Source: Ignavibacteria bacterium
Lineage (GTDB): Bacteria; Elusimicrobiota; Endomicrobiia; PHAN01
NCBI GenBank assembly: GCA_041694835.1
Contig: JBGFRZ010000032.1
Location: forward strand, 57-64,056
Direction: 5' to 3'
Length of the DNA stretch: 64,000 bases
In this document: positions 1-64,000 of the stretch, one piece after another
Layout of the letters: each line of letters begins with the position of its first letter
Position numbering within the stretch: the stretch's first letter is position 1
Translations under genes and position numbers: made by a program
Notes under the pieces: model-generated
Seen by the model: only the letters and a program-made list of their open reading frames with translations
Told to the model about the DNA's origin: nothing
The model's database searches: none

Positions 1-23
1 TCTGTGTCTTTGTGTCTCTGTGG
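1..23. repeat. Pyrimidine-rich low-complexity fragment (TCTGTGTCTTTGTGTCTCTGTGG), likely an edge fragment of the dispersed CTCTGTCCTCTG-type element family
   Basis: Sequence composition at the window start resembles the pyrimidine arms of elements A-H. Confidence 0.3.
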
Positions 24-82
24 TAAAAGGTTTAAGTTGTAGTGCTCGAATTTTTAGCATTTTAGTGTAGCGTCAGCAGACC

Positions 83-994
83 CTATTTACTTCGCGGATT
101 ATTTTTTAGAGGTGGGTTTATTGCCATTATTTCTTTTTCAATTTCGATTTTATCAAATCCAATGCCGTTTAATATGTTAAAAGCGTTCTTATGGGCTCTG
201 GAGAGAATCCGCCCGGGTTCTATTTCCCTCGCCGCACCAAGAATTTCAAGCATAAATATATCGGAACAATTTGTCTTTTTTATGAGATGAACCAATTCGC
301 GCCAGTTTATATTTCCATCTCCGGGAACGAAGTGATTGTCGTTTGTGCCGTTGTTGTCCGATATGTGAAATGAGTTTACCGTCATTGAGAGCTTTTCAAA
401 AGCATTTATGCATCCTTTCTGCCAAAGATTCGTGTGCGAAGTGTCAAAGCAAAATCCACAGACCGATACTGAAAACCCTTCTATGAGTTTCTTTAAAACC
501 GCGATCTCGCCGCCGAATACATGCGGAAGCTGGGTTTCAATCGCCAACTTCACACCAAGGTCTTCGGCCCTTATGTAAAGGGATTCAAGGCTCTGGCGAC
601 ATTTTGAAAACCTTACGGATATGTTGTCCTTTAACGACTGTTCACTGCTCGCCGGATGGACTATCAGAATTTTTCCTCCGAGCTGCTTCATACAATACAT
701 TGAACGTTCGACTTCGGATACGGAAAACGTTCTTATAGCATCATCCGGACTCGACAAATCTATGGTGGGCGAAAAAGGAGAGTGAAGCGATTCGACCCTT
801 ATGCCGAGACCTCTGATGCAGACCTCGAGCGACTTTATTTCAAGATCCTTGTGCCAGTTGAAGTGACTGAAAGCCCCGTACTTCCCCGCTCCCGCCCATA
901 TTTCAACCACATTGAAGCCGGCTTCCTTTATCGTTGGAAGGACGGCGAGTATGCTTTCGTCGTAAAAAAGAGCCGTCGATATTCCTATTTCCAT
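83..994 (-). CDS. Sugar phosphate isomerase/epimerase (xylose isomerase-like TIM barrel)
   Basis: 303-aa ORF; general resemblance to AP endonuclease 2 / xylose-isomerase-like TIM-barrel proteins (my recollection of the family, not a search result). Confidence 0.55.
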   Translation of the reverse strand: MEIGISTALFYDESILAVLPTIKEAGFNVVEIWAGAGKYGAFSHFNWHKDLEIKSLEVCIRGLGIRVESLHSPFSPTIDLSSPDDAIRTFSVSEVERSMYCMKQLGGKILIVHPASSEQSLKDNISVRFSKCRQSLESLYIRAEDLGVKLAIETQLPHVFGGEIAVLKKLIEGFSVSVCGFCFDTSHTNLWQKGCINAFEKLSMTVNSFHISDNNGTNDNHFVPGDGNINWRELVHLIKKTNCSDIFMLEILGAAREIEPGRILSRAHKNAFNILNGIGFDKIEIEKEIMAINPPLKNNPRSK

Positions 995-2397
995 CAGGGA
1001 TTACCTGTCCATTTGTAATTAGTGAGATTAAATCCGCAGTTAGGCCTCCAACAGTATCCCTTCTCGCCGTGTGAAAAACAGTTCAAATCCTCTTCTCTGT
1101 CAACACCCGACGCGATGAGGCCGGCGAAAATACGAATATAAAAATTAGCCCTCGTCGAAGCGTCGTATTTGAACCACTGCGGACCCCACTGGTAATTTCT
1201 TTCAAGCTTTGATCTTACCAGCCCGGCGATATGTTTCGGATGCCATCCTTGCTTCATAAGGACCCTTGTGAGCGTTTGGAGGTTTGTTGGCCTGAGTATG
1301 TTGGGATTGGGCTCCCCGATGCAGTGAGCCACGCACGGAGGCAAACCCGATAAATCCAATCTGTCATAAGTACAGTGCCACTTCTCCGGATGATCGTGCT
1401 CTGCTCCATCGAAGTATTTGTGAAATTTATAAAGTTCCGAACGTTTGTAGGAGTTTATCAGCCTTTCTGCCCCGGCGGAGGATTCGGGGATAGTGGTGTC
1501 GGAAGTTTTTGCGTAATTAACCGCCGCATCAAAACTTTTCCTAACATTCAAAAGTTCGGAGAGATTCGGAGCGTATCTGGGAAGCGTGATAAGGGCGGGA
1601 ATTGCCATCGACGTGGATTCGCCGAACTTGCATTTAAAAATTTTGTGCTTCTGGTAGAGAGAAAAAGGACATCTGACGTCTCTCATAAAAACCGGATCGC
1701 CGTACATCGAAAGATCGATAGATATCGCTTCCTTGTTTTTGCCTATCGCGGTGTCGGTGAATACAACGGGCATGCCGACGTAATCCTTTCTCAGGCTCTC
1801 GAAAACTCTGTGTCCCAGGTATTCCAGGAGCCTTCCCATGCCGTCGAAAGCGAGGCCGTCTTCTATTTTGACTTTGTGCACTCTTTTGCCGTGAGTTGAG
1901 TTGTATTTGCCGACGAGAGAGCTTTCCAACTTTCCCAGCGATTCCAGCTGCTTTTTTACGGGGGAAGATGATGTTACCCTGAAACTGAAATGATAACCCT
2001 GTCCCGTCATTATGCACAGCGGATTTATCCCGAAATCCTGAAAGAGCGCAAGGAGTTTCTGATAAACAGGCTCTATCGAGTTGTATGTTCTTTCCTGTTT
2101 CCAATAAGCGTCGGCGGGGTGGACGAGGTTGAAATACTCTACATCCAGGATGCCGAGAATGTTTTCGGCGTCCCACACCGACCTGAAAAGATCGACTTCT
2201 TTTTCAAGAAGCCAGTTGAAAGATTTTCTGTCGGTGGAATAAAAATACTCCTCCGAAATCCCCTCCCTGACCATTTTTTCGCTGACGCCGACCAGATATA
2301 CTGCGGTGAATGTATCGGGAACATCCGAATTCCCCCCACAGTATTGCGCCAGCCTATGCCTTATAAGAGGATTTTTGTAAAATTCGTATCTATTCAT
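994..2397 (-). CDS. Conserved hypothetical protein with Cys-rich C-terminus; possibly carbohydrate-active; no domain confidently recognised
   Basis: 467-aa uninterrupted ORF; overlaps the downstream gene stop; neighbours are sugar-nucleotide genes. Confidence 0.35.
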   Translation of the reverse strand: MNRYEFYKNPLIRHRLAQYCGGNSDVPDTFTAVYLVGVSEKMVREGISEEYFYSTDRKSFNWLLEKEVDLFRSVWDAENILGILDVEYFNLVHPADAYWKQERTYNSIEPVYQKLLALFQDFGINPLCIMTGQGYHFSFRVTSSSPVKKQLESLGKLESSLVGKYNSTHGKRVHKVKIEDGLAFDGMGRLLEYLGHRVFESLRKDYVGMPVVFTDTAIGKNKEAISIDLSMYGDPVFMRDVRCPFSLYQKHKIFKCKFGESTSMAIPALITLPRYAPNLSELLNVRKSFDAAVNYAKTSDTTIPESSAGAERLINSYKRSELYKFHKYFDGAEHDHPEKWHCTYDRLDLSGLPPCVAHCIGEPNPNILRPTNLQTLTRVLMKQGWHPKHIAGLVRSKLERNYQWGPQWFKYDASTRANFYIRIFAGLIASGVDREEDLNCFSHGEKGYCWRPNCGFNLTNYKWTGNP

Positions 2398-2435
2398 AAT
2401 TTATGCCTTTTAGCCGCCATCGGAGTGGGGCAGAT

Positions 2436-3122
2436 TTATTCTTTCTGCATGCAGAGTTTTTTTAATTTATGGATGTTCATCACGAATATTTTTTTATCAA
2501 TTATATCTATATATCTGAGCCGTTTAAAAATGTTGAGTTGTCTGGACACCACCTCGCGCGAAGTGCCGGCAATCTCGGCAAGATCCTGATGTGAGAGCTT
2601 CATTTTAAGTTCGGCGCCATGCCTTGTTTTCTTGGAATACTTTGCGGTCAAATCGACGAGAGCCTTCGCAAGACGGGCGGGAAGAGACCTGAAAGACAAA
2701 CGTTCTATCTCCTTGTCCGCGTTTCGCAGTCTTATCGTCAAAGTCTTGAGTATGTAAAATATAAGGTCTGTGTCTTTCGATATAAGAGCGTTGAAATCCT
2801 TTTTTTCTATGACCATAAGCTCGCATTCCTCAAGAGCCACCGATGAGGCTGAGCGGGGCTTCAAATCAATGAGAGACATCTCGCCGAAAAACTCACCGGG
2901 GTTTAAATAAGCGAGTGTTTTTTTCTTTATCCCGGCCTGCGCGAAGATTTTCACAACCCCCGCAATAACTATATAGAGAGCGTTTCCGGCGGAGTCGCCG
3001 TCGAATACCATCTCACCGGGTCTATATTTTTTAAGTTTTCCGAGAGATATTATCTTTTTTAAGTTTTTGTCGGAGAGATGCTTGAACAGGAATATTTTCT
3101 TCAATACTTTTTTTATGCTCAT
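2436..3122 (-). CDS. Crp/Fnr family transcriptional regulator (cNMP-binding domain plus C-terminal HTH)
   Basis: GEFFGEMSLID cNMP-binding motif; HTH stretch LSHQDLAEIAGTSREVVSRQL. Confidence 0.8.
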   Translation of the reverse strand: MSIKKVLKKIFLFKHLSDKNLKKIISLGKLKKYRPGEMVFDGDSAGNALYIVIAGVVKIFAQAGIKKKTLAYLNPGEFFGEMSLIDLKPRSASSVALEECELMVIEKKDFNALISKDTDLIFYILKTLTIRLRNADKEIERLSFRSLPARLAKALVDLTAKYSKKTRHGAELKMKLSHQDLAEIAGTSREVVSRQLNIFKRLRYIDIIDKKIFVMNIHKLKKLCMQKE

Positions 3123-3790
3123 ATATCCTCCAAGGATTTGTCTATGTTTCTTCTGTCGTTTTCAGGGGTAATTATGCCTCCCGTTATTATAAGTTTTATC
3201 GCATCGTCAACACTCATTTCAAGCTCTATTGTGTCCTGTTGCGGAACAAACAGGAGAAAGCCAGTGGTGGGATTGGGGGTGCTGGGCAAAAACACGTTTA
3301 CAACTTCCTCTTTTGTCTTTGCCTGAACCTCGCCCATGGCTGTGGCCGTCACAAACCCTAAAGAGTAAACACCCCTTCTGGGATATTCGATTAAGACAAC
3401 CTTCTTGAACGCTTTTCTTTTTGTGAATATGTAAACAGTAAGTTTTCTTACGGCCGTGTATACCTCCTTCAATATCGGAACCTTTACAAAAAGGCTCTCG
3501 AGTTTTACAAGCAGTCTTCTTCCGGCTATATTTGTCGCAACCACCCCAACAAGCCAGACGGCAAAAAGTGTTACAAAAAAACTCAGGAGTCTCCCGAAAA
3601 ACCTGCTTTCCTCGGGCTCGAAGAATATGCGAAAAATCGGTGTTATCACCGGAGTAAACACCCCGCTTACAAGTTTGAAGATAATCCACAAAACGTTCAA
3701 CGTTACCCATAATGGAAGAATAGTAATTATCCCGGTGAACAGATATCTCATTATGTTGCTTTTTGCAGCCTGCTTTTCCATATTTTTCAC
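3119..3790 (-). CDS. DUF502-family membrane protein
   Basis: N-terminal TM helices; sequence typical of DUF502; 4-bp overlap with neighbouring genes. Confidence 0.55.
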   Translation of the reverse strand: MKNMEKQAAKSNIMRYLFTGIITILPLWVTLNVLWIIFKLVSGVFTPVITPIFRIFFEPEESRFFGRLLSFFVTLFAVWLVGVVATNIAGRRLLVKLESLFVKVPILKEVYTAVRKLTVYIFTKRKAFKKVVLIEYPRRGVYSLGFVTATAMGEVQAKTKEEVVNVFLPSTPNPTTGFLLFVPQQDTIELEMSVDDAIKLIITGGIITPENDRRNIDKSLEDI

Positions 3791-5226
3791 CTCTTGATGA
3801 AGGACTCCCCGATCGCGGCGAGTTTTTTAAGCTTAGACGCAGAAGATGTTTCAAGATACAATCTTACCACGGGCTCGGTGCCGCTCAGTCGTATTCCGAG
3901 CCACGACGAATCATCAAATATGAACTTATATCCGTCGATGGTGATTGTTTCTGCAACCTTTATGCCGTCGATTTCTTTCGGAGGATTTTTCGAAAGCCTA
4001 TTTTTCAGCCCTCCCATCTGCTCCTGCGTCAAATGAAAGTTCAACCTCTCGGTGTGGACTTCTCCTACGAGAGCCATAATTTCAGAGAGTATTTCCTTAA
4101 GCGTTTTTTTCTGAACGCATACGGCTTCAAGTGCAAGCAGGCAGGCAAGAATTCCGTCTTTTTCCGGGACATGTCCCCTTACGGTCAGTCCTCCGGACTC
4201 TTCTCCACCTATGATGAAATCCCCCTTTTTCGAAGGATACGCTGAGTTTTCCCTGACCATATAATCGCCTATATATTTAAACCCGACGGGGGTCTCTATG
4301 ACATCGACCTTGAAATGTTTTGCGATATTGTCTATCAGATTCGTCGTCATTACAGAGCGGACGACAGCGCCTTTGTATTTCTTTTCTTTTACGAAATGAT
4401 AAAGCAAAATGGAGAGAATATGATTGGGTGTTATGAAACTTCCGTCGGCGTCTAAAACGCCAAATCTGTCAGCGTCGCCGTCGGTCGCGACGCCAAGCCT
4501 CAGTTTTTCATCCTTCATCACACCGTAAAGATTTTTAAGGTTCTCTCTTGATGGCTCAGGCGAACCGCCTTCAAAAAGAACATCCCTTTCCTCATTTAGA
4601 ACCGTTATGTCGACACCAGCCTCCTCGAGTATGTTGTCCAGATATCCTATGGCCGTACCGTGAAGGAGATCGACGCCTATTTTAATTTTAGACTTTCTTA
4701 TCTCATCCAGATCGACGAGCGTTTTTATATACTTTAAGTAACTCCCCGAAGGATCCACCATTTCAAGAAGTTTGTTTTTAGCTGCATCTTTCAAATCCAT
4801 CCTTTTTACTTTTAATCTTGGGGATTCGCAGTATTTTTCGACGACTTGCGTTACATTCGGGGTGGCAGCTCCGCCCGTCGAGGGAGAAAACTTCAGCCCT
4901 TGATATTGATACGGATTATGACTTGCCGTGAAATTGATGCCGCCGGAAAGCTTTCTTCTTATGATATCAAAGGATATAACCGGCGTTGGGGTATCCCTGT
5001 TGCAAAGAAACGTCTTTATTTCGTTCGCACAAAGAACTTCGGTGGCAGATTCTGAAAACTTCTCCGAAAGAAATCTCGTGTCACCCCCTACAATTACGGA
5101 AGGTCTTTTTGAATGAATCTTGATGTAATTCGCTATCGCCTGTGTTAGGAGCCTTACGTTCTCAAATGTAAATTCATCGGCTATTATCGCCCGCCATCCC
5201 GATGTGCCGAATTTTATTTTTGACAT
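3787..5226 (-). CDS. Phosphomannomutase/phosphoglucomutase
   Basis: Active-site motif TASHNP, GGEESGG sugar-binding loop, DGDADR metal-binding loop. Confidence 0.85.
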   Translation of the reverse strand: MSKIKFGTSGWRAIIADEFTFENVRLLTQAIANYIKIHSKRPSVIVGGDTRFLSEKFSESATEVLCANEIKTFLCNRDTPTPVISFDIIRRKLSGGINFTASHNPYQYQGLKFSPSTGGAATPNVTQVVEKYCESPRLKVKRMDLKDAAKNKLLEMVDPSGSYLKYIKTLVDLDEIRKSKIKIGVDLLHGTAIGYLDNILEEAGVDITVLNEERDVLFEGGSPEPSRENLKNLYGVMKDEKLRLGVATDGDADRFGVLDADGSFITPNHILSILLYHFVKEKKYKGAVVRSVMTTNLIDNIAKHFKVDVIETPVGFKYIGDYMVRENSAYPSKKGDFIIGGEESGGLTVRGHVPEKDGILACLLALEAVCVQKKTLKEILSEIMALVGEVHTERLNFHLTQEQMGGLKNRLSKNPPKEIDGIKVAETITIDGYKFIFDDSSWLGIRLSGTEPVVRLYLETSSASKLKKLAAIGESFIKR

Positions 5227-5235
5227 AAAAACCCC

Positions 5236-7734
5236 TCACTCCTGCCATTCTTTAATTTTTGCCGAATACTCTTCCATGAGTTTTACAGAATCTTTTTCGC
5301 TCCTTGTTTCTACCCAGAGATGAAAATAACTTTCATCGGCATCGGGAAGCATGAGCGCCCATCCCTCTTCAAGCAAGAGCTTGACCCCATCGATAAGTTC
5401 ATGTTTTTTGTCCTTGGCAAAGTCGATGGCCCTCCTCATCACCGTCCCTTTTTTATCCCACGGACACGGTATCTTTTCATGGTAAATTTTAAACGAGGGT
5501 ATTTCTCTTGAGAGATGGTTGAGTCGGTCTCCGTTCGACGAGAGCATCTCTATAATTTTGCCAAGAGCGTAAAGGGCGTCAAAAGCACACTGGAATTCCG
5601 GGAAGATGTATCCTCCGTATGTGTTTCCAGCAAGGACAACGTCTTCTTTGTGGGCGGAATTTACTATGTTTTTGTTCGAAACAGAAGTTCTTTTTATCGT
5701 AATGTTATAGTTGGCCGCTAGTTCCTCTATAACCAACGAGGCGTTGACGGGAACGGCGATAACTCCGCTCTTATAGGTTTTCATTGCAAGCAATGCCACT
5801 AATATCATCGCGAAATCGTTCGGAAGTATTTTCCCTTTTTCATCGACTATGAAAAGCCTCTCCGCCCCGTTGTCAATCATGAAACCCACGTCGGCGTTTA
5901 AAGTTGTGACTATGTCGGAAAGTTGTTCAAGATATTTGCGCCGTTCTTCGCGCGATATGGAAACCTTGAGCGGGTTGATGTAGGAATTGAGTGCTATAAC
6001 CTCTACGCCGAGTTTTCCAAAAATACCCGGAAAAATCAAAGCGGCGGTCGAGTATGCGTAATCAAGAACGACTTTCATATCGGCCTTCGACATGATACCC
6101 ATTTTGATGGATTTCAGATAGCCAGTCCTGTAATATTCGGCCGCGCGGGGGGGAACTATCACCTCGTCTATCTCGTCGGGTGGTGACCTTTTGAAATCCT
6201 CCCTTAAAAAAAGCTGTTCTATCGCCTTTTCCTGATGGATAGATATCTCATCACCCTTTTCGTCGAAAAACTTTATGTCCATAACCTTCGGGTCCTTGGG
6301 TGATATCTTGACATGGACGCCGCCAGCTTCTCCTTCCTTTCCTATTTCGTATCTGAAAACCGGAAGAGGGGCGGTCTGGAGATCTCCGACTTTGACTCCG
6401 GCCGAAAGAAGTCCCGATATGAAAGTTCTCTTTATCATCCTGCTGGCCGGATGTGAGTCTCGGGAAGTTATCACGTATCTCCCCTTGCCTACATACGCCC
6501 CGTACGCCGAACCTACTTTCGCTGCGAACTCCGGCGTTATCTCGATATTCGCCAGTCCTGAAATCCCCCATGTGCCGAACAAAGCCTTGTGCCATACTTC
6601 ACCCCAGACAAGACTTGTCGAAAGTGTAGAGCCATCTTCAACAACTTTGTGAGGCCATATCTTCACGCCCGCCCTTATAGTTGCGCCGTCACCTATTTTG
6701 CATTCGTCGCTTATTACAGTACCAACCTGAATTACCGCCCTGTTGCCGACCGACACGTTGTACCCGATCACCGCTTCCTTTATGCGGGAGTTTTGTCCCA
6801 CCTGAGAATACGACCATATTACGGAACCCGAAATTACACTTCCTGATTTTATCGCTACATTGTCGCCTATAACGCTTTTAGAGAGTTTGACGCCGCTTTC
6901 AATTATGCAGTTTTTCCCTATTATGCAGGGAGTATCTATCTCGGCGTCCTTTGAGATTTTCGTATTCTCGCCAACTATGAACTCTGAATTTTTGAGTTTT
7001 ATTTTTCTCCCTTTTATCCCAACCGTGACCTTTGCGTCGAGGATGTCGTAATGCCCCAGGCGATATTCGTCGAGGTTGCCGACATCTTTCCAGTATCCGC
7101 TTGCGACGTGTCCGTAGAGCTCTTTGTCGTCGGAAAGTAATCGCGGAAAGAGGTCCTTTGAAAAATCGAAGTTTTTCTGCTCCGGTATGTATTCGAAGAC
7201 GGTCGGCTCAAGTATGTAGATGCCGGTATTTATCGTATCCGAAAAGACCTCGCCCCAGGAAGGTTTTTCCAGAAACCTTTCGATTTTGCCGTCCTGATTT
7301 GTGATGACCACACCGTAGGCGAGAGGATTTTCAACTCTCGTCAATACGATTGTCGCCGAGGCTTTTTTCTCTTCGTGCTCCTTCATCGCCGCCGTTAAAT
7401 CGAAATCGGTCAAAACATCGCCCGAAATAACGAGGAATCTCTCGGTTAAATATTTCTCCGTGAATTTCACGCAGCCGGCAGTGCCGAGATCGCTGTCGGG
7501 TTTCAGATAGCTTATCTTTATGTCAAAGGAGCTCCCGTCGCCGAAATGATTGGTTATGACCTCGGGCTGATAGAAAAGGAGCATTATGAGCTCTGAGAAA
7601 CCATGTGATTTCAAGAGTTCCACTATATGCTCAAGCATCGGAACGTTAGCCATCGGAACCATCGGTTTGGGAATGTTGGTCGAAAGTGGCCTCAGACGAG
7701 TGCCGAATCCACCTGCCATTATCACCGCTTTCAT
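5236..7734 (-). CDS. Bifunctional sugar-1-phosphate nucleotidyltransferase (mannose-1-P guanylyltransferase-like) / phosphohexomutase fusion
   Basis: N-terminal MAGGFGTRLRPLS nucleotidyltransferase motif, left-handed beta-helix hexapeptide repeats, C-terminal phosphomutase domain (TSRDSHPASRM). Confidence 0.75.
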   Translation of the reverse strand: MKAVIMAGGFGTRLRPLSTNIPKPMVPMANVPMLEHIVELLKSHGFSELIMLLFYQPEVITNHFGDGSSFDIKISYLKPDSDLGTAGCVKFTEKYLTERFLVISGDVLTDFDLTAAMKEHEEKKASATIVLTRVENPLAYGVVITNQDGKIERFLEKPSWGEVFSDTINTGIYILEPTVFEYIPEQKNFDFSKDLFPRLLSDDKELYGHVASGYWKDVGNLDEYRLGHYDILDAKVTVGIKGRKIKLKNSEFIVGENTKISKDAEIDTPCIIGKNCIIESGVKLSKSVIGDNVAIKSGSVISGSVIWSYSQVGQNSRIKEAVIGYNVSVGNRAVIQVGTVISDECKIGDGATIRAGVKIWPHKVVEDGSTLSTSLVWGEVWHKALFGTWGISGLANIEITPEFAAKVGSAYGAYVGKGRYVITSRDSHPASRMIKRTFISGLLSAGVKVGDLQTAPLPVFRYEIGKEGEAGGVHVKISPKDPKVMDIKFFDEKGDEISIHQEKAIEQLFLREDFKRSPPDEIDEVIVPPRAAEYYRTGYLKSIKMGIMSKADMKVVLDYAYSTAALIFPGIFGKLGVEVIALNSYINPLKVSISREERRKYLEQLSDIVTTLNADVGFMIDNGAERLFIVDEKGKILPNDFAMILVALLAMKTYKSGVIAVPVNASLVIEELAANYNITIKRTSVSNKNIVNSAHKEDVVLAGNTYGGYIFPEFQCAFDALYALGKIIEMLSSNGDRLNHLSREIPSFKIYHEKIPCPWDKKGTVMRRAIDFAKDKKHELIDGVKLLLEEGWALMLPDADESYFHLWVETRSEKDSVKLMEEYSAKIKEWQE

Positions 7735-9665
7735 ACACTCCCCTTTGATTTTTGCCTGATAAAATTCAAGAGACCCCCGGATTGTATTATCGCTTTATCC
7801 CGCGTGGTCAGTTTTAGTGCAAGTTTTATTGTTTGAGATGTCTCATATATTTTCGCCAAAATATTATCCGAAGCGAAGTTGATTTTATCTATGATAAGAT
7901 GCTGAGCCCGTTTGATATTTTGGTAATCATAAGCATTCGAAAAAACTGCGGGCAGGAGCCCAAAATTAACAAGATTTGCCAGATGAATTCTCGCGAACGA
8001 TTTTGCCATCACGACACTAACTCCGAGATATTTCAACACAAGAGCGGCATGTTCCCTTGAAGAGCCCTGACCGTAATTTTCCCCCGCAACTATAAATCCG
8101 CCTTTACTTTTTTGCGCTCTCCTTGCGAACTCCTTATCTATGGCGTTGAACGTAAATTCCGATATCGCCGGAATATTAGAACGAAGCGGCAGAATTTTTG
8201 AGCCGGCGGGAAGTATGTGGTCGGTTGATATATTGTCGGGAAGTTTCAGCAAAACCGTTCCCGAAAGCGAACATGGAAATTTTCCGAAAACGGGAAGCGG
8301 CTTTATATTAGGACCTCTTACTATCTTGACTTCAGAGGGCTTTGCGGAAGGTGCAAGAAACATTTTTTTATCCAGCATGAGTTTCGGCATCTTGCGTCTC
8401 ACATGGAATTTAAGCGACTTCTTCGGATCCATCATTTTCCCATTTAGGGCGGCGAGCGCCGCTGTTATGGGACTTGCAAGATATACTTTTGCATCCATGG
8501 TTCCGCTTCTGCCCTCGAAATTTCTGTTGAACGTCCTTATGCTTACACCCGACGAGACAGGCGCCTGCCCCATCCCTATGCAAGGCCCACAGGCGCATTC
8601 AATAATCCGCGCGCCGCTTTTTATCAACTGCGTCAAATATCCGTGTTTTGCCAGAGTCATCAGGACGCTTCTTGAACCTGGCGCTATTACCAGGGATGTG
8701 TCAGGGTGAATCTTTTTATCATTCAGTATCCCGCTTACGACTATCATGTCAGCCAGCGACGAATTCGTGCAGCTTCCTATGCAAACCTGATCTACCTTCA
8801 GTCCAACGATTTCCGCCGCTTTCTTTACATTGTCAGGGGTGTGTGGAAGAGCCACCATCGGTTCGATTTCTGAAAGTTCTATTTCTATTTTTTCGTCGTA
8901 ACCGGCACCATCGTCAGCTGAAAGTTCAGAAAAATATTTTTTCCGTCCCGTTTCCTCAAGAAACTTCCTTGTGACGCCATCCGAAGGGAATATGGATGTC
9001 GTGGCGCCGAGTTCCGCTCCCATGTTTGCTATCGTCGCCCTCTCGGGGACTGAGAGCGTTTTTACTCCAGGGCCACTGTACTCGAATATCTTTCCTGAGC
9101 CGCCTTTTACGCCGAAGCGCCGCAGCAACTCAAGAATAACATCTTTCGCCGAGGAATAATGTTTCAGACGACCAACAAGATATACGTTTACGATTCGCGG
9201 CATCTCTATCGTAAATGGAACGCCAGCCATAGCGCATGCGACATCAAGTCCGCCAGCGCCGAAAGCCAACATTCCGATTCCGCCCGCTGTCGGCGTATGA
9301 CTGTCCGAGCCTATAAGCGTTTCTCCCGGAACAGCGAAGTTTTCAATGTGAAGCTGATGGCAGACGCCGTTCCCCGCCCCGGAAAATACGATGCCGTATT
9401 TCGACGCTACACTCCGAAGATATTTGTGGTCATCGGCGTTTTCAAATCCCGTCTGAAGTGTGTTGTGGTCGATGTAAGATACGGAAAGTTTGGTTTTTAC
9501 CTTGTCTATCCCCAAAGACTCGAACTGAAGATAAGCCAGTGTCCCTGTGGCATCCTGGGTTAGCGTCTGATCTATCCCGATTTGAATCTCGCTTCCGCAA
9601 AGCATTTCCCCTTTTACGAGATGTTTTTTTAAGATTTTTTGAGCTAAATTCATGGCGGGCTTCAT
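7731..9665 (-). CDS. Aconitase-family hydratase (fused catalytic plus swivel domains; aconitate hydratase or homoaconitase-like)
   Basis: SDSHT motif, Fe-S Cys ligands in CIGSCTNSS and CGPCIGMG, C-terminal swivel domain GQGSSREHAAL. Confidence 0.75.
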   Translation of the reverse strand: MKPAMNLAQKILKKHLVKGEMLCGSEIQIGIDQTLTQDATGTLAYLQFESLGIDKVKTKLSVSYIDHNTLQTGFENADDHKYLRSVASKYGIVFSGAGNGVCHQLHIENFAVPGETLIGSDSHTPTAGGIGMLAFGAGGLDVACAMAGVPFTIEMPRIVNVYLVGRLKHYSSAKDVILELLRRFGVKGGSGKIFEYSGPGVKTLSVPERATIANMGAELGATTSIFPSDGVTRKFLEETGRKKYFSELSADDGAGYDEKIEIELSEIEPMVALPHTPDNVKKAAEIVGLKVDQVCIGSCTNSSLADMIVVSGILNDKKIHPDTSLVIAPGSRSVLMTLAKHGYLTQLIKSGARIIECACGPCIGMGQAPVSSGVSIRTFNRNFEGRSGTMDAKVYLASPITAALAALNGKMMDPKKSLKFHVRRKMPKLMLDKKMFLAPSAKPSEVKIVRGPNIKPLPVFGKFPCSLSGTVLLKLPDNISTDHILPAGSKILPLRSNIPAISEFTFNAIDKEFARRAQKSKGGFIVAGENYGQGSSREHAALVLKYLGVSVVMAKSFARIHLANLVNFGLLPAVFSNAYDYQNIKRAQHLIIDKINFASDNILAKIYETSQTIKLALKLTTRDKAIIQSGGLLNFIRQKSKGSV

Positions 9666-9714
9666 GCTTGAAATATTCTATATTTTTTACAGGTAAAAAC
9701 AAAATAACGTCGGA

Positions 9715-10563
9715 TTATCTTTGAAATTTTTTAATCGCCGCGGGTATGTTTTCAACTATATCAGAAGCTATCATGGAAACTTCGCCCATGACACGCTTCG
9801 ACACATCGCCTGAAAGTCCGTGAAGATAGACGGTCGTCTTTGCGGCTTCATAAAGTGGCGATATCTGATTTATAACGGCGCCCATCATACCTGAAAGGAC
9901 GTCTCCGGAGCCAGCTGTGGCCATGCCTGGATTTCCCGTTTTGTTGATGTATATTCTTTTGTCATCCGCGACGATAGTCCGAAAGCCCTTGAGGACGCAA
10001 ACGGCATTATATCTCTCCGATATCGATTTGGCCGCGAACTTTCTGTTTTTTTCTATGACATCAATGGTTAAATTCAGAAGACGCGATGCTTCTTTCGGAT
10101 GGGGCGTGAGTATTAAGTTTTTACAGGATTTTTTAACGACAACGGACGATTCGGATAAAACGTTTATGCCGTCGGCGTCGATTACAGTCGGGCAGTCGAG
10201 ATTTAATATCACTTCATTTAAAATATTTTTTACGGAGTCGGTTTTCGTCAAGCCCGGGCCGAAAACAACCGAGTCGATTTTCACGTCTCCGATAAATCTT
10301 GAGATTTCATCTGCGGATTTTTTTGAGAAAACCCCCGATTCGGAAGCGAAAGAGCGAACGATAATCTCAGGTCGCACCCTTGAACAAACGACCGCATATA
10401 TCTCCGCCGGCACCCCGAGAGTGACAACGCCGGCGCCCATTCTGACAGCGCCAGCAGCAGCTAAAACTGCGGCGCCGGAATAAATCCAGGAACCTGCTAA
10501 TATAAAAACGTGTCCGTAATCGCTTTTATGTGTATCGTTTTTCCTCGGCGGAAATACTTTCAT
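9715..10563 (-). CDS. nnrD: ADP-dependent (S)-NAD(P)H-hydrate dehydratase (YjeF C-terminal domain)
   Basis: SDYGHVFILAGS...GAAVLAA...GAGVVTLG motifs typical of the carbohydrate-kinase-like Nnr dehydratase domain. Confidence 0.8.
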   Translation of the reverse strand: MKVFPPRKNDTHKSDYGHVFILAGSWIYSGAAVLAAAGAVRMGAGVVTLGVPAEIYAVVCSRVRPEIIVRSFASESGVFSKKSADEISRFIGDVKIDSVVFGPGLTKTDSVKNILNEVILNLDCPTVIDADGINVLSESSVVVKKSCKNLILTPHPKEASRLLNLTIDVIEKNRKFAAKSISERYNAVCVLKGFRTIVADDKRIYINKTGNPGMATAGSGDVLSGMMGAVINQISPLYEAAKTTVYLHGLSGDVSKRVMGEVSMIASDIVENIPAAIKKFQR

Positions 10564-10892
10564 TTCAAAACACAGAACGCGACGGCGTATTCTTTTACAT
10601 GCGAAAGGGAAATTAAAAAATTATCCGCGGCGATATTTTTGATATAAACCGTTGGACGCCCGTCGGCAGAGTTTCTTATTTCTATATCCTTATGCGATAT
10701 GCTTTTTTTTTCGCATGCTTTCCAGACAGATTCTTTCGCTGCAAACCTTACAGCAAAGTGCTGAGAAAAGTTTTTCTTTGAAAGGCAGTATTTTATTTCC
10801 TTCGCGGTAAAAATCTTTTCAAGAAATTTTTTGCTTTTGATGAGTTTTTCTATTCTTTTTACATCAACTATATCTACACCCACTCCTTTCAT
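10560..10892 (-). CDS. acpS: Holo-[acyl-carrier-protein] synthase
   Basis: N-terminal GVGVDIVDVKRIEK motif; 110 aa. Confidence 0.8.
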   Translation of the reverse strand: MKGVGVDIVDVKRIEKLIKSKKFLEKIFTAKEIKYCLSKKNFSQHFAVRFAAKESVWKACEKKSISHKDIEIRNSADGRPTVYIKNIAADNFLISLSHVKEYAVAFCVLK

Positions 10893-10893
10893 T

Positions 10894-12723
10894 TCATTCC
10901 ACCGTTACGGATTTTGCAAGATTTCGAGGCTGGTCGACGTCGTTTCCCCTCAAAATAGCGCAGTAATAAGCGAAAAGCTGCAATGGAACCACATTGACAA
11001 GTGGAGATATAAACTCATCGACATCGGGAACTGTTATCACAAAATCTGATTTTTGTTCAATGATTCGCTCGCCGACGTTTGCCAAAGATATCACCACCCC
11101 TAGCCGCGCTTTCACCTCTTCTATGTTCGAGAGAATCTTTTCATAAACGGAGCTTTTTGTCGCAATAACTACCACCGGCATATTTTCGTCTATTAAAGCA
11201 ATTGGACCGTGCTTCATTTCTCCAGCCGGATAGCCCTCGGCGTGAATATAAGAAATTTCCTTGAGCTTTAAAGCGCCCTCAAGAGCTATTGGATAGTTGA
11301 AGTTCCTGCCGAGATAAAGAAAATCCTTCGAGTGAAAAAATTTTTTCGCTATCTCCAAAATCTTTTTGCTCCCTTTCAGAACTTCGTTTATTTTCATCGG
11401 AACGTCCCATAGAGAAAATATCATGTTTTTTACCGATTCCTTCGAGACGGAGTTTTTCTTTATCGCCCAATCAAGCGTTAAAAGATAAAGGGCCGTAAGC
11501 TGCCCGATGAATGCCTTTGTAGAAGCCACGCCGACCTCCGGTCCACAGTGTGTATAAAGAGTACTGTCAGATTCGCGAGACGCCGTTGAACCCACAACGT
11601 TAGATATGACAAGGGTGTAGGAACCGCTCGATTTTGCGAGTCTCAAAGATGCCAACGTGTCGGCGGTCTCTCCCGACTGGGTTATCGCCATCACCATGGT
11701 CTTCGAATTTAAAATCGGGTTTCTGTACCTGAACTCCGAGGCTATATCCACTTCGCATGGAATTTTAGCGTAGTTTTCAAAAAGGAATTTTCCGACGAGG
11801 CCGGCGTGGTAAGAAGTCCCGCAGGCGACTATGTATATTTTCTGAATGCTTTTTACGAGTCCTTCGGGTATTTTGAGCTCCTCATCGAAAGAGAGCCTCG
11901 ACTGCTCGGGATATATCCGCCCCCTAAAAGTATCCTGAACGGCCTGAGGTTGTTCGAATATCTCCTTCAGCATGAAATGCTTATATCCCCCTTTCTCCGC
12001 CTGAATCGGATCCCATCTTACAATATGAACCATGCGATTTACGATTTTTCTTTTGTTGTAAACTGTTACGCTGTTTTTCCTGATATCGGCGACATCGCCG
12101 TCTTCAAGATATATAACTTTTTTCGTGTAAGGTAGTATCGCGGGGATATCTGACGCGATATAGTTTTCACTTTCGCCCACACCAACTATTAAAGGGGCGT
12201 CCTTTCTTGCGGCTATCATCCTTGTCTTGTCAAGTTTTGAAATAACCCCCACGGCATACGCTCCGACTATTTCATCGATTGTGCAAAAAACCGCCTCAAG
12301 AAGATCGCCTTTGAAGTTTTTTTCGACGGTATGGACTATCACCTCCGTATCGGTCTCTGAATCGAATTTATGATTGGATTTTACAAGCTGATTTTTCAGC
12401 TCCACGTAGTTTTCTATTATACCATTGTGGACAAGGACTATATCATCATTGCATGATGTGTGAGGATGAGCATTTTCCTCCGAAGGCTTGCCGTGCGTCG
12501 CCCATCTTGTGTGACCTATACCGACGGAGCCTTTAATTGGCGAGGCTTTGATGGCAAGTTCTAACTGAGCGATTTTCCCGGTGCCCCTGATCCGTCGTAT
12601 CTCGTCGTTTTCAATCACGGCAATCCCGGCAGAATCGTAGCCCCTGTATTCAAGCCTTTTTAATCCGTCGATGATAACGGGGACGGAGTCGCTGTCGCCT
12701 ATATATCCGACTATTCCGCACAT
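10894..12723 (-). CDS. glmS: Glutamine--fructose-6-phosphate aminotransferase
   Basis: N-terminal MCGIVGYIG (Cys2 nucleophile), two SIS domains, 609 aa. Confidence 0.95.
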   Translation of the reverse strand: MCGIVGYIGDSDSVPVIIDGLKRLEYRGYDSAGIAVIENDEIRRIRGTGKIAQLELAIKASPIKGSVGIGHTRWATHGKPSEENAHPHTSCNDDIVLVHNGIIENYVELKNQLVKSNHKFDSETDTEVIVHTVEKNFKGDLLEAVFCTIDEIVGAYAVGVISKLDKTRMIAARKDAPLIVGVGESENYIASDIPAILPYTKKVIYLEDGDVADIRKNSVTVYNKRKIVNRMVHIVRWDPIQAEKGGYKHFMLKEIFEQPQAVQDTFRGRIYPEQSRLSFDEELKIPEGLVKSIQKIYIVACGTSYHAGLVGKFLFENYAKIPCEVDIASEFRYRNPILNSKTMVMAITQSGETADTLASLRLAKSSGSYTLVISNVVGSTASRESDSTLYTHCGPEVGVASTKAFIGQLTALYLLTLDWAIKKNSVSKESVKNMIFSLWDVPMKINEVLKGSKKILEIAKKFFHSKDFLYLGRNFNYPIALEGALKLKEISYIHAEGYPAGEMKHGPIALIDENMPVVVIATKSSVYEKILSNIEEVKARLGVVISLANVGERIIEQKSDFVITVPDVDEFISPLVNVVPLQLFAYYCAILRGNDVDQPRNLAKSVTVE

Positions 12724-12751
12724 ATTAGTGATTAGTGATAGTGGTTAGTTA

Positions 12752-13023
12752 GTGTCCTGTCCCGCAAATACCTTTACATTTGAAGGGTAAGATTTGAGAC
12801 GGATTCAAGAAACGACGAGTGCGGTGTAGTCTCTGGACTACATAAACGAGGAGTGACGCAGAAGCCGTCCAAATAATACCCTTCCCGAAGGGCTGATGTC
12901 TTTTGTTCATCGTCGGCGTTGCTCGTCGCTCACATACCGCAGAGGGTATGCTTCGCTCCTCGCGCCTTGACGCTGAAACAAAATACGAACAGCGAATGTA
13001 AAGGTATTTGCGGGACAGGACAC
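12752..13023. repeat. 272-bp element bounded by perfect 29-bp inverted repeats (GTGTCCTGTCCCGCAAATACCTTTACATT / AATGTAAAGGTATTTGCGGGACAGGACAC) filling the glmS 5' leader; candidate structured leader RNA or MITE
   Basis: Exact reverse-complement termini at 12752-12780 and 12995-13023; GC-rich interior with several local hairpins (CCCTTCGGGAAGGG, GTAGTCCAGAGACTAC). Confidence 0.5.
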
Positions 13024-13048
13024 TACATCTTATCACTCAATTAACTTA

Positions 13049-13771
13049 TCAGCCTGCTTTGTTTATTTTTTCTATCATTTCTCTGACGGCGTTATCCAGT
13101 CCGACAAACACCGCTCTCGCTATTATCGAAAAACCGATGTTCAACTCGTTCATACCGGGAATTTTAACCACAGAAGTTACATTATCGTAATTTAAACCGT
13201 GGCCGGCGTTCAAAATAACTCCGTTTTTTAAGGCGATTGCCGCTGCTTTTTTTAAAGTCCCGAGATTTTTTTCACATTCCTCTTTTGTAGGGCTATTCGC
13301 ATAAATACCCGTATGAAGCTCGACACAGTCGGCGCCTACTTTTTTCGATGACACTATCTGCGATTCTTCCGCGTTTACAAACATGCTCACTCTGATGCCG
13401 GCCGATTTCAACCTCGCGACGACGCTTCTGAGATAATCTGCGTTGCCCGCAACATCCAGACCCCCCTCGGTTGTAAGTTCGCTTCTTTTTTCCGGGACGA
13501 GACAGACATCGTGGGGCATGAGTTCTAAAGCTATTTTTATGATATCTTCCGCCGCCGCCATTTCAAGGTTTAACTTTGTATTTATGTTTTTCTTTAAATC
13601 ATAGACATCAGCGTCCTGTATGTGCCGCCTGTCCTCTCTCAAATGGACTGTTATCCCGTCGGCGCCCGCTTTTTCGCAAACGAGAGCGGCCTCAAGGAGA
13701 TTTGGAAATCCCTCTTTCCTCGCCTGCCTTAGGGTTGCGATGTGATCTATGTTTACACCAAGTTTTACCAT
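13049..13771 (-). CDS. pdxJ: Pyridoxine 5'-phosphate synthase
   Basis: LGVNIDHIATLRQAR...GADGITVHLREDRRHI motifs. Confidence 0.9.
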   Translation of the reverse strand: MVKLGVNIDHIATLRQARKEGFPNLLEAALVCEKAGADGITVHLREDRRHIQDADVYDLKKNINTKLNLEMAAAEDIIKIALELMPHDVCLVPEKRSELTTEGGLDVAGNADYLRSVVARLKSAGIRVSMFVNAEESQIVSSKKVGADCVELHTGIYANSPTKEECEKNLGTLKKAAAIALKNGVILNAGHGLNYDNVTSVVKIPGMNELNIGFSIIARAVFVGLDNAVREMIEKINKAG

Positions 13772-13819
13772 AAGTTTTTATCGCGGCAAGGGATAACGGG
13801 AAAAATACTTCGCCACGAT

Positions 13820-15181
13820 TTATAATGTACTTCCCGCCGAAGCCGATTCGGACAGAAAAATCTTTTTCAACTCCTCGGCCGTTTTTCTGATTTTTTTTTC
13901 GCTTTTACCTTCTATCATTATCCTCAAAAGCGGTTCGGTGCCGGAATATCTTACAAATATCCTTCCATCTTCGGCCAAAACATTTTCTTCCTCTTTTATC
14001 TTTTTCATAAATCCGGGCAGGTTCTCAATCGGAATTTTTTTCGGCACGGCGACGTTCAACATAACCTGCGGATACATTTTTATAGATCCGGCGAAACGCG
14101 AGAACCTCTTTCCAGTTTCTTTCGTGGCGGACAAAATACGCAATGCCGTGAGAATGCCATCGCCCGTCTTCGCGTATTTTCTGAAAATTATATGTCCCGA
14201 CTGTTCCCCTCCTATTAGCGCTCCGTTTTTTTTCATCCCTTCCAAAACATACTTGTCGCCGACGTCTGTCGTCAGAACATTTATTTTTTCATCTTTCATT
14301 TTTTTCATAAAACCCAGGTTTGTCATAACCGTAACGACGACGTTGTTTGGATTCGGCTCTTTTTTGTTTTTCAGGTAAATAGCATATCCTCCTATTATCT
14401 GGTCGCCGTTGATATAATTTCCGCGCTCGTCGCAAAAAACAGCGCGGTCGCCGTCGCCGTCAAAAGCAATTCCACAAAAAGCGCCCTGCCTTACAGTCGC
14501 GTTTTGAATCAGAGCGGGATAAAGCGAGCCGCAGTTTCTGTTTATATTTTTCCCGTCAGGTTTTGTGTTTAAGGCCAGCACCTCGGCGCCAAGATCGGCA
14601 AAGACGCCCGGGGCGATGGCAAAGGTTGAGCCATTAGCACAGTCCAATACTATTTTCATGCCTGAGAGGTCATCCTTCACCGTTTGCTTCAAAAACGAGA
14701 TGTATTCGTTTTGAAGGCTGTAATTCACGGCATTATTCGCGCTGTTTTTCTTTTTTTGCAACGGCACTTTGGAATTGAAGTACTCTTTTTCTACTTCACT
14801 TTCGATTTTTGGGGGAAGTTTTTCGCCATATTTGGTGAAGAATTTTATGCCGTTGTCCTGCCAGGGATTGTGAGAGGCCGAGATTACGACCCCGGCTAAA
14901 TATTTGTTTTTCTCAACGAGATGCGACACCGCGGGAGTGGGGATTATACCGACGTTTACAACGATAATGCCGGATTGGCGCAGCCCCGAAGAAAGTTTTT
15001 CGAATATAATGCCAGACGAGCATCTTGTATCCTGACCTATGATCGCTTTTGGTTCGACCCCTTTGTATTTTTTTCTTAAAACTATACCCGCGGCATATCC
15101 AAGTTTCACTATGTTTCTATCTATAAGAAATCCACAACCATATCTGCCTCGGATGCCATCGGTTCCAAATAAGGTCTTCAT
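13820..15181 (-). CDS. glmM: Phosphoglucosamine mutase
   Basis: GTDGIRG N-terminus, active-site SASHNP, GGEQSGH. Confidence 0.9.
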   Translation of the reverse strand: MKTLFGTDGIRGRYGCGFLIDRNIVKLGYAAGIVLRKKYKGVEPKAIIGQDTRCSSGIIFEKLSSGLRQSGIIVVNVGIIPTPAVSHLVEKNKYLAGVVISASHNPWQDNGIKFFTKYGEKLPPKIESEVEKEYFNSKVPLQKKKNSANNAVNYSLQNEYISFLKQTVKDDLSGMKIVLDCANGSTFAIAPGVFADLGAEVLALNTKPDGKNINRNCGSLYPALIQNATVRQGAFCGIAFDGDGDRAVFCDERGNYINGDQIIGGYAIYLKNKKEPNPNNVVVTVMTNLGFMKKMKDEKINVLTTDVGDKYVLEGMKKNGALIGGEQSGHIIFRKYAKTGDGILTALRILSATKETGKRFSRFAGSIKMYPQVMLNVAVPKKIPIENLPGFMKKIKEEENVLAEDGRIFVRYSGTEPLLRIMIEGKSEKKIRKTAEELKKIFLSESASAGSTL

Positions 15182-15275
15182 CCTGCCCTCAGATAGAGCC
15201 AGATTAGAATGGCGAAAATGACCGCTATTATTTTTAATTCAATGTTTTCCTTGAGTTTTTCAATTAGCTTCTTCA

Positions 15276-16067
15276 TCATTTAACATTCCTGCGCTCGGCG
15301 AATCCGTCGCCGCCTTGAGGGGTAAACATCTTGAGCATATGCTTTTCAGTTTCATCGATATTTATGTTGTAATGAAGCTGACCCCTTCTTGCAAGAGAAA
15401 CCTCTCCGGTTTCCTCCGAGACGACGATAATTACTGCGTCGGATATCTCGCTTAAGCCTAAAGCGGCTCTATGTCTTGTCGCACCGTGCGGTATTTCCTT
15501 TTCTATGCTCAAAGGGAGTATGCATCCGGCGGAGAGCAACTTGGTGTTGCTTACTATCACAGCGCCGTCGTGGAGCGGCGATTTGTCCACAAATATAGAA
15601 AGTATAAGCTCTTTCTTTACGTTCGCGTTCAAAACCGTTCCTGCATCTATGTAATTCTTAAGTCCCGTTTTCCTCTCGAAAACTATAATGGCGCCGGTTT
15701 TTGTTTTGGACAACTCCCTTATAGCATCAAATGTCTCCTTTAAGAACTCGACGTTGTCAGCCATAAAGAACTTTCCTATCGGTTGTGTCCCGAGGAAAGC
15801 AAGAACCGACCTTATTTCCTGCTGGAATATGATGGCGGCAAGTATTATGCCGGCAAGCCAAAATTGATTCAGTATCCAGTTGAATGTCTTTAAACCAAGT
15901 AATTTGGATACTATGGTGAGGAAAAAAATAAGGATTATCCCGAGGAATATCTGTATCGTCCGAGTGCCCCTGAAAAGCAAAAGGAGCCTGAAGATAATGT
16001 AACTGATTATCGCTATATCTAAAACATGAACAAGGAAATTTTTCCAGACGTCGACTAAAATATCCAT
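15276..16067 (-). CDS. cdaA: Diadenylate cyclase (c-di-AMP synthase, membrane-anchored DAC domain)
   Basis: N-terminal TM helices; DAC-domain motifs GAIIV...LHDGAVIV...GTRHRAALGLSE...DAVIIVVSEETG. Confidence 0.85.
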   Translation of the reverse strand: MDILVDVWKNFLVHVLDIAIISYIIFRLLLLFRGTRTIQIFLGIILIFFLTIVSKLLGLKTFNWILNQFWLAGIILAAIIFQQEIRSVLAFLGTQPIGKFFMADNVEFLKETFDAIRELSKTKTGAIIVFERKTGLKNYIDAGTVLNANVKKELILSIFVDKSPLHDGAVIVSNTKLLSAGCILPLSIEKEIPHGATRHRAALGLSEISDAVIIVVSEETGEVSLARRGQLHYNINIDETEKHMLKMFTPQGGDGFAERRNVK

Positions 16068-16076
16068 TGCATTATT

Positions 16077-16109
16077 TTATCTCGTTAGAGGTCTCCGTGG
16101 TTTGTTCAT
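16077..16109 (-). other. Conserved leader cassette copy X: 10-codon uORF (MNKPRRPLTR) about 9 nt upstream of the cdaA ATG
   Basis: Shares CAGRGTYGATGAACAAACC plus about 45 nt of upstream similarity with copies at 42688-42720 and 43805-43837. Confidence 0.35.
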
Positions 16110-16221
16110 CGACTCTGTATTCTTTGGCTTTACCATAAACCCTCTAAAACTTCTAATGTGGCTTCCCATAAATCTCCTGATACCGGGGATTCAAATGTAA
16201 ACACCACACTAACGGGTTTTA

Positions 16222-17052
16222 TCAAAAAACCGATAAAACATTGAAGAAATCCCTCGTGGCCTTCACATCGTGAACCCTGAAAATCCTCGCTCCATTCAGA
16301 TACGCCGACATATTCGCCGCCATCGTCCCGAAAAGTCTATCTTCCGGAGGAGCGTCGTCAAGTATTTTTCCGATGAACGACTTTCTTGACAATCCGACGA
16401 CGATTGGTCTTTTTAACTCGAGAAATTCGTTTAATTTTTTTATCAGAGCGATGTTGTGCTGAAACGTCTTTCCGAAGCCTATACCGGGATCTATCATTAT
16501 GTTTTCAGAACCGATTCCTTTTTTTAAAGCGAAATCGAGCCTTTCCGTGAAAAAATCTTTTATCTCTTTGACGACATCGGAGTATGAAGGATTGTTTTGC
16601 ATAGTTTCGGGGCTACCCTTCATATGCATCAATATCACGCCAACGCCAGATGCAGCGGCCACACTTGCCATTTCTCCATCGTCGTAAGTCAAGGCATATA
16701 TGTCGTTAATTATCACAGCGCCGCACTCAATCGCTTTACGCGCCACAGCAGGCTTATAAGTGTCTATTGATAAAGGTATTTCAAACTTTTTTGATATTTC
16801 CTCTATTACCGGCAGAACGCGACGCACTTCTTCATTGACTTCCACGGCTTTAGAGCCCGGGCGCGTCGATTCGCCGCCCACATCTATAATATCGGCACCG
16901 TCTTCTATCATGCTTTCCACACGTCTTAAAGATGTCTCCAAATCGGCGTGTCCGGCTCCATCATAAAATGAATCCGGTGTGACGTTTAAAACCCCCATTA
17001 CAAGAGGTCTATCCGAGATATCAAATGTCTTCTCCTTTGCTTTGAAAATCAT
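16222..17052 (-). CDS. folP: Dihydropteroate synthase
   Basis: GADIIDVGGESTRPG motif, pterin-binding TIM barrel. Confidence 0.9.
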   Translation of the reverse strand: MIFKAKEKTFDISDRPLVMGVLNVTPDSFYDGAGHADLETSLRRVESMIEDGADIIDVGGESTRPGSKAVEVNEEVRRVLPVIEEISKKFEIPLSIDTYKPAVARKAIECGAVIINDIYALTYDDGEMASVAAASGVGVILMHMKGSPETMQNNPSYSDVVKEIKDFFTERLDFALKKGIGSENIMIDPGIGFGKTFQHNIALIKKLNEFLELKRPIVVGLSRKSFIGKILDDAPPEDRLFGTMAANMSAYLNGARIFRVHDVKATRDFFNVLSVF

Positions 17053-17068
17053 CTTATGAGATTCTCGT

Positions 17069-17662
17069 TCATCTTCCGGAAATCAACGCCATAGCCTCAG
17101 CGCGAGTCTTCGGGTCACTCTGGAAAACCCCCCTCACGGAAGATGTCACCACCCTGGCGCCGGGTTTTTTTATCCCTCTCATCGTCATGCAGAAATGCTC
17201 CGCTTCGATGACGACTATCGTTCCATGCGGTTTCGCCACTTCCATTATGGCGTTCGCTATCTGTTGGGTTATTCTCTCCTGGAGCTGGAGTCTTCTTGAA
17301 TAAGCGTCGACGATTCTGGTGAGTTTTGAGATGCCTAAAAGACGGTCTTTCTTCGGTATGTACGCTATGTGAGCCTTCCCGAAAAATGGGAGAAGGTGGT
17401 GTTCGCAGAGACTGTATACCGGGATGTCCTTTATGAGAACTATCTCTTCGTGGTTTTCGTCCTCATAATGAACTCTTAGTATTTTTTGGGGATCGACGGC
17501 ATTGCCCCACAAAGCCTCTCTATAAAACTCGGCAACCCTTTTAGGCGTGTTTTTGAGTCCCTCCCTTTCGGGATTTTCTCCCACGGCCAGAAGCAATTTC
17601 CTGATTATCTTTTCAATTTTTTTAACGTCCATCTTCGGAATGTTGAGGCGATGCAATTTCAT
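17069..17662 (-). CDS. folE: GTP cyclohydrolase I
   Basis: CEHHLLPF...HIAYIP motifs; 197 aa. Confidence 0.9.
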
Positions 17663-19505
17663 TTAAGTGCTCGTTTGCATTTGTGAAAACGGTGCCGTTT
17701 ATAGGCGCAAGAGTACCGCCGGAAAGAATTGTGTCTACATCTTCTCCGTCAAGAACCTCCCTTTCGATAAGAAACTTCGCGAGGTGCACAAGTTTTTCCT
17801 TGTTGGCGCCAAGTATTTCAGATGCGCGGTTTTTGCATTTTTCAACTATATCTTTTGTTTCGGCGTCTATTATTTCAAGGGTTTTTTCCGAGAGGTGGTT
17901 CTGCCTCGCTATCTCTCTGCCGAGGAAGATTTCCTCTTCAGGTTTCTTTAACGAAAGGGGGCCGAGTTTCTCGCCCATGCCGAACTCATAGACCATCTTT
18001 CTTGCAACATCGGTTGCCTTTGAAAGGTCGTTTTGTCCACCGGTCGTTATCTCGTTGAACATCAACTCCTCGGCGCATCTTCCGGCGAGCAACACTGAAA
18101 GTCTTGCAAGGATTTCAGTTTTTGTCGTCAGATACTTGTCTTCAAGAGGGAGCTGAAGGGTGTATCCAAGCGCTGGTCCGCGCGGTATTATCGATACCTT
18201 ATGGACGGGGTCTGTTCCGGGCAAAATTTTTGCGACGAGGGCGTGGCCCGCCTCGTGATACGCTATTATGTTTTTCTCATGCTCGGATATCATCCTTGAT
18301 TTTCTCGCCGGGCCTGCTATAACCCTGTCGATAGCCTCTTCCATCTCCTCCATATTGACGGCTTCATTGTTTTTTCTCGCCGCAAGAAGCGCCGCTTCGT
18401 TGACGAGGTTTGCTATGTCCGAGCCAACAAAACCCGGCGTCCGTCGGGCTATTATCCTTAAATCCACTTTATCTCCTATACGCACTCCCCTGCAATGAAC
18501 TTTCAATATCTCTTCGCGTCCCTTCAAATCCGGGGTGGGAACGTTTATGTGTCTGTCGAATCTTCCAGGCCTTAAAAGCGCCGGATCCAGAACATCGGGT
18601 CTGTTTGTCGCTGCTATGAGAATCACCCCCTCTTTAGTGTCAAAGCCGTCCATCTCAACAAGAATCTGATTTAGGGTCTGCTCCCGCTCGTCGTGACCGC
18701 CGCCGATACCCGCGAATCTATGTCTGCCTACGGCGTCTATCTCGTCTATAAATAAAAGACATGGGGCACTCTTTCTTCCCTGCTCGAACAAATCCCTGAC
18801 TCTGGAGGCGCCAACGCCGACAAACATCTCGACAAACTCGCTCCCCGAAGACGAAAAGAAAGGAACCCCCGCTTCACCGGCGACAGCTTTCGCAAGAAGG
18901 GTTTTTCCCGTACCGGGAGCGCCGTAGAGCAGCACGCCTTTCGGTATTTTTCCGCCGAGCTTCTGGAATTTTTTCGGGTCTTTCAGAAATTCTATTATTT
19001 CTTTCAGTTCTTCTTTCGCCTCGTCGCATCCGGCGACGTTTTCGAAAGTTATCTTTTGATCCTTCTCCGACCTGAGTTTCGCCTTACTTTTTGCAAAAGT
19101 CATAACCTGCCTGCCACCGCCCTGCATATTGCGTAGCATGAATATCCAAAAGATGATAAACAGCAGTATCGGGCCAAAGTTCAGGAGAATCGTTCCGAAC
19201 CATCCCGCCCCTGTTTCCGCCGAATAACTTTTAACCCCGTATTTTGAGAGTTCGTCCGCAAGGCGGCTGTCGGGAAGGGCGGTGGTTTTGAATTTTATTT
19301 TTTTATCGTCGACGAGATACTCGCCTCTGAGCACATTTTCCTTTACAGTCAATCTTTCCACTTTGCCTTCTTTCAATTTTTCGTAAAAAGTGGAATATGG
19401 GATATCTTCGACGAGAGTGGACTCCCTGTATGTCCTCGTTAAGTAGAATATCGCAAAAAATAAAAGCACCCAAATCAAAAGGCTTGTCCAGTTTCTTTCC
19501 TTCAT
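17622..19505 (-). CDS. ftsH: ATP-dependent zinc metalloprotease FtsH
   Basis: Two TM helices, AAA+ Walker A GPPGTGKT-like [13 protein letters not shown] zinc motif. Confidence 0.95.
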
Positions 19506-20065
19506 TTTTCTCCTCTGTATATTTCAGGTTTTAATATTCCCACATAGGGCAGATTTCTGTATCTTTCCCTATAATCAAGACCGTATCCTACGAGAAATTT
19601 GTTTGGAACATCAAAACCCTTGTAATCGACTCTTACCTCTTTTCTTCTGGCCTCGAATTTATCGAGCAAGACGCATACTTTGAGAGATGCCAGATCTCTT
19701 GTCATAAAGTTTCTTAAAATATAATCAAGCGTATAGCCGGTATCGACTATGTCTTCAATAATGAGAATGTCTTTGCCAACAGGAGATTCCCTTAGATCCA
19801 TAATCATCCTTACAACGCCCGATGTCTCAATCCCGCCCCGATAAGATGAAACCGAAATAAAATCCACTTTGCACGGCATCGAGATATTTCTCATCAAATC
19901 TGCAAGAAACACGATGCTTCCCTTCAGGATGGAAACGAGAGTAAGCTCTTTGCCGCGATAATCTTCGGATATCCGAACGCCGAGTTCCCTGACTTTTTCT
20001 CTGATAGCGTCCTTTTCGATTAGAACTTTTTCGATGTCGTCGTTGGGGTTTATTGAAAACTTCAT
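19502..20065 (-). CDS. hpt: Hypoxanthine-guanine phosphoribosyltransferase
   Basis: PRPP-binding loop ILIIEDIVDTGYT. Confidence 0.85.
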   Translation of the reverse strand: MKFSINPNDDIEKVLIEKDAIREKVRELGVRISEDYRGKELTLVSILKGSIVFLADLMRNISMPCKVDFISVSSYRGGIETSGVVRMIMDLRESPVGKDILIIEDIVDTGYTLDYILRNFMTRDLASLKVCVLLDKFEARRKEVRVDYKGFDVPNKFLVGYGLDYRERYRNLPYVGILKPEIYRGEK

Positions 20066-20071
20066 AATATC

Positions 20072-21043
20072 TTAACCTGAACGCCCGACCAGATATGCCG
20101 ACTTTCGCTTTTTTTCAATCAGATATCTACCTACAGAAAGACGACGGGATGAAATGTCTGACAAAAAGGCATTTATCCTGAAGAATAAATCAAAATCAAG
20201 CGGGCGACCGAGCCAGCTTCTTACCACCTCATACCTTACTATGTTATTATACCGAAAAAAGTGGGATAAATCAAGAACTCCGTCGGTAACACAACTGACG
20301 ACCGCCTTTTTTGAATACGCGGCAAAAAAATCGTCCAAATCGCAAAGCAACGACGAAAGGTTGTTCAGATGCCTTATGACCGAAGGCCTGAATTTTTCAA
20401 GATATGGAATTATTTTGTTTCTGATTTTGTTTCTGAAAAATTTATCGCTCAAGTTGGTTTTATCAAGTGAATATCTGAATCTATTTTGCGAAAGATATCG
20501 CATTATCTCTTTTTTCTCAAAAAAAAGAAGTGGTCTTGAGACGCAAACCTTCGGTGAAAGCCATCTTTTCAACGGAATGCCGGCAAGACCTTTAAGACCG
20601 ACTCCCCTGAGCAACCACATTATTACCGTCTCGGCGTTGTCGTTCGCGGTGTGGGCGGTCATTATTTTATTGAAACCGTTTTTCACGGCAATATCAAGGA
20701 GATTTTTGTACCTTAAATCCCTTGCCTCTTCTTCGATAGACGCCATTTTCTGGAGATGAATTTTTCTGACGACAAATCTCCATTTGTAAGAACCGGCTAT
20801 TTTTTTTACAATATCCACGTCTTTTTTTATCTCAGAGCGAGGCCTGATAGGGTGATCGAAATAGACAAGGATAGCATCGATATTGAACAATCTCCGATAT
20901 TTTCCCAGAAGGTGAGCAAGACAGACAGAGTCCACCCCGCCTGATATGGAAAGTATTATTCTGTCGTTTTTTCCGATGAGTTCGTACTTCTTGCAGTTTT
21001 CGGCGAATTTTTTATCAAGCATTAAGGTGGGGGTCGAACCCAC
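20072..21043 (-). CDS. tilS: tRNA(Ile)-lysidine synthetase
   Basis: PP-loop SGGVDS; conserved tilS-hpt-ftsH order. Confidence 0.85.
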   Translation of the reverse strand: MGSTPTLMLDKKFAENCKKYELIGKNDRIILSISGGVDSVCLAHLLGKYRRLFNIDAILVYFDHPIRPRSEIKKDVDIVKKIAGSYKWRFVVRKIHLQKMASIEEEARDLRYKNLLDIAVKNGFNKIMTAHTANDNAETVIMWLLRGVGLKGLAGIPLKRWLSPKVCVSRPLLFFEKKEIMRYLSQNRFRYSLDKTNLSDKFFRNKIRNKIIPYLEKFRPSVIRHLNNLSSLLCDLDDFFAAYSKKAVVSCVTDGVLDLSHFFRYNNIVRYEVVRSWLGRPLDFDLFFRINAFLSDISSRRLSVGRYLIEKKRKSAYLVGRSG

Positions 21044-21079
21044 GACCTACGGCTTACTCGCCCCGCACCTTTTTATAAT
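21030..21079 (-). pseudogene. tRNA 3'-half fragment (TAAGCCGTAGGTCGTGGGTTCGACCCCCACC) plus an inverted-repeat spacer downstream of the intact tRNA
   Basis: Matches the anticodon-stem 3' strand through the T arm of the adjacent tRNA, diverges at the acceptor stem, overlaps the tilS 5' end. Confidence 0.4.
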
Positions 21080-21151
21080 TTACCAGGGGTGGGGATTGAA
21101 CCCACGACCTACGGCTTATGAGTCCGCTGCTCTACCACTGAGCTACCCTGG
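21080..21151 (-). tRNA. tRNA with anticodon CAT (elongator Met or lysidine-modified Ile2)
   Basis: Minus-strand sequence GCCAGGGTAGCTCAGTGGTAGAGCAGCGGACTCATAAGCCGTAGGTCGTGGGTTCAATCCCCACCCCTGGTA folds as a cloverleaf (D arm GCTC/GAGC, anticodon loop CTCATAA, T loop GGTTCAATCC). Confidence 0.75.
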
Positions 21152-21200
21152 CATTAAAAGGTGCGGGGCAAGTCCGCTGCTCTACCACTGAGCTACCCTG
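21152..21200 (-). pseudogene. tRNA 5'-half fragment (GCAGGGTAGCTCAGTGGTAGAGCAGCGGACT) plus an inverted-repeat spacer upstream of the intact tRNA
   Basis: Near-identical to positions 1-33 of the adjacent tRNA and ends inside the anticodon loop. Confidence 0.45.
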
Positions 21201-21322
21201 CTAAATTTCAGTATATTGAAACCGTTGACGCTTCGCTAAAACCCGGATTTCGTGTATCTGCACCCGTCTTACGGCGCTAATTTATCAATGAGGGCACCGC
21301 AAGGCAGTGCTCGCACAAAGAC

Positions 21323-21347
21323 CTTTTTCAGCGAGCTCATTATACAA
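21323..21347. repeat. Solo terminal-repeat remnant (TTTTCAGCGAGCTCATTATACA) of the roughly 190-bp palindromic element family
   Basis: Matches the right terminal inverted repeat GGTTTTTCAACGAGCTCATTATAA of the copies at 25250, 36759 and 58959. Confidence 0.35.
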
Positions 21348-21376
21348 AAAACACGATGGGAAAGCAAAAATCCGAA

Positions 21377-22591
21377 TCAGTATCGGTAGGAAAATCTTAC
21401 TCCGAAGGAGAATGCTGTGAAATTATACGGCAGATACTTTTCGTATTTCATATTCGAGGAAGATGTCTGATTGGCCAAATATAATGTGGTTGTTGTCACA
21501 GGATTCGGCATGTAGTTAAATCCGCATGTGATTATCTGAAGAGCATTCTGTTGTTTTTCTTTTAAAAAATTTCCGTTACCGTCTCTTGCCGGACGGCTGG
21601 AATATGATTTTATTTCATGGTCTAAAATCAAAAAGAGCTCCCATGCTTTTGCAACTGAAAGATATAACGGAAGCGACAAACTCAATTGAGAGAAAGAATA
21701 GTAGTCGGAGTGATAAGGAGAAATTTTTGCCGGCGCGGTTGAGGTGACATCGTCGAAATGAAGATAATTCTGATTAGATGCTCTCATTCCGTACTTTACT
21801 CCGGGCGAGGTAGCAAAGATTCCTGATGCAAGGTCAACCGCGCTGGCTATCGTCACAATCGTATCGCTCTGGAGAGCCCCCGAGTAAAAACTGCCGTCGG
21901 GCTGAACTATGTTGGTGATGACTTTCTGTCTGAAATAATTTTGAAGAGTTATATCAACAGAACCCTTGAGCATTTTCCATTCGCCAGAAAGACCGAGTTG
22001 CGTCAGAGCGTGGTCTTGTTTGCCGGCGGATGATTCCGCCGTGCCGCCTTCAGTGACTCTGAGTTCTGCAAGTAAATCGGTGTAGTTCGGAAAAATCATA
22101 GAATGATATTGAAAATTCCCGGAAAGAGCAACTTCGCCGAATTTTTTCTGAACGCCCAAAAGTCCGCCGAAACGATTTATGTCGTATAGCCCATAACCCC
22201 ATAGTTCGTTTGTGCCCGAACGTCGCAACTGCTTCCAATAATCAATTTGTGATTTTAATCTGAAGTTCCAGGGTGTATCCCAGTGATGTCTGAATACGAC
22301 CATGTGGTCCATCGTCCTATTGGTAAACTGCTCGCCTTCCTGTCTCTTGACTCCCGGCCCGCTATATTTTATCTGATAAAATCCTATAAGAGAATGGGCA
22401 TTGTTAAGTTTTGCTATCATGCCGATGTCATTTGCAAGATGTAGGTCAAAAAACCAACCGCCGCGCGAAGGGATGGATACGCCTTCTGTGATTTGCAAAT
22501 TGTAGTATGGCGCGAATTTTACTTCTGAATATATCGTCGTAAAGAACGACGACAAACAGAGCAACAGGCAAATTTGATATATTTTATACAT
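21377..22591 (-). CDS. Hypothetical outer-membrane beta-barrel protein with a signal peptide
   Basis: N-terminal signal peptide, alternating amphipathic pattern, aromatic C-terminal residues (FSYRY). Confidence 0.45.
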   Translation of the reverse strand: MYKIYQICLLLCLSSFFTTIYSEVKFAPYYNLQITEGVSIPSRGGWFFDLHLANDIGMIAKLNNAHSLIGFYQIKYSGPGVKRQEGEQFTNRTMDHMVVFRHHWDTPWNFRLKSQIDYWKQLRRSGTNELWGYGLYDINRFGGLLGVQKKFGEVALSGNFQYHSMIFPNYTDLLAELRVTEGGTAESSAGKQDHALTQLGLSGEWKMLKGSVDITLQNYFRQKVITNIVQPDGSFYSGALQSDTIVTIASAVDLASGIFATSPGVKYGMRASNQNYLHFDDVTSTAPAKISPYHSDYYSFSQLSLSLPLYLSVAKAWELFLILDHEIKSYSSRPARDGNGNFLKEKQQNALQIITCGFNYMPNPVTTTTLYLANQTSSSNMKYEKYLPYNFTAFSFGVRFSYRY

Positions 22592-22632
22592 AAACTTCTT
22601 TAACCTTCATCATTCATTGTCGTAATTCATCG

Positions 22633-23397
22633 TTAGAAATACCAATGCCATGCAAGAAATGGATGAATCACTATTACACCCTCGGGATAAATGTTCATAC
22701 CAACTTCCACATGCGGCGATGATGCGGTAATGCGGGCCATTAGTTTATTGTATCTGACGCCGTACGCCATTTGACTGACGACAAACCTGTCTTTTGATAT
22801 TTGATGCTCAAGTCCGCCGAAAATAAATATCTCAGACGCTGCGACATTTAAATCGGAGATTTTAAGTCCGCCGCCAAAATCAAGTGGCTCCGACGGTTTA
22901 AAATTCAAATTGACATAAGAGAACTTCGGCCCTATGAATAATCTGTTACTTTGGTCGACTCTTTTAGTTAAAATAAGTCCTACAGTGTAGTCGTAAAGTG
23001 TCGGCTTGACCGTCGAAGTACTTGAAGAATCTCGAGACATCATAGCGGCCGCGACTGCGACGCCGATATTCTGTCCATACTGCCCCTGAATATCTATCTG
23101 AGGAATATAACGTCTTTCATTGAGCACTTTTACTTTCAGATTTAGTCCCGCCCATGTGAAAGGGATAAATGTCGGGAAGAAATTGAATCTTACCTGAGCA
23201 TTTCTGTATGCCGGCACAGGGACGGAGTCCTCCATATTGGAGTGCAGGTCAAATAGAAAATCCGCCGGATTATCGATAAAGCGCAGTCCCAAATTGATGA
23301 TTTCTTGAGGAAGTTTAGGCGAGTCGGAAGCCATGGCCGAAGCGTTTAAAAGTGTAATTATTAAAACCGCCCGGATAACTATTCTCATAATATCCAT
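22633..23397 (-). CDS. Hypothetical outer-membrane beta-barrel protein with a signal peptide
   Basis: Signal peptide MRIVIRAVLIITLLNASAMA; C-terminus ends WHWYF. Confidence 0.45.
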   Translation of the reverse strand: MDIMRIVIRAVLIITLLNASAMASDSPKLPQEIINLGLRFIDNPADFLFDLHSNMEDSVPVPAYRNAQVRFNFFPTFIPFTWAGLNLKVKVLNERRYIPQIDIQGQYGQNIGVAVAAAMMSRDSSSTSTVKPTLYDYTVGLILTKRVDQSNRLFIGPKFSYVNLNFKPSEPLDFGGGLKISDLNVAASEIFIFGGLEHQISKDRFVVSQMAYGVRYNKLMARITASSPHVEVGMNIYPEGVIVIHPFLAWHWYF

Positions 23398-23420
23398 AGA
23401 TGTTTAAGGCAACAAATGAC

Positions 23421-23606
23421 AAATAGAGGATAGAGATGAGAGAACAGAGGTGATAGTTCAAGAGTTGAGAGTTTAGAGTGTAGAGTTGAGAGATGTCGCC
23501 GGGTATCTCTAAACTCTAAACTAAGTTCTCTAAACTTGTCCTCTCGTCTCTGACCCTTGTCCCCTGACCTCTGACCTCTGTCCTCTGCTGCTCTTGTGCA
23601 CTATCA
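23421..23606. repeat. Low-complexity purine/pyrimidine dyad element A
   Basis: Purine arm AATAGAGGATAGAGATGAGAGAACAGAGG..., centre GTCGCCGGG, pyrimidine arm ...CCTCTGACCTCTGTCCTCTGCTGCTCTTGTGCAC. Confidence 0.7.
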
Positions 23607-23608
23607 CT

Positions 23609-25249
23609 TTATAGACGAATAAGTGACTTCGGCGACTTATTTTCGTTGATGCCGCTTGAAAATTTAATCCTGGACAAACCCGATGCCATCTTCGAGGCCA
23701 TTGCGATAACTATATCGGGAGTAAAAATTAAATCGATATTGCGGCCTTCAAAGAAATCTCCTTTAACTTTAAGCAACGCGTCTTTTTGAGTTGGCATCTC
23801 AACCTCTTTGACGAATATTACATTCTGTAAAGCGATTTCTTTGAACAACTTAAAAGGATTCGTCTCACCGCCAACGAAAGTATTTTTTGTCAACAAACCG
23901 CCTGAATTATTGATAGCATACGCCTCTGTCCAGACAGAGACATATTTGGTCTGACCATCCCGTTCTATTTTCATCTCCGGCGATTTCGCCCAGATATACA
24001 ATTCCTCGCCGCCATCATCCATACTCTCGCTTTTTGCTATGGAGTTGTAAGATTCGTTGATTTTCCATCCGTTCAAAAATATTTCAGATTTCATATCGTC
24101 TTTACCGTCGACAACTTTTCTGCGCGCTTTAATTTCATACGAGTCCTTTCTATTAGTCAGCGTCACTTCGGCCGATTCCAACTTGATGTTATCGCCTCTG
24201 TCGAAAAAATATTTGGGCCAATCGGTCATGGCGTCGGGCAGATTTTCGGAAAACTTTATTTTTGCGTTGCAAATATCCATGCGATGGCCTGTCGTGCCCG
24301 AATATGCATCTTTGAAAAAACCCGCATACCGGTACGAATCGCGTTTTGTTATGTTAACAAACTGAATCGTATCCGCCTCCGGCCTTAAAAACTGCTGTTC
24401 AACCCTCACAAGATTTCCGAATCTATCGGTCAAAGTTCTTCCCGAAGATATATCTGCCTGTTTTATCTCGTTCGTGATGTCGCGCGCAACAACTATGTCG
24501 GCTTTCACATCCCTGATCATCTCCCGAAGTTCTTGTTTTATCTGCGCAAGTTCGGAAGCGACATCATCTCTTTTGGTTTTTTCGTCCTCCTCAACTTTTT
24601 CGTCGCTCTTTTCTTCCAATCTCTTTCCCTCTTCGAGCGCTCCATTGAAAGTCTCCTGCCACTCGTTCTGACGTGATTGAAGTTCATCGGCGGACAAAAT
24701 TTTTTCAATGGGCAATCCTGTTTCATCGAGCTTCGCCAAATTGCCCGATTCGACTGTTATGGACTGGCTCATCATTATATCACTGAACTCGACGGCGCCT
24801 TCAAAAACGACAAGCTCGCCGTATGAATCTATCCCGAAATCCGTCCCTCTGACCGAAGCAACCGCAACAGGGGTCACAACCCTGAACTTCGAGCCTCCAG
24901 CCAGTTTTACCTTCGCTCTTATCTTTCCCATTATCAGTGAAAACACACTTTCGTCTTTTGATGGGCTTTTCACTTCCATCTCGGAGTTTTCACGAACATA
25001 TATCTTTGATTCGCCATCAAGAAGCACTGCCTGCGAGTTGGAGGCGGTCTTTATTTTGTCGAGATGCGAAACTCCGTCCCCCATCCTGGCTTCCCGCCAA
25101 ACCCCGGATCGCATGGCCGCCACAGGGCCAACGGTTGCAATTATTTTTACTTCAGAAAATAAATCAGACGCCGCAAACGCACATATAAAAATCGACACTA
25201 AAATTTTATATCTCATAAAAACCTCCCGCTGCGCGGATATATTTTTCAC
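23609..25249 (-). CDS. Secreted FecR-domain protein with a central coiled-coil/charged region
   Basis: Signal peptide; N-terminal FecR-like fold (VTPVAVASVRGTDF); E/K-rich middle segment. Confidence 0.5.
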   Translation of the reverse strand: MKNISAQREVFMRYKILVSIFICAFAASDLFSEVKIIATVGPVAAMRSGVWREARMGDGVSHLDKIKTASNSQAVLLDGESKIYVRENSEMEVKSPSKDESVFSLIMGKIRAKVKLAGGSKFRVVTPVAVASVRGTDFGIDSYGELVVFEGAVEFSDIMMSQSITVESGNLAKLDETGLPIEKILSADELQSRQNEWQETFNGALEEGKRLEEKSDEKVEEDEKTKRDDVASELAQIKQELREMIRDVKADIVVARDITNEIKQADISSGRTLTDRFGNLVRVEQQFLRPEADTIQFVNITKRDSYRYAGFFKDAYSGTTGHRMDICNAKIKFSENLPDAMTDWPKYFFDRGDNIKLESAEVTLTNRKDSYEIKARRKVVDGKDDMKSEIFLNGWKINESYNSIAKSESMDDGGEELYIWAKSPEMKIERDGQTKYVSVWTEAYAINNSGGLLTKNTFVGGETNPFKLFKEIALQNVIFVKEVEMPTQKDALLKVKGDFFEGRNIDLIFTPDIVIAMASKMASGLSRIKFSSGINENKSPKSLIRL

Positions 25250-25438
25250 TATTATGAAATTGTTGAAAAACCCATCTTTTTCACTTAAAGAGCAGTTTTT
25301 TAACGGTTAAAAGTTTCAATCAGACCGCAAAACTCCTCGCTTTGCTCGTCGGACATTGCGGTCTAAACGATTTCAACTTTTAACCTGAAACTGCCAAATC
25401 GTTCAAAAGATTAAGGTTTTTCAACGAGCTCATTATAA
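25250..25438. mobile_element. Roughly 190-bp imperfect-palindrome element, copy 1 (ERIC/Correia-like MITE candidate)
   Basis: Terminal inverted repeats TATTATGAAATTGTTGAAAAACC ... GGTTTTTCAACGAGCTCATTATAA; nested internal stems GGCAGTTTC/GAAACTGCC, GGTTAAAAGTT/AACTTTTAACC, GACCGCAA/TTGCGGTC. Confidence 0.65.
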
Positions 25439-25491
25439 TAGCAAAAAAAGGGACGAATTGCAAGTGATGTAACAAAAAAAAATTATTGAGT

Positions 25492-28400
25492 TTATTTTGG
25501 GGGTGTTTCCGTTTTTTCTTTTATCTTTTTCAAATCATCATCCAGCGTTCCTATATCCGAAAGTTTATCAAGATATAATCGCGTCTGCTCATAATCCTTC
25601 GAACGGTAAGTCTTGTAAATCATTTCGTTTAATATAAGCCCATAAAGATTTTTCGCTCCCTTGTGGTCGGGATTGATTTTGATCGCCTTTTCAAGAAGGG
25701 CGGCGACCTCTTCGGATGCCCCCCGCGTGTACATCACAGATGCATTCTGATAGTAGTTTTCAGCGATCTCTCTTCTTATCGCCGACATCCTGCTTAAGAC
25801 AACAACTCCCGCTAAACTCAGAACGAACGCAACGGCCGCGCCTATCAATAATATCTTTTCCCTTAGATATTTTATCCACCCGCGTGAAGCGACAATGCCG
25901 AGTGATTTTTTCGCGCCTTTGACGGTGGCAGCCGCGTCGTTTTTGAGCTCGCTTATCTTCTTGACTAAAATTTCGGCTTCAGCGGCATCTTTCCGACTTT
26001 CCTTTTTTAACTCGTCCAAAACTTTTCTATACTTGGATGCTATCTCAAGCTCGAATTTTTCACACTCCTGTTTTTTAATTTCAAGAAACCGCTTTTGCTT
26101 TTCCTCGATATCGACACGGAGATTTTCCATATACTTTCTTTCATTATCGAATTTTTGTCTCTCAATTTTTTCCATCTCAAGAATTTCTTTTATTTTGACT
26201 TCGGCCTGACCGAGTTTGTTTTCAAGGAGCTCTTTTTCCGAAGAAACGCGGTCAATGTCAGACAAAAATTTAGCCCTATCCTTCTCAAGGGATTTTATTT
26301 TTCTTTCAAGACCGTCGATTAAAATGGCGTTTTTGCCATCCATTTTGATTGTCTGTTCGTTTAAGCGGGATTTCTCATCGCACAACTTTTTGTTTTCCAC
26401 TTCGACCGCTGTCAACTTCGCTTGCAGTTTCTGTGTTTCTTCAACTTTCGACTGGAAGCGGGCGTTGCCCTCGTACAATTCTTTTTGCGTGGAAATGACC
26501 TTGTCCTCAAGGAATTTGACCCTTTCTTCAAGTGTTCGTCTGATGTTTTCGCTCTTTTCATTTTTTTCAGCATCCGACCTTCTCTGCGTTGCATCCAATT
26601 TCTTTAATTCGTCTTCAAACTCCGATTTTTGTCTTGTAAGACCTGCCTTCAATTTTTCTGCAAGTTCTTCCGTTCTCCTTAACTTCTTCTCAATCGCCTC
26701 TTTTGATGAGAACAGAGATTCTTTCTCGCTTGAAATCAGCGATATTTCTTCCCGCAATTTATTCAATTCTTCTTTGAGAGTTTTTATCCGCGAAGAGCTC
26801 TCCTGTTCGGCGGTCATCAACCCTTTTAGAAGCGATTCTTTCTCGAAAATAGATGTCGCCATATCGGATATTATTCCGTCTTTTTCCTTTATTGCATCCT
26901 GATACTTGGATATATCCACCTTTAACTTTCCGACGTTTTCGGAAAGCTTGTCTATAAGCGAATTTTTTATACTCTGAACCTCTTCGAATTTCAACTGTTC
27001 CGACAAGATGCGTTTTTCAAATGAGATACGTTCCGATTTCATTGTCTTCTCCCACTCATCGCGCTCCTTCTGCCAATCATCCAGAAGCATCTCTCTCTTT
27101 CTTTCAATATCGTCCAAGCCCGAAAGCTTCTTTTTAAGCTCATTTATTTCCAGATCAGCCGCTCTCTTTGAATCCGAAAGTTCGCTCAAGAGTGAACCGA
27201 CTCTATTTTTTAGATTAGCGTTACTTTCCGACAACTCCATTTTTTCCTTCTCGCGCACTTCCGCCCCGGCTGACAACTGCTGCGAAATCAATTTATTTTC
27301 TTTTATAACGCTTTCTATTATTTTTGTCTTGGCCGCCAACTCAGCGTCCGACTGCTCCAGATCGCTTCTAACAGCGGAAAGAGCGTTTTTAAGTTCTTGA
27401 ATATTTGAACTCATCTGTTCAATTTTCTGAGTATGCCTTTTTTCGGCGGAGGCCAGTTTTTCTTCAAACTCTATTTTCTCTTTCTCTAGCGTCGAAGCGA
27501 GAGCTCGAGCCGACTCGTTCAGACGGGCATTTTCTTCTTCATGTTGTCTCTGTCTATCGGATAATTTTTCTTCCAATTCTTTTATCTTTGCCTTCGCAGT
27601 CACAATGGCGGTTTCGACTGTCCTTCTTTCATCTTTTTCCTTTGACAGGGCATTTTTATGATTTTCTATCTCAGAACTAAGTTGGGCAACAATTTTTTCA
27701 TTGTTTTGTTTTATCGATTCCCGTTCGACAATCAGCGATGAAATTTTCTTGCCCAATTCCGACTCTCTCTTTTCGTATTCTGCGCGGATAACCTGTTTTT
27801 CTTCTTCGAACATTGAAAATATATTAGAGCGATCCCGCTGGAATTCCTCCGCCTTTTTCTTGAGCAAACCTATCTGTTCGTCTCTCTGGTACTGATAGTT
27901 CACGGCTTCCAAAAGAAGTCTTTTTCTTTCTTCTTCAAGATATATGATTTTGTTTTGGAGTTCCAGATTTTCCGAGTTTTTCTTTTCCTTATCCGACAAA
28001 ACCGCGGTGTATAATTCGTCAATCTTTGTTATATCGGCGTTTAATCTCTCTATCTCCTTGTTTTTTGAATCTATCTCGGTGTTGTGCCTGTTTAACTCGC
28101 TGTTTCTCTCAAGCTCTATCGAATATAACCTGTGTTTTAATTCTCCTTCGGCAACGGCTCTTTCCTGAAGTGAAACGTTCATTCTCTCTATGGTTTTCTT
28201 GAGCTCTTCAGCGGCAAGTTCCTTCTGCTCCAAAGAGATTTTTTTCTCCGACAGCAACCGGTTTATTCTCTCTTCCGTTTCATTGCGAACTTCTTCGGTT
28301 GCTCTTTGAAGTCTGTCATTCAGAGAGTTTATCTCGTCCTCTTTCGCCGACAAAACAGACTTTATTTCCTTTATTTCCATTTCTCTGGCGACAAGTGCCG

Positions 28401-29907
28401 AGGATGAACGTTGATACTCTTGTTTTGTTTTGACCAGTTCACCGATATTTAAGTCAATTTGTTTTTGAATCGCATCAAGTTCGTCATTTCGCGATCTGAT
28501 TATGGACGCGTATCTCTCTTCTTCTTTTTTGCTTTTTTCGGACAGACGAGATGTTTCTATAAGGAGAGTTTCTTCCCATCGCTTTTCTTTCTCTGTGATA
28601 ACCTTCTCTAATTTCGCTTTTTCCTCTTCTAGTTGTTTTATTTTTCCGAACTTTGCTATGCCATCGTTTTTCTCAACCTCGAAAAGCTTTTGTGTTTCGC
28701 TGAGCGATGCTCTTAAGTTTAGAATATCGCCGGAAAGTTGTTTTATTTCTCCTTCCCTTGTTTGTCTGTTATTCTCGTATTCCGATATCACTTCATCGTA
28801 TCTTTTCTTCAAAGATAAAACTTCCTCGGAAAAAGTTTTCTGCCACTGTGCCGATATTTCGCTTTGTCGCTCCATAAGCTTTTCGTTTTCGGCGACAAGT
28901 TCAACATTCTTCTGCTCAGCGGAAAGTCTTGCCGATTTTTCCTCACTCAACTGTTTTTCTATTATCGAAAGGGTTTCCATTATACGCTCTATATGCGATT
29001 CCGTCTCGACTTTAAGCGACTCTTCCCTCTTCGAGTAATCCTCTTTTATTTTTTCCCAAGATGCCTTTTCCTCTTCCCATCTTTTCCGCCATGAAGCTCT
29101 TTCTTCTTCAAGGGCCTGTCTTAACTTTTGATGCTCAAGTTCGTAATGGTAAAGCTTTTCCTCGGCGTTTATGCGTTTTTGCTCCTCGTCAATCCTTTTT
29201 TCCTCAAGTTTCGTTATTGTTTCAATTTTTTCAAGAAGACTCTCTTTTGTTTGAGACAGTTCATGGTCTTTTTTCTGAATTATTTTTTCCTGGTAGAGTT
29301 TTTCATCGGAAAGGCTTAATTCAAGTCGATTCGTTTTTTGTTCAAGATTGTTTATAGTTTCCTGAAGGCGATGTTTATCTTTAAGATAATTTTGTTCTGA
29401 TAGCAGAAGTTTTTCCTTTATGGAGAGTATCTCTTCTTCCTTATTTGACACCATCTCTTTCAATCGTTCCTCGCTCTTGCGGGCCTCCTCTTTGAAATTC
29501 GCAAGTTGATTTTGTATTTCCAGAAATTTTGAACGCGCGTTCTCCGCTTCCTGCCTGTATTTCCTTATTTCATCTTCAACCATGCCCCATTTTTTTTGCT
29601 GCTGTTTTTTCTGCGTCTCAAACTCTATGGCCTGAACTTTAATGTGACCAATTGAAGCCTCCCTCTCTTCGGCAAGTTTCGCTTGAAGCTGTTTTACTTT
29701 CTCTTCGGCGAGGCCAAGCTGATTTTTAAGCTGCAACACCTCGTTTTCCTTCGACTGAAACACTTTATTCCATTGCTCCTTCTCTCTGGCGGACCTTTGA
29801 CGGATAAGTCTAATGGTCTCTTCCGCCATCTGTTTCTCTGTGTTAAGAAGTTCGTTTACTACACTCTCCGGGGATGAAAATTTCAACTCGTCTCTTTCGT
29901 TTTCCAT
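25492..29907 (-). CDS. Giant (1471-aa) tail-anchored coiled-coil protein: about 1330-aa E/K/Q-rich coiled coil, one C-terminal TM helix, short TPR-like C-terminal domain
   Basis: Heptad-rich low-complexity sequence, no signal peptide, TM helix ILLIGAAVAFVLSLAGVVVLS near the C-terminus. Confidence 0.7.
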   Translation of the reverse strand: MENERDELKFSSPESVVNELLNTEKQMAEETIRLIRQRSAREKEQWNKVFQSKENEVLQLKNQLGLAEEKVKQLQAKLAEEREASIGHIKVQAIEFETQKKQQQKKWGMVEDEIRKYRQEAENARSKFLEIQNQLANFKEEARKSEERLKEMVSNKEEEILSIKEKLLLSEQNYLKDKHRLQETINNLEQKTNRLELSLSDEKLYQEKIIQKKDHELSQTKESLLEKIETITKLEEKRIDEEQKRINAEEKLYHYELEHQKLRQALEEERASWRKRWEEEKASWEKIKEDYSKREESLKVETESHIERIMETLSIIEKQLSEEKSARLSAEQKNVELVAENEKLMERQSEISAQWQKTFSEEVLSLKKRYDEVISEYENNRQTREGEIKQLSGDILNLRASLSETQKLFEVEKNDGIAKFGKIKQLEEEKAKLEKVITEKEKRWEETLLIETSRLSEKSKKEEERYASIIRSRNDELDAIQKQIDLNIGELVKTKQEYQRSSSALVAREMEIKEIKSVLSAKEDEINSLNDRLQRATEEVRNETEERINRLLSEKKISLEQKELAAEELKKTIERMNVSLQERAVAEGELKHRLYSIELERNSELNRHNTEIDSKNKEIERLNADITKIDELYTAVLSDKEKKNSENLELQNKIIYLEEERKRLLLEAVNYQYQRDEQIGLLKKKAEEFQRDRSNIFSMFEEEKQVIRAEYEKRESELGKKISSLIVERESIKQNNEKIVAQLSSEIENHKNALSKEKDERRTVETAIVTAKAKIKELEEKLSDRQRQHEEENARLNESARALASTLEKEKIEFEEKLASAEKRHTQKIEQMSSNIQELKNALSAVRSDLEQSDAELAAKTKIIESVIKENKLISQQLSAGAEVREKEKMELSESNANLKNRVGSLLSELSDSKRAADLEINELKKKLSGLDDIERKREMLLDDWQKERDEWEKTMKSERISFEKRILSEQLKFEEVQSIKNSLIDKLSENVGKLKVDISKYQDAIKEKDGIISDMATSIFEKESLLKGLMTAEQESSSRIKTLKEELNKLREEISLISSEKESLFSSKEAIEKKLRRTEELAEKLKAGLTRQKSEFEDELKKLDATQRRSDAEKNEKSENIRRTLEERVKFLEDKVISTQKELYEGNARFQSKVEETQKLQAKLTAVEVENKKLCDEKSRLNEQTIKMDGKNAILIDGLERKIKSLEKDRAKFLSDIDRVSSEKELLENKLGQAEVKIKEILEMEKIERQKFDNERKYMENLRVDIEEKQKRFLEIKKQECEKFELEIASKYRKVLDELKKESRKDAAEAEILVKKISELKNDAAATVKGAKKSLGIVASRGWIKYLREKILLIGAAVAFVLSLAGVVVLSRMSAIRREIAENYYQNASVMYTRGASEEVAALLEKAIKINPDHKGAKNLYGLILNEMIYKTYRSKDYEQTRLYLDKLSDIGTLDDDLKKIKEKTETPPK

Positions 29908-29959
29908 ATCTCACCTCTCGTAAACGCAGCGATTAGGAGATTGGGGAATGTAAAAAATT

Positions 29960-30046
29960 CCTTTCCCGCCCCGCCTCTCCTCTATTCTCCCGCCTCTATC
30001 TTCTAAACTAAGTTCTCTGAACTTTCCAGTGCGTGCACTGGATAGC
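29960..30046. repeat. Partial low-complexity element B (pyrimidine arm plus CTAAACTAAGTTCTCTGAACTT motif shared with element A)
   Basis: CCTCTCCTCTATTCTCCCGCCTCTATCTTCTAAACTAAGTTCTCTGAACTTT. Confidence 0.45.
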
Positions 30047-30061
30047 GAAACATCAACAATC

Positions 30062-31507
30062 TCATTTTGCCAGTTCTGTTTTTGCTTCCGAAATATCCAC
30101 TCCGGTATTTTCATATTTTCTGATTATCCTTCTTAAGATATCTTTTTTTTCTCTTTCCGAAATACCGCGGTCCTTCAGTTGATAATAATATCGCATTGAA
30201 GTGTCGAACTCAATCTTTCTGTTGTCGATATCGGATTTTGCCGTAGAAATTCTCGGCGCTTTCTTTTCAACCGAAATTTCACGAGGCGGAATATATTCCA
30301 CAGCCGGCGACCTTTCCGCTTTCGGTTCTTCCTTTTCTTTTTCAGACGCAAGTAGTGATTCTAGTTCTTTCTTTAATCTGTCTTTCTCGTTCTCCAACCT
30401 CTCTACTTCTTTCAGGAGTTTTTCATTCTGGGACTTTTCCGTGAACAATTTTTCACTCAACTCTTTTAGTTTTTTGCTTTCGGGCGGTTTTCCGAATCTC
30501 ATATTAAGTGAAATCCTCTGAATGTCTCCGGAGTTCTTTATCCCAACCAAAGGGAATATATAAGAATAATTGAATCCAAACCATTTGAGTGAATGGCCGA
30601 AACCGACAGCAAACCTTCTCAGTTCCCTGCTTCCAAATGTCATGCCGCATCTTATGGCCGTTGCTCCATATTCTCCGAAATCAAAATGCCTTTCAGCCCC
30701 GAATGAAAACACATAGTCTAAGATGTTATTCGAGTACTCCTGAGCTGAAAAATCAGCGGAGAGATTTATCAGGGTCGTGTTCATTGCAAAGCCAATCGTT
30801 GATTTCATTTTTTTCGTGTCACCCGAGTTTTCAAACGACATATCCGGCTGATTGATGTCCTTGATAGAGAGCCCGATTTTGTAGTTTTCAGAGATGTTAT
30901 ACAAGATACCGGCATCCAGAGAGAAGAGCGTCTTCGACTTCCCAGTGAGATGGTCGGTTATGCCCCGTTTTGCTTTGCCAGTTTCATCCACGGAATTAAA
31001 GGAATAATCATCGGTTCCGATAGATTTTCTTAAAATTTTAGCAGTCAATCCGAAAACAATTTTTTTATATATTCCCGAGAGTGAAAAAGCGTAAGTCTCA
31101 TCCTTGTAGAACTCTCCGCCCAATAAAAAATATCCGAAAGCTGGCACATAACCCTTGTAAGGCAGCCCCGCCGCCAAATATACTTCCGACAATTTAGAGC
31201 CATCGGTTAATTTTGGATAAAGCGTTGTATAGGATGTGAATATCTCCGATGTTTTTATATTGTAAAGGCCGGCCGGGTTGTAGAAAATCGACTCGATGTC
31301 ATCCCCTGAAGCAACATAAGTCCCGCATACCCCGGAAGATCGGGAAGCATAAAGACAGGGGATAGTGAATAGCGAATAGCATATAGCGAATAGAGAATAG
31401 AGAATAGAGAATAGAGGATAGAGATTAGAGGTTAGGAAATGGAAATTATTACTCCTCTCCCTATCCGCTCGTCTATCTTCTCTCATCTCCGACCTCTGTC
31501 CTCTCAT
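30062..31507 (-). CDS. Putative outer-membrane beta-barrel protein (NPAGL-type N-terminal motif) with a C-terminal charged coiled-coil extension; start codon uncertain
   Basis: IFYNPAGL motif; beta-barrel-like middle; about 150-aa K/E-rich C-terminus. The first 50 or so codons are read through repeat element C and there is no in-frame ATG or GTG after the repeat. Confidence 0.45.
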   Translation of the reverse strand: MRGQRSEMREDRRADRERSNNFHFLTSNLYPLFSILYSLFAICYSLFTIPCLYASRSSGVCGTYVASGDDIESIFYNPAGLYNIKTSEIFTSYTTLYPKLTDGSKLSEVYLAAGLPYKGYVPAFGYFLLGGEFYKDETYAFSLSGIYKKIVFGLTAKILRKSIGTDDYSFNSVDETGKAKRGITDHLTGKSKTLFSLDAGILYNISENYKIGLSIKDINQPDMSFENSGDTKKMKSTIGFAMNTTLINLSADFSAQEYSNNILDYVFSFGAERHFDFGEYGATAIRCGMTFGSRELRRFAVGFGHSLKWFGFNYSYIFPLVGIKNSGDIQRISLNMRFGKPPESKKLKELSEKLFTEKSQNEKLLKEVERLENEKDRLKKELESLLASEKEKEEPKAERSPAVEYIPPREISVEKKAPRISTAKSDIDNRKIEFDTSMRYYYQLKDRGISEREKKDILRRIIRKYENTGVDISEAKTELAK

Positions 31508-31520
31508 CTCTGACCTCTCA
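31359..31520. repeat. Low-complexity purine/pyrimidine dyad element C
   Basis: GATAGTGAATAGCGAATAGCATATAGCGAATAGAGAATAGAG...GAGGTTAGGAAATGGAAATT...CTCTCATCTCCGACCTCTGTCCTCTCATCTCTGACCTCTCA. Confidence 0.7.
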
Positions 31521-31535
31521 CATTAGTACCCTCTT

Positions 31536-34500
31536 TCATCTTGATACCGTCACAGTTCCGTTTATTACTTTGTCGTCGGATTCAATCTGATAGATATAAA
31601 TTCCCGAGGGCACTTTGTTTCCGAATTCGTCGTCGCCATCCCACCTTAAAGATGTTTCACGGTTTGGTCCCCTTTTATTCAGTTTTTTGACAAACCGCCC
31701 CATTTTGTCGAATATAAATCCGACGACTCTTTCTTCAATTCCCGGCGGGCCGTCAAAATTTATAATCAAAAAATCATTTTTATTGTCGCCGTTCGGGGTT
31801 ATTATTTTCGGATAAACGTCATCTTTTCCTACCGAGAATGTTGAGCGATTCGTTAGTTTTAGTTGAAATTTTCCCAGAACTGACGCTGCCACTGAAATCG
31901 TCTTGTTGAATCTGTCGACGGCACCACCGAATCTGATCCATCTCACTCCGTTGAACCAGTAAACGGCATACTCGCTTTCATAAGAACCCGGGGACATCAC
32001 CGCAGAACCCCTGTCAAAGTAAGTAAACGATATATTGAAAGTTTGTTCTTTTGGAACATTTTTTTCTTTATTTGATTTTATATCCCGAAGTGCTACAACA
32101 AAAGATTTTACCACGCGGCCGATTTTTTCCTCAGGCACTTCTGTAATCCTGAGCACTGAGTTCTCAGGCAAAATGGCCGATGTCTCAACAAACAAGTCTT
32201 TATTGTCGCTCATTACTATTATAACCGGCGCAGTCTTCGATGCCACTATTGCCGACGGCAGGCTTTCGTTTGAATATATATCCACAGCCTTTATCGTGTA
32301 ATAATAAACGTTTTTTTTTGTGTCTTGAGAAAATTCGTTCGACTTTAACGGAAGCATCGTTATTTTTTCGTATATCCCATCCATCGAAGTGCTCCTGTAA
32401 ACAAGATAACCGTCGATGTCGTAAATCGGGCTCAGGTCCTCGTTGTATTTAACTTCATCCCAAAATATTTGAAAAATCCCGCCCGAAAAACTCCCGCGAA
32501 CTCCGGTGGGAGCAAGTGGGGGCATTTTATCGACGACCTTATCGGTCATAACGTTGACAATATCAGTAGGGGCGGTTATTATTCCGTCGCCATTGAAGCC
32601 ATATAGACGGTAGTAGTATGTGGTGGAATGGCTCAAATTTCCATCGGTATAAGTTGAAGAAGAACCAGATATATTGTCGCTTACAACTGAAAAAAATAAG
32701 CCGTCAAGGGATCTCTCGAGTCTAAACTTGCTGGAGCCGCCCGTCGGAGATTGCCAGGAGAGCGTAATTGAATTTTTTGTTTTGGCTATACTCCCCAAAT
32801 TTCCGGGCGGATTGGCCAGGGTGTATTTTGAAACTACCGATGAACCGAATGAAACGCCGCTTGCATTCCCCGCTTTGATATATCTTGAATATTGTGTATT
32901 GGGTTCTAAACCGATTTCGTTCCAAGATATTGTTTCGTTTCCTTCAAGATTTTTCAACAGATGATTATCACCGGCTCTATAAATCTGATAATATGTCGCA
33001 GATGATGTTATCTCCCATGTCCAGTTGATCGCCACCGTGCTAACGGCTACCCCGCGAAAACCCAACGGCTCTGAAGGAATTGCCGGAAGTGTGATAGTTG
33101 AGATTGTTGTATCATATATCGTGGGTATACCCTCGCTATTGAACGCCTGAACCTTGTAGTAATATGTAGTCGCAGGCTCTAACCCTGCCGAGTCAGTAAA
33201 TGTTGTGCCCGTTTGGTTGTTTGCAAATGAGCTCAAGGTAAAGGTAGAGGTGAAGAAGTTATTCGTTGAGCGCAATACTCCCCATCTGGTTGATGCCGGA
33301 TTTCCGTTATTGCTCCATGTGATTTCTATTGAATGTGAAGTCCTCTTTAAAACATAACTATCAACGGGTGGCATCGCCATGGTATATCTTGAAGCGACGT
33401 TGGATGAAGATATTGATACGCTATTATATGCCGCCACATACCTGCTATAATTAGTATTAGCGGAAAAATTAGTTTCAAGCCAGATCGTCGTTCCGTGCGG
33501 CAACTCTGATAGCAATGCGTTTGTGGAACTAAATATCCTGAAACCATCTTCGTCAGGGGAGTTGTCTTTCCATGACCATAAAATCGAACCTGTCGACAAA
33601 ACCATGCCGCTAAACTCCGAAGGAGCGGATGGAACTCCGATGGGGCGGGTTGAAACGACGGAGGAAAAGGCACTTATAAAAATCTGCGGTGGAGCATCGT
33701 AAGAGTTCATCTTGTAAAAATATGTCGTTCCGTTGGTGACAGAGGTATCAACATAAGTATTGCTACGCGTAGTTCCTATAAGGGAATAGGTATTTCCGTC
33801 GGTTGAACGGTGAATTTCGTAGTAATCGAAGTCAAGATAACCGAGCTGCCCGAGCATATCATTCCAAAAAAGCTCAACCAACCCGCTTGAAGCCACTGAT
33901 TTGAGCCCGGTTGGAGGAGCGGGAACAATATCAAGGGCATAGCTGAACGCCTGTGTGAGCGACACAGTCGGCTCATCGATGGGAGAGATATTTCCGTCGG
34001 CGTCTTTTGATTTAATTGAAAAATAATATGTTGAAGAAGGGAAAAGACCGGAAATTCCGGTAATCTCTTCGGAGCCTGGAGATTGGGGGGACGGTGTATT
34101 ATTAAGCGAAGTGGCGACACTCCACCATGCAGTGGTATCTCCCAAAAGTGAGTTTATGGAAAACGTGGCGTATTTTATGATGTACTCTGAAACTTTCTTG
34201 TTCTGAGGAATATCTCCGGGGGCAATCCATGAGAGTTTGATCTCCCCTTCGCTCGCCCCTGTTACAGCAACAATGGATGTAACCGCTCTCGGCGGATAAA
34301 TATCCGCGATATAGTGTGAATTTTCATCCGACCATACGCTCTTCAACAAGCCCGAATCTATTGAAGCAACTGAAAAATAATATGTCGTTCTTATGGCAAG
34401 TTTTTTTATCAATATACTGTTAGTCGTGCCGATTCTTTTGGGCCTCGGATAGTTTCCCGAAAACGGTGTCGCCCATTGCGGACTCACGACATAACTTGAA

Positions 34501-36581
34501 GGGTTTATGCTGAAGGGGGCCGTCGCCATCCTGACAAGATAGTTGAGTGACTGCTGAGGTGTTTTATCATCGGAACCGTCTTGAAAAGATATGACCAGAT
34601 TTTCGTCGATATATTCTGCGATTGGCCCTGGCGGAGCTGATGGCGCAGCGTTGATTTTACCTGAATCTCTGTATGTGTTTTTGTAAATTCTTATCAAATT
34701 CGAAATGCCCGAAGACGGCGACCCCGAAACGACGAGATCCAGATCCCCATCGTTGTCTATGTCGCCGAAAACGACCGATGAGAGCTGGAGACCGAGATTC
34801 TGACCAAGAATCTCCTGGTCGGAATAAAACGTTCCGGAAGAATTCTTAAACAATATAAATCTCAAAAGACCGTTATTGTCCCTCCCTGTCACAACAATAT
34901 CCGGCCATCCGTCGGTGTTGTAATCGCCGAAGGCAAGCGAGCTATTGTCAACACCTGCAGCCAAACCCATTGGCTCCTGGTCGAGGCTAAAAACACCGTT
35001 TGTATTCTTAAAAAGAATAAGCCGTCTACCAGATGCTGTTCCATCAATTGTTCCGCTTACCGCTATATCCAGATCGCCGTCGAGGTCGTAGTCGCAAAAA
35101 GCCACAGAGCCGTTCTCAAGACCGATATTGACACCTAAGGGTTCTTGGTCGATTAAAAAAGTTCCGGAAGAATTCCTAAATAAAATGAATCTCCTGTTGC
35201 CTGTCGTATCTCTGCCTATGGCAGCAAGGTCAACCCATCCATCTTTGTTGTAGTCGCCGACGGACAGTGCCGAGTTGGAAAGCCCTGTCAAATCAAAACG
35301 CATCGTAAAACTTGAATTGTTGTTCTCATACACCCTTAAGTATCTGTTGTTGGGCAAACTACCAGGTCCGATGCCGCTTACGACAATGTCGTTGTCACCG
35401 TCATTGTCGAAATCCATCAAAACAACACACCCCATGACAAATCCGTCGGCGGAACCCATTGGTTCGCTGTCCAGAACAAACGGTGGAGTGCCGGAGGTGT
35501 TTCTGTAAACAAAAAATCTCCTGGTTGAGCCGTCAGGTGAACCGACCGCGATCTTGTCATCTTTACCGTCGGAATTTATGTCGCCGAAATAGAGGGAACT
35601 AGCCTGAAGGCCGACGGGAAATTCCTGCCACAACGAAAAATTTCCGACAGAATTTCTGTATATAACGTTTTTTCTGCTCACACCATCAAAGCCGCTGACA
35701 GCCAAATCTATGTAGCCGTCTGTGTCTATATCCGAAAAAGAAAAGCCGTTTTCGCTCGACAAAACATCACGAAGCCCCTCGAATGTTTGTGAGAGAAAAA
35801 AAGACGACGATACTGCAGTCGCCGTAGATGACCAGTTTGACTGGTTAGAGTTTTCGTCGAATGCAGATATCCATATATAGTGGGTGGCCGACGGGAGGAG
35901 CGAGGTGAGCATGAAGACATGGCTTGTGGCTGGTGAAAAATTCGATGATATAGAGATTTGATAAGTCGCTGTTTGCGGTGTGTCGGAAGGATTCGTTGAA
36001 TATCTTATTAAAAATCCGCCGCCGACTACCGAGCCGTTGTAAACATCATCGCCGGGAGCCGTCCATGTAAGTAAAATCTGGGCGGACAGCGTCGCCGAAA
36101 GATTCGTGATCTGCCCGGGAGGCAGTAAATCCCTCTGCGCCCAAGATGTAGCGGCATTAGAGATTGGAGAAAAGTTGGCAGGCGGAGATGATGTCCAAAT
36201 TCTGAAAAAGTATGTCGCCCCGCCGGTCAAACCGGTTATTGTGTGGCTTTGCGGCGCGCCGGAATTAACATTTGATGTGGATATTCTTATTTGCGCCGAA
36301 GCGGTTGACCAAACAACGTCGGAATCCTGCGAATGCTGTATGAAATATGTCGAACCAACAGGGAGGGAAGATGGACCGGGATACATCCATCCCAACACAA
36401 CCCCGCCTTCGGACTGCCCCCGGGTGGCGTTTAGATTTGTAACGGGGGACGGCTGGGCCGAAAGATAAAAAGGCCCCGCTATTAAAAAAAAGACAATTAG
36501 CGCTCCGTGACAAAAATAAAAAGCCCCCGCAAACCCGCGGTGGCTTGTAGATAAATGACTGACAAAATTAATTTTTATCAT
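31536..36581 (-). CDS. Large (1681-aa) secreted FG-GAP/fibronectin-III repeat protein with a T9SS type-B (CHU_C / gliding-motility-associated) C-terminal sorting domain
   Basis: At least six DxDxDGxxD FG-GAP calcium-binding repeats (e.g. FGDINSDGKDDKIAVG, GDIDNDGDLDLVVSG); Fn3-like segments; C-terminus ITPNGDNKNDFLIINF...LRWDGDDEFGNKVPSGIYIYQI typical of type-B sorting domains. Confidence 0.75.
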   Translation of the reverse strand: MIKINFVSHLSTSHRGFAGAFYFCHGALIVFFLIAGPFYLSAQPSPVTNLNATRGQSEGGVVLGWMYPGPSSLPVGSTYFIQHSQDSDVVWSTASAQIRISTSNVNSGAPQSHTITGLTGGATYFFRIWTSSPPANFSPISNAATSWAQRDLLPPGQITNLSATLSAQILLTWTAPGDDVYNGSVVGGGFLIRYSTNPSDTPQTATYQISISSNFSPATSHVFMLTSLLPSATHYIWISAFDENSNQSNWSSTATAVSSSFFLSQTFEGLRDVLSSENGFSFSDIDTDGYIDLAVSGFDGVSRKNVIYRNSVGNFSLWQEFPVGLQASSLYFGDINSDGKDDKIAVGSPDGSTRRFFVYRNTSGTPPFVLDSEPMGSADGFVMGCVVLMDFDNDGDNDIVVSGIGPGSLPNNRYLRVYENNNSSFTMRFDLTGLSNSALSVGDYNKDGWVDLAAIGRDTTGNRRFILFRNSSGTFLIDQEPLGVNIGLENGSVAFCDYDLDGDLDIAVSGTIDGTASGRRLILFKNTNGVFSLDQEPMGLAAGVDNSSLAFGDYNTDGWPDIVVTGRDNNGLLRFILFKNSSGTFYSDQEILGQNLGLQLSSVVFGDIDNDGDLDLVVSGSPSSGISNLIRIYKNTYRDSGKINAAPSAPPGPIAEYIDENLVISFQDGSDDKTPQQSLNYLVRMATAPFSINPSSYVVSPQWATPFSGNYPRPKRIGTTNSILIKKLAIRTTYYFSVASIDSGLLKSVWSDENSHYIADIYPPRAVTSIVAVTGASEGEIKLSWIAPGDIPQNKKVSEYIIKYATFSINSLLGDTTAWWSVATSLNNTPSPQSPGSEEITGISGLFPSSTYYFSIKSKDADGNISPIDEPTVSLTQAFSYALDIVPAPPTGLKSVASSGLVELFWNDMLGQLGYLDFDYYEIHRSTDGNTYSLIGTTRSNTYVDTSVTNGTTYFYKMNSYDAPPQIFISAFSSVVSTRPIGVPSAPSEFSGMVLSTGSILWSWKDNSPDEDGFRIFSSTNALLSELPHGTTIWLETNFSANTNYSRYVAAYNSVSISSSNVASRYTMAMPPVDSYVLKRTSHSIEITWSNNGNPASTRWGVLRSTNNFFTSTFTLSSFANNQTGTTFTDSAGLEPATTYYYKVQAFNSEGIPTIYDTTISTITLPAIPSEPLGFRGVAVSTVAINWTWEITSSATYYQIYRAGDNHLLKNLEGNETISWNEIGLEPNTQYSRYIKAGNASGVSFGSSVVSKYTLANPPGNLGSIAKTKNSITLSWQSPTGGSSKFRLERSLDGLFFSVVSDNISGSSSTYTDGNLSHSTTYYYRLYGFNGDGIITAPTDIVNVMTDKVVDKMPPLAPTGVRGSFSGGIFQIFWDEVKYNEDLSPIYDIDGYLVYRSTSMDGIYEKITMLPLKSNEFSQDTKKNVYYYTIKAVDIYSNESLPSAIVASKTAPVIIVMSDNKDLFVETSAILPENSVLRITEVPEEKIGRVVKSFVVALRDIKSNKEKNVPKEQTFNISFTYFDRGSAVMSPGSYESEYAVYWFNGVRWIRFGGAVDRFNKTISVAASVLGKFQLKLTNRSTFSVGKDDVYPKIITPNGDNKNDFLIINFDGPPGIEERVVGFIFDKMGRFVKKLNKRGPNRETSLRWDGDDEFGNKVPSGIYIYQIESDDKVINGTVTVSR

Positions 36582-36758
36582 TGTTTCGGTAGCCCAGCCG
36601 GCATCCGTTCAAACCCGAACCCCGTCGCCTTTCAACGACGGATTGTCCCATAACGCGGGATTTAGCCCTGTTGGCTTTGCGTCCCCCGGTTTCCCGGCAT
36701 CCCGACACAAAATCGGAACGTTCCCATATGACCAGCAGGGAAGGTTTGCCTTTGTCGC

Positions 36759-36946
36759 TATAATGAGATTATTGAAAAACCCATCTTTTTCACTTAAAGG
36801 GCAGTTTCTTAACGGTTAAAAGTTTCAATCAGACCGCAAAACTCCTCGCTTTGCTCGTCAGACATTGCGGTCTAAACGATTTCAACTTTTAACCTGAAAC
36901 TGCCAAATCGTTCAAAAGATTAAGGTTTTTCAACGAGCTCATAATA
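36759..36946. mobile_element. Roughly 190-bp imperfect-palindrome element, copy 2
   Basis: Differs from copy 1 at only a few positions; terminal repeats TATAATGAGATTATTGAAAAACC ... GGTTTTTCAACGAGCTCATAATA. Confidence 0.65.
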
Positions 36947-36996
36947 CAATATATATAGTGAAAATAATTTTGTTTGTCAAGGTTTTTTTCAAAACT

Positions 36997-39672
36997 TTAG
37001 ACAACGCATATATTGGAATAAGGACAGTTCCTGCAGTAAAGCTCGTCATCGCTATCCCTTTCAAACGGAGTTTTGGGGTCAAATATCCCGGAAATCAACG
37101 CTTTTAGCGAAGGTAAAAATATGCCGTTCATGGCATCGGCCGCGTTATTCTTGAAAATGCTCACCTCTTCTATCTCCCTTATCGAATAAAACTCCGCATT
37201 TATCCTCTCCAAAGGAAGTCGTGGGTTTTCTCGCCAGAAAAGAAAGACATAAACGGGCAGTTGGAAAGATTTTATTTTTTTTCTCATGGTTTTTCTGTCG
37301 TTTATCGCGCCATCCAGGTTTTTTAGCGGAGTTTTAAACTCCCCGCTCTTATAATCAACTATGAAAAAATCGTCACATCTTCTATCGAGCCTGTCAGCCC
37401 GTCCCTTTAACCTGACAAAGGTTTCTCCTTCCAACTCAAGCCTTGAACGCAGTTTAACTTCAGTCGCGATAATCTCGCAATCTCTCCTGTTTTTTTCAAA
37501 ATCAAAAAAACTCAAAAGTTTGTTCTTGACAATATCTCTCAACAGATAGATTTCTCCGCGGATTTCGCCGAAATCGTTTTTTAGATGAAAATCCATTAGT
37601 TCCAGAAGACGATTTTTATCTTCATCCGAAAGATTTAGTTTTTTTCCGACAAAAGGTCTGAAAAATTCATCCAAAATTGAATGAAGGCATCTTCCTATGC
37701 GGCTTGCGTCCGGATCCCGTTGGACGTCCTCCCTTTCCTTGAAGTTGAGCAAGGATGAAAAATAAAACCTGGCGGGACAGTTCAGGTAAACGTCTATCGC
37801 AGTGGGCGAAAGTTCTATATCCGACAATAATCTCATTGTGTTTTCGGATTTCCCGAGCGACGCACTTCTTTTTTCGTCGGCGTCTATGCGGAAAAAAACC
37901 GGAGAAACTTCCGACTCTTCGGATTCGACCGATTTTGAGTTCATCTGTTTTTCCCAGATTATCTCTTCAATGTATCTGCTTCTGGTATCTTTGCTGTGTT
38001 CACTGTATATCAGATGAACTTCCCTGGCCGAATTTACGAGATTCATGAAATTTTTTCTGAACACTTTCTCCCTCTCCCTGTAAGTCGGAAGTCCAAGATG
38101 CATTCTTGTAGCCGGAGGCAGAATCGGATCGTGTTTCGAAATGTTCGGAACTATTCTTTCATTTACGTCCAAAACTATGACTTTATCAAAACTTAGGTTT
38201 CGAATCTCAAGCATCCCAAGTATCTGAAGCCCGCCCAGAGGCGTGCCCGAGAAGGGTATTGTTTCAGTCGATATGAAATATCTGAAAAGCTCGAAAAGAG
38301 ATGGCGGTTCCATGGCTTTATCAGAAAACATTGTTTTCTTCATTTTCTCAAAGAGCTCAAAAAATTTTTTAGTATATTGCGCGCCGAAGGGCTGGGTCTT
38401 AAGCAGAGATTCTGTTATAATAAATTTTAAGATATTTGCGAATTTTACAGCCAACTCGCGAAATGTGCGAATTTCCTCCGACGAAATCGTCAATTCCTTG
38501 TGGAGCCCACTTAAAAGAACGCTTTGACCCAAAATACTTTCTATTTCATCTAGCGAGCAAAAGGCCTTGTTCACGCGAGACGATATCATATCTTCCACTT
38601 CTTCCGTCCTGATGGGCAGAGCGGAAAGTATGTTTTTTACATATGGGTGAAAAATGACGGAAAGGTAGTCTCGCATGTAATATTCGTTGCCGACGCGGGA
38701 CTCTTCAAGTCTGATTATTGTCTCAAGAAACGTGTAAACGGGTGTCCTGACGAGAGGATAACCCATGGTGACGTTGTAGTCCACCTCCAATTTGCCCACA
38801 ACCTCGGATAAAAGAGGAATCAGAGCATCCGACTGCGGCAAAATAACGGCTGTCCGGTCGGGGTCGAAATCTTCCGATAAAATCTCTCCAACCTTTCTTA
38901 CTTGCGAATGGGTGTCAAAAGCCGAATATATAAACACCCCTTCCGTTTTCCATTTATTCCCGGAGTTTCTTACAACCGTTATTGTGTTCTTTAACGAACG
39001 GAGCTTGTTCAGAATTTTTTGCTCAAGCCTCAATGGTTCGAATATGCCGCAAAGATAAATTGATTTGTAATCTTTCAGGTGCTCTTCGGATATATTTTCC
39101 GAGACAACTTTAAAATTCAAAGCCGCCGTGGTCAAATTTCTATTCCTGAGCTCTTTGCGGAAAGCATCTCTTATTTCGCCAAGATTCGCAAGTATGTTGA
39201 GGAGTTTCGGGGGTATATTTTCGGAATGCAGAGACTTCAGGCTATCGTTCTCAACGTCACAGATATCTATTTCATCGATGACATTGAAGATTCTTAGTCC
39301 CCACATATAAAAACCGCTGAAGTTGCCGGAAAACGATTTTATCTTAAGCTTGTTTATGACCTCGAAAAGAAGCCACACCTTATCAAGCTCTTCTATAATC
39401 CCAACGCCGGGATTTATTTTTTGCGATATATAGTTTACAAATCCACTTATAGAAAAAACGGCGGGTGGCAGAAACGGCCCGTTCAGTTTTTCGCTTAAAT
39501 ACTTTATGAAATAATGCGAAGGTCTTTTATTCGGAAAGATCGCCACGATGCCGGACAAATCATTCCCCCCATCGTTCTTCATGATATGATCGGCAATTTT
39601 TTCTATGATGTTTTCGTTTTGCGACAATTTGATTATCATAAAATGTCGGTTCTTGAAACTTTCAAGCGGCAC
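36997..39672 (-). CDS. AddB/RexB-like PD-(D/E)XK nuclease with an inactivated N-terminal helicase-like domain and a C-terminal Fe-S (Cys4) RecB-family nuclease
   Basis: C-terminal nuclease motifs GRADRLD, IVDYKSG, QLPVY and Cys ligands CP...CRNCPYSNIC; no intact Walker A at the N-terminus (GIVAIFPNKRPSHYF). Confidence 0.65.
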   Translation of the reverse strand: MPLESFKNRHFMIIKLSQNENIIEKIADHIMKNDGGNDLSGIVAIFPNKRPSHYFIKYLSEKLNGPFLPPAVFSISGFVNYISQKINPGVGIIEELDKVWLLFEVINKLKIKSFSGNFSGFYMWGLRIFNVIDEIDICDVENDSLKSLHSENIPPKLLNILANLGEIRDAFRKELRNRNLTTAALNFKVVSENISEEHLKDYKSIYLCGIFEPLRLEQKILNKLRSLKNTITVVRNSGNKWKTEGVFIYSAFDTHSQVRKVGEILSEDFDPDRTAVILPQSDALIPLLSEVVGKLEVDYNVTMGYPLVRTPVYTFLETIIRLEESRVGNEYYMRDYLSVIFHPYVKNILSALPIRTEEVEDMISSRVNKAFCSLDEIESILGQSVLLSGLHKELTISSEEIRTFRELAVKFANILKFIITESLLKTQPFGAQYTKKFFELFEKMKKTMFSDKAMEPPSLFELFRYFISTETIPFSGTPLGGLQILGMLEIRNLSFDKVIVLDVNERIVPNISKHDPILPPATRMHLGLPTYREREKVFRKNFMNLVNSAREVHLIYSEHSKDTRSRYIEEIIWEKQMNSKSVESEESEVSPVFFRIDADEKRSASLGKSENTMRLLSDIELSPTAIDVYLNCPARFYFSSLLNFKEREDVQRDPDASRIGRCLHSILDEFFRPFVGKKLNLSDEDKNRLLELMDFHLKNDFGEIRGEIYLLRDIVKNKLLSFFDFEKNRRDCEIIATEVKLRSRLELEGETFVRLKGRADRLDRRCDDFFIVDYKSGEFKTPLKNLDGAINDRKTMRKKIKSFQLPVYVFLFWRENPRLPLERINAEFYSIREIEEVSIFKNNAADAMNGIFLPSLKALISGIFDPKTPFERDSDDELYCRNCPYSNICVV

Positions 39673-41515
39673 TCTCTGCGTCTATAGAAACACTAACCGA
39701 ATAATTCCTTGAGCTCCGAACAGCAGAAATAATTTTCGAAAAATCGCCGTTTCCCTTCAAAATTATTTTCCAGAGATACCGCTTCCTTAATTTCTTCCGA
39801 TAATCACTTGATGGACCGACGATTTCCGCCTCTAAGTTGTTTTCGTTTAATATCTTTTCCATGAGAGTGGACGTTTTTTCGGCGTATAACTTGGCCAACT
39901 TATCATTTTTGCTCCTGAAGGTCAGCGTTATCAGACGGGCGTAAGGAGGGTATTTGAGTTTTTTTCTTTGTTTCAACTCTTCGGAATAAAACTCCTCATA
40001 ATTTAATTTGAAGGGGTAGTAATCCGGGAAGTGGGTTTCGACATAGAGCTCGGGCTCTTCGGCTTTCTTTGATAAAAGTTCGCTATAATCCGCCATCTTC
40101 AAAAATATTTTTTCATTGGAAAAATACTCCGGATGCATGAAATCGAAATCCGCATTCAATAAAATGACAAGTCCTATATCAGACGACACCATATAATGCC
40201 TGGGAGGATGTGTGGCGATGATGAAATCGGCTGATAACGACTCTTTATTTTTATTGCTTTTGTATGAATTCCTGGCGTCGAGATCGTAACGGGTTATAGT
40301 CGCACACGGATAAAGCTGTCTTAAGGACTCCTCGATTTTTTGCGTTCCAAAAGAAAGAGCGGTAAGATTCCGAGAGCCGCAGATATTGCATAATGGGGCA
40401 TAGACGATCTGTCTGCCACAGTAGTTGCATCGGAGTATTTTTTCTTTCCCGGCGATGTAGAGCGTGAGGGGTATGTCGCAGTCTTCGCATTTCAAAATCC
40501 TTTTGCATGAGCCGCAGTAGTATCCCCCGGAAAAACCTTTCAGCGGATAGTGTATAAGCGTGGTAAGCTTTTTGATGTAATTTCTGTCGATACTTTCCTT
40601 TAAAATTGAGATAATGTCATAATTCCTGCTCTTATATTTTTTAACGATTTCCCAATGATTTTTTTTATACGCATCGGGAGGTTTTTCCGTCAACTTTTTC
40701 ACGCCGCCTTCTTTGATTTTGGAATAGATGTCGACTGAGAACGCGGATCCTCCGAAAATAACTCTTATCTTATATCGCTCCGATTTTTTGAGCGCCACGT
40801 TTCTTGTGTTGTAATAAGGGCGCCGTCCATCCTTGTGGGCGTAGTCGTACTCTCTGTCAACAATTATGGTCCCGAGGTTGTTGAGTGGCAAAAACACGCT
40901 TCTTCTTGTGCCTATCACAAAACTGCATTCGTTCAAGAGTAGTTTTTCGAATGTTTCCGATTGCATTTTTTTTGATAAATCCGAACTCCAGACAACGGGC
41001 TCGAATCTGGCGTAATAATTTTTCGCCCAAACAACATCCGAAAGCGTTGGTAGAACAAGAAGCACGCTTTTTTTTGCGCTGAGCCCATCTGATATTTCTT
41101 TTTTGTAAAAATCATATCTTTCATCGTTCCCGAGGAATGCGGCGAAAAGAGTACTTTTGTCTTTTCCATTATTTATCTCTGGATTTTTTGATGCGGTTTT
41201 TATGTGTTTAAAATCAATCGGATATATCAGATTCAACACCGCGCCAACGGAAACAAAGTAATGCTCGCTCAAGGCATTTGCGAATGCGAGGGCTTTTTCG
41301 TCAATAACCGGGGTTTCGTCCACTGATGAGATTACTTCCTTTAATTGATGCTTAAGATGAGGTTCTTTTTTGCCAACATCGACGACATATCCAAGGCGGG
41401 ACGTGCTTCCGAAAGGGACATTCACCCTTGAACCGACAGATAGATTTATGCTCACAGGGACAGCATAATCAAACTCTCCGTCGGGAGGCTTTGGAAATAC
41501 TACTTTTGCAAACAT
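39662..41515 (-). CDS. PriA-like protein with degenerate ATPase motifs (primosomal protein N' homolog lacking Walker A/B and the arginine finger)
   Basis: PriA-type N-terminal 3'-DNA-binding domain (FDYAVP...RVNVPFG), motif Ia LLVLPTL, PriA Cys-rich zinc module (CGSC...CEDC...CNYC...CNIC); Walker A position reads GNDER, DEEH reads DREY, the GRAGR region is absent. Confidence 0.65.
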   Translation of the reverse strand: MFAKVVFPKPPDGEFDYAVPVSINLSVGSRVNVPFGSTSRLGYVVDVGKKEPHLKHQLKEVISSVDETPVIDEKALAFANALSEHYFVSVGAVLNLIYPIDFKHIKTASKNPEINNGKDKSTLFAAFLGNDERYDFYKKEISDGLSAKKSVLLVLPTLSDVVWAKNYYARFEPVVWSSDLSKKMQSETFEKLLLNECSFVIGTRRSVFLPLNNLGTIIVDREYDYAHKDGRRPYYNTRNVALKKSERYKIRVIFGGSAFSVDIYSKIKEGGVKKLTEKPPDAYKKNHWEIVKKYKSRNYDIISILKESIDRNYIKKLTTLIHYPLKGFSGGYYCGSCKRILKCEDCDIPLTLYIAGKEKILRCNYCGRQIVYAPLCNICGSRNLTALSFGTQKIEESLRQLYPCATITRYDLDARNSYKSNKNKESLSADFIIATHPPRHYMVSSDIGLVILLNADFDFMHPEYFSNEKIFLKMADYSELLSKKAEEPELYVETHFPDYYPFKLNYEEFYSEELKQRKKLKYPPYARLITLTFRSKNDKLAKLYAEKTSTLMEKILNENNLEAEIVGPSSDYRKKLRKRYLWKIILKGNGDFSKIISAVRSSRNYSVSVSIDAESAA

Positions 41516-41520
41516 ATTTC

Positions 41521-41565
41521 GCTATTTGCTATTTGCTATTCGCTATTCGCTATCTATAGCGCGAC
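41521..41565. repeat. Short low-complexity element D (GCTATTTGCTATTTGCTATTCGCTATTCGCTATCTATAGCG)
   Basis: CTATTCGCTATTC unit shared with elements C, E and G; supplies the last codons and the TAG stop of the SpoIID-like gene. Confidence 0.5.
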
Positions 41566-42691
41566 GAACAACCGTTCCGGGATAATAAAATTTTAATATC
41601 TGGACGTAATCCCGCCCTTCATCGGCCATACCTTTGGCGCCGGCCTGACAAAGTCCCACCCCATGGCCCCAACCGGAACCGCGAAACTCAAAAGAGTCTT
41701 TATGTCTCACAACCGCCGTAAGCTTCGTGCTCCTCATTCGCCACGGGTCCAGCGCCAGGCGGAATTTTCCGGCATGAATCAATGTCTTGCCTGCGGTGTG
41801 GCTCACTCTTATGTGCTTTGCCCGCCCGGATACACTTCGCCCAACAATCTCAAGATTCTTTATTTTTCCGACTTTATATCCGGAAACGTACATCTTCTTT
41901 CTTATCAATTCTCCGTCGAAAACATGTGTCCAGTTAAAATGCTTATAATGAGTGCAAAATTTGCAAACCCTGGGAACAAAGTAATGCGGAATTTCGTTTG
42001 TCATATTCCAGACATTGGCTATTTCTTCGGTGTGTCCGCCACAGCTTGCATGGTAAACGGCGTTTACAACCTCGCCTTTTCTATCATAAAGAACCTCGCC
42101 TTTTGTTTCGAAGACCGCCCTATCCGTGGCAGGATTTTCGACTTCGAGGCCGCCGTAAACCTGGCAATGAACCGTAGAACATACATCGAAACCATCTGCT
42201 CTGTGGCGACCTGAATTCTTCCAGACAAAACTCCTTGCCGCCACAGCCTGTGCTTTCAAAGCCTCGGGTGGCCATGAGGGACTCATCTCCTTCGGAAGCA
42301 CCCCGCGGATGTAGTTGTCTATCCCGAGCTCGTTGATAACGTTCAACCCGTTTGAGGTTTTTAAAATCAAAATCGAATCCCTGTATCTTCTGCCGTTTAT
42401 TTTTACATGCTCATCGCCGACGGGGACGAGCCTAACGGGCAAATTATATCCCTTGCCATCGATCAAAAGAGAGTCTTTTCTTATGCGCGCCAGATAATCG
42501 TTTGAATCGTTGAAAGTTCTTTTTTTTCCGCTTTTTATCTCATAGACATAATAATTATTACCTGAAACATTGAAACCCGGAACATCCTTGATTATCCCAA
42601 CTTTGATTATGTCCCTCGAAGCAAAAACAATTTGATAAAGACAAAGCATGAAGCAGAGCGAAAATATCACTAAATGTAAAATTTTTTTCAC
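41543..42691 (-). CDS. SpoIID/LytB-domain protein (amidase-enhancer family), secreted; start proposed at GTG 42691
   Basis: GFDVCSTVHCQVYGG SpoIID motif. A GTG start gives a clean signal peptide (V)KKILHLVIFSLCFMLCLYQIVFA; the longer ATG-initiated ORF to 42775 reads through the conserved leader cassette. Confidence 0.65.
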   Translation of the reverse strand: MKKILHLVIFSLCFMLCLYQIVFASRDIIKVGIIKDVPGFNVSGNNYYVYEIKSGKKRTFNDSNDYLARIRKDSLLIDGKGYNLPVRLVPVGDEHVKINGRRYRDSILILKTSNGLNVINELGIDNYIRGVLPKEMSPSWPPEALKAQAVAARSFVWKNSGRHRADGFDVCSTVHCQVYGGLEVENPATDRAVFETKGEVLYDRKGEVVNAVYHASCGGHTEEIANVWNMTNEIPHYFVPRVCKFCTHYKHFNWTHVFDGELIRKKMYVSGYKVGKIKNLEIVGRSVSGRAKHIRVSHTAGKTLIHAGKFRLALDPWRMRSTKLTAVVRHKDSFEFRGSGWGHGVGLCQAGAKGMADEGRDYVQILKFYYPGTVVRRAIDSE

Positions 42692-42720
42692 CCCGTCAGA
42701 AGCTCCGATGGTTTGTTCAT
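42688..42720 (-). other. Conserved leader cassette copy Y: 10-codon uORF (MNKPSELLTG) whose TGA stop overlaps the proposed GTG start of the SpoIID-like gene (GTGA)
   Basis: AGGGTTGATGAACAAACCATCGGAGCTTCTGACGGGGTGA on the minus strand. Confidence 0.4.
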
Positions 42721-42771
42721 CAACCCTGAATTTTTGGGCTTTGCTCGTAAATTTTCTAAAACTACATGGGT

Positions 42772-42984
42772 TCATTTTTTAAAAAGATTGATAATTAAAG
42801 TTAGAATGATTGATAAAATTATCGAAGTAGTGAACGGGAAGAAAAATACGAAATTTTCTTTTTTGATGTATATATCCCCCGGAAGGCGCCCAATAAACGG
42901 AATTTTATGCCCCATGTAAAAAAATATGCCCAAGACAATCATAATTAAACCCGTTATTATAAAAATTTTTCCGAAATTGGACAT
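42772..42984 (-). CDS. DUF2905-family small membrane protein (start at the internal Met; longer ORF to 43119 is repeat-derived)
   Basis: MSNFGKIFIITGLIMIVLGIFFYMG...GRLPGDIYIKKENFVFFFPFTTSIILSIILTLI. Confidence 0.5.
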   Translation of the reverse strand: MSNFGKIFIITGLIMIVLGIFFYMGHKIPFIGRLPGDIYIKKENFVFFFPFTTSIILSIILTLIINLFKK

Positions 42985-43005
42985 AATTTTAGCGGCGAAG
43001 GCAGA

Positions 43006-43250
43006 AGTGCACAAGAGCGCAAGAGCACAAGTCAGAGGACAGAGTTCAGGGAACAGAGAACAGAGGTCAGAGGCTAGAGGCGAGGGACAAGAGGTTAGGG
43101 AATGGAAATTTTTATTCAATTTCTTGTCCCCTATCCTCTATTCTCTATACGCTATTCTCTCACCTCTGACCTCTCACCTCTCATCTCTCATCTCTATCCT
43201 CTATTCACTATTCGCTATTCGCTGTCCTACAGTCTCTAATCTCTGCTGCT
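43006..43250. repeat. Low-complexity purine/pyrimidine dyad element E
   Basis: GCACAAGAGCGCAAGAGCACAAGTCAGAGGACAGAG...GGTTAGGGAATGGAAATTTTTATTC...TCACCTCTGACCTCTCACCTCTCATCTC...CTATTCACTATTCGCTATTCGC; the central GGAAATGGAAATT motif is shared with element C. Confidence 0.7.
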
Positions 43251-43808
43251 TTTTTGTTCTACCCGTTTACCTCTCTCTCCCTTGTCGCTTTCCTGTCTGC
43301 TGAATATGCATCCGCAGTATTTCTGACTGTAGAGCCCAAGTTTTTTTATCTTCTCTTTTGCTTCGCGGTATTTCTTCCTCACATCGACATAAATAAATTC
43401 AACATTCCATTTTTGCGAAAGAGTCTCCGCTATTCCTCTTATTAAATCGTGCTTTTGATAAGGACTTGCAAGAAGTGTCGTCGAAAAGCAGTCGAATATT
43501 TTGTCGCCTCTAAAGCAACGTCTCGCCGTTTCTTCGAGTCGGTTTATATAACAATACTTGCATCTATCAGCCGAAGCTTTCGCCGCATCAAGCCACTTTT
43601 CCATGCTATGAGCCGGGATATTTATAGATGAGATTCCTTTAAGGGCGTTGAATTTTTCAAGGGCGTCAAAACGGAGATATGATTCCTGTTCGGGGTGTAT
43701 GTTCGGATTATACCATAAACCGTAGACATCAAAATCCATCTCTATTCGCTCCAGCATCGGAGCGGTGCAGATAGCACAACACTGATGAAGCAAAAGTTTC
43801 TTTCTCAC
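43236..43808 (-). CDS. queH: Epoxyqueuosine reductase QueH (DUF208)
   Basis: LLLHQCCAICT N-terminal Cys cluster, YVDVRK..GLY..KYCGC; GTG start; last 5 or so codons run into element E. Confidence 0.8.
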   Translation of the reverse strand: MRKKLLLHQCCAICTAPMLERIEMDFDVYGLWYNPNIHPEQESYLRFDALEKFNALKGISSINIPAHSMEKWLDAAKASADRCKYCYINRLEETARRCFRGDKIFDCFSTTLLASPYQKHDLIRGIAETLSQKWNVEFIYVDVRKKYREAKEKIKKLGLYSQKYCGCIFSRQESDKGERGKRVEQKSSRD

Positions 43809-43837
43809 CAGATCAGAAGTCCGCGCAATTTGTTCAT
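43805..43837 (-). other. Conserved leader cassette copy Z: 10-codon uORF (MNKLRGLLIW) whose TGA stop overlaps the queH GTG start (GTGA)
   Basis: AGGGTTGATGAACAAATTGCGCGGACTTCTGATCTGGTGA on the minus strand. Confidence 0.4.
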
Positions 43838-43863
43838 CAACCCTGAAGTTTTTGGCTTTACTC

Positions 43864-44889
43864 TTACTGGAAAAGTGAATTTTTCTTGTCAGGGACTGGA
43901 ATTTTTAGATGTCCGTAGGCTTTTTCGGTGGCGATGCGGCCGCGGGGTGTGCGGGCTATGAATCCCTCCTTTATCAGATACGGCTCATAGACATCGGACA
44001 CTGTGTCGACATCCTCGGAAACTGATATTGCCACAGATTCTACTCCGACGGGACCACCGTTAAATTTTCCCACTATGCTTAAAAGAATCTTCCTGTCCAT
44101 CTCGTCGAGACCGCCTTCATCCACCCTCATCTTTAAAAGAGATTCCCTCGCTACATCCATAGTAATTATGCCATCGGATTTAACATCGGCAAAATCTCTT
44201 ATCCTTTTAAGCAGTCGGTTCGCGATTCTCGGAGTACCCCTTGAACGAGCGGCTATTTCCGCTGATGCGGTGGATTCGATGCGGATGTCAAGTATCTTGC
44301 TAGAGCGGGCGAGTATTTGATTCAATTCCTCCGTTTGGTAATATTCAAGATGTTCGACGATCCCAAATCTTTCCCTTAGGGGCGTGCTCAATAATCCCGC
44401 TCGTGTCGTCGCCCCTATCAAAGTAAATCTGGGAACTGGCAGACGAAATGTCCTTGCGCTCGGGCCCTGACCAAGAATGATATCAAGCTGAAAATCCTCG
44501 AGAACGGGATAGAGAGCTTCTTCTACAAGATGATTCAATCTATGAATCTCGTCGATGAAAAGGACGTCTCCTTCCGACAAACTCGTCAGTATCGCCGCAA
44601 GGTCGCCGACACGAACCAATATGGGGCCGGATGTTGCCCTCAGATTCACCGATAACTCCTTTGAGACAATGTGAGCGAGTGTGGTTTTGCCAAGACCTGG
44701 TGGCGAATAAAAAAGACAGTGGTCAAGTGGTTCGCCCCTTTTTTTGGCTGCCTGTAAAAAAACCTTAAGGTTCTCTTTCATTTTTTCCTGGCCAACGAAC
44801 TCATCAAGCGTTTTTGGCCTTAGGGAGTTTTCGAACGGGGTTTCTTGCGCGAATTTTTCGGCGATTGTAATTTCTTCATTATTCTCCAT
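43864..44889 (-). CDS. ruvB: Holliday junction branch-migration helicase RuvB
   Basis: Walker A PPGLGKTT, Walker B DEIHRL, sensor motifs. Confidence 0.95.
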
Positions 44890-45524
44890 TACAACCTCTT
44901 AAGAGCGTCTTTGACGACTTCCTCTACTTTTTCTCCATAAGGCATTTCGTCCAATGATTCATCGACGGCGGTTTTGGCCTGGCTTTCGCGATATCCCAAA
45001 GCCACAAGCACGGCGACCGCCTCCGCCCTTGTATTTACATATCTGGATGAGCGTTTTTCCATGGGGCCTATTTTTAATTCGGCGATTTTATCTTTCAAAT
45101 TCGATATGAGTTTTTCCGCTGTTGGTTTTCTGAAACCAAACAAAGTAGAAAGTATTGGAACATCCTTGTCTATCACTGCCTTCCGGAAATCTCCGACGGA
45201 CTTCGTTATCTTATCAAGATACTCCAACGCTTTTTTTGCGCCTGTGCCAGGCATCGTTCTCAACAGCTCGAACGTGTCTTTTTCGATCTGGCTCTGAAAG
45301 CCGTAAAGCGTTGTCGCGCCGCCGTACATGGCGGTAGATTCGCTGATAAAGAACCTGACCTCAGCCGCCGCATCGTCGGGAAGCGACGCAGACGTGGAAG
45401 GGGTGACGAAAACTTCCCATCCGACACCCGAAACCTCGACGATGACGCTCCCAGAGTTTTTTTTCAATAATATACCTCTCAGAGATGCTATCACGAGAAC
45501 CTCACCGAATTGAAATAATGACAC
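44889..45524 (-). CDS. ruvA: Holliday junction DNA helicase RuvA
   Basis: 211 aa; OB-fold N-terminus and HhH motifs; in ruvA-ruvB order. Confidence 0.9.
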
Positions 45525-45982
45525 ACGGCCACCGCAAGAGCGTCAGCGGTATCGTCTGGTTTTGGGATATCCTTTAAGCCCAGAATGTTTTTCACCATAT
45601 GCTGCATCTGGTTCTTCTCGGACGAGCCGTATCCTGTCAACGTTATCTTGATTATCCTGGGGTTGTACTGAAAAATCTTCATTTTGTTTTTGGCCGCTAT
45701 GTATAGAATCACACCGCGTGCCTGCGCAATTGAAAACAATGTTTTAGATTTTTTTAAGAAGAAAATCTCTTCTATAGCAAGCGTTTCAGCCTTATGTTTC
45801 TTTATTATAAAATCCATCGAATCCGCTATTTCCAAAAACCTATTTTCCGATGACAGTTCGAGCGATGTTTCTATACAGCCGTATTCAATCGCTTCAATTT
45901 TCTCTGGACCAGAGCCGCCGCAAACACGAACCGCCGCCCATCCAGTCCTCGCAACACCCGGATCTACGCCGATAATTATCAT
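45491..45982 (-). CDS. ruvC: Crossover junction endodeoxyribonuclease RuvC
   Basis: MIIIGVDPG...TGWA N-terminus typical of RuvC. Confidence 0.9.
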
Positions 45983-46734
45983 AAATTTGAAGAACCTGAT
46001 TCTTTCAGGTTGGAAATATCGAAGTTGGCATAGATGTTTTTAACATCATCGTAATCTTCGAGGCTCTCCATTAATTTTAGCATTTTTTCGGCCTCTTCCC
46101 CGCTCAGTTTTATGAAAGTCGTGGGATGCAGCGACACCTCGGCGGTTTCTACCGCTATTTTTTTAACTTCAATAGCTGATTTTACATTGTTGAAATTTTC
46201 AGGTGAAGTTGTGATTTCGTAGATGTCGTCGTCTTCAGTCCTGACGTCGTCGGCGCCCGCTTCAAGCGCCACACTGATTATTTCATCTTCGGTAATTCTC
46301 GTTTTATCGACGGAGATATAACCCTTCAAATTAAAGAGCCACGCGACGCATCCATTTTCTCCGAGATTGCCGCCGTGCGTCGAAAAAATCTTTCTTATCT
46401 CCGCTGTAGTTCTGTTTTTGTTGTCAGTCGTTGCCTCGACCATAATCGCAACGCCACCCGGACCGTATCCCTCGTAAACAATCTCTTCGTAATTAACACC
46501 CGGCAGCTCACCTGTGCCCCTTTGAACCGCTTTTTTGATGTTGTCAAGGGGCATGTTCGCTTCTCTTGCGTCATCCATTGCTTTTCTAAGACGCGGATTG
46601 TTTTCCGGATTTCCACCACCAAGTCTGGCGGAGATTGTTATTTCGCGTATTATCCTTGTAAACAACTTCCCTCGTTTTGCATCGATGACGGCTTTTTTGT
46701 GTTTTATACCCGCCCACTTCGAATGTCCCGACAT
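45979..46734 (-). CDS. yebC: YebC/PmpR-family transcriptional regulator (start at internal MSGHSKWA)
   Basis: [15 protein letters not shown] signature; the 17-codon upstream extension is probably not translated. Confidence 0.85.
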
Positions 46735-46802
46735 CTTTATTCTCCTATGGTCCCGCTTTGCGGGAACATCCCCGAATAAATTCAACCCCGCCCTGCGGGT
46801 CT

Positions 46803-49124
46803 TTATTTCAATCTCTCGACAGCCATTTTGTTTGTAGGGTCTATCTGTTTTACCCTTTCCCAGACGCTCCTCGCCTCTTTCGACCTATTTTGCTTTTCAT
46901 ACATCAAAGCCAGATTTGAAAGAAGCGTGGCGTTGCCGGGCTGAGATTGAATAAGTTCTTTGTAAATTTTCTCTGCGTTGTAAAAATCCCCGGCGGTAAA
47001 ATAGAGGTTCGCGAGATAAAATCTGCCCTTGAAACTTCCCGGATATTTTTCCGCTATTTTTTCAGCTATGCCAATAGCCGATGACCAATCTTGTTTTTCT
47101 ATAAACCTGCCGAGCTGCTCCATAAGTTTATCGTATTCGGTCAGGAAAGAAACAGACGCTCCCTGTTGTCTGAGCAAGGTCTCAAGGTTTTTTCTCGCCA
47201 TTAAAAACTCTGGGTCAATCTCAATGGCCATCTTGTAGAAATCAATTGCACGCTTCGGTTGGTTGGTGCGGGTATAAAGATAACCCAGATTATTTATTAT
47301 GTCCTTGTTGTCTGGAAAAAAATTATGGGCTTGTTCAAAAAGGCTTATTGCCCTGTTGGAATTTTTCTCAATATCGTTCATATATATCGCACCGAGCGCC
47401 ATATATGTATCAAAAGAGAGCGGATTTATTCCGAGTGCCATCGAGTAGTTTTTTTCCGCCTCACTGCGATCGCCCATCTGATTATAAACCGTTGCCATGT
47501 TAAAAAATATCTCGTCGTATCCGGTATTTGCTTTTAACGCCTCCTTGTAAGCCCATATCGCTTTTTCCTTCATGCCAAGCCTCGCATAGGTGTTTCCAAG
47601 TTCGTAGTTGTTGTTGACTTCAAATCGCTGATATTTATGAGCGCGCTCAAGATACTCCATCGAACTTCTTACCTCTCCTCTTTTCGACAGCTTGAAACCC
47701 GAAAAGTAATTTATTTCACCCATGAAATTTTTGTAATACCTTATTATAAAAATCACGCCTGCAAGAATAAGCACAAAAACGATGGATTTCGAGAGCATGT
47801 TCTTAATCTGTATTTCCCTGATTCTGGGAGACGCTATAGACATCAGGACGCCGACAACCCACCAGTAGAGAAATGCCGGTACGGCAAAGTGAATAGAGAC
47901 ATTTAAAAGATTATCGATAAGCATGCCAAATATCCCGGCGGATAGAGCAAGAGAGAGCGTCTTTTGAAAACCGGACGCGGATTTCCATATTTTAAATCCT
48001 GATACGAAAAGAGTGCATATGAGCCAGATATAAACGCCGAATCCAATTATTCCCGTCTGAGACCATATCTCCAGAATTTCGTTGTGGGCGTTGTTTGCAT
48101 GTGTCCTAAGGGTTCTATATATGTCAAAAAAAAGATATCTCCCCTGATAAAAAGGAAAAAAAAGCTCGAATAGTCCCCATCCCCTGCCTATCAGCGGCAT
48201 CTCAACAATCATATTCCATGCGCACGACCATATCAACTGCCTCTGATGCGCTGGAGCGTAGACTTTTGTGGCGTAATCTTTTGATTCTATCAATCGTTCA
48301 AAAATCGCCGGGGTGTATTTCTCGACGCTTTTCGGGTGAGGCCAGAAAAAAACAAGCAATGCCACAAATGCTCCGAGAACAATCAATCTCTTTTTGCTTC
48401 TATATATCAGCTCTTTCTGTAAAAGTGCAAAAAACAAAACCAACCCGCCAAACGCCCCGAGCCAGGAAGATCTGGTAAGAGTAACAACAAGCGATGTCAT
48501 ATAGGTAAAAATATAGATGAAATAAAAAATGACATCCGATGATTTTTTGGCATTGATATAATAAGCGAAAAGAATCGGCAAAAGTATTACAAGGTAAGAA
48601 GATAAAAAGTTGGGATTCCCGAAAGTTGAGACGGAACGGCCGCCGAAAGGATTGAGCAATCTTGGCCAAACAAACTCTATGCCGAGAAACTGCAAAATGC
48701 CGTAAAAAGCGGCGATGAACCCGACGAAAAACAAAACACCAAAAGTCTTTTTTTTGAACTCCTCGTCCAATAAATTTATAGGAATGTGATAAACGAGGAT
48801 TGCGTTGACAAGGAAAAACAGCCAACGTTTCAGGCCTTCTGAGTAACTCGAAAATCTAAGAAAAACGTCGGAGTAGTTTTCAAAAAAATTGAACAGCCAC
48901 GAAAAAGTCGCCACAGAAAAAAAGACAAAAAGCGGGAGATCTATATTTGAAGTCTTTAATGTTATTTTTTTCGCAATCAACCCTTTAAGCAAAAACCAAA
49001 TCCAGATAAAAAGGGTTAGAGCGTTCAAAAATACTATCTGAAAGTAGTACGGATTCCTTGTAAGGTCTGTGAAAAAAACTATCGGCGGAATCGTCAGTAA
49101 TATGAAGATTAAAATTTTGTACAT
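46803..49124 (-). CDS. O-antigen ligase-like (Wzy_C) polytopic membrane protein fused to C-terminal TPR repeats
   Basis: Twelve or more TM helices, [12 protein letters not shown] Wzy_C-like motif, several TPR repeats at the C-terminus. Confidence 0.6.
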
Positions 49125-49129
49125 CTTCT

Positions 49130-51538
49130 CTATATGGCACCCAGTCGGGAGAGATTCATGTCTTCAGGGAACAGTTCCCTGTAGCGACGGACGGCTTCGT
49201 TCAATCTTTCCATTTTGTTGGTTTCTCTGTATAACGCTATAAGGTTTTTCCATGCATGGAGGTTTTCGCTATGTCTGTCAATAGCGCGATTGTAGAATTT
49301 TTCGGCATCGCTGAAGTTTCTTCTTAAATAATAGAGGTTGGCAAGTTGAAAATATGAATCTGAATATTCGGATGCCCGACGACGCGCCCAATCCTCAGGA
49401 AAAAGAAGATAGTACTCCCTGTTGTGATGTTCACAACATCGCCACTCCACCTCTTCCTTAAATTGCGACATTAAGTCATCAAACTTTTTTCGCTCTTCCT
49501 GTGTTTTTATATTTTCAGGATTGATAATATCTTCCGGGTTTTGAAGTAACCATTGGGTGTAAAGATGTGCTTTATACACTTTTTCGACCATGTCCATATC
49601 GCCCATTTGCAAATATACCCACGCCATTCTTTGATAGTTCGCAGGGAAAATGGGGTCTATCGTGTGATATCTCCAAAAGTGCCCGAGCGACTTATTCCAA
49701 TAAGACCTCATTTTCTCATCATCGCCTCTGTCTTTAAATTCTCCGCCAAGCTTCATATAAACGAGACCAGCCTGATGATGACTCTGCACATAGTTGGGCG
49801 CGACTCTCCATACATCTGTGTACTTATCTATTGAACGCTCGGGGTCTATTCTCCCCTCTTTGCCTAAATCAATCTCGACCCACGGCTTGTCGGCCTCCTT
49901 GTCGCCCCACTCTGGATGAAACACACGCGATAGAATCCATCTGTCGTTGAAAACATTGCCCATAAAGTAGTGGCACATTACAAATCCGTAGTTTTTTTCG
50001 GAAACGATGTTGTAGTTCGTCAAAGCTTCCGACCATCTGGCCTGTTTTGAGAAAAATATCGCTATGTTGTGATGGATGTCAGCCTTGAAAAAACCATAAA
50101 AAACAGTGACTGCCCATATAGCCGGCGGTATTATTACAAATACGAGCAACCTCCTTATTTTAACTGGAATTCCGCCGCTGGCGACGGAGTTAAACGATAC
50201 TTCGCCAAGAGGATTATTTACGATCAGCGAGCCTATCATTCCCAAAAGAAACCATAACATAACACCACTTGAGACGAATCTCAAACTGACGCAAACCAAG
50301 TTGTGAACAAGCATCCCACCCGATGCGGCAAGAAGTCCCAGCAAATAATATGCCCTGAAATCCGGGCGGCCACTTTTTGTATCTATGTTTGAAAAAGACT
50401 TCAATGCCTTGAAGCCACCAATGAAAAATATCGCAATCAGCCAGAGAAAAATCCCAAAACCCACTAATCCCTCGTCATGCAAGATCTCGAGATATTCGCT
50501 TTCGGGACTGTTCGACTGGGTGTTGTGTTTGCCTTCGACGAAAAAAATCTGCGGCCTTCTCCATGCGGGATATGTAACCTGGAAACTTCCTATGCCTGTT
50601 CCAAGAATTGGTTTCGTATTTATCATCTCCCATGTGGAGAGCCATGTGAAGATTCTAAACTTCGCTGAATCCGTTCTTTGAGTTAGTTGAAAATAAACAG
50701 CTCCGCCCGTCAATAAACTTACGAGTGTTATGACTAAAAGCGCATGCTTTTTTATGTTGACAGTCTTGGGATGCGGAAAGAAAAAAATATAAACCAAACC
50801 CAGAAGCACATGCCCCGCCACATAACCTATCCATGCGCCTTTAGAGTATGTGACATAGACATTAAAGAGGGTCATAAGCCACAAAATCAAAAGATAGGGT
50901 TTTCCTGACTTAATAAACAGAGCCAAAGTTATTGGTCCTGTCACGGCGAGAAAATCGCCAAAGAAATTAGGATTTCCGAAAGTTGAAAAAATGCGGTATG
51001 AGAATGCCTGTCTCCATATAAACGGGTCAAGCCCGGGCTCGGGGTTTGGAGGAAAATATTTTCCGTCCAAGAACTGTATGAGCCCGTAAAAGGTCGACAC
51101 GAATGTCGCGGCAAGAACCCAATTCAAAAGTCGGTCGACTTTTTTTCTGCTGTTGAATTCTTTCATTATCACAAGTGGGAGTGTAAAATATACAACCCTT
51201 CTTATCAGTTCATGACCGCTCATCCAAACAAAGGGCGATCTGAAATAAGAAATTACAGCAGACACAAAAAATGTTAAAATCGGAGCGACGTATGTTGCGT
51301 TTTTCGCGAAAAAATTCCACGAATTTTCTTCAATAATCTTCGCCAATAACATCGCGAGTAAAACAACCCCGCCTATTTGCACGATTGTTATTTTTATCTG
51401 AGCCGAGTCGTAAGTTCTGAGATAAAACATAACCGCTACGAGAAAATAAAAGACGGACGTCAAAAAGACGATATTTTTGCCCAAAAAATTAATGAAACCT
51501 AAAGAGCCGACGTTTTGGATTTGCGGATTTACTTTCAC
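49130..51538 (-). CDS. O-antigen ligase-like membrane protein fused to TPR repeats (paralog of the upstream gene)
   Basis: Same architecture as the 46803-49124 gene. Confidence 0.6.
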   Translation of the reverse strand: MKVNPQIQNVGSLGFINFLGKNIVFLTSVFYFLVAVMFYLRTYDSAQIKITIVQIGGVVLLAMLLAKIIEENSWNFFAKNATYVAPILTFFVSAVISYFRSPFVWMSGHELIRRVVYFTLPLVIMKEFNSRKKVDRLLNWVLAATFVSTFYGLIQFLDGKYFPPNPEPGLDPFIWRQAFSYRIFSTFGNPNFFGDFLAVTGPITLALFIKSGKPYLLILWLMTLFNVYVTYSKGAWIGYVAGHVLLGLVYIFFFPHPKTVNIKKHALLVITLVSLLTGGAVYFQLTQRTDSAKFRIFTWLSTWEMINTKPILGTGIGSFQVTYPAWRRPQIFFVEGKHNTQSNSPESEYLEILHDEGLVGFGIFLWLIAIFFIGGFKALKSFSNIDTKSGRPDFRAYYLLGLLAASGGMLVHNLVCVSLRFVSSGVMLWFLLGMIGSLIVNNPLGEVSFNSVASGGIPVKIRRLLVFVIIPPAIWAVTVFYGFFKADIHHNIAIFFSKQARWSEALTNYNIVSEKNYGFVMCHYFMGNVFNDRWILSRVFHPEWGDKEADKPWVEIDLGKEGRIDPERSIDKYTDVWRVAPNYVQSHHQAGLVYMKLGGEFKDRGDDEKMRSYWNKSLGHFWRYHTIDPIFPANYQRMAWVYLQMGDMDMVEKVYKAHLYTQWLLQNPEDIINPENIKTQEERKKFDDLMSQFKEEVEWRCCEHHNREYYLLFPEDWARRRASEYSDSYFQLANLYYLRRNFSDAEKFYNRAIDRHSENLHAWKNLIALYRETNKMERLNEAVRRYRELFPEDMNLSRLGAI

Positions 51539-51691
51539 TCCACTACCTCCGTTAAAGGAATTGTTTTTGTCATTATAGCAACTTTCAGTCTCTTGAGAGT
51601 TAGCGGGGTCATATCTTCATCCCTATGGGGTTGTATGCTCCTTCCTCACGCCTTGAAATCGCCTCAAACTTAGTTCTCCAAAATGTCAATA

Positions 51692-52633
51692 TTATTTTTT
51701 GGCAACCCCTATGTTTATGTAATGATTTGCGCCAAGCTCCCCTTTAGGATAATACCCGTAATCAAATTTAATCTTGCCAAAAGTTAAACCTAATCCGAAG
51801 GTCACGCGCGACATAACAAAATCCCCTGTATCGTGTTCCCTGAAAGGATGACGGAAACCCGCCCTGATTGCCAGTATTTTTTCGACAGGCGCTTCCAACC
51901 CGACTTTGACCTCGCCGTTGTTTATTATGTCCTGCTCGGCCTCCAATACGAATCCCACTACATTGATTTTTTTGAATATGGTCAAAAAAACACTTGACGG
52001 TGCGAAGTTTGAAGGATTAAAAGCGCCGCCCAAATTTCTCGCGCCGATGCTGAAAAAAGACGTTTTGTCGACAATCTCGGTCAAAGCTAAATCTATTACG
52101 CGGCCGAAGTATGTGGCAGAATATAGTCTTTCCGCCACAACTTTTGTCGAAACACCGAAAGATGTACGGGGCTGAATCATAACCGAATAAAACCCGCCTA
52201 AAACTAAATTGTATGTAAGGAATCTTCCTGATTCCTGATAAAGATAATTTTTATCCAAAATCGGAGCAGAAACCTGCGAGTGTTCGGCTCCGGAGTATGA
52301 AATGCAAAATCCGTATGCCCTTCCTTCTTTTTTGAAGAGAGCGCTTGCGTTTACAAAATTAGCGACGCCCCCCAGATGGCTGATACCTCCTGCAGCGACT
52401 TCGCTTTGATGCACGAGTACAGCGGAAGAAGGATTACTCCATGCCATAGTACCGTCGGAGGGACCGAAAAAGTTAACGCTTCCAAGCGACGCAAGTCTTG
52501 CGGAAAAAGGCAATTTCAAAAACTGAAAAGCGGCTGTTTCTTTACAGCACGCGCTCCTGGGGGCGGTAAGATACGTCATAATCAAGAACCATTGAACTAT
52601 CGCCGCCACAAAAAATTTTCTCATTTTCCACAA
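51692..52633 (-). CDS. Hypothetical outer-membrane beta-barrel protein with a signal peptide
   Basis: Signal peptide, alternating hydrophobic pattern, C-terminal aromatic residue. Confidence 0.4.
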   Translation of the reverse strand: MWKMRKFFVAAIVQWFLIMTYLTAPRSACCKETAAFQFLKLPFSARLASLGSVNFFGPSDGTMAWSNPSSAVLVHQSEVAAGGISHLGGVANFVNASALFKKEGRAYGFCISYSGAEHSQVSAPILDKNYLYQESGRFLTYNLVLGGFYSVMIQPRTSFGVSTKVVAERLYSATYFGRVIDLALTEIVDKTSFFSIGARNLGGAFNPSNFAPSSVFLTIFKKINVVGFVLEAEQDIINNGEVKVGLEAPVEKILAIRAGFRHPFREHDTGDFVMSRVTFGLGLTFGKIKFDYGYYPKGELGANHYINIGVAKK

Positions 52634-53655
52634 ATCCGTCTTAATTGTTCAAGTTTTTCAGCAGCCTTCCCAGAGTCGATTGACTCTTCGGCGACTTTAA
52701 CGCCTTCAAGGATATCTTTCGATTTGCCAGCGGCGGCGATGGCTGCCGCTGCATTTATCACAACGATGTCTCTTTTGGGACCCCCTTCGCCATTCAGTAT
52801 CTTTAATATCGTTGCTGCGTTCTCCCCGGCTCCTCCACCAGAAACATCGTCTTTTTTCGCTCTCTTAATGCCGAAATCCTCAGGCGCAATCATGTATGTT
52901 CTTACCACACCGTCTTTTAATTCGGAAACTTGCGTCTCGGCCGATACCGATATCTCGTCGACGGAGTCCATGCCATGCACAACGAATGCCCTTTTCGTCC
53001 CGAGATTTTTAAGGACATATGCCACGGGCTCCGTAAGTTTTGCAAGGTAGACGCCAAGAACTTGAGCGTTGGCGCCAGCCGGATTAGTGAGCGGGCCCAA
53101 CATATTGAATATCGTTCTTATACCGATCTCCCTTCTTGGGTTTATAGCGAATTTCATCGCCAGATGAATGTTGGGCGCGAACAAAAAACCGAGCCCTATT
53201 TGATTGATGCACTCCTCAACTTTTTCCACCGCTAAATCGACATTTATTCCCATAGCTTCAAGTACGTCCGCGCTGCCGCATTTTGAGGAAACAGCGCGGT
53301 TTCCGTGTTTCGCCACGACGACGCCGATACCGGCAACTACGAACGCAGCGGCGGTAGAGACATTGAATGTCTTCGCATGGTCGCCGCCGGTGCCGCATGT
53401 GTCGACGATGGTTTTCCAATCTATCAACTTACATCCGTCGCTTCTTATCCTGATTTTGACGGCATGCATCCGCATGACGCGCGCTGCTCCCGTTATCTCG
53501 TCTATCGTCTCCCCCTTCATCCTAAGAGCGGTTATGAAAGACGCTATCTGGGAGTCGGTGGCATTACCTGACATTATCTCTTCTATAACGGACGCTGTTT
53601 CTTCCTGAGTGAGGTTTTGCCCGATGACCACTTTGGATATCGCTTCTTTAATCAT
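52621..53655 (-). CDS. trpD: Anthranilate phosphoribosyltransferase (start at internal Met 53655, ATGA overlap with the trpG stop)
   Basis: GTGGD motif (DTCGTGGDHAKTFNVSTAAAFVVAG). Confidence 0.9.
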   Translation of the reverse strand: MIKEAISKVVIGQNLTQEETASVIEEIMSGNATDSQIASFITALRMKGETIDEITGAARVMRMHAVKIRIRSDGCKLIDWKTIVDTCGTGGDHAKTFNVSTAAAFVVAGIGVVVAKHGNRAVSSKCGSADVLEAMGINVDLAVEKVEECINQIGLGFLFAPNIHLAMKFAINPRREIGIRTIFNMLGPLTNPAGANAQVLGVYLAKLTEPVAYVLKNLGTKRAFVVHGMDSVDEISVSAETQVSELKDGVVRTYMIAPEDFGIKRAKKDDVSGGGAGENAATILKILNGEGGPKRDIVVINAAAAIAAAGKSKDILEGVKVAEESIDSGKAAEKLEQLRRICGK

Positions 53656-54251
53656 TTGTCTGTCCCCAGAATAAAGTTTCTTATCAGTTTTTTTCCTTCC
53701 GATGTGAGAATCGACTCCGGATGAAATTGGACGCCCTCGACTATGTTTTTCGGCTTCCTCTTTGAGTGCGGCAGGAATTTTAAGCGAACGCCCATTATCG
53801 TTCCGTCGGCGACCCACGAGGATATCTCAAAGCACTTCGGGAGCGTTTTTTTATCTGCTATCAATGAATGATACCGTGTTGCTTCAAAAGGATTCTTCAG
53901 ACCATTGTATATCGTTTTCCCATCATGATGTATGAACGATGTTTTTCCGTGCATCAGCTTTTTCGACCTGATTATTTTTCCTCCGAAAGCCGCCACTATG
54001 CTCTGATGCCCCAGACAGACACCGAGAATGGGGAGTTTCCCCGCGAAAAATCTGACGGCTTCGACTGAAATTCCAGCCTCTGACGGCGTGCAAGGTCCAG
54101 GCGAAATCACTAAATGGGAAGGATTTAGTTCCTTTATGCCGGCTATAGAAATTTTGTCGTTTCTGAAAACCTTTATTCCGGCGGTGTATTCGCCTATATA
54201 CTGGACTAAATTATACACAAATGAATCGTAGTTGTCAATGACGACAATCAT
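53652..54251 (-). CDS. trpG: Anthranilate synthase component II / glutamine amidotransferase (start at MIVVIDNYDSF)
   Basis: Class-I GATase triad region GVCLGHQ; the longer ORF to 54332 runs into repeat element F. Confidence 0.85.
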   Translation of the reverse strand: MIVVIDNYDSFVYNLVQYIGEYTAGIKVFRNDKISIAGIKELNPSHLVISPGPCTPSEAGISVEAVRFFAGKLPILGVCLGHQSIVAAFGGKIIRSKKLMHGKTSFIHHDGKTIYNGLKNPFEATRYHSLIADKKTLPKCFEISSWVADGTIMGVRLKFLPHSKRKPKNIVEGVQFHPESILTSEGKKLIRNFILGTDK

Positions 54252-54270
54252 TTTACCACCTGATATTGAT

Positions 54271-54377
54271 GCACAAGGCACAAGAGCATAAGTCAAGAGC
54301 ATAAGTGCACAAGAGCACAGTAAAAACCTCACCTCTCATCTCTATGCTCTATCTTCTATTCACTATTTGTTATTTGC
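54271..54377. repeat. Low-complexity element F (GCACAAGAGCATAAG module followed by TCACCTCTCATCTCTAT and CTATTCACTATTTG modules)
   Basis: Shares modules with elements A, E, G and H. Confidence 0.6.
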
Positions 54378-55874
54378 TTTGTATATCTTTTTAGAAAGTT
54401 CGATGGCCTTGAAAAGCCCCTTTGCCTTGTTCAATGTTTCCTGATACTCCCTCTCGGGGACCGAGTTGGCGACAATCCCGGCGCCAGCCTGAACGTATGC
54501 CGTTTTGTTCTTGTACACAATGGTTCTTATAGTTATCGCCATGTCCATATTGCCGCTGTATGAAAAATATCCGACGGCTCCGGCATAGGGACCCCGCCCG
54601 ACGGTTTCGAGTTCGTTTATTATCTGCATTGCGCGCACTTTAGGGGCGCCGCTAACGGTGCCCGCCGGGAAGCACGCCCTGAAAAGGTCGAAGGAATCTA
54701 TTTTTTTTCTCAGCTTTCCCGTAACTGTCGAAACCATATGTATCACGTGCGAATACTTCTCTATGTTCATAAGCTCCGTAACCCTGATGGATTTTAAATC
54801 GCAGACCCTTGAAAGATCGTTTCTGCCCAAATCTACAAGCATTATGTGTTCCGCTTTTTCCTTCGGATCCGATGTCAGGGCGTTTATCAATTTGATGTCG
54901 TCTTCGGCGGTTTTTCCCCTGTAACGCGTCCCCGCTATGGGCTTTGTCACGGCGATTTCATCCTCTCTCCTTACGAGTATTTCAGGCGAGGAGCCAATGA
55001 TATAAAAATTTTTCAGATTGAAGTAATACATATAAGGGGATGGATTGACGATTCTGAGCGCTCTGTATATGTCAAAAGTCCTGGATGTAGTTTCGACATC
55101 AAACCTCTGAGAAAGAACCACCTGTATTATATCGCCGCTTTTTATATGTTTTTTAGCCGTGGCCACGTTTTCTATGAACTTTTTTTTCGAGATGTTCGGC
55201 CGAATTTTTGCATGACTTTTAGAAGTGCTGATTAACCGACATAGAGAGCGCGTTTTAATCCTTTTTATCGCGTCGTCGATATTTTTGCACGCATCCTTGT
55301 AAAGCGCAGGACTCATTTTTTTTGTTCTTACATCAATGCAAGACACTATTTTCATGGTATGATAAAGATGGTCGAATACTATCATGTTGTTGGTAATCAT
55401 GAAAACCATCTCGGGCAGTTTAAGATCGCATGGCGGAAAAGCTGGCAGGTCCTCGATGAATTTCACTATATCGTAGGCGGCATAACCCACCGCACCGCCC
55501 CAGAATCTTGGAAGCTTTTCCGATTGAAAAGGAAGATAACCTTTCATTAGATTTTTTAGCTCTTCTATAGGATCTGAGTTTTTTTTCTTTGAAGAAAGTT
55601 TTCCTTGCACATATACCGACACCTCGCCGCTCTTCGAAATAAAAAGAGTATCGGGACGGTGCGATATAAAAGAATACCTACCCCACCTCTCACCTCCCTC
55701 GACACTTTCAAGGAGACACGAATATTTTTCTCCGGCGGCGACTTTAAGATATACGGAAACCGGCGTCTCAAAGTCCGCTATTATCTCCTTGTAAACCGGA
55801 ATGAGATTGTATTTTCCGACAAGCTTTTTTACTTCGTTGAAAGTCAGCGAAAAATCACGCGATGTATTTTTCAT
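54363..55874 (-). CDS. trpE: Anthranilate synthase component I
   Basis: 503 aa; chorismate-binding family motifs (GAVGYFSYSGNMDMAITIRT). Confidence 0.9.
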   Translation of the reverse strand: MKNTSRDFSLTFNEVKKLVGKYNLIPVYKEIIADFETPVSVYLKVAAGEKYSCLLESVEGGERWGRYSFISHRPDTLFISKSGEVSVYVQGKLSSKKKNSDPIEELKNLMKGYLPFQSEKLPRFWGGAVGYAAYDIVKFIEDLPAFPPCDLKLPEMVFMITNNMIVFDHLYHTMKIVSCIDVRTKKMSPALYKDACKNIDDAIKRIKTRSLCRLISTSKSHAKIRPNISKKKFIENVATAKKHIKSGDIIQVVLSQRFDVETTSRTFDIYRALRIVNPSPYMYYFNLKNFYIIGSSPEILVRREDEIAVTKPIAGTRYRGKTAEDDIKLINALTSDPKEKAEHIMLVDLGRNDLSRVCDLKSIRVTELMNIEKYSHVIHMVSTVTGKLRKKIDSFDLFRACFPAGTVSGAPKVRAMQIINELETVGRGPYAGAVGYFSYSGNMDMAITIRTIVYKNKTAYVQAGAGIVANSVPEREYQETLNKAKGLFKAIELSKKIYKANNK

Positions 55875-56241
55875 CGGGATTGAAGAACCTTTTTTCTTCG
55901 ATTAAAATTTTATTTTCTGATATTTTTCTGTAAAAACAGCTTCGATACCCCGTATGGCATGCGGCGATGCCGAGCTGCTCCACTTTTATAAGAAGACAGT
56001 CGGCGTCGCAGTCGATGTAGAGCTCTTTTACCTTCTGAAGGTTCCCCGAGGTCTCGCCTTTTGTCCAGAGTTTTTTTCTAGACCGACTCCAGTAAGTGGC
56101 GTTTCCGGTTTTTAGTGTCATTGAAAGAGAGTCGGCGTTCATATATGCGACCATAAGAACCCTGTTGTCCCTGTAATCCTGAACTACAACAGGCACAAAG
56201 CCGTCTGAATCAAACTTAATTTGTTTTATTATTTCATCCAT
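55855..56241 (-). CDS. hisI: Phosphoribosyl-AMP cyclohydrolase (start at MDEIIKQ)
   Basis: KFDSDGFVPVVVQD...YWSRSRKKLWTKGETSG...CDADCLL motifs. Confidence 0.85.
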   Translation of the reverse strand: MDEIIKQIKFDSDGFVPVVVQDYRDNRVLMVAYMNADSLSMTLKTGNATYWSRSRKKLWTKGETSGNLQKVKELYIDCDADCLLIKVEQLGIAACHTGYRSCFYRKISENKILIEEKRFFNPDEKYIA

Positions 56242-56340
56242 AAGAACTCCAATTCCCCGCCTTGACAGGAACACCGTCCACATGGACTCCAATGCCATTG
56301 AATACGGAGTCCGCAGCGGCTGGGGAAATCTGGAACCATA

Positions 56341-56550
56341 GAGCACAAGAACACAAGTCAGAGGTCAGAGGTGAGAGATGAGAGAATAGCGTATAGAGGA
56401 TAGAGGATAGCAAATAGCAAATAGCGAATAGTGGTTGGTGACTGGTGACTTGTGGCTGGAGGAAATGAGCAACGAGCCACGAGCCACTAATCCTCTGTCC
56501 TCTGTCCTCTGTCCTCTGTTCTCTGTCCCCTGTTCTCTGCTCTCGGCGGT
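56341..56550. repeat. Low-complexity purine/pyrimidine dyad element G
   Basis: GAGCACAAGAACACAAGTCAGAGGTCAGAGGTGAGAGATGAGAGAATAGCG...GGATAGCAAATAGCAAATAGCGAATAG...CCTCTGTCCTCTGTCCTCTGTCC. Confidence 0.7.
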
Positions 56551-56568
56551 AATATTTTTCATTCGATG

Positions 56569-57585
56569 TTATATCCTGATCGGCACGCCTCTCTTTTTGA
56601 GGTAAAGTTTTAATTCTTTTATGCCGATTTCTCTAAAGTGAAAAAGAGAGGCGGCGAGGCATGCCGAAGCTTTAGCCTCCGCGAAACCCTCGTAAAAATC
56701 TCCTTTTGAACCGGCTCCGCCCGAAGCTATGACTGGTATCGAGACTGCCTCAACCACGGATTTCGTCAGTTCGATATCATAACCGTCTTTTGTGCCGTCC
56801 TTGTCCATACTCGTGAGTAAAATCTCGCCCGCTCCCATTTTTTCAACGTATCTCGCCCATCTCACAACATCTAATCCAGTATTCTTTCTTCCGCCGTAAG
56901 TATAAACCTCCCATCTTAATCGAGAGGTGAGAGGTGAGAGGTCAGAGGTCAGAGATGAGAGGTGAGTTTTTTCTCTGTCCCCCGTTCTCTGTTCTCTGTT
57001 CTCTGTCTTCTGTCCCCTGTCCTCTGTCCTCTGTTCTCTGTCCTCTGTCCTCTGTCCTCTGTTTTCTGTCCTCTGCTGCTCTTGTGCACTTGTGCTCTTG
57101 TGCACTTGTGCTCTGCCACTCTGTTCTCTGTCCTCTGTCCTCTGTTCTCTGTCTTCTGTCCTCTGTCCTCTGTTCTCCGCTCTCTGTCTTTTTGCGTCAA
57201 TTGCTATGACTATGCATTGGCTCCCAAACTTTTTTGCCGCTCCTTTTATGAAATCCGGATTTTCTACGGCGGAGGTGTTGATTGAAACTTTGTCGGCGCC
57301 GTTGGCCAGAAGCGTCTGAATATCTTTTAAATTTCTTACCCCGCCTCCAACGGTAAGTGGTATGAAGACGCTTTGCGCCGTTTTTTTTACGACATTTAAA
57401 AGTATCTTTCTTTTTTCGCAAGATGCGGTTATGTCGAGAAAAACAAGCTCGTCGGCGCTTTCTTTGTCGTACTTCTTTGCGACTTCAACAGGGTCGCCCG
57501 CGTCCCTCAAATTCAAAAACCTCGTTCCCTTTACGACGCGACCGGCATTTACGTCCAAACAAGGAATTATTCTTTTAGTAAGCAT
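56569..57585 (-). CDS. hisF: Imidazole glycerol phosphate synthase cyclase subunit HisF carrying an in-frame insertion of about 91 aa low-complexity sequence
   Basis: N-terminal residues 1-133 and C-terminal residues 225-338 are a complete HisF (RIIPCLDV...AIDAKR // [13 protein letters not shown]...IASGGAG). The intervening [23 protein letters not shown]... stretch is encoded by repeat element H. Confidence 0.85.
56921..57192. repeat. Low-complexity element H, inserted in-frame inside hisF
   Basis: GAGAGGTGAGAGGTCAGAGG purine block followed by about 230 nt of (CTCTGTCCTCTGTTCTCTGT)n plus a CTCTTGTGCACTTGTGCTCTTGTGCAC module; all three forward frames are open. Confidence 0.75.
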
Positions 57586-57588
57586 TCT

Positions 57589-58308
57589 TTATTCGAATAA
57601 AGCAATCGCTGATTTAAGGTCGATATTCCCCTCGTAAATCGCTTTGCCTATTATTACGCCTTTTATGTTTTTATGTCCGAGATTTTTAATGACCGATATA
57701 TCGTTTATATCCCTTACGCCTCCCGAAGCGATTATTCCCGTCCGACCCCGTGAAGCGAGATTGCGAATGAGTTCCAAGTTAAGACCAGAAAGCATGCCGT
57801 CACGACTGACGTCAGTGACTATAACTTCGCCTATACCTATTTTTCCGACGGTCATTATAAAATCTTCCGCACTTATTTCGGTTAATTTCCTCCAACCGTT
57901 TACAGCCACTTTTCCATTAACAACATCGCACGCAACGATTATCCTGCCCGGGAATTTTTCCGCGGCGCTCTCTAATGCATCCGGAGATATCACAGCCAAT
58001 GTACCTGCTATAACGTAATCGAAACCTTCGTTAATCAGGTCATTTATCTTTGCAAAATCCCTGACACCCCCTCCTATCTGTATTGGAATTTTTACACTCG
58101 CTCTTATCTTTTTTATCACTTCAATGTTGGCGGGGCCGCCAAAAGCGGCGTCGAGATCGACGATATGGAGCCTTTTTACTCCGGCTTCCTGAAAAACTTG
58201 TGCGAGCGCCGACGGTTCTTCCGAATAAACACTCTCTCTGTCGGGATCGCCCTTTGTCAGCATGACGCACTTTGAGTTTCTGATGTCAATAGCGGGAATT
58301 ATCAGCAT
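57589..58308 (-). CDS. hisA: 1-(5-phosphoribosyl)-5-[(5-phosphoribosylamino)methylideneamino]imidazole-4-carboxamide isomerase
   Basis: MLIIPAIDIRNSKCV...; (beta/alpha)8 HisA family. Confidence 0.9.
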   Translation of the reverse strand: MLIIPAIDIRNSKCVMLTKGDPDRESVYSEEPSALAQVFQEAGVKRLHIVDLDAAFGGPANIEVIKKIRASVKIPIQIGGGVRDFAKINDLINEGFDYVIAGTLAVISPDALESAAEKFPGRIIVACDVVNGKVAVNGWRKLTEISAEDFIMTVGKIGIGEVIVTDVSRDGMLSGLNLELIRNLASRGRTGIIASGGVRDINDISVIKNLGHKNIKGVIIGKAIYEGNIDLKSAIALFE

Positions 58309-58928
58309 ATTTTCTCGATAAAATTCCTGATCAGTTTCAAACCCAACGAACCGCTTTTTTCAGGATGAAACTGACAAGCGAATATATTCTCCTTGTAAAC
58401 CGCCGAACAAAACTTTGCACCGTAATCCGTCGTAGATGCGATAATACTTTTATCCTCCGGTTCCACATAATACGAGTGAACGAAATAAAAATAAGAATCA
58501 TCCTGTATTCCTTCGGAAACTTTGAACTTTGAACTTTGAACTTTGAACTTTATCTGGTTCCATCCCATATGAGGCACGAGCATTTTTGTTTCGTCGAACT
58601 TCCTTGAAAAACCCTTAAATATCCCAAGACCATTGCTTTTTCCTTCCTCACTTTTTTCGAAAAGGAGCTGAAGACCCAAACAAATGCCGAAAAAAGGTTT
58701 TTTTTCAATTATCCGCGGGAGACCTTCCCAGATACCCCTTTTTTTCAAGTTTCTTACCGCAACGTCAAACGACCCCACGCCTGGAAGCACGACGCAGTCG
58801 GCAGGGCTTATTTTTTTCATGCTGCCCGTAACTCCAACCCTCGCTCCAGATTTTTCAAAAGCTTTCGCCACACTCTGAAGATTCCCCATGCCATAGTCAA
58901 TGACGCAAACATTTATCGTGTTTCGCAT
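58302..58928 (-). CDS. hisH: Imidazole glycerol phosphate synthase glutamine amidotransferase subunit
   Basis: VIDYGMGNLQSVAKAFE, GICLGLQLL, HPEKS triad motifs. Confidence 0.9.
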   Translation of the reverse strand: MRNTINVCVIDYGMGNLQSVAKAFEKSGARVGVTGSMKKISPADCVVLPGVGSFDVAVRNLKKRGIWEGLPRIIEKKPFFGICLGLQLLFEKSEEGKSNGLGIFKGFSRKFDETKMLVPHMGWNQIKFKVQSSKFKVSEGIQDDSYFYFVHSYYVEPEDKSIIASTTDYGAKFCSAVYKENIFACQFHPEKSGSLGLKLIRNFIEKIC

Positions 58929-58958
58929 TTTTAATCACAAATTTTCAATCTTGAATGC

Positions 58959-59146
58959 TATATTGAGATTATTGAAAAACCCATCTTTTTCACTTAAAGG
59001 GCAGTTTCTTAACGGTTAAAAGTTTCAATCAGACCGCAAAACTCCTCGCTTTGCTCGTCAGACATTGCGGTCTAAACGATTTCAACTTTTAACCTGAAAC
59101 TGCCAAATCGTTCAAAAAATTAAGGTTTTTCAACGAGCTCATATTA
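58959..59146. mobile_element. Roughly 190-bp imperfect-palindrome element, copy 3 (between hisH and hisB, overlapping the hisB stop codon)
   Basis: Near-identical to copies 1 and 2; terminal repeats TATATTGAGATTATTGAAAAACC ... GGTTTTTCAACGAGCTCATATTAA. Confidence 0.65.
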
Positions 59147-59740
59147 AAGAATCTCTTTCGTCGAAGGGATTCGTCCCTTGAGCCTATTTTCGATTTTTAC
59201 CGCTTGAAACAGTGCCTTTCCGAATCCTTTGAATATCGACTCCGCTATATGGTGGTTGTTTTCGCCCGAGTATTGTTTTATGTGGAGGTTCATGCCCGAA
59301 GCGTTTGAAATCGCCCTGAAAAATTCCTTGAGCAGCGAGTAGTCGAAATCTGACGGACAGGAGGTTTTTTTGAATTTTACGTGGTACGATAAATAAGGCC
59401 TCCCCGACAAATCAACGGCCACGTAACTCAACGCCTCATCCATGGGCAACAAAAAATTGCCGTATCTCGAAATGCCTTTCTTTTTACCGAGAGCCAACTT
59501 TATCGTCTCGCCAAGAACTATACCCAGGTCTTCCACAAGGTGATGTCCGTCTATATGTGTATCGCCGAGCGCGCTGATTTTCAAATCCGTCAAAGAGTGC
59601 TTTGAAAAAAGCGAGAGCATGTGGTCCATAAAGGGCAACGGCGTATTTATCGCGGATTTTCCGCTTCCTTCAAGATTAAGCGATATCCTTATCTGCGTTT
59701 CAGCGGTGTTTCTTACAACAATCGCTTTCCTTTTTTTCAT
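59144..59740 (-). CDS. hisB: Imidazoleglycerol-phosphate dehydratase
   Basis: RNTAETQIRISLNL...DTHIDGHHLVEDLGIVLG...HHIAESIFKGFG motifs. Confidence 0.9.
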   Translation of the reverse strand: MKKRKAIVVRNTAETQIRISLNLEGSGKSAINTPLPFMDHMLSLFSKHSLTDLKISALGDTHIDGHHLVEDLGIVLGETIKLALGKKKGISRYGNFLLPMDEALSYVAVDLSGRPYLSYHVKFKKTSCPSDFDYSLLKEFFRAISNASGMNLHIKQYSGENNHHIAESIFKGFGKALFQAVKIENRLKGRIPSTKEIL

Positions 59741-59759
59741 ATTTTATCCGCTCCATTTT

Positions 59760-60956
59760 TCACGACGTTAAAATGCCGTCTATTTTATTATTGCGTCTTC
59801 TTATTTTTGCGGATTCGGAATGATAAACCAATCCTTCGGCGGCGGCAATCGCTTCAACCTGTTCTGGCCAAATACCAATAGATTTTTCACCGGCGAAAAC
59901 AAAGGTCGTTTTCTTTAAAAATGTATGCGCTGAAATCCCACTTGAAAACCTCGCTGTGGAGGCAGTCGGCAGAACATGAGAAGGTCCGGCGAAATAATCG
60001 CCAATCGCCGTCGGGGTGTGGTAGCCCGCAAAAACCGCCCCGGCGTTTTTTACATACGCAAAATATTTTCGGGGATTTTTCAAAAGCAGCTCAAGGTGTT
60101 CCGGGGCGAGAGTATTTGAAATTTTTATCGCCTCGGTGATGGCTACTTTTCTGATTTTGATTTGTTTTTTATATTTTCCCGGAATCATGTTTTTCACTTC
60201 ATCTATGATTTTCTTTGAATCGGTAAACAAAAACGCCCTGCTTGAGGGGTCGTGTTCGGTTTGTGCAAGAAGGTCATACGCTATAAACTCAGGAGGTGCG
60301 CCACCATCCGCTATAATGACAACCTCGCTGGGCCCGGCAAGCATGTCTATGCCAACCGTTCCGAAAAGCTGTCGCTTCGCTTCGGTGATGTATTTATTGC
60401 CAGGGCCAACTATCATGTCGACCTTTGGTATCATCTTCGTTCCAAAGGCGGCGGCAGCCACAGATTGCACACCGCCGACGGTATAAATTTCATCGACACC
60501 AGATATATCGGCGGCAACCAGTACCGATGGGCTTATGTTTTTCGGTGGTGTTAGCATTATGATTTTTTTAACGCCGGCGATGGATGCCGGTATGACCGTC
60601 ATAAGAACCGAGGATGGATACGAATATCTTGCACCGGGCGCATATACGGCGACCGACTCAACGGGACGAACATACTCTCCGCTTTCTATACCCGCCCGAG
60701 AAATGCTCCAACTTTTTTTTAGATGTTTCATCTGAAAGGTGTGGAATATCCTTATGTTCTCAGCAGCCTTTTTTAAAGCGAGATATAATTTTTTATCTAC
60801 TTTATTTTTTGCGTCTTTTATCTTTTCCAAACTGACTTTAAACTCAGATGGTTTTATGACGACACCGTCGAACTTCTTCGTGTAAAAACTGACGGCGACA
60901 TCGCCGTTTCTTTTGACTCTTTCTATTATTTTTCTCACTGAATTTTCAATTTTCAT
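59760..60956 (-). CDS. hisD: Histidinol dehydrogenase
   Basis: 398 aa; QTEHDP and GPSHVLPT motifs. Confidence 0.9.
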   Translation of the reverse strand: MKIENSVRKIIERVKRNGDVAVSFYTKKFDGVVIKPSEFKVSLEKIKDAKNKVDKKLYLALKKAAENIRIFHTFQMKHLKKSWSISRAGIESGEYVRPVESVAVYAPGARYSYPSSVLMTVIPASIAGVKKIIMLTPPKNISPSVLVAADISGVDEIYTVGGVQSVAAAAFGTKMIPKVDMIVGPGNKYITEAKRQLFGTVGIDMLAGPSEVVIIADGGAPPEFIAYDLLAQTEHDPSSRAFLFTDSKKIIDEVKNMIPGKYKKQIKIRKVAITEAIKISNTLAPEHLELLLKNPRKYFAYVKNAGAVFAGYHTPTAIGDYFAGPSHVLPTASTARFSSGISAHTFLKKTTFVFAGEKSIGIWPEQVEAIAAAEGLVYHSESAKIRRRNNKIDGILTS

Positions 60957-62235
60957 ATTTATGCCTTTTTATATCCGCCCCCAAACTAGAAAGTTTCTTT
61001 TCTAAGTTTTCATAACCCCTGTCGAGGTGATATATCCTCGAGATTTTTGTAACTCCCCTTGCGGCAAGACCGGCGAGCACAAGCGCCGCTCCCGCTCTCA
61101 AATCTGACACCATGACAGGCGCTCCCGAAAGTTTTTCGACGCCATTCACAAACACTTTGTTGCCCGCAACTTTCAAATCTGCACCCATCCTTCTAAGTTC
61201 AGCGACATGCAAAAACCTGTTCTCAAATATCGTCTCAGACATAACGGAGCGACCCTTGATGCTCGACATAAGAGCCATCCACTGAGCTTGTATGTCAGTC
61301 GGAAAACCGGGATAAACCGATGTGCTTATGTCTACCGGCTTCAATGGTCTCTGCCAGACGGCTGTTATTGTCGTGTTTTTTATTTCTATTTTCATGCCGG
61401 ATTCTTTCAGTTTTTCTATAACTGTCCTGCAATGCGAAGGGGCGGAGTTTTGAACGGCGATTTTTCCCTTCGTAATCGCAGCGGCTATGAGATATGTTGC
61501 CGTTTCTATTCTGTCCGGTATTATCCTGTGGGTTATACCGACGAGTTTTTTGACGCCTGTTATTTTTATACGATTTGTCCCGGCGCCAGATATTATCGCC
61601 CCCATGGAAACAAGCGCGTCACACAAATCTGTTATCTCCGGCTCCCTCGCAACGTTATCTATCACGCTTTCCCCTTCTGCCAGAGAGGCCGCCATAACCA
61701 GGTTTTCCGTCGCACCGACGCTCGGAAATTTTAAAGCAATTCTTCCACCACGCAAACGACGATGAGACGACATCTTAACATAGCCCGACTCCAGTTCTAT
61801 CTTCGCACCAAGTTTCGCAAAGCCGTCCAGATGTATGTCTATAGGTCTCACACCTATCGCACATCCTCCCGGTAAAGATATCTTTACCCTGCCGTATCTT
61901 GCCAGCAACGGCCCGGCCATAAGTATGCTAGCCCGCATCTTTCTTACAAGCTCGTAAGGAATTTCAGGCCTGGCTTCCGAAATCGTTTTTATATTATACT
62001 CAGAGCCTTTTGTGAAAATTTTCTTGCCGGAGAGTTCAAGAAGGATGGAAGACGTTTTTATATCTTCAAGATCAGGAACATTTTTAAATTCAACGTATTC
62101 GTCAGTGAGCAGCGAGCTGAAAAGAAGCGATAAAGCGGAATTTTTAGAGCCTGAAACTTTCATCGCACCTTTTAATTTTCTTCCACCCCTTACTATAAGG
62201 TAATCCATGTCATTAGGCGGCGGTTGCAACTGCAA
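60946..62235 (-). CDS. murA: UDP-N-acetylglucosamine 1-carboxyvinyltransferase
   Basis: 429 aa; EPT-family fold, active-site Cys in the ...GGCAIG... loop. Confidence 0.95.
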   Translation of the reverse strand: MQLQPPPNDMDYLIVRGGRKLKGAMKVSGSKNSALSLLFSSLLTDEYVEFKNVPDLEDIKTSSILLELSGKKIFTKGSEYNIKTISEARPEIPYELVRKMRASILMAGPLLARYGRVKISLPGGCAIGVRPIDIHLDGFAKLGAKIELESGYVKMSSHRRLRGGRIALKFPSVGATENLVMAASLAEGESVIDNVAREPEITDLCDALVSMGAIISGAGTNRIKITGVKKLVGITHRIIPDRIETATYLIAAAITKGKIAVQNSAPSHCRTVIEKLKESGMKIEIKNTTITAVWQRPLKPVDISTSVYPGFPTDIQAQWMALMSSIKGRSVMSETIFENRFLHVAELRRMGADLKVAGNKVFVNGVEKLSGAPVMVSDLRAGAALVLAGLAARGVTKISRIYHLDRGYENLEKKLSSLGADIKRHKYEN

Positions 62236-63088
62236 CTCTGTTGTTTCCGCCGAAATCCTTTACGATATTTATATTTTTGTATTCAAAAAACGAAAGTATG
62301 TTTTTCACATTCTCGGCCTGATTGTATCCGATTTCAAGAGCGAGAAAGCCGCCTTTTTTTAAAAAGAACTTCGACTCCGGGATTATTCTTCTGTAAAAAT
62401 CGAGCCCATCTTCCCCGCCGGAAAGGGCGAGGGGCGGCTCATAAAGTGACACTTCAGGCTGAAGCGTCTTTATGTGCTTTTCGGGTATATAGGGAGGATT
62501 TGAAACTATGACATCGAAAAAATTAAGAAATCTCTTGTTGTTCTCGAAAGGAGAAAAAATATCGCCTTTGTAAACCGCAAGCTTTGAGTAAACGGCATTC
62601 ACAACGGCGTTCTGACACGTAACCCTGAGAGCGTCTTCGCTGATATCAACGCAGTAAACCATAACATTTTCAGTATTTTTTGCTATGGCTATCGATATAT
62701 TCCCGCATCCACAACCCAGATCCAGTATCTTTAAATTTCGAGAGGACTCGCTTGAAGCAACTGCTTTCAGTACTTCGTCCACAAGGATTTCCGTCTCTCG
62801 TCGCGGAATAAGACAGCCCTCGTTTAAGTTGAGCCTCAGTCCGTAAAAATCGGCAAAACCCGTAATGTAGGAAAACGGCAGACGTTTTGCCCGCTTCATC
62901 AAAGCAACTCTGTATAAATCGATTTTGTCCTCGGAAACCACCTTGTCCCTCATGAGATAAAGTTCAGACCTCTCCATCTCAAGAGCCCAACCCAAAAGAT
63001 TCTCTGTTTCTACAACGGCATCGTCTACACCGTGTTTCCTGAGATACTCCTCGCTCAAGTTCAAAAGTTCACCTATTGTTTTTTTCAT
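62213..63088 (-). CDS. prmC: Release factor glutamine N5-methyltransferase
   Basis: VSNPPY motif, SAM-binding LDLGCGCG. Confidence 0.85.
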   Translation of the reverse strand: MKKTIGELLNLSEEYLRKHGVDDAVVETENLLGWALEMERSELYLMRDKVVSEDKIDLYRVALMKRAKRLPFSYITGFADFYGLRLNLNEGCLIPRRETEILVDEVLKAVASSESSRNLKILDLGCGCGNISIAIAKNTENVMVYCVDISEDALRVTCQNAVVNAVYSKLAVYKGDIFSPFENNKRFLNFFDVIVSNPPYIPEKHIKTLQPEVSLYEPPLALSGGEDGLDFYRRIIPESKFFLKKGGFLALEIGYNQAENVKNILSFFEYKNINIVKDFGGNNRVAVATAA

Positions 63089-64000
63089 ACCACAAGAGCC
63101 TGTAGTTTCTCCTTCTGAGATTCATCTACCAGGGCGCAGAGCAACTCGTCGATGTAGCCCTCCATCGCCTTCGGTAGATTGTAGACGCTGTAATTTATCC
63201 TGTGATCCGTGATGCGATTCTGCGGATAGTTGTATGTTCGTATCTTTTCTGATCTGTCGCCGGTGCCAATCTGTTTTTTTCTTAAGTTTGCTATCGCGCT
63301 TTGTCTCTCCTCCTTCGCTCTGTCCAGAAGCTTCGCTTTCAGGAGCTTCATCGCCTTGACCCTATTTTTTATCTGCGACCTTTCTTCCTGGCAGGCAACA
63401 ACTATGCCCGAAGGAAAATGTGTGATTCTTACCGCCGAGTCCGTCTTGTTGACATGCTGACCGCCGGCGCCCGAAGATCTGTAGGTATCTATCCTTAAAT
63501 CCTTCTCGTCTATCTCGACCTCTACATCCGCCGCCTCGACAAGCACAGCCACGCTGACGGTGGATGTGTGTATCCTTCCTGACGCCTCCGTTATCGGAAC
63601 CCTCTGAACTCTGTGAACCCCGCTTTCAAACTGGAAGTGTTTCCATGCATCTTTTCCCCTAACCATAAAGACTACCTCTTTGAATCCTTCAAGGTCAGTG
63701 GGGCTTGAGCTCATAACATCCGTGTCTAGATTCTTCATAGACGCAAACCTACTGTACATCTTGAACAGATCTGCAACGAAGATGGCCGCCTCATGTCCTC
63801 CGGCGCCGGCTCTGACTTCCACAATTATGTTTTTCCCATCGTTTTCATCACGCGGGAGCAGGGAAACTATTATTTCGTTTTCTATCTTCGAGAGTTCTTT
63901 TTCCATCCTTATATTTTCTTCCACTATGAGCTCTTTCATCTGCGGGTCTTTTTCCCCGTAAAGCAATTCAAGGTTCTTCTCCTTCTCGCTCGCTATTTTT
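63085..64000 (-). CDS. prfA: Peptide chain release factor 1, 5' end truncated by the window edge
   Basis: GGQHVNKT motif; RF1-type domain order; reading frame stays open to position 64000. Confidence 0.9.
   Translation of the reverse strand, partial: KIASEKEKNLELLYGEKDPQMKELIVEENIRMEKELSKIENEIIVSLLPRDENDGKNIIVEVRAGAGGHEAAIFVADLFKMYSRFASMKNLDTDVMSSSPTDLEGFKEVVFMVRGKDAWKHFQFESGVHRVQRVPITEASGRIHTSTVSVAVLVEAADVEVEIDEKDLRIDTYRSSGAGGQHVNKTDSAVRITHFPSGIVVACQEERSQIKNRVKAMKLLKAKLLDRAKEERQSAIANLRKKQIGTGDRSEKIRTYNYPQNRITDHRINYSVYNLPKAMEGYIDELLCALVDESQKEKLQALVV

Follow-up and report, generated by a model that had tools for sequence, protein, structure and literature searches.

A 272-bp element between pdxJ and glmS, very probably a MITE mobilised by an IS630-family transposase

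The hallmark of IS630/Tc1-mariner transposition is the duplication of a 2-bp TA target, which often lies in a CTAG context. Mobilisation by the insertion sequence (IS) IS630-Spn1 was proposed for the RUP element of Streptococcus pneumoniae from the similarity of the terminal inverted repeats (TIRs) and the TA target (PMC2229807). RUP itself is 107 bp long, has short TIRs (9 contiguous bp) and is found in pneumococci only (PMC2229807). The Correia/NEMIS elements of Neisseria are MITEs with a conserved core, TIRs of 24-26 bp and TA flanks. Their transcription together with neighbouring genes is frequent, and the hairpin formed by their TIRs is cut by RNase III and can alter the expression of adjacent genes (PMC2229807, PMC2649163, PMC10969869). 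[quoted passage not shown] (2008, cited in PMC10969869), and its size variants measure 178-235 bp.

In the 64,000-nucleotide stretch of DNA analysed in this study (hereafter the window), the spacer between pdxJ and glmS is filled by an element of 272 bp (12752-13023) with perfect 29-nt TIRs, as the first-pass annotation had claimed. We conclude that this element is very probably a non-autonomous MITE that was mobilised in trans by an IS630-family (Tc1/mariner-type DDE) transposase. A MITE with a 29-bp TIR had been offered earlier as the alternative to a regulatory RNA, and it is now strongly supported by the presence of the terminus at 41 other loci, the TA flanks and the empty site in relatives. 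glmS is an essential gene known for riboswitch control, and the main value of the present analysis is one of correction: in all likelihood, the structured 272-bp "leader" before glmS is the footprint of a transposon and no new regulatory RNA.

Elements of this kind are well known, and the specific family is unmatched in the sources searched. Like RUP, it is a small, non-coding, multi-copy element with IS630-like TIRs and insertion at TA (PMC2229807). Compared by description, the family found here differs from RUP in its length of 159-349 bp, its conserved terminus of 13-21 nt, its two-box hairpin core and its occurrence in several phyla. The Correia elements may, by analogy, serve as a model for how the window element could act at the RNA level. 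They differ in host range, and the review that describes them names no parent IS (PMC2229807); they also have a documented IHF site and promoters generated by their ends, neither of which is evident in the window element. With Chunjie the element shares its position inside an operon, between genes, although Chunjie is a different element known from a single genome and the intactness of the pdxJ-glmS operon in the window is presumed.

The locus, the termini and the target site

The genes around the element are those claimed earlier. Both pdxJ (13049-13771), the gene upstream of the interrupted spacer, and glmS (10894-12723), the gene downstream of it, flank the element, and glmM (13820-15181), cdaA (15276-16067) and acpS (10560-10892) lie nearby, all on the minus strand. 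All five assignments have strong Pfam support, and glmS encodes GATase_6/7 and SIS domains. The pdxJ-glmS spacer of 325 nt is composed of 23 nt, TA, the 272-nt element, TA and 26 nt. Its outer parts are native spacer of the minus strand: 23 nt next to pdxJ (13026-13048) and 26 nt next to glmS (12724-12749). The latter is a CACTAAT-like 7-nt tandem in gene sense, and it aligns with a ...ACTAATCACCATCCAC... stretch in the spacer of a relative. A "direct-repeat-like" stretch had been noted at this position; the repeat is genuine (a 7-nt tandem, ATTAGTG x 3.9, 12724-12749), and it belongs to the native spacer, outside the element.

Arm 1 of the TIR (GTGTCCTGTCCCGCAAATACCTTTACATT) occupies 12752-12780 on the plus strand, and arm 2, its exact reverse complement, occupies 12995-13023 on the minus strand. 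The repeat search returned arms of 31 nt (12750-12780 and 12995-13025) that are 100% complementary and separated by 214 nt, each being the 29-nt arm plus the flanking TA of its side. In the 64-kb window the 29-mer has exactly two occurrences, compared to 0 expected from 100 shuffles. Sequence inspection places the TA target-site duplication at 12750-12751 on the glmS-proximal side and at 13024-13025 on the pdxJ-proximal side. The perfect arms and the intact TA duplication suggest that the insertion is fairly recent. Identity with sequences elsewhere is graded along arm 1: its first 21 nt (GTGTCCTGTCCCGCAAATACC) are identical at 41 loci elsewhere, and its first 13 nt (GTGTCCTGTCCCG) are identical to both ends of a complete IS (L048:118-1277).

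The element has no transposase coding capacity, as expected of a MITE. Earlier it had been called GC-rich, which holds only mildly, since the G+C content is 49% for the element and 51% for its interior, compared to 44% for the window. The features of a MITE were all found, i.e., terminal repeats, a flanking duplication, small non-coding size, dispersed copies elsewhere and an empty orthologous site, as were those of the IS630 type, i.e., a 2-bp TA duplication and termini matching an IS that encodes an IS630-family transposase. Three observations within the window count against this assignment: the insertion target is GTAA, where CTAG would be the commoner context, tblastn found no match to an IS630 transposase anywhere in the 64 kb, and neither the 29-mer count nor the covariance model found a further copy of the element or its core there.

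In the mechanism that we propose, an IS630-type transposase supplied in trans would recognise the terminal repeats (core GTGTCCTGTCCCG), excise the element and paste it into a TA, which would be duplicated on insertion. The landing site would have been the TA in an ancestrally ~51-nt spacer (...GATG-TA-ACTAAC...) of the conserved cdaA-glmM-pdxJ-glmS-acpS operon. The element would now be a passenger, probably co-transcribed with pdxJ and glmS, and its insertion would be tolerated because glmS would still be expressed by read-through.

An open frame of 95 aa (12749-13036, minus strand) with a GTG start spans the whole element, and its stop codon is a TAA formed by the TA duplication. This frame has no Pfam match and was taken to be open by chance.

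Core modules and a related insertion sequence

The canonical form of the family is ~159 bp long and consists of a TIR, a long imperfect hairpin and, at position 56, a core. The layout of the core is GCGTTGC, ~10 nt, a hairpin, ~10 nt and CGCGCCTTG. In the window, the canonical core module was located at 12884-13002 on the plus strand by covariance model R1 (87.4 bits, a match by construction), and within it are the GCGTTGC box (12916-12922), the hairpin CATACC-GCAGAG-GGTATG (12933-12950) and the CGCGCCTTG box (12961-12969). The three internal hairpins named in the first-pass annotation do occur in the sequence. A second, diverged and inverted core module with a central hairpin GTAGTC-TCTG-GACTAC (12828-12843) was found at 12773-12891 on the minus strand (34.9 bits, E ~1.6e-6), a stretch that is absent from the training alignment of covariance model R1. 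This module aligns to the core only as the reverse complement, with a score of 54, whereas shuffles averaged 30.4 (sd 7.4) and reached 51 at most. As judged from this comparison, the window copy is a composite in which two family cores lie head-to-head within one pair of terminal repeats. Core modules side by side were also noticed at L031 (1-103 and 150-263) and L043 (1-100 and 148-261), which indicates adjacent or nested insertions at those loci.

In the alignment of 11 distinct cores (A1), the GTTGC and CGCCT boxes are invariant, and double changes are found in 22 of the 28 predicted pairs. The central and outer stems differ between lineages yet remain paired. Outside its training set, the covariance model also found the core at L002, L039, L006, L007 and L010 and as second copies at L031 and L043. 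Selection on an RNA or DNA hairpin could account for the covariation, and so, equally, could concerted evolution of a DNA palindrome.

A complete IS of 1160 bp was found at L048:118-1277, in DNA around relatives of pieces of locus L033. Its ends read cTA|GTGTCCTGTCCCG...CGGGACAGGACAC|TAg or, in a longer reading, cTA|GTGTCCTGTCCCGTTAGTTTCTGGCATT...CAGCGGGACAGGACAC|TAg, and they form a perfect 16-nt inverted repeat when the CTA is included. Two open reading frames are present, one with an HTH domain (190-474) and one with a DDE_3 domain (480-1280); together they cover positions 2-299 of the NCBIfam profile NF033545 (IS630 family transposase), and the second scores 191 bits against this profile, for which the cutoff is 100. 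The IS shares with the window element the same 13-nt core GTGTCCTGTCCCG and the same TA duplication, which in the IS lies in a CTAG context. Since the 13-nt ends are identical in the two, the window element is, as far as its termini tell, non-autonomous and related to an IS630-family IS. It differs from the L048 IS in having no transposase remnant and in an interior that is the family-specific hairpin core and not IS-derived. That the similarity between the IS and the window element is confined to the 13-nt terminal core counts against the MITE assignment.

The exact 21-nt terminus is tied to a transposase only via the decayed copy L033, which likewise counts against that assignment. At L033 the terminus is followed ~70 nt inward by a decayed gene that starts with MRTGRPKAELLPSDEERSQLQSFARSR, ends with ...HPKPFVWPQPADEILASIERFGLR and is interrupted by an IS3 fragment. 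The encoded transposase has an N-terminus (MRTGRPKAELLPSDEERSQLQSFARSRS) that shares 25 of 28 residues with its counterpart in L048. Database relatives of the L033 pieces are annotated as "IS630 family transposase, partial" and have PF13358 or transposase-type HTH domains. The short transposase remnants of L033 alone gave no score against Pfam or NCBIfam, and the family assignment of L033 is drawn from these relatives and from L048.

We also noticed that the L048 transposase is split over two open reading frames in different frames (190-1280); a pseudogene or programmed frameshifting could explain this split. The second frame ends with a TAG stop codon (1278-1280), which is made of the flanking target TA and the next base, and the frame crosses the right terminal repeat.

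Distribution of the family and the empty site in relatives

A scan for the 21-nt terminus GTGTCCTGTCCCGCAAATACC returned 22 loci from the GTDB representatives, which comprise a single genome of each bacterial species, and a further 19 from metagenomes. Several loci come from a Lysobacterales MAG (6), an Aquisalimonas MAG (5), Proteobacteria ZJ1.bin49 (3) and Gammaproteobacteria SMAG_U14393 (2), and one locus each was found in Ideonella, Casimicrobiaceae, Pseudomonadales, a delta-proteobacterial MAG, Nitrospirota, Ignavibacteria and Dehalococcoidales. The family is thus unusually widespread, with members in Gamma- and Betaproteobacteria, Nitrospirota, Ignavibacteria, Dehalococcoidales, a delta-proteobacterial MAG and an Elusimicrobiota MAG.

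Most of these loci have a second, slightly diverged arm in inverted orientation 140-350 nt away. This arm, with 0-5 mismatches, sets the limits of 26 distinct complete elements outside the window, all of them small (159-349 bp). When the L048 IS is added to these, TA is present on both sides of 16 of the 27 elements and on at least one side of 26. The exact 21-nt termini are preceded by TA at 29 of the 41 loci and by CTA at 25. None of the 41 loci elsewhere has glmS, pdxJ or glmM near the terminus. The terminus was not found in viral contigs, blastn of the element gave no match in the plasmid and E. coli collections, Rfam at gathering score returned nothing relevant for 15 related loci, and the terminal sequence, in both orientations, retrieved from the literature only unrelated eukaryotic primer matches. 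The family is therefore widespread and apparently unnamed, being unmatched in Rfam, in the plasmid, E. coli and viral collections and in the searchable literature. Cataloguing it may prevent false riboswitch calls.

The family cores elsewhere have a G+C content of 55-78%, compared to 49-51% for the element and 44% for the host window. Because the element is richer in G+C than the window and the family cores elsewhere are richer still, horizontal acquisition of the element from higher-GC bacteria is hinted at.

A second subfamily of ~300-350 bp was recognised at L016:2909-3206, L021:3163-3479, L028-L030 and L035. Its terminus, GTGTCCTGTCCCGCAAATACCTT(T)ACAGTTC, is the closest to the 29-nt arm of the window element; its interior is different, without the GCGTTGC...CGCCTTG core, and its second arm is diverged. 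L016 and L021, which have the ...ACCTT(T)ACAG terminus, were considered as full-length parents and rejected, as both are non-autonomous elements of ~300-320 bp with no transposase, a diverged second arm and a different interior. Many family copies lie at contig ends (L006-L008, L010, L027, L034 and L042); repeats break assemblies, and copies at contig ends are expected. In the Ideonella MAG, a family member of 269 bp (L004:637-905) lies ~30 nt from a 6S RNA gene (L004:936-1113; RF00013, 46.6 bits).

By PdxJ homology the window belongs to Elusimicrobiota and is Endomicrobiia-like. Its closest syntenic relatives are Elusimicrobiota with PdxJ proteins of 73-74% identity. Their gene order is cdaA-(33-aa ORF)-glmM-pdxJ-glmS (L023, L024 and L025), followed in L023 by acpS-nnrD. 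The element is absent from the orthologous pdxJ-glmS position in all three, the spacers of which measure only 11 nt (L023) and 54 nt (L024 and L025). Removal of the element and one TA from the window spacer leaves 51 nt, TAAGTTAATTGAGTGATAAGATG-TA-ACTAACCACTATCACTAATCACTAAT. This rebuilt spacer has 35 columns identical with the 54-nt spacer of L024, a score equalled by 1 of 1000 shuffles, in a comparison that rests on distant relatives (~73% PdxJ identity) and not on the same species.

The 33-aa ORF called between cdaA and glmM in the relatives lies at L023:3549-3650, L024:296-397 and L025:428-529, and the corresponding gap in the window is 15182-15275. The position between cdaA and glmM is occupied in Firmicutes by cdaR.

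Alternative explanations and the possible effect on glmS

The first-pass annotation had favoured a novel cis-regulatory leader RNA specific to glmS, that is, a conserved substitute for the riboswitch or ribozyme that would sense amino-sugar status. We regard such an RNA as highly improbable. In its favour are the position directly upstream of glmS, the very stable predicted fold of the element (-136.8 kcal/mol, z = -7.9), in which a 31-bp helix closes the structure, and the missing glmS ribozyme. The last of these was stated correctly, as no Rfam match was obtained at E<=10 in 12400-13400, and at gathering score Rfam returned for the whole window only a tRNA and a c-di-GMP-I riboswitch, both elsewhere. 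With the glmS ribozyme (RF00234) the element has in common only its position upstream of glmS, and it gives no covariance-model match even at E<=10. A strong fold, moreover, is what any palindromic element bounded by TIRs gives, and the matching IS630 termini, together with the TA duplication, fully explain the anatomy of the element. The regulatory-RNA reading runs against both observations that had been named beforehand as speaking against it, because the same family occurs at 41 unrelated loci with none near glmS and because the glmS leader is not conserved, the element being missing from the 11-nt or 54-nt spacers of the closest relatives. An assembly or binning artefact, by which a repeat from a higher-GC organism was joined into the MAG contig, would be in keeping with the G+C content of the element (49-51%, against 44% for the window) and with the family members elsewhere, for which the main sources are high-GC Proteobacteria and the core modules have 55-78% G+C. 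This is barely credible, however, since the exact junctions TA|TIR...TIR|TA include a target-site duplication, which would not arise from the joining of unrelated fragments; the flanks also rejoin into a spacer that matches that of a relative, and the genes on either side are syntenic with those of relatives.

A different kind of proposal, which takes up the RNase III-processed helix suggested in the first-pass annotation, is that the MITE has a real, Correia-like effect on glmS. The helix formed by the terminal repeats in the pdxJ-glmS transcript would be cut by RNase III, or it would stabilise or block the mRNA, with the result that glmS would be uncoupled from pdxJ. This proposal overlays the MITE explanation and does not compete with it, and we consider it rather unlikely. 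In its favour, both the MFE fold and the centroid fold of the transcript in gene sense predict the perfect 31-bp helix, which by analogy would be a plausible substrate of RNase III, and processing by RNase III at the TIR hairpin of Correia elements is documented in Neisseria (PMC2229807, PMC2649163, PMC10969869). The element is also presumably part of a polycistronic pdxJ-glmS mRNA, because the spacers of the relatives are only 11-54 nt, and the distance of 11 nt in one of them implies co-transcription. Against such an effect, promoter-like sites (2 compared to 1.0 expected) and terminator-like sites (1 compared to 0.5 expected) in the element are not above chance, and the insertion is not conserved in relatives and shows no sign of selection for a regulatory role. 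The single terminator-like hairpin is weak (12893-12878, minus strand). With such matches at chance level, read-through from the operon promoter is the simplest route to glmS expression. No RNase III signature was found in the 64-kb window, a result that is uninformative for a stretch of 64 kb.

Should glmS be affected through RNase III cleavage, altered mRNA stability or uncoupling from pdxJ, this would be incidental to the insertion and would not reflect a conserved regulatory design. As a MITE in an essential operon, the insertion provides a natural experiment on what a 31-bp dsRNA helix in a polycistronic mRNA does to the gene downstream. The most far-reaching proposal combines an undescribed cross-phylum MITE family, the core of which has a function of its own, with an insertion that created an RNase III-dependent uncoupling of glmS from pdxJ; we hold this combination to be quite improbable. 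The candidate functions of the core, with its GTTGC and GCGCCTTG boxes and covarying hairpin, would include, for example, that of a structured RNA or of a site bound by the transposase or by a host protein. If true, the combination would mean that amino-sugar synthesis has been rewired recently and in a lineage-specific way, in a phylum without a glmS ribozyme at this locus.

The two RNAs that Rfam called in the window lie at some distance from the element. One is a tRNA-Met (CAT) at 21080-21153 on the minus strand, the sole tRNA of the window. The other, the sole cis-regulatory RNA called by Rfam in the window, is a c-di-GMP-I riboswitch aptamer (RF01051) at 36585-36760 on the minus strand, with 39.5 bits against a gathering score of 35; its match spans 176 nt for a model of 87 positions and probably holds a large insertion.

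Follow-up and report, generated by a model that had tools for sequence, protein, structure and literature searches.

In Archaea and eukaryotes, disrupted tRNA genes, whether they contain introns or are split or permuted, are textbook knowledge. To our knowledge, the only interruptions of tRNA genes known in Bacteria are group I introns. These are usually longer than 200 nt; they lie in the anticodon loop of tRNA-Leu(UAA), tRNA-fMet and the Azoarcus tRNA-Ile(CAU), CAU tRNAs thus being among their hosts, and their spread is patchy and probably horizontal. In archaeal split or intron-containing tRNA genes, such as those of Nanoarchaeum equitans and those with bulge-helix-bulge (BHB) introns, the interruption also falls in the anticodon loop, and GC-rich complementary sequences beside the halves are able to hold them. 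The anticodon loop is furthermore a classic class I attB sublocation, and tRNA-fragment duplications at att sites leave partial copies on the flanks of an intact tRNA. Two other systems are close in architecture: the leader-trailer stems of rRNA operons (RNase III stalks), in which a long helix encloses structured RNA in the precursor, and MITE-like elements, which are short non-coding units bounded by inverted repeats, with ends conserved across hosts.

The locus described here lies directly 5' of tilS in a 64-kb stretch of bacterial DNA, the whole of which is called the window, and shares the features named above with each of these systems. It would nevertheless represent a third kind of bacterial tRNA interruption, in which a whole, working copy of the same tRNA has been inserted and a helix insulates it. 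The explanation that we favour, and hold to be moderately probable, is that a horizontally spreading tRNA-in-tRNA cassette split the resident tRNA, its inverted repeat insulating the inner tRNA and the outer halves being relics. If true, the element would be selfish or neutral, persisting because it supplies anew the essential gene that its insertion destroys, and would show by a concrete case how conserved tRNA sequence could offer horizontal transfer a universal landing pad. In a literature search, nested bacterial tRNA genes were not found described.

Layout of the nested locus

Read on the minus strand, the locus begins with an outer 5' tRNA half (21201-21171), followed by the left arm x (21170-21153), an intact tRNA with the anticodon CAT (21152-21081; anticodon 21120-21118), the right arm x' (21080-21057) and an outer 3' tRNA half (21056-21026). 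Then come TTA and the ATG of tilS (21022-21020), which starts 3 nt beyond the outer 3' half. The 5' fragment, spacer, tRNA, inverse spacer and 3' fragment listed in the original prediction were thus all recovered on this strand. The unit had been placed downstream of tilS; as tilS (20072-21022) is encoded on the same minus strand, it is in fact directly upstream.

The outer 5' half (GCAGGGTAGCTCAGTGGTAGAGCAGCGGACT) corresponds to positions 2-33 of the resident tRNA and is 100% identical to the inner tRNA over 30 nt, whereas the outer 3' half (TAAGCCGTAGGTCGTGGGTTCGACCCCCACC) corresponds to positions 36-65 and is identical at 29 of 31 nt. The outer copy is therefore without positions 34-35 and 66-73: a 3' fragment is present, as had been noted, but it does not include the acceptor 3' strand. 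Between the halves, arm x (TGCCCCGCACCTTTTAAT, 18 nt), the tRNA (72 nt) and arm x' (AATTATAAAAAGGTGCGGGGCGAG, 24 nt) form an insert of 114 nt (21057-21170), the limits of which were set by alignment with four relatives.

A repeat search returned a direct repeat of 30 nt with 100% identity (21171-21200 and 21121-21150), a second one of 31 nt with 94% identity (21026-21056 and 21088-21118), and one inverted repeat of 21 nt with 90% complementarity, the arms of which (21153-21173 and 21056-21076) enclose 76 nt. Repeats of such length within 500 nt cannot have arisen by chance. The arm motif AAAGGTGCGGGGC occurs in the 64-kb window at the two arms only. Terminal inverted repeats are thus present as in MITE-like elements; in contrast to these, target and cargo are the same tRNA and no transposase is known, and neither a target-site duplication at the junctions nor another copy in the 64-kb window was found.

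Unlike the archaeal genes, the window locus is bacterial, its halves stand in cis around a complete tRNA, it has no bulge-helix-bulge of the intron or split-tRNA type, and no splicing endonuclease is implied. Since the outer copy lacks the anticodon and the 3' acceptor strand, no mature tRNA could be rebuilt from it. When ARAGORN was set to permit introns, it reported no intron-containing tRNA for the outer copies. The insert differs from group I introns in size (114 nt) and in the lack of a group I core, for which no Rfam match was obtained even at E<=5 for the window unit or at E<=1 for six nested loci. As the insert is itself a tRNA, the host gene would be replaced rather than spliced. At gathering and relaxed thresholds, the window unit and the nested loci gave no Rfam match to a ribozyme, intron, riboswitch, GOLLD/ROOL, Y-RNA or tmRNA. 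Apart from tRNA, the sole matches were weak and sub-threshold; they concern the plastid cis-regulatory families RF04354 and, in L090/L059, RF04351, and lie antisense to the tRNA. These "Plastid-ycf2 5'UTR" matches were judged uninformative.

Identity of the inner tRNA

The inner tRNA matched Rfam RF00005 with 69.1 bits (gathering score 29) at 21081-21152 (minus strand), where ARAGORN called one tRNA-Met(cat). Its cloverleaf is the minimum free energy (MFE) structure (-29 kcal/mol), with G1-U72, C3:G70, A4:T69, G5:C68, A73 and the anticodon stem GCGGA/GCCGT; CCA is not encoded. From the neighbourhood of tilS, it had been suggested that this tRNA might be the lysidine-modified tRNA-Ile2. According to Silva 2006 (PMC1635315) and to the Ikeuchi determinants as quoted in PMC12514573, the Ile2 acceptor signature is G3/A3:C70/T70, or C4:G69 with C5:G68. 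The inner tRNA does not carry it, having neither C4:G69/C5:G68 nor G3:C70.

By contrast, CAU, A73 and C3:G70, which mark the elongator tRNA-Met, are all present, and the marks of the initiator (C1xA72; three G:C pairs 29-31:39-41) are absent. About 30 initiators among the loci compared read CGCGGGG...CCCCGCAACCA, unlike the inner tRNA. Furthermore, a single 5.5-kb contig (L092) carries a member of the inner-tRNA family together with an initiator and a separate tRNA (GGGCCTA...) that bears G3:C70, C4:G69 and C5:G68 and hence the Ile2 signature, and in seven loci tRNA-Ile(TAT), i.e. tRNA-Ile(UAU), adjoins the same family. This co-occurrence, observed in L092 and the seven loci, suggests indirectly that the inner-tRNA family is not Ile2, and the Ile2 suggestion was not supported. 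On its sequence, the inner tRNA is most likely an elongator tRNA-Met and the functional copy. The resident tRNA(CAU) that precedes tilS in this Elusimicrobiota clade is most likely also an elongator tRNA-Met.

The resident gene in related genomes

Comparison with related genomes, which the original prediction had proposed as a check, was made with four Elusimicrobiota loci (L002, L132, L133 and L134) that have a plain tRNA. All four show the same gene order, with one uninterrupted tRNA in the corresponding position, then a U-rich spacer, then tilS. The short-type TilS of the window (316 aa, PF01171 only, as defined by the ORF list, homologs and Pfam domains) begins with MLDKKFAEN, to which MLEKRFAE of L134 and L002 and the similar starts of L132 and L133 can be aligned. 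Synteny is unbroken from two ORFs of 254 and 404 aa through the tRNA, tilS, hpt, ftsH, folE, folP and cdaA to glmM, and the window is colinear with L132 over ~9.5 kb, with no extra genes.

The two copies can be assigned by their diagnostic bases. The acceptor strand of the relatives reads GGCAGGG, and the outer half keeps GCAGGG at positions 2-7 (G1 having become A), whereas the inner tRNA has GCCAGGG/CCCTGGT, unlike the resident type. Similarly, the T-loop of the outer 3' half is TTCGACC, as in L132-L134, and that of the inner tRNA TTCAATC. Because the outer halves match the resident tRNA of the relatives and the inner tRNA differs from it, the sequence comparison indicates that the 114-nt cassette replaced C34-A35 of the resident gene, the 3' acceptor strand of which was also lost. 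This comparison supports the reading put first in the original prediction, in which a second copy, split at the anticodon loop, encloses a unit of inverted repeat, tRNA and inverted repeat. Position 44/45, which is A in both window copies and T in the relatives, counts against the favoured explanation in that it requires a conversion tract or a donor-derived tract.

This shared, lineage-specific A44/45 and the 30/30 identity of the 5' halves would also suit a purely local origin, in which partial duplications by slippage or unequal crossover, followed by divergence, produced the locus without foreign DNA and the inverted repeat arose in place. Direct repeats favour local rearrangement, and one locus of the CPR bacteria (L108) has three 5' halves in tandem. 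We regard such an origin as distinctly unlikely. Tandem duplication yields direct spacers, and those observed are inverted. Moreover, the ancestral state is retained by the pseudo-copy, and the functional inner copy departs from it at 2:71, 72 and two positions of the T-loop. The same cassette ends are already seen in other phyla, and the identity of a 16-nt arm segment with Uhrbacteria, together with 83% identity to a layer junction of L129, excludes convergence.

The original prediction had also pointed to site-specific recombination scars, and both fragments do end in the anticodon loop, as would be expected of tyrosine-integrase att sites left after the deletion of an island; pseudo-anticodon hairpins (GCGG-ACTTGCC-CCGC and GCGG-..-CCGT) can even be drawn. 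This explanation is very unlikely. The unbroken synteny with L132 leaves no integrase or island, the insert is just 114 nt of tRNA flanked by inverted repeats, and no core repeat is common to ACTTGCC and GGCGAGTAAG at the two junctions. Integration duplicates one side, yet here 5' and 3' halves both flank the tRNA. Phage and plasmid collections gave matches confined to the tRNA part, with at most 48% cover.

Cassette ends and nested loci in CPR bacteria

Nested tRNA-Met loci of CPR bacteria (Uhrbacteria and Parcubacteria), namely L122 and L129/L130, have ends that are homologous to those of the cassette (CCCCGCACCTTT / AAAGGTGCGGGGCGAG). The 16-mer AAAGGTGCGGGGCGAG of arm x' is identical in the Uhrbacteria locus L122, with which the x' region as a whole shares 31 of 34 positions, and the helices of the two loci are one compensatory change (T-A to C-G) apart. 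The stretch from the outer half through x to the start of the next tRNA is identical at 52 of 63 positions to layers 1 and 2 of L129, and CCCCGCAC(C)TTT stands unchanged at four junctions of the window, L122 and L129. Comparison of L122 with L129 shows conservation of x, x' and the nest around them, and compensatory changes in the tRNA stems. In some CPR loci the nests are stacked in up to three layers. Half copies flank only the inner-tRNA family (upstream in 7 of 102 cases, downstream in 2 of 102); none was found beside the 30 initiators or the 28 other tRNAs.

The window locus itself is known from one assembly only, the single assembly of this organism, and contains 30-nt repeats, so that an assembly artefact of a metagenome-assembled genome comes to mind. 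It is hardly credible: homologous nests are found in independent ENA, NCBI and JGI assemblies, the same nest being present in L129 (ENA) and L130 (NCBI) and again in L012 and L115. The repeats are below the usual assembly k-mer length, and the copies differ at evolutionarily sensible positions.

According to the favoured explanation, the 114-nt cassette, an intact tRNA of the same isoacceptor in an 18/24-nt inverted repeat, would have split the resident tRNA at the anticodon loop, and the cassette or the nested allele would have come by horizontal transfer. Fixation would most plausibly have occurred by recombination, with the conserved tRNA halves as homology arms, or alternatively by a site-specific activity. 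The homology arms would be short (~30 nt and 15-20 nt), and no enzyme that could insert the cassette was found; both points count against this step.

More broadly, and only as a tentative proposal, these loci may form a new family of tRNA-in-tRNA cassettes, in which an elongator tRNA-Met with conserved inverted-repeat ends lands in the anticodon loop of a resident tRNA-Met and replaces its function. Insertion of a further copy into the inner tRNA would produce Russian-doll arrays of up to three layers, the family would have crossed phyla from CPR/Patescibacteria to Elusimicrobiota, and outer layers in CPR bacteria may have gained a role as tRNA-like structures in the processing or regulation of the downstream gene. 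In several CPR loci (L088, L083, L078 and L108), the outer acceptor stem and ACCA are intact although the sequences differ. Structured inserts are conserved as well, and compensatory changes preserve outer acceptor stems and inserted hairpins; the outer layers there may therefore be functional and not mere relics, which counts against the relic part of the favoured explanation. Reading the CPR outer tRNAs (..ACT-CTA-G..) as amber suppressors with a CUA anticodon was considered and dropped, many outer copies being without a T-loop. Scans of viral contigs for the arms gave zero or chance-level matches. Two viral contigs matched x and the tRNA start without containing a nest: in L135 the matched sequence belongs to the 3' end of an adjacent tRNA, and in L136 it lies outside a tRNA context.

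Transcription, folding and the leader of tilS

The motif TGTATAATGAGCTCGCTGAAA (21346-21326, minus strand; TATAAT 21344-21339) precedes the outer 5' half by ~130 nt. It occurs three times in the window (also at 25439-25419 and 36948-36928), each time upstream of a minus-strand gene or operon, for a chance expectation of 0.01, and the relatives carry TTTTTGTA[G/A/T]AAT upstream of their tRNA. On this sequence evidence, the motif at 21346-21326 is a probable promoter with a transcript-start motif. The -10-like TATACT at 21210-21215 (minus strand), which was read from the sequence 8 nt before the outer 5' half, is a possible but weaker alternative to this recurrent motif; it was not reported by a consensus promoter scan.

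A single precursor would be transcribed, comprising the 5' half, x, the tRNA, x', the 3' half and tilS. The 191-nt stretch is predicted to adopt a nested fold (MFE -84.7 kcal/mol, z = -5.35), and the leader/trailer duplex is an outlier: it has -42.7 (window) and -39.0 kcal/mol, and the median of 107 loci is -12.3. The x/x' helix has 21 bp, including one G-U pair and one mismatch, is continuous with the anticodon stem save for a one-sided bulge of 2 nt, and reaches the ~20-bp length of an RNase III stalk. The role of a processing stem, which had been offered as another reading of the spacers, is plausible for the modelled helix. It resembles the stalks of rRNA operons; in contrast to these, a single tRNA is enclosed and cleavage is only putative, and the CPR versions of the helix have merely 5-7 bp.

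By closing off the inner cloverleaf, the x/x' helix would keep the inner halves from mispairing with the identical outer halves. The inner tRNA, which would now be the working gene, could be freed by RNase P and RNase Z, CCA not being encoded, and the helix would be long enough for an RNase III site. In this Elusimicrobiota clade, the 5' end of the tilS mRNA is probably made by tRNA 3' processing. The outer halves, without anticodon and 3' acceptor strand, would be relics that now serve as leader and as a structured 59-nt 5' UTR of tilS, the T-arm hairpin of which ends 4 nt before the AUG.

This proximity also raises the alternative of a functional RNA device, in which the outer halves and the helix control tilS, by occlusion of the AUG or as a tRNA mimic bound by TilS, or serve the tRNA-tilS co-transcript as a platform for processing (tRNA-like punctuation). 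The predicted MFE fold pairs AGCA/GGGU of the outer 5' strand with ACCU..UGCU across the tilS AUG. The usual U-rich spacer is also missing: L132 and L134 have CCTGCCA and the spacer GTTTTCTTTTTT between the point where the outer 3' half ends and the ATG, and L133 has a similarly U-rich spacer, whereas the window has TTA only. In CPR nests, where outer acceptor stems and inserted hairpins are conserved, the ATG of the next gene comes 3-5 nt after the last tRNA-like 3' end (ACCA) in L033, L102, L060 and L025, the distance being greater in L108 and L078. Nevertheless, we consider such a device unlikely. The four relatives express tilS without the structure, and the outer copy has neither the anticodon loop that TilS has to read nor the acceptor 3' strand. 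A thrS-type autoregulatory leader, in which a mimic of the element recognised by the enzyme overlaps the ribosome-binding region and is kept in relatives, is likewise not indicated, as the outer copy is without C34-A35 and the structure is missing in the relatives. Taken by itself, the processed UTR is not more stably folded than its shuffles (z = -1.7), the outer strands of L060 derive from different layers and cannot pair, and the genes downstream of nested loci vary (Trbp111-like, DUF21, membrane proteins and tilS). The idea that x' (AAGGUG) might act as a bridged Shine-Dalgarno sequence for tilS, at 45 nt from the AUG, was set aside as too speculative.

At three distant Elusimicrobia tilS loci (L124, L126 and L128; 36-39% identity), the order tilS-hpt-ftsH is kept and no tRNA lies directly upstream, so that the adjacency of tRNA and tilS does not reflect an ancient functional coupling. 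A TilS search of genome contigs gave as its sole match a 29%-identical Chlorobiaceae protein, which offered no usable comparison. At L128, an initiator-type tRNA-CAT lies ~2 kb upstream of tilS. For the annotation of such loci, it is of practical use that tRNA finders call the inner gene alone and overlook the pseudo-halves.

Organization of the tRNA unit upstream of tilS

On the minus strand, an intact 72-nt tRNA with anticodon CAT (21152-21081) stands between two halves of another tRNA copy and a pair of inverted-repeat arms. This arrangement, put forward in the original prediction, was confirmed by reading the sequence, by a repeat search, and by ARAGORN and Rfam. The outer 5' half (21201-21171, GCAGGGTAGCTCAGTGGTAGAGCAGCGGACT) is followed by left arm x (21170-21153, TGCCCCGCACCTTTTAAT), the inner tRNA, right arm x' (21080-21057, AATTATAAAAAGGTGCGGGGCGAG) and the outer 3' half (21056-21026, TAAGCCGTAGGTCGTGGGTTCGACCCCCACC), after which come TTA and ATG. 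The repeat search gave direct repeats (30 nt, 100%; 31 nt, 94%) and a single inverted repeat (21 nt, 90% complementarity), and exactly one tRNA was called (CAT, 69.1 bits). No further copy of the arm motif occurs in the 64-kb window. The 191-nt unit is predicted to adopt a nested fold, with the arm helix around the cloverleaf (-84.7 kcal/mol, z = -5.35).

ARAGORN did not rebuild the outer tRNA genes when introns were allowed. At relaxed thresholds, Rfam returned nothing beyond tRNA for the unit and the nested loci except weak plastid cis-regulatory matches on the tRNA antisense strand. Sub-threshold matches to Plastid-ycf2 5'UTR (RF04354) lie at 21080-21152 (+) and at the same place in six loci; the family apparently recognizes a shape like that of an antisense CAU tRNA.

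The unit had been placed downstream of tilS; it lies immediately upstream, since tilS (21022-20072, minus, starting MLDKKFAEN...SGGVDS) is the same-strand ORF 3' of it. The start at 21022 is backed by alignment with relatives, and the protein is of the short type (316 aa, PF01171 only). In the ORF list, tilS is followed by hpt, ftsH, folE, folP and cdaA. FtsH is 76% identical to that of HGW-Elusimicrobia-1, and the source organism therefore belongs to the Elusimicrobiota.

Identity of the inner tRNA

A lysidine-type tRNA-Ile2 had been suggested. tRNA-Ile(CAU) is marked by G3/A3:C70/T70, or by C4:G69 with C5:G68 (PMC1635315; PMC12514573). These marks are absent from the inner tRNA, whose acceptor pairs are C3:G70, A4:T69 and G5:C68. 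An initiator tRNA was ruled out: the C1xA72 mismatch is missing, and so are the three anticodon-stem G:C pairs.

A 26-mer that covers the D stem through the anticodon stem is common to at least 120 metagenome loci, in seven of which the family stands beside tRNA-Ile(UAU). One comparison locus (L092, 2059-4149, minus) carries three CAT tRNAs within 2.1 kb, which form a useful reference triad: a member of the window-tRNA family, an initiator and a separate tRNA (GGGCCTA...) that shows the Ile2 signature in full (G3:C70, C4:G69, C5:G68). This trio and the seven loci argue that the family is elongator Met, and the window tRNA is very probably one as well; Ile2 is not supported. Only one clade has the tRNA next to tilS, and this position need not mean Ile2.

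An insert in a resident tRNA gene

The comparison with related genomes proposed in the original prediction revealed one plain, uninterrupted tRNA in each of four relatives: L002, with the closest TilS (61% identity), and L132, L133 and L134, reached via FtsH. Gene order is common to all four and the window. Their tRNA reads GGCAGGGTAGCTCAGTGGTAGAGCAGCGGACTCATAAGCCGTTGGTCGTGGGTTCGACCCCCACCCCTGCCA, with minor differences in L002; in L132 and L134, GTTTTCTTTTTT separates it from the tilS ATG, and the L133 spacer is similar and U-rich. Distant Elusimicrobia (TilS 36-39%) keep tilS-hpt-ftsH, but the position directly before tilS carries no tRNA; in L128, an initiator-type tRNA-CAT lies ~2 kb upstream.

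The outer halves are of the relatives' type, with GCAGGG in the 5' half and T-loop TTCGACC in the 3' half. The inner tRNA differs from the relatives, with GCCAGGG/CCCTGGT (a compensated 2:71 change, G1-U72) and T-loop TTCAATC. From these diagnostic positions it follows that the resident gene was split; as judged from the alignment, a 114-nt insert (21170-21057) took the place of C34-A35. Lost as well are the 3' acceptor strand of the resident gene and its U-rich spacer (about 19 nt). At position 44/45, both window copies have A where the relatives have T, which would reflect a tract produced by conversion or derived from the donor.

Expression of the unit and of tilS

The relatives' tRNA has no encoded CCA (L132 2419-2506; L133 2335-2423; L134 1-69; L002 1401-1504). 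A 12-13-nt U-rich spacer lacking a Shine-Dalgarno sequence leads to the tilS ATG in L132, L133 and L134; that of L002 has 28 nt and is not U-rich. Thus, the 5' end of tilS mRNA in related Elusimicrobiota is probably made by tRNA 3' processing. The window message would instead carry a 59-nt structured 5' UTR, compared with the 12-nt U-rich leader of relatives, and its T-arm hairpin is predicted to stop 4 nt ahead of the AUG. Translation of tilS is probably altered by this structure.

The TGTATAATGAGCTCGCTGAAA motif (-10 box plus conserved start region) occurs three times, all on the minus strand (21346-21326, 25439-25419, 36948-36928; 0.01 expected by chance), each time upstream of a minus-strand gene or operon; it probably represents a type of strong promoter used in this genome. 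One precursor would probably be transcribed from the copy at 21346-21326; the TATACT (21215-21210) earlier proposed as a -10 box is possible, but a weaker candidate. Within the precursor, the 21-bp arm helix would close the inner tRNA into its own domain, so that its halves avoid mispairing with the identical outer halves. Release would proceed by RNase P and RNase Z, as in established tRNA maturation, the latter because no CCA is encoded, as in relatives. The predicted helix would also be long enough for RNase III.

Near the third motif copy (36928-36948), which precedes it, a c-di-GMP-I riboswitch (36585-36760, minus; Rfam 39.5 bits, gathering score 35) adjoins a 1681-aa ORF (31536-36581, minus) on its 5' side.

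Nested loci sharing the arms

On flank inspection, many of the 120 loci had 5'-half-like sequence upstream and/or 3'-half-like sequence downstream of the intact tRNA. With a strict test (24-mer, <=3 substitutions, within 250 nt), an upstream 5' copy was found for 7/102 tRNAs of the window family and a downstream 3' copy for 2/102; none of 30 initiators and 28 other tRNAs had a flanking copy.

The window arm sequence also occurs in two loci, L122 (Candidatus Uhrbacteria), which reads ..GGGACTTTCACCCCGCACCTTTCTTA-tRNA-AAGGAAAGGTGCGGGGCGAGTAAGCCGTTGGTCG.., and L012/L115 (Parcubacteria). Through the znuA neighbour of L122, a three-layer nest was reached with the same sequence in two independent assemblies, L129 (ENA; 2243-1900, minus) and L130 (NCBI, Parcubacteria GW2011_GWA2_46_9; 736-393, minus). 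Two successive 5' halves, each ending ..ACACCCCGCAC(C)TTT, precede an intact tRNA-CAT, a right arm and one 3' half. Layer 1 reads GCAGGGTAGCTC, a hairpin, GTAGAGCAGCGGA-TACACCCCGCACTTTTTTGA; layer 2 reads GCCAGGGTAGCTC, about 130 nt, AGAGCGAAAGA-TACACCCCGCACCTTTCTTA; the intact tRNA follows, then AAGGAAAGGTGCGGAGAGG-TAAGCCCTAGG...

The window outer half, arm and next tRNA start are identical to L129 layers 1 and 2 at 52/63 positions, with the same acceptor-type succession (GCAGGG, then GCCAGGG), and the right arm region matches L122 at 31/34. CCCCGCAC(C)TTT is unchanged at all four junctions compared. The window and L122 helices differ by one base pair (T-A to C-G, compensatory); L122 and L129 have fully conserved arms, and their tRNA stems show compensatory changes. 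The outer 3' half begins, in each of the genomes, with a copy of that genome's inner tRNA sequence (GCCCTAGG, GCCGTTGG; GCCGTAGG in the window). The leader/trailer duplex reaches -42.7 kcal/mol in the window and -39.0 in L122, against a median of -12.3 (107 loci). The window cassette belongs to a family otherwise seen in CPR bacteria.

L122 (about 3840-3875, plus) and L129 (about 2170-2135, minus) carry a hairpin CCCCAACGACTGCGGC..GCCGAGTGTTGGGG inserted where the outer 5' half would have its D-loop; it is nearly identical outside the loop (one stem difference) and looks like a constrained RNA motif. The ZnuA proteins of these two loci are only 66% identical.

Origin of the cassette

The anatomy of the unit, the insertion seen on comparison with the resident gene, and the cross-phylum homology of the cassette ends are established; the locus is real and unusual. 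The best explanation is recent acquisition of a tRNA-Met cassette that now lies within a resident tRNA-Met gene upstream of tilS. The tRNA fragments had been viewed as a possible site-specific recombination scar, for which no support was obtained: neither an integrase nor an island was found at the window locus, nor was a target-site duplication or a core common to the junctions, and 23382 to 13853 is colinear with L132, with no additional gene. Matches in phage and plasmid collections were confined to the tRNA part, and scans of viral contigs for the arms gave none or chance-level ones only. Insertion by a dedicated enzyme is the alternative to the favoured route, in which the cassette would have entered by recombination with incoming nest-bearing DNA, the ultra-conserved tRNA halves serving as arms. 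Recombination through the halves would explain both the stacking and the concerted inner/outer changes. No description of nested bacterial tRNA genes was found in the full-text literature collection searched, which is not proof of novelty.

A second CPR group and other partial duplications

In a second CPR group (L033, L060, L097, L102, L108, L088, L025, L083, L053, L059, L090, L078), the arms are shorter and of other sequence, still complementary, for example GCAATT/AATTGC, GAAATTT/AAATTTC, AAAACTT/AAGTTTT, and, with G-U pairs, GCGGTT/AATTGC. The right arm in this group (..TTGCGCAGAG..) is similar to the one in L129 (..GTGCGGAGAGG..). The outer acceptor stem and ACCA are intact, with differing sequences, in L088, L083, L078 and L108, unlike the window outer copy, which has no 3' acceptor strand; inserted hairpins are conserved with compensatory changes (L060 and L108; L122 and L129). 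These features suggest that CPR outer layers may be functional, for example as tRNA-like processing signals before the next gene, whose ATG lies 3-5 nt past ACCA in L033, L102, L060 and L025. In L060, the two outer strands come from different layers and are unable to pair.

Several CPR nests carry a GC tetraloop hairpin, GGTCG-CCCCGC-TAAG-GCGGGG, in place of the T-arm of the outer 3' half (L060 about 3715-3880 in plus coordinates, element on minus; L108; L102; L078; L122 4075-4115). Next come an acceptor-like strand and ACCA and, in most of these nests, the ATG of the following gene a short distance on (3-5 nt in L060 and L102). L060 and L108 have a common long 3'-side hairpin (compensatory GGAATT/AATTCC to AGAATT/AATTCT). 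A ~37-nt element, TAGTCCACGAAATGGTCGCAGTACGCGAAGCGGACTA, lies in the T-loop of the outer 3' half of L033 (about 1180-1216, plus), with a similar copy at a D-loop position upstream of the L088 nest (minus); it could represent a small mobile insert within tRNA-like sequences.

L108 (minus) has three tandem 5' halves ~165 nt upstream of its tRNA (3498-3572), with acceptors GGTTGCG, GGCAGGG and GGGTTGA, each followed by a CTAG-AAATT-like spacer; there is a single 3' half, and its pairing partner is the outermost 5' strand. Partial duplication of another type was observed in L004 (10331-10540, plus) and L075 (25-221, plus), where a copy of the first ~55 tRNA nucleotides, reaching to the T-loop, stands upstream of the intact gene, together with part of the tRNA leader in L075.

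Follow-up and report, generated by a model that had tools for sequence, protein, structure and literature searches.

The six consecutive genes described here, which lie in a 64-kb stretch (the window) of an Elusimicrobiota (Endomicrobiia-like) chromosome, are probably a juxtaposition of three independent envelope units rather than parts of one machine. Unit A (36760-30062) would comprise a riboswitch match and the genes g1 and g2, unit B would be g3, and unit C (25216-21377) would be the g4-g5-g6 trio. The division draws on the observed gene content, folds, family matches and synteny, and we infer every interaction, localization and regulatory effect attached to it. The six open reading frames (ORFs) reported in a first-pass annotation of this DNA are all present at the positions given there, all on the minus strand, and its description of their products as envelope proteins is supported. 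Their co-directional run, noted in that annotation, is uninformative because every main ORF of the window lies on the minus strand; plus-strand ORFs of at least 150 aa occur only inside main ORFs.

A single six-part, envelope-spanning assembly had been proposed, yet only the FecR-domain protein, g5 and g6 recur in related loci. In ORF clustering of about 40 Elusimicrobiota loci, the g6 family (G6) is found in 40, the g5 family (G5) in 34 and the FecR family in 29, with the next family in 7. By contrast, g1 and g2 are singletons that lack homologues across all of the roughly 40 trio loci (also by tblastn), and the g3 family has three members. The trio itself is found in many different genomic contexts. 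Conservation of gene neighborhood thus holds for FecR, g5 and g6 but not for g1 and g2, nor for g3, which has relatives at two loci.

In unit C, g4 (23609-25249, minus strand) would encode 546 aa from a GTG at 25249; an ATG at 25216 (23609-25216, 535 aa) is the more likely start because the GTG falls within a repeat element and the protein's database copy has 535 aa. The protein has a signal peptide and a FecR domain at residues 64-154 (Pfam, 47.2 bits; cut-off 24); a charged helical linker then leads to a conserved C-terminal domain of about 270 aa, which is without a family match; g4 has no solved-structure relative. About 20 full-length homologues exist, and the named ones all come from Elusimicrobia or Endomicrobiia. 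Its neighbor g5 (22633-23397, minus strand; 254 aa) is modeled by AlphaFold2 (pLDDT 84.3) with a signal helix, two N-terminal helices and 10 strands and ends in WHWYF, while g6 (21377-22591, minus strand; 404 aa) is modeled (pLDDT 85.9, pTM 0.77) with a signal helix and 16 long strands and ends in FSYRY. For both, Foldseek returns outer-membrane barrels only: small OmpA, Ail and OmpX-type barrels for g5, and 16-18-strand porins and exporters (TM-score at most 0.5) as the best matches of g6. The first-pass assignments of a FecR domain to g4 and of beta-barrels to g5 and g6 are thereby upheld, and the models depict g5 and g6 as transmembrane barrels instead of soluble proteins. The G6 family was found at 38 genome loci by a family search, and at every locus with upstream sequence it is adjacent to G5. 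Neither family has a Pfam or NCBIfam model, and all G5 members with a source name are from Elusimicrobiota. By sequence, the trio is an unannotated module restricted to Elusimicrobiota across the sampled genomes.

By analogy with FecR domains that act on other outer-membrane barrels, the trio may be a porin-like complex in the outer membrane that has a partner in the periplasm: the two barrels, one porin-like with 16 strands and one with 10 strands and periplasmic helices, would form an outer-membrane channel or scaffold, and the FecR-domain protein would dock on their periplasmic face. It is possible, if unlikely, that g5 and g6 are instead the phylum's major general porin and a small structural outer-membrane protein, the FecR protein being an unrelated periplasmic or surface protein co-transcribed by chance. 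The fold of g6 is nearest to 16-strand general porins (OmpT, Omp32, OmpF and PorB), that of g5 resembles small OmpA, Ail and OmpX-type barrels, and no FecR gene accompanies G5-G6 in L015, L017, L019 and L029. However, a FecR gene precedes G5-G6 in 29 loci despite wide divergence (27-47% identity) and many contexts, and tandem second copies in L008, L012 and L014 retain the FecR-like and G6-like pairing. Two loci that lack FecR, L033 and L034, encode a G6 with an extra N-terminal region of about 250 aa, which in L034 matches a periplasmic LpoB/CsgG-like domain; this fusion is in keeping with a barrel that depends on a partner in the periplasm.

A further reading assigns the trio to a T9SS-like surface-sorting apparatus of Elusimicrobiota, as a component specific to this phylum, e.g., an outer-membrane/periplasmic scaffold, so that the g1-g2 neighborhood would be functional. 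The trio is flanked by pairs of CTD cargo and PorV-like genes here in the window as well as in L011, L012, L014, L022, L028, L029 and L043, a SprA/Sov-like protein is encoded 2-5 kb away in L016, L022 and L029, and in L034 a type-A CTD protein gene directly precedes G5-G6. Yet PorV-like genes are dense (two in the 64-kb window; about ten across 600 kb of flanking sequence), and roughly one locus in four has such a gene no more than two genes away from the trio, about what chance predicts; a functional link between trio and PorV-like genes is therefore unproven. Most trio loci have no T9SS-like neighbor, and the G5 and G6 profiles are unrelated to the PorV-like family, making this reading quite improbable. 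In several loci the trio has PorV-like barrels, CTD cargo and a SprA-like gene close by, which counts against three independent units.

Unit B, g3 (25492-29907, minus strand; 1471 aa), has residues 1-1340 with one proline and 18% Glu, 14% Lys and 11% Leu, a composition that fits a coiled coil, and hydropathy reveals a single hydrophobic segment (residues 1352-1370) followed by a tail of about 100 aa. The earlier picture of a 1471-aa coiled-coil-like protein with one predicted C-terminal transmembrane segment is thus borne out. Its relatives, at L001 and L007, are 400-aa soluble proteins encoded upstream of the FecR gene in two different contexts, and both lack the transmembrane segment and tail. 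The contact proposed between the periplasmic tail of g3 and the C-terminal extension of g2 is unsupported. Among the genomes checked, g3 would be a lineage-restricted cytoplasmic protein that reached 1471 aa and acquired a membrane anchor only here. Because the short relatives adjoin the trio in both settings, the g3 subclade may have a functional connection between units B and C.

That all six products build one envelope-spanning assembly, with the inner-membrane g3 tail reaching the g2 extension and the g5/g6 barrels, g1 as surface cargo and a possible cytoskeleton or motility link, is very unlikely. The six genes are physically adjacent, g3 relatives lie upstream of FecR at two loci, and some six different arrangements place a PorV-like barrel no further than two genes from the trio. 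Against this stand the missing g1 and g2 homologues at trio loci and the near-absence of g3, the absence from both g3 relatives of the segment and tail that the assembly requires, and five unrelated metagenomic loci (L047-L051) in which a g1-g2-type pair exists with the trio absent. No motility or cytoskeletal gene was found in the 64-kb window, which leaves the suggested link to such systems unsupported. Three independent units remain the preferred reading.

In unit A, the sequences of g1 (31536-36581, minus strand; 1681 aa) and g2 (30062-31507, minus strand; 481 aa) match an arrangement overlooked when no part was thought to resemble a named system: a T9SS type-B CTD cargo gene and, directly after it, a gene for a PorV/PorQ/PorP-superfamily barrel. 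In known T9SS type-B systems, the cargo gene is followed by a porP/sprF-like gene (PMC12618676), and a PorP-like protein is bound by its type-B cargo (PMC9143113). From its N terminus, g1 carries a hydrophobic signal segment, fn3-type domains, an FG-GAP region, more fn3 repeats and a CHU_C (T9SS type-B) domain, as assembled from Pfam, NCBIfam and hydropathy; the Pfam matches are FG-GAP_3, fn3 and CHU_C, the last at 34.8 bits against a cut-off of 27, and they uphold the first-pass domain assignments for g1. The C-termini of the CHU_C cargo proteins in L047-L051 are closely similar to that of g1. The 28-nt gap between g1 and g2 fits co-expression of the pair. In all five metagenomic loci retrieved with g2, an fn3/CHU_C protein (40-42 bits) is encoded immediately before a g2-like barrel that carries a TPR extension, and across all fetched loci a PorV-like barrel comes next after a CTD-bearing protein in 11 of 12 cases; two such barrels exceed the NCBIfam PorV/PorQ cut-off (190 and 186 bits). 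A SprA/Sov-like region (TIGR04189, 5.4e-25) is present in a protein at three Elusimicrobiota loci; no T9SS core component was found within the 64-kb window.

The matches of g2 predict an outer-membrane barrel (about residues 50-340) that belongs to the PorV/PorQ/PorP superfamily, in line with its first description as beta-barrel-like. It matches NCBIfam PorV_fam over the full model length (2e-12) and PorP/SprF in part (3e-8), both below cut-off. Its family has 914 representatives at E of at most 1e-3, PorV_fam is matched by 59 of 59 scanned relatives, and the sole solved structure (PDB) that the family profile finds is PorV (6h3i_F, 1.8e-6). The 140-aa C-terminal extension, a charged helical stretch and a conserved motif of about 50 aa, had been called unusual; it is normal for the family, in which 120 of the 150 best representatives have extensions of at least 100 aa (median 194 aa), usually 100-700 aa of TPR, LysM or helical sequence. 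In this reading, g1 would be a large FG-GAP/fn3 adhesin-like protein, presumably exported by Sec, and g2, by analogy with SprB-SprF and PG1035-PorP, its cognate receptor or anchor, receiving the g1 CTD at the outer membrane and keeping g1 on the cell surface. The periplasmic extension of g2 may link the pair to periplasmic partners.

A new finding is a c-di-GMP-I (GEMM-I) riboswitch aptamer match (Rfam RF01051) upstream of g1 at 36585..36760 (minus strand), which exceeds the gathering score of 35 with 39.5 bits (E=3.1e-4 over the whole window) and ends 4 nt before the g1 ATG. The c-di-GMP level would set the amount of the g1-g2 pair made. A decayed relic or a chance hit, with g1-g2 expressed free of c-di-GMP control, is on balance an unlikely explanation of the match, although the score is just 4.5 bits over the gathering score, each of the two hairpins holds an atypical branched insertion (55/56 nt), folding without the aptamer constraint is more favorable (-67.4 kcal/mol) than with it (-55.6), and a repeat element is inserted right at the 5' edge. 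Homologous cargo-barrel pairs elsewhere lack the riboswitch, no second example was found in about 850 kb of related sequence, and neither a clear expression platform nor a competing antiterminator pairing was found; the sole terminator-like hairpin folds independently inside codons 14-24. However, the core is almost identical to the Rfam consensus, every one of the 15 base pairs in the consensus is of a standard type, and each insertion folds into the same layout of three hairpins (constrained fold), one presenting a GAAA loop, which looks more like elaboration than decay. The match is also in sense orientation, directly within an adhesin-like gene's 5' leader, a typical c-di-GMP target; adhesin genes with upstream c-di-GMP-I riboswitches are documented (PMC7423583, PMC6200980).

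Repeat elements, all on the minus strand, separate several of these features. A 196-nt MITE-like element with 23-nt terminal inverted repeats (36751..36946) lies between a promoter-like site and the riboswitch, and a second copy (25249..25433) occupies the g3-g4 spacer beside another promoter-like site (25463-25435, minus strand); the three copies in the window are 97-99% identical. A purine-arm/pyrimidine-arm hairpin repeat at the g1-g2 junction (31375..31535) also codes for the g2 signal-peptide region, and the g4-g5 spacer (23398..23608) holds a repeat of the same class. Promoter-like sites are weak consensus matches (29 found against 26.7 expected by chance), and the transcription-unit boundaries rest on them.

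In FecR-FecA type pairs, the periplasmic FecR domain makes contact with a barrel in the outer membrane. The g4 FecR domain is likewise encoded beside outer-membrane barrel genes, but g4 has no cytoplasmic anti-sigma domain or transmembrane segment, the trio has no anti-sigma signaling part, no ECF sigma gene and no 22-strand TonB-dependent transducer (its barrels have 10 and 16 strands), and g4 adds the conserved 270-aa C-terminal domain that has no known relative. As a secreted FecR-domain protein without an anti-sigma part, g4 resembles Leptospira LipL45, Lsa33 and Lsa19 (NCBIfam, 7.9e-13 to 1.6e-5, covering the FecR domain and the following helical stretch). It falls far below their cut-offs (48 against 420 bits) and has a different C-terminal domain; to our knowledge, no barrel partners have been described for the Leptospira proteins.

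The g1 aptamer shares its core sequence and pairing with the c-di-GMP-I riboswitches of Bacillus thuringiensis cbpA and Clostridioides difficile surface-protein genes; like them, it is part of the 5' leader of a gene for a large adhesin-like surface protein. Unlike these, it has both hairpins replaced by three-hairpin branches and ends 4 nt from the start codon without a recognizable Shine-Dalgarno sequence or coupled terminator. For g1-g2, the closest known systems are SprB-SprF and Fjoh_3952-Fjoh_3951 of Flavobacterium johnsoniae and PG1035-PorP of Porphyromonas gingivalis. Those hosts are Bacteroidota whereas this one belongs to Elusimicrobiota, g2 is below the curated PorP/SprF and PorV/PorQ cut-offs and belongs to a separate large family, and g1-g2 is placed behind a c-di-GMP riboswitch match. 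As in those systems, a large repeat-rich surface protein with a C-terminal CHU_C/type-B domain is directly followed by a PorV/PorQ/PorP-related barrel, and this cargo-then-barrel order is seen again in other lineages.

An ORF and translation check places six minus-strand ORFs where the first-pass annotation had drawn them: g1 (31536-36581), g2 (30062-31507), g3 (25492-29907), g4 (23609-25216), g5 (22633-23397) and g6 (21377-22591). Read there as a single envelope assembly, the six genes are confirmed as an observation, and their interpretation is supported in part. FecR-homologue contexts and 38 g6-anchored loci were compared by tblastn and by clustering of all ORFs. Just three families are recurrent: that of g6 (G6) is found in 40 loci, that of g5 (G5) in 34 and that of g4 (FecR) in 29; the next commonest occurs in 7. 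G5 lies directly before G6 at every locus with upstream sequence, and FecR precedes G5 in 29 loci, with 1-3 unannotated ORFs intervening in three of these. The genes around the trio differ widely between loci, and neither tblastn nor ORF clustering finds a homologue of g1 or g2 at any fetched trio locus. Consequently, the six genes do not make up a single conserved system. Conservation is confined to g4-g5-g6, accompanied by a coiled-coil-like neighbor only in the closest subclade. Conserved neighborhood thus holds for the trio and fails for g1 and g2, absent from the other trio loci, and for g3, with relatives at only two of them. Shared orientation, remarked on earlier, is uninformative, because every main ORF of the 64-kb window is encoded on the minus strand. 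Both flanks are housekeeping, with tRNA-Met, TilS, Hpt, FtsH, FolE and FolP downstream and a PD-(D/E)XK nuclease, PriA, SpoIID, QueH and RuvB upstream, and nothing was found in support of the cytoskeletal or motility machine that had been envisaged.

The trio stands out as a delimited outer-membrane module, unannotated and restricted to one phylum. A genome scan with g6 returned 38 loci, nearly all from Elusimicrobiota, the closest being an Endomicrobiia MAG at 61% identity, and all named sources of g4, g5 and g6 homologues are Elusimicrobia or Endomicrobiia MAGs. Look-ups by exact sequence return no record for g2, g3 or g4. Contigs with the trio or its barrel genes at six loci (L021, L030, L033, L034, L036 and L039) come from MAGs labelled Deltaproteobacteria, Sumerlaeota, Clostridia or Nitrospinae, which may mean that Elusimicrobiota contigs were mis-binned or mislabelled, or that the module has really spread.

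The proposal that g5 and g6 are beta-barrels is upheld by confident AlphaFold2 models built from family alignments and by Foldseek searches, which return outer-membrane barrels exclusively, with low TM-scores. The g6 model (pLDDT 85.9) has a signal helix and 16 long strands, and the protein ends in an aromatic ...FSYRY; its top matches are 16-18-strand porins and exporters (OmpT, Omp32, OmpF, PorB, OprO, AlgE), at TM-scores of 0.5 or lower and 8-12% identity. The g5 model (pLDDT 84.3) combines a signal helix, two N-terminal helices and 10 strands, and matches FapF, OmpA and Ail-type barrels. Neither G5 nor G6 has a Pfam or NCBIfam model. Their reading as divergent PorV/PorP proteins is rejected, the profile-profile probability against the PorV-like family being 0.3% for G6 and 0.15% for G5.

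The FecR domain assigned to g4 is real: Pfam PF04773 scores 47.2 bits (cut-off 24) over residues 64-154. The most likely start is the ATG at 25216, preferred because the alternative GTG at 25249 falls inside a repeat and the database copy has 535 aa. In other features g4 departs from the FecR anti-sigma proteins of trans-envelope signaling: by hydropathy and Pfam, it has just an N-terminal signal segment, with no cytoplasmic anti-sigma domain or further TM segment, and its neighbors include no ECF sigma factor or other sigma factor and no TonB-dependent receptor, the adjacent barrels having 10 and 16 strands. A FecR-family profile finds no solved relative of the conserved C-terminal domain of g4 in the PDB.

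A different role for g4 is suggested by the company it keeps. FecR stays next to the barrels across wide divergence. At three loci (L008, L012, L014) a second, divergent pair of FecR-like and G6-like genes, about 25% identical to the first and without a G5 copy, stands in tandem after the trio. In L033 (770-2692) and L034 (1646-3622), neither of which has FecR upstream, G6 itself is 640-658 aa long, with an extra N-terminal region of about 250 aa that in the L034 copy, the one scanned, matches a periplasmic LpoB/CsgG-like domain. Together, these features point to a periplasmic partner for the 16-strand barrel, and we infer, by analogy, that the trio would form a channel or scaffold in the outer membrane on which a periplasmic protein docks. 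The tandem pairs are followed by a protein of about 1600 aa with a C-terminus resembling a T9SS C-terminal sorting domain (CTD), and this in turn by a PorV/PorQ-family barrel in L012 and L014; L008 ends inside the gene for this large protein. In L034, a fragment of a type-A CTD protein directly precedes G5.

g3 had been described as a long coiled coil with a single TM helix. Hydropathy finds one strongly hydrophobic segment, at residues 1352-1370, which agrees with the second part; the first is addressed by composition only, the preceding 1340 residues having one proline and being rich in Glu, Lys and Leu, which is consistent with a coiled coil. Self-BLAST finds no internal duplication. The family has three members, g3 and its relatives in L001 and L007, which are 403-411 aa long, lack the TM segment and align to g3 residues 3-362 and 509-643.

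The second component of the region is the g1-g2 pair. The identification of g1 as an FG-GAP/Fn3 protein with a type-B (CHU_C) sorting domain is borne out by Pfam, with FG-GAP and fn3 domains and a CHU_C match (PF13585) of 34.8 bits, cut-off 27, at residues 1591-1669 of 1681. NCBIfam TIGR04131 falls just under its cut-off (34.0 vs 35), the PNGDxKND motif is present, and a hydrophobic segment at residues 17-35, a candidate Sec signal peptide, is seen by hydropathy alone. The g2 start lies 28 nt beyond the g1 stop, and g2 is a PorV/PorQ/PorP relative, so that g1 has a porP/sprF-like gene immediately after it. The order recurs in five metagenomic loci retrieved with g2: a CHU_C fn3 protein (40-42 bits), whose C-terminus closely resembles that of g1, and then a g2-like barrel with a TPR extension. 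Across all fetched loci, a PorV-like barrel follows a CTD-bearing protein in 11 of 12 cases, two of these barrels exceeding the PorV/PorQ cut-off. g1 and g2 are thus predicted to be a type-B cargo with its shuttle; the phylum is an unusual one for such a pair, the shuttle belongs to an extended family, and a riboswitch match precedes the two genes.

The predicted kinship of g2 to PorV/PorQ is at the superfamily level, below both curated cut-offs: NF033709 (PorV/PorQ) gives 47.4 bits against a cut-off of 90 (E 2e-12, model positions 13-326 of 326), and TIGR03519 (PorP/SprF) 33.3 bits against 90.55 (E 3e-8, positions 112-291 only). Pfam detects no PF11751 match in g2, yet 22 of 59 scanned relatives have one. 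All 59 match PorV/PorQ at E<=0.001 (best 3.9e-28), 55 match 'PorV2' and 44 PorP/SprF, and the sole solved structure matched by the family profile is PorV (6h3i_F, E=1.8e-6). An exhaustive search with the barrel region collected 914 cluster representatives; a single-protein metagenome scan with g2 finds relatives that are only 27-30% identical. The C-terminal extension, once called unusual, is typical of the family, because 120 of the top 150 members extend by at least 100 aa, often with TPR or LysM domains; the last ~50 residues of g2 form a motif common to relatives and repeated in some. Elsewhere in the window, a second PorV-like ORF (51692-52633, minus strand, 313 aa, E=4.7e-11 to the g2-family HMM, no Pfam match) precedes the genes of two TPR-tailed proteins that resemble O-antigen ligases (Wzy_C; 49130-51538 and 46803-49124, minus strand). 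In one metagenomic locus (L047) a Wzy_C/TPR protein (10113-12722, by Pfam) lies ~4 kb downstream of the pair of CHU_C cargo and PorV-like barrel, and a protein with a near-identical C-terminus occurs in another (L048, 6503-9031).

The g1 leader contains a c-di-GMP-I aptamer match (Rfam RF01051) at 36585-36760 on the minus strand, sense to g1, which reaches 39.5 bits (gathering score 35), covers the full model (1-87) and ends 4 nt ahead of the g1 ATG. Its core is near-identical to the consensus, whose 15 pairs can all form as G-C, A-U or G-U. Both of its hairpins are enlarged, one by 55 nt and the other by 56 nt; each insertion folds into three hairpins, and one of the two exposes a GAAA loop. 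The fold constrained to the aptamer is less stable than the free fold (-55.6 vs -67.4 kcal/mol); folding reveals no coupled terminator/antiterminator or other expression platform, and Rfam scans with a core-motif search find no other c-di-GMP-I riboswitch in ~850 kb of related loci. Downstream of the aptamer, inside g1 codons 14-24, a terminator-like hairpin (36544-36522, minus strand, -14.7 kcal/mol), followed by UUUUUAUUUUU with the U-run reaching about 36510, folds independently, with no competing pairing detected. The match is quite probably a genuine GEMM-I-derived element, which may still switch with c-di-GMP.

Two repeat families punctuate the region. A 196-nt element (minus-strand sense, 97-99% identity between copies) is bounded by 23-nt terminal inverted repeats and contains a long hairpin. 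Its three copies lie immediately 5' of the riboswitch match (36751-36946), in the g3-g4 spacer (25249-25433) and in a histidine-biosynthesis gene run between hisB and the next gene (58957-59143). The element resembles a MITE that was active recently, and a further occurrence of its first 21 nt is seen upstream of tRNA-Met, at 21324-21344. Promoter-like sites precede the element in the g1 leader and in the g3-g4 spacer. Separate transcription of the g1-g2 pair and the trio is only plausible, because the promoter scan (29 sites vs 26.7 expected by chance) does not rise above chance. The other family is a purine/pyrimidine hairpin repeat, a purine-rich arm of AGAGG/CAGAG units and then its pyrimidine-rich complement, found in gene spacers at 31375-31535, 23398-23608 and 29975-30024, and also at about 43090-43223 and 56381-57090. 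Where the repeat spans the g1-g2 junction, its purine arm encodes the charged N-terminus of g2 and its pyrimidine arm the hydrophobic core of the g2 signal peptide; in a 74%-identical relative (P0072) the signal peptide is ordinary, with the same LYA/SRSSG at its end. Beyond g6, a tRNA-Met gene (21080-21153) with 15-nt inverted-repeat flanks lies inside the split halves of a near-identical tRNA-Met (21026-21200, minus strand). The outer copy is without its 3' acceptor strand, and L001 has a single intact gene there; the arrangement looks as though a small insertion carrying a tRNA had entered an older tRNA-Met at its anticodon loop.

Could the pair and the trio nevertheless belong to one pathway? 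Elusimicrobiota would then own a T9SS-like CTD pathway, with an SprA-like translocon and many PorV-like barrels bearing periplasmic extensions, in which the trio is a dedicated outer-membrane/periplasmic part and one pair is controlled by c-di-GMP through an elaborated GEMM-I element. Some evidence leans this way. In about six distinct arrangements, the trio has a PorV-like barrel or CTD cargo no more than two genes away. A 1740-1757-aa protein is encoded 2-5 kb from the trio, beside a divergent LptF/LptG pair, in L016 (12955-18174), L022 (15216-20489) and L029 (16601-21119; cut at 1506 aa); the L022 copy has an SprA/Sov-like region (TIGR04189, E 5.4e-25, 86.9 bits vs a cut-off of 200), and the other two are its homologues. 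None of the three copies has a Pfam match, and neither the L022 copy alone nor a three-sequence profile matches the PDB. The window itself encodes no T9SS translocon or motor genes (SprA/Sov, PorK/L/M/N), and the literature searched has nothing relevant to T9SS in Elusimicrobia. Enrichment of PorV-like genes around the trio was set aside as evidence: with two such ORFs in the 64-kb window and about ten in 600 kb of flanks, i.e., ~1 per 30-60 kb, their presence near the trio in a quarter of loci roughly equals chance expectation. We therefore regard the full pathway as improbable, and retain the reading of a conserved trio beside a separate cargo-shuttle pair. Genes of c-di-GMP signaling are common in trio neighborhoods: at six loci (L003, L013, L015, L017, L019, L023) a T2SS/T4P-type ATPase with MshEN follows the trio, directly after G6 in five and ~3 kb downstream in L019, and in five of the six it is followed by a GAF + HD-type phosphodiesterase, L015 ending within the ATPase gene; in L004, two GGDEF genes lie upstream.

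A vague 'novel envelope system' thereby becomes a set of testable pieces. T9SS work has so far centered on Bacteroidota; the pairs of type-B-CTD cargo and PorV/PorP-like barrel, and the protein with an SprA-like region, in Elusimicrobiota would, if the assignments are true, mean that CTD-based surface sorting operates more widely. The riboswitch match would tie c-di-GMP signaling directly to a predicted cargo-shuttle pair. It would also represent a branched form of GEMM-I, of possible interest to those who study RNA structure. As a well-delimited, unannotated module that recurs throughout the genomes sampled from a little-studied phylum, the FecR/G5/G6 trio is a clean target for structure and localization.

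Compared with known systems, the modelled g6 barrel shares 16 strands, a signal peptide and a C-terminal aromatic residue with general porins, a likeness of fold class only. Usual c-di-GMP-I riboswitches have two simple hairpins extending about 10-13 nt beyond the modelled stems, whereas the g1 leader match departs from them by its 55- and 56-nt insertions; control of adhesin genes by riboswitches is already known (PMC7423583, PMC6200980). The g1-g2 gene order is the published organization of T9SS type-B substrates, in which a porP/sprF-like gene lies directly downstream, is needed for secretion and binds the cargo (PMC12618676, PMC9143113).

Follow-up and report, generated by a model that had tools for sequence, protein, structure and literature searches.

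Head-to-head arrays of heptanucleotide repeats dispersed through operon spacers and inside hisF of an Elusimicrobiota-like metagenome-assembled contig

The window analyzed here, a 64-kb (64,000-nt) stretch of DNA from a contig whose nearest proteins come from Elusimicrobiota metagenome-assembled genomes, holds nine loci of tandem 7-nt units, some of which also carry the 8-nt unit GCACAAGA, far in excess of chance. Seven of these loci occupy a spacer or gene end, one lies inside hisF, and one is found at the window edge. All the genes near the elements, as identified by Pfam and translation, are on the minus strand. The elements range in size from 45 to 272 nt, and arm length, unit order, and the number of arms differ freely among the copies. 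They are designated A to H and are given below together with hisF and a separate array in hisH.

1 to 23: window-edge fragment, a one-armed pyrimidine-type array of TCTGTGTC (2.8 copies), probably what remains of the right arm of an element truncated at the start of the window
23421 to 23606: element A, with a purine arm at about 23424-23492, a centre at 23493-23506, and a pyrimidine arm at 23507-23599, ending in CTGCTGCTCTTGTGCAC
29960 to 30046: element B, a single arm, pyrimidine-rich on the plus strand, with a 22-nt motif in common with A at 30003-30024
31359 to 31520: element C, with an (ATAGAGA/ATAGCGA)n purine arm, a centre containing GAGGTTAGGAAATGGAAATT, and a CTCT-type arm
41515 to 41565: element D, one-armed, with five to six copies of CTATTTG/CTATTCG
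43001 to 43250: element E, with a (GCACAAGA)n + (AGAGNNN)n purine arm, a centre containing GAGGTTAGGGAATGGAAATT, and a long CTCT/CTAT arm
54271 to 54377: element F, with a GCACAAG-type arm and, after it, a non-complementary CTCAC/CTCAT/CTAT arm
56341 to 56550: element G, with a nested inner dyad of (TGGTGAC)n and then (GAGCCAC)n
56921 to 57192: element H, in frame inside hisF (residues ~134-224)
56569 to 57585, minus strand: hisF, 338 amino acids, an intact (beta-alpha)8 barrel with an insert
58518 to 58551, minus strand: in-frame (CAAAGTT)x5 array in hisH, from a unit family distinct from AGAG

On the purine strand, the unit consists of AGAG followed by a variable triplet, most commonly GAC, AAC, GTC, ATG, GTG, GAT, or AAT, and further units include AGCG/AGCA+AAT variants and the octamers AAGAGCAC/AAGTGCAC. 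Tandem Repeats Finder reported period-7 arrays at 23461-23587, 31362-31520, 41515-41553, 43033-43228, 56357-56539, and 56922-57188, with copy numbers of 3-30 that may be inexact for the long arrays of this metagenome-assembled contig, and period-8 arrays of GCACAAGA at 43001-43031 and 57077-57114. A period-7 self-match of at least 66% was reached in 513 sliding 42-nt windows as compared with 0 in five shuffles, and (AGAGNNN)3AGAG with at most one mismatch matched 51 times in the window against 0.00 expected, so that the repeated modules go beyond what shuffled sequence yields. The unit vocabulary is common to loci across the genome, with a cosine similarity of 0.36 between the two halves of the window; the median between loci from other genomes is 0. 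The flagged elements are genuine arrays of 7-nt tandem repeats set head-to-head. The initial annotation had described a dispersed family assembled from a small set of modules, and this description is supported: every position that it named holds a repeat tract, and its modules correspond to the tandem 7- and 8-nt units. As in long heptanucleotide simple-sequence repeats in the broad sense, the 7-nt units follow one another head-to-tail over longer runs than chance would give, at dispersed and mainly non-coding loci.

The arrangement of the units is directional. In six of six two-armed copies (A, C, E, F, G, and H), a purine-rich (AGAGNNN)n array leads through a centre to a pyrimidine-rich (NNNCTCT)n array; the layout of purine arm, loop, and pyrimidine arm first proposed as the usual one therefore applies to these copies but not to B, D, and the fragment at 1-23, which are single-armed. 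Plus-strand matches to (AGAGNNN)3AGAG are confined to the left halves of the elements and minus-strand matches to the right halves, which means that the two-armed copies read as purine array, centre, and pyrimidine array and, being dyads, read identically on either strand. The same annotation had the second arm complementary to the first and the whole folding into a long hairpin. Folded on both strands and compared with dinucleotide shuffles, A, E, G, and H do give long imperfect hairpins with z-scores of -3.3 to -6.6 (-5.7 on the plus and -3.5 on the minus strand for A, -5.8 and -6.6 for E, and -4.5 and -4.9 for G), whereas element C is weak (-0.1 on the plus and -1.7 on the minus strand) and B, D, and F gave z-scores near 0, with nothing significant. 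In a vocabulary control that permutes the 7-nt units within each arm and thereby keeps AGAG facing CTCT, only A (z -2.1), E (-2.5), and H (-3.2) folded better than the permuted versions, and C, F, and G did not. This result indicates arms with a common vocabulary rather than true complements: each arm is drawn independently from one unit set, in opposite polarity, and the two are not mutual copies, their complementarity arising mostly because AGAG faces CTCT. An inverted-repeat search of element F detected none, its arms using different units, and single-armed B contains a small hairpin with 11-nt arms at 30022-30032 and 30035-30045.

Element A fills the spacer between a FecR-domain gene (stop at 23609) and a 254-aa ORF (start at 23397), element B lies in the spacer between a TraF_2-like gene and a 1471-aa ORF, and the spacer between a 1681-aa FG-GAP/fn3/CHU_C protein and the TraF_2-like gene is likewise filled by an element. 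In the SpoIID|PriA pair, element D covers the SpoIID stop codon (41543), the spacer, and the priA start (41515); in QueH|DUF2905, element E overlaps the QueH stop (43236) and lies ahead of the DUF2905 gene; in TrpE|TrpG, element F includes the stop codon of trpE (54363), and 18 nt separate its end from the trpG ATG; and in HisF|HisI, element G has the hisF stop (56569) on one side and the conserved portion of hisI on the other. An ATG at 56562 shares the hisI frame across element G, which contains a single TGA. Occupation of these spacers is complete, from just past the stop codon to about 20 nt ahead of the next start. The stop codons of trpE and queH are supplied by the elements, and the ORF calls of trpG, hisI, and DUF2905 are lengthened by them. 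The placement originally reported, between co-directional genes, inside hisF, and across gene ends, is thus confirmed by Pfam and translation. The accompanying claim that the elements inflate ORF predictions is correct as far as extended calls are concerned but is too simple, in that the hisF copy is truly in frame within an intact gene and element C contains the only in-frame ATGs of the TraF_2-like ORF (30062-31507). Together, the elements sit where extra sequence is tolerated, namely in operon spacers, at gene termini, and in one HisF surface loop.

The occupation of whole spacers in co-directional operons is what would be expected of functional cis-elements, either REP/BIME-like intercistronic RNA hairpins setting mRNA stability, processing, or translational coupling, or arrays of sites bound heptamer by heptamer by a protein (cold-shock-protein-like, on single-stranded nucleic acid, or on DNA). 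As RNA, the purine arms consist of repeated Shine-Dalgarno-like GAGGTGA, and the pyrimidine arms look like the anti-Shine-Dalgarno sequence; regulatory roles have been proposed for heptamer arrays, and CspB binds with one protein per heptamer (PMC4679880; bioRxiv 10.1101/2022.06.06.494920). However, three of eight copies are one-armed or fold no better than shuffles, the order of units in the arms adds little stability over the vocabulary control, and copies in coding regions cannot be spacer elements, so that we consider a cis-acting function unlikely, also in light of the relatives and other genomes considered below. Rfam, at the gathering threshold and at E-values up to 1, placed no family on the elements and gave only chance miRNA-like hairpin matches there; in the window as a whole, only a tRNA and a c-di-GMP-I riboswitch passed the gathering threshold. 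A promoter and terminator scan gave no signal at the elements, with 21 terminator-like sites against 18.6 expected. Intrinsic terminators were rejected as an identity for the elements, the scan showing no excess and nothing that defines them, and one copy lying inside an ORF.

The copy in hisF illustrates how such an array can be accommodated in a conserved enzyme. Residues 1-133 and 225-338 of the query align to residues 1-133 and 138-251 of HisF in the PDB, so that 91 inserted residues replace a 4-residue surface loop after strand beta5. In the mRNA sense, element H consists of about 215 nt of (GACAGAG/AACAGAG)n broken by (GCACAAGT/GCACAAGA)n and then a 45-nt CTCACCT-type arm, and the reading frame is kept across its 272 nt. 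In the AlphaFold model, pLDDT is <50 across residues 137-220, the barrel from residue ~30 onward mostly scores 80-97 when taken in blocks of 10 residues, and confidence is low for the N-terminal ~30 residues too; element H is accordingly predicted to be read through as a disordered loop. Arrays are found at the same HisF loop in other genomes, as follows.

L001, an Elusimicrobiota metagenome-assembled genome: AGGGAACA-type octamers, then CTTGTCAA octamers
L004: (GATGCAA)4, then GTATCCN
L125, the closest relative by HisF identity: five GNCAGCG-like units
L126: (GACAGAG)x9.9 as a single arm that joins the native AAA AGA CAG codons without a break
L003, an NC10 bacterium: (GCCGAGA)11, a loop, and then the complement

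Across these species, the orthologous hisF arrays differ greatly in unit and length. Among the nearest homologues with a parsable loop, a sample biased by the query's own insert, about 60 of 118 have a HisF loop that reaches 15 residues or more, where the baseline is 5-8; a good number of the long loops translate heptamer dyads, and the proteins with long loops include some named Nitrospirota, Deltaproteobacteria, and Ratteibacteria. In other Elusimicrobiota and in the NC10 genome, the dyads at the HisF loop are lineage-specific. The hisH array behaves in a similar way, L001 having CAAATTA/CAAATGA x5, a diverged unit, at the matching codon position. The persistence of a dyad at the hisF position across several phyla, despite turnover of its sequence, favors a function, and so does the trpE|trpG spacer of L001, in which an unrelated GC-rich hairpin takes the place of element F, a hint that the hairpin as such may be selected there. 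On the other side, hisF and hisI overlap in L001 and L004, with no element at hisF|hisI, and element G is therefore missing from L001. This relative also bears on the quality of the contig. The source is metagenome-assembled and arrays of >200 nt exceed short-read length, which would leave room for an assembly artefact of low-complexity reads in the bin; yet the his-trp locus of L001 is syntenic with the window and the gene order across every element agrees with this independent genome, the hisF frame survives 272 nt of repeat, and the architecture recurs in many independent assemblies, making an artefact extremely improbable.

Further evidence concerns the origin of the copies. GAGGTTAGGRAATGGAAATT, at the centre of C and E, matches exactly at 31428 and 43091, and CTAAACTAAGTTCTCTRAACTT, common to A and B, matches exactly at 23516 and 30003. 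These two shared motifs had been taken as a sign of descent; both are exact, and the case is strengthened by a third junction, GTGCACAAGAGCAGCAGAGGACAGA, common to A and H (exact at 23577 and 57065). About 0 occurrences are expected by chance for each. Since these junctions are exact, non-repeat stretches of 20-25 nt at paired loci, sequence has been copied from locus to locus, and the copies are related by descent. A metagenome scan for the C/E centre motif AGGTTAGGRAATGGAAAT returned 37 matches, 0 of them with period-7 flanks, about the chance number by a rough estimate.

Such junctions, together with inverted arms around a centre, a genome-specific vocabulary, and in-frame copies in HisF, UvrA, and PrmC that resemble Rickettsia palindromic elements, are also what non-autonomous mobile elements of the MITE, REPIN, or RPE kind might show, the arms then serving as tandem sites for a transposase encoded elsewhere and the elements inserting in spacers and genes. 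However, at the flanks inspected by eye, including hisF|hisI and trpE|trpG, we found no terminal inverted repeats, conserved termini, or target duplications, the ends being ragged and the length (45-272 nt) not standard; a centre conserved in some pairs between ragged ends is the reverse of a MITE. In addition, every copy in the other genomes has a different centre among the matches listed, one-armed arrays merge with native codons, and no transposase was present among the ~20 window proteins scanned with Pfam. We therefore regard transposition as quite improbable.

Beyond this lineage, a scan of one genome per species for exact runs of five AGAG cores at 7-nt spacing gave at least 120 loci, the matches listed including Bacteroidota, Planctomycetota, Verrucomicrobiota, Acidobacteriota, Gemmatimonadota, cyanobacteria, Gammaproteobacteria, and others. 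Isolates of Methylotuvimicrobium, Vibrio, Photobacterium, and Myroides are among the carriers listed. Copies in these genomes typically have, among the matches listed, arms of 4-5 units on either side of a unique 20-60-nt centre, with a unit set common to both arms, a differing unit order, and a different centre in each copy, and as in the window their arms vary in length and number and are non-complementary; the vocabularies are alike within a genome and unrelated between genomes. About one-fifth of the AGAG copies among the matches listed lie inside long open frames. For example, in-frame dyads directly follow the UvrA interaction domain in two unrelated genomes, and the PrmC of the NC10 bacterium carries a one-armed in-frame array with a unit identical to that of its hisF array. 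Flanking genes are co-directional in 38 cases, convergent in 14, and divergent in 6 among the matches listed from other genomes, against a background of 374, 88, and 83; this is close to background, which leaves a terminator role without support, and the lack of any enriched gene orientation also speaks against a cis-acting function.

The polarity of the dyads extends to these genomes as well. Adjacent arrays of opposite polarity run from purine to pyrimidine in 16 cases and in reverse in 0 among the matches listed, and by Tandem Repeats Finder pairing the AGAG-core dyads divide 33:3 in the same direction when the window is added to the matches listed (binomial p = 2e-7). The three opposite-order dyads pair poorly complementary units, and dyads of other, less skewed units divide 9:6 among the matches listed. 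A bias of 33:3 suggests a directional constraint, as a functional element might impose. It would also follow if the arrays were scars of directional repeat writing or repair, in which purine-strand repeats are added to both 3' ends of a break, or arise by snap-back of a nascent purine strand, and are then joined into head-to-head arrays, as in telomere fusion. The constant order in the six two-armed window copies, arms that are unequal in length and non-complementary, the existence of one-armed copies, and the unique 20-60-nt centres elsewhere (matches listed) agree with such a process, but de novo synthesis at each break would not be expected to give centres and junctions common to several loci, the unit set is diverse instead of reflecting a single template, dyads of the opposite order do exist, and no enzyme candidate was identified. 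On these grounds, we judge repair scars to be very improbable, a little more so than mobile elements. Primase sites and triplex or R-loop formation were also considered as sources of the polarity but are not put forward.

A broader reading, unlikely in our view although only slightly more so than a cis-acting function, is that the elements represent a distinct, unnamed cross-phylum class with a directional mechanism that colonizes the same enzyme loops in frame (in HisF after beta5 and in UvrA after the interaction domain); repeat synthesis at DNA ends, purine-strand snap-back, or a heptamer-binding protein would be candidates for that mechanism. If true, such a class would be a general counterpart of the "selfish DNA in protein-coding genes" of Rickettsia.

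The explanation that we favor, and to which we give slightly better than an even chance, is that the elements are head-to-head heptamer arrays of the STRR/LSSR kind, grown by slippage, spread by copying, and largely selfish or neutral. Arrays would grow and shrink by replication slippage, strand or template switching would provide the inverted partner, and homology-driven copying between loci (ectopic conversion or templated break repair), rather than a transposase, would distribute them; selection would then leave only harmless in-frame or intergenic survivors. If selection also purges long palindromes that are perfect, imperfect arms and unique centres would follow. Growth by slippage, copying between loci, and retention where harmless fit the data. 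A transcript of either strand could form a long, regularly mismatched hairpin between cistrons, and influences on mRNA stability or translational coupling, if any, would be secondary, the hairpin in RNA or DNA being a consequence that is possibly exploited in spacers. Slippage alone leaves unexplained the purine-to-pyrimidine polarity (33:3, matches listed), the recurrence of the AGAG core across phyla, and a vocabulary that is genome-wide and not seeded from local sequence. For this reason, we keep the functional, mobile-element, and directional-synthesis readings open.

Heptanucleotide repeats, the commonest long simple-sequence repeat in many bacteria, have neither an accepted origin nor an accepted function. 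The elements offer three testable regularities, namely a constant 4-nt core with a variable triplet from a genome-wide vocabulary, a strong head-to-head polarity from purine to pyrimidine, and in-frame occupation of the same enzyme loops, which constrain the mechanism because pure local slippage predicts none of them. From a practical point of view, such arrays lead to inflated or shifted ORF calls, can be the source of start and stop codons and of N-termini, and add disordered loops to otherwise conserved proteins in metagenome-assembled genomes.

Several known systems resemble these elements in part. The REP/BIME sequences of enterobacteria are ~35-nt palindromes tied to RAYT transposases and may affect mRNA stability; the present elements are likewise hairpin-forming repeats in operon spacers, but neither a REP-type unit nor a RAYT enzyme was seen here (~20 window proteins scanned with Pfam). 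Strict cyanobacterial STRR units are CCCCAGT, TTGGTCA, and CAACAGT, from heterocystous cyanobacteria, and membership in this strict class was rejected, the units here being AGAG+NNN and GCACAAGA and the nearest proteins belonging to Elusimicrobiota. Rickettsia palindromic elements, reportedly described by Ogata et al. in 2000, are said to be in-frame palindromic selfish DNA at permissive surface positions and to occur in intergenic regions too. Like them, the elements place a palindromic repeat in frame in conserved genes (hisF and UvrA, and one-armed in PrmC), whereas the Rickettsia elements reportedly have a conserved consensus of ~100-150 bp and no tandem heptamers, and here there is no consensus beyond the vocabulary and the centres differ. 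Other in-frame MITEs have been reviewed (PMC10969869). CRISPR arrays, for which a constant 24-48-nt repeat alternating with unique spacers is expected, integron attC sites, and PARCEL elements (PMC2996958) were dropped because unit size and architecture do not match; the initial annotation had already excluded a CRISPR array, rightly, since the arms are inverted and made of contiguous units of 7-8 nt.

The annotation had also stated that the elements belong to no described repeat class, and this does not hold, as long heptanucleotide simple-sequence repeats are already known, and known to be over-represented, in many bacteria. There are descriptions from Calothrix, Nostoc, Xanthomonas, Beggiatoaceae, and Geobacter, in some cases of inverted pairs and occasionally of arrays within genes (PMC4692102, PMC4679880, PMC2700814). 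In many genomes, heptamers are more common than any other long simple-sequence repeat, and polymerase slippage is the origin usually proposed for heptamer arrays (Mrazek 2007, as summarized in PMC4679880 and PMC4692102). In Geobacter metallireducens, four tandem GGGACCG-type repeats occur at 49 intergenic and intragenic sites (PMC2700814). These are also heptamer arrays between and within genes, sometimes paired on opposite strands, but they have a fixed copy number and a GC-rich unit, are read as regulator-binding or RNA elements, and are not head-to-head mosaics. The TAACTGA direct repeats of marine Beggiatoaceae, cyanobacteria, and Bacteroidetes are a heptamer family spread over the genome, most often immediately ahead of start codons, with a minority overlapping or inside ORFs and a patchy phylogenetic distribution, as here (PMC4679880). 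They consist of a single unit in 2-6 copies whose orientation is tied to the downstream gene, with one inverted case, whereas the elements described here are long, multi-unit, and symmetric.

Parallels are also offered by the Calothrix/Nostoc STRR, the Xanthomonas GGGAATC arrays, and the Nostoc GGGGA(C/T)T arrays (PMC4692102, with Mrazek 2007 and Mazel 1990 as summarized there). These too are 7-nt tandems at many dispersed, mostly intergenic loci, including operons, with length and sequence varying between relatives and some inverted stem-loop pairs. Unlike them, the present arrays occur in an Elusimicrobiota-like host, are built on an AGAG core plus a triplet and not on a G-rich unit, form mosaics of 7-10 unit variants and an 8-mer, take head-to-head pairing as a rule, and have copies in frame inside conserved enzymes. 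The composite head-to-head architecture, its polarity, and the recurrent in-frame colonization appear to be undescribed in the part of the literature searched, and the elements are an unusual, STRR-like variant of the long-known heptanucleotide repeats rather than a new repeat class.

Heptamer arrays of this window also lie in coding sequence, where they can be compared with those of its relatives, as in hisH, in which the following arrays were found:

58518-58551, minus strand: (CAAAGTT)5 array, in frame in hisH, flanked by the residues PHMGWNQI and the motif YFYFVHSY
L001 8988-9021: (CAAATTA/CAAATGA)5 array in hisH of L001, an Elusimicrobiota genome with a syntenic his-trp locus, at the matching codon position

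Because the arrays of the two genomes sit at one codon position with different units, the sequences indicate that the array is kept in place and its unit has diverged. The adjoining hisB|hisH spacer (58990-59110) holds a long imperfect palindrome, CAGTTTCAGGTTAAAAGTTGAAATCGTTTAGACCGCAA ... TTGCGGTCTGATTGAAACTTTTAACCGTTAAGAAACTG, with no heptamer make-up.

The following features lie in or next to the heptamer arrays termed elements C, F and G, or at the matching site of L001:

56200-56562, minus strand: hisI frame through element G, with an ATG two codons past the hisF stop
30062-31507, minus strand: TraF_2-like ORF, whose sole in-frame ATGs fall within element C
54210-54238, minus strand: perfect sigma-70 consensus (TTGACA, 17 nt, TATAAT; 12/12)
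L001 13293-13388: GC-rich hairpin CCCCCCTGCCAGTTTTGCC ... GGCAAAACTAGGGGGG in the trpE|trpG spacer

The hisI frame is broken across element G by a single TGA, within the element, and a start at that ATG would be similar to the hisI start (ATGAAAAAA) of L004, a relative with its own array in the HisF loop, so element G may have landed in a variable 5' end of hisI. In translation, element C yields charged residues and then a hydrophobic run (LYPLFSILYSLFAICYSLFTIPCLYA); this looks like a signal peptide, so the repeat may have been co-opted. The sigma-70 consensus lies just within the trpG 5' end, directly downstream of element F, the site of which is occupied in L001 by the GC-rich hairpin.

Other features of the window include an inverted repeat and two RNA genes or elements:

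10894-12723: glmS-like gene
12755-13021: 27-nt inverted repeat GTCCTGTCCCGCAAATACCTTTACATT (13021-12995, complement at 12781-12755)
36585-36760, minus strand: c-di-GMP-I riboswitch, scoring 39.5 bits against a gathering threshold of 35
21081-21152, minus strand: tRNA gene, 69 bits

The inverted repeat flanks ~213 nt upstream of the glmS-like gene, and an Rfam search with E up to 1 gave no match for this region. Immediately next to the start codon, at 12724-12749, is a short array of (CACTAAT)n. The riboswitch is directly upstream of a 1681-aa FG-GAP/fn3/CHU_C protein (31536-36581), CHU_C being a type IX secretion signal.

Arrays, some of them in coding sequence, are also present in other genomes, including an NC10 bacterium (L003):

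L022 7703-7798; L023 3629-3743 and 5944-6067: AGAG heptamer dyads, in frame in UvrA
L003 3503-3591: (GAGCCGA)11 array, in frame in PrmC
L003 11391-11466 and 19419-19515: AATGACC arrays, then GTCATTC or ATTGGTC arrays

The UvrA dyads, from two unrelated genomes, stand directly past the UvrA interaction domain, and the PrmC array shares its unit with the hisF array of the same NC10 genome. The remaining NC10 arrays contain TTGGTCA, one of the units of STRR, the heptanucleotide repeats of cyanobacteria (Calothrix/Nostoc).
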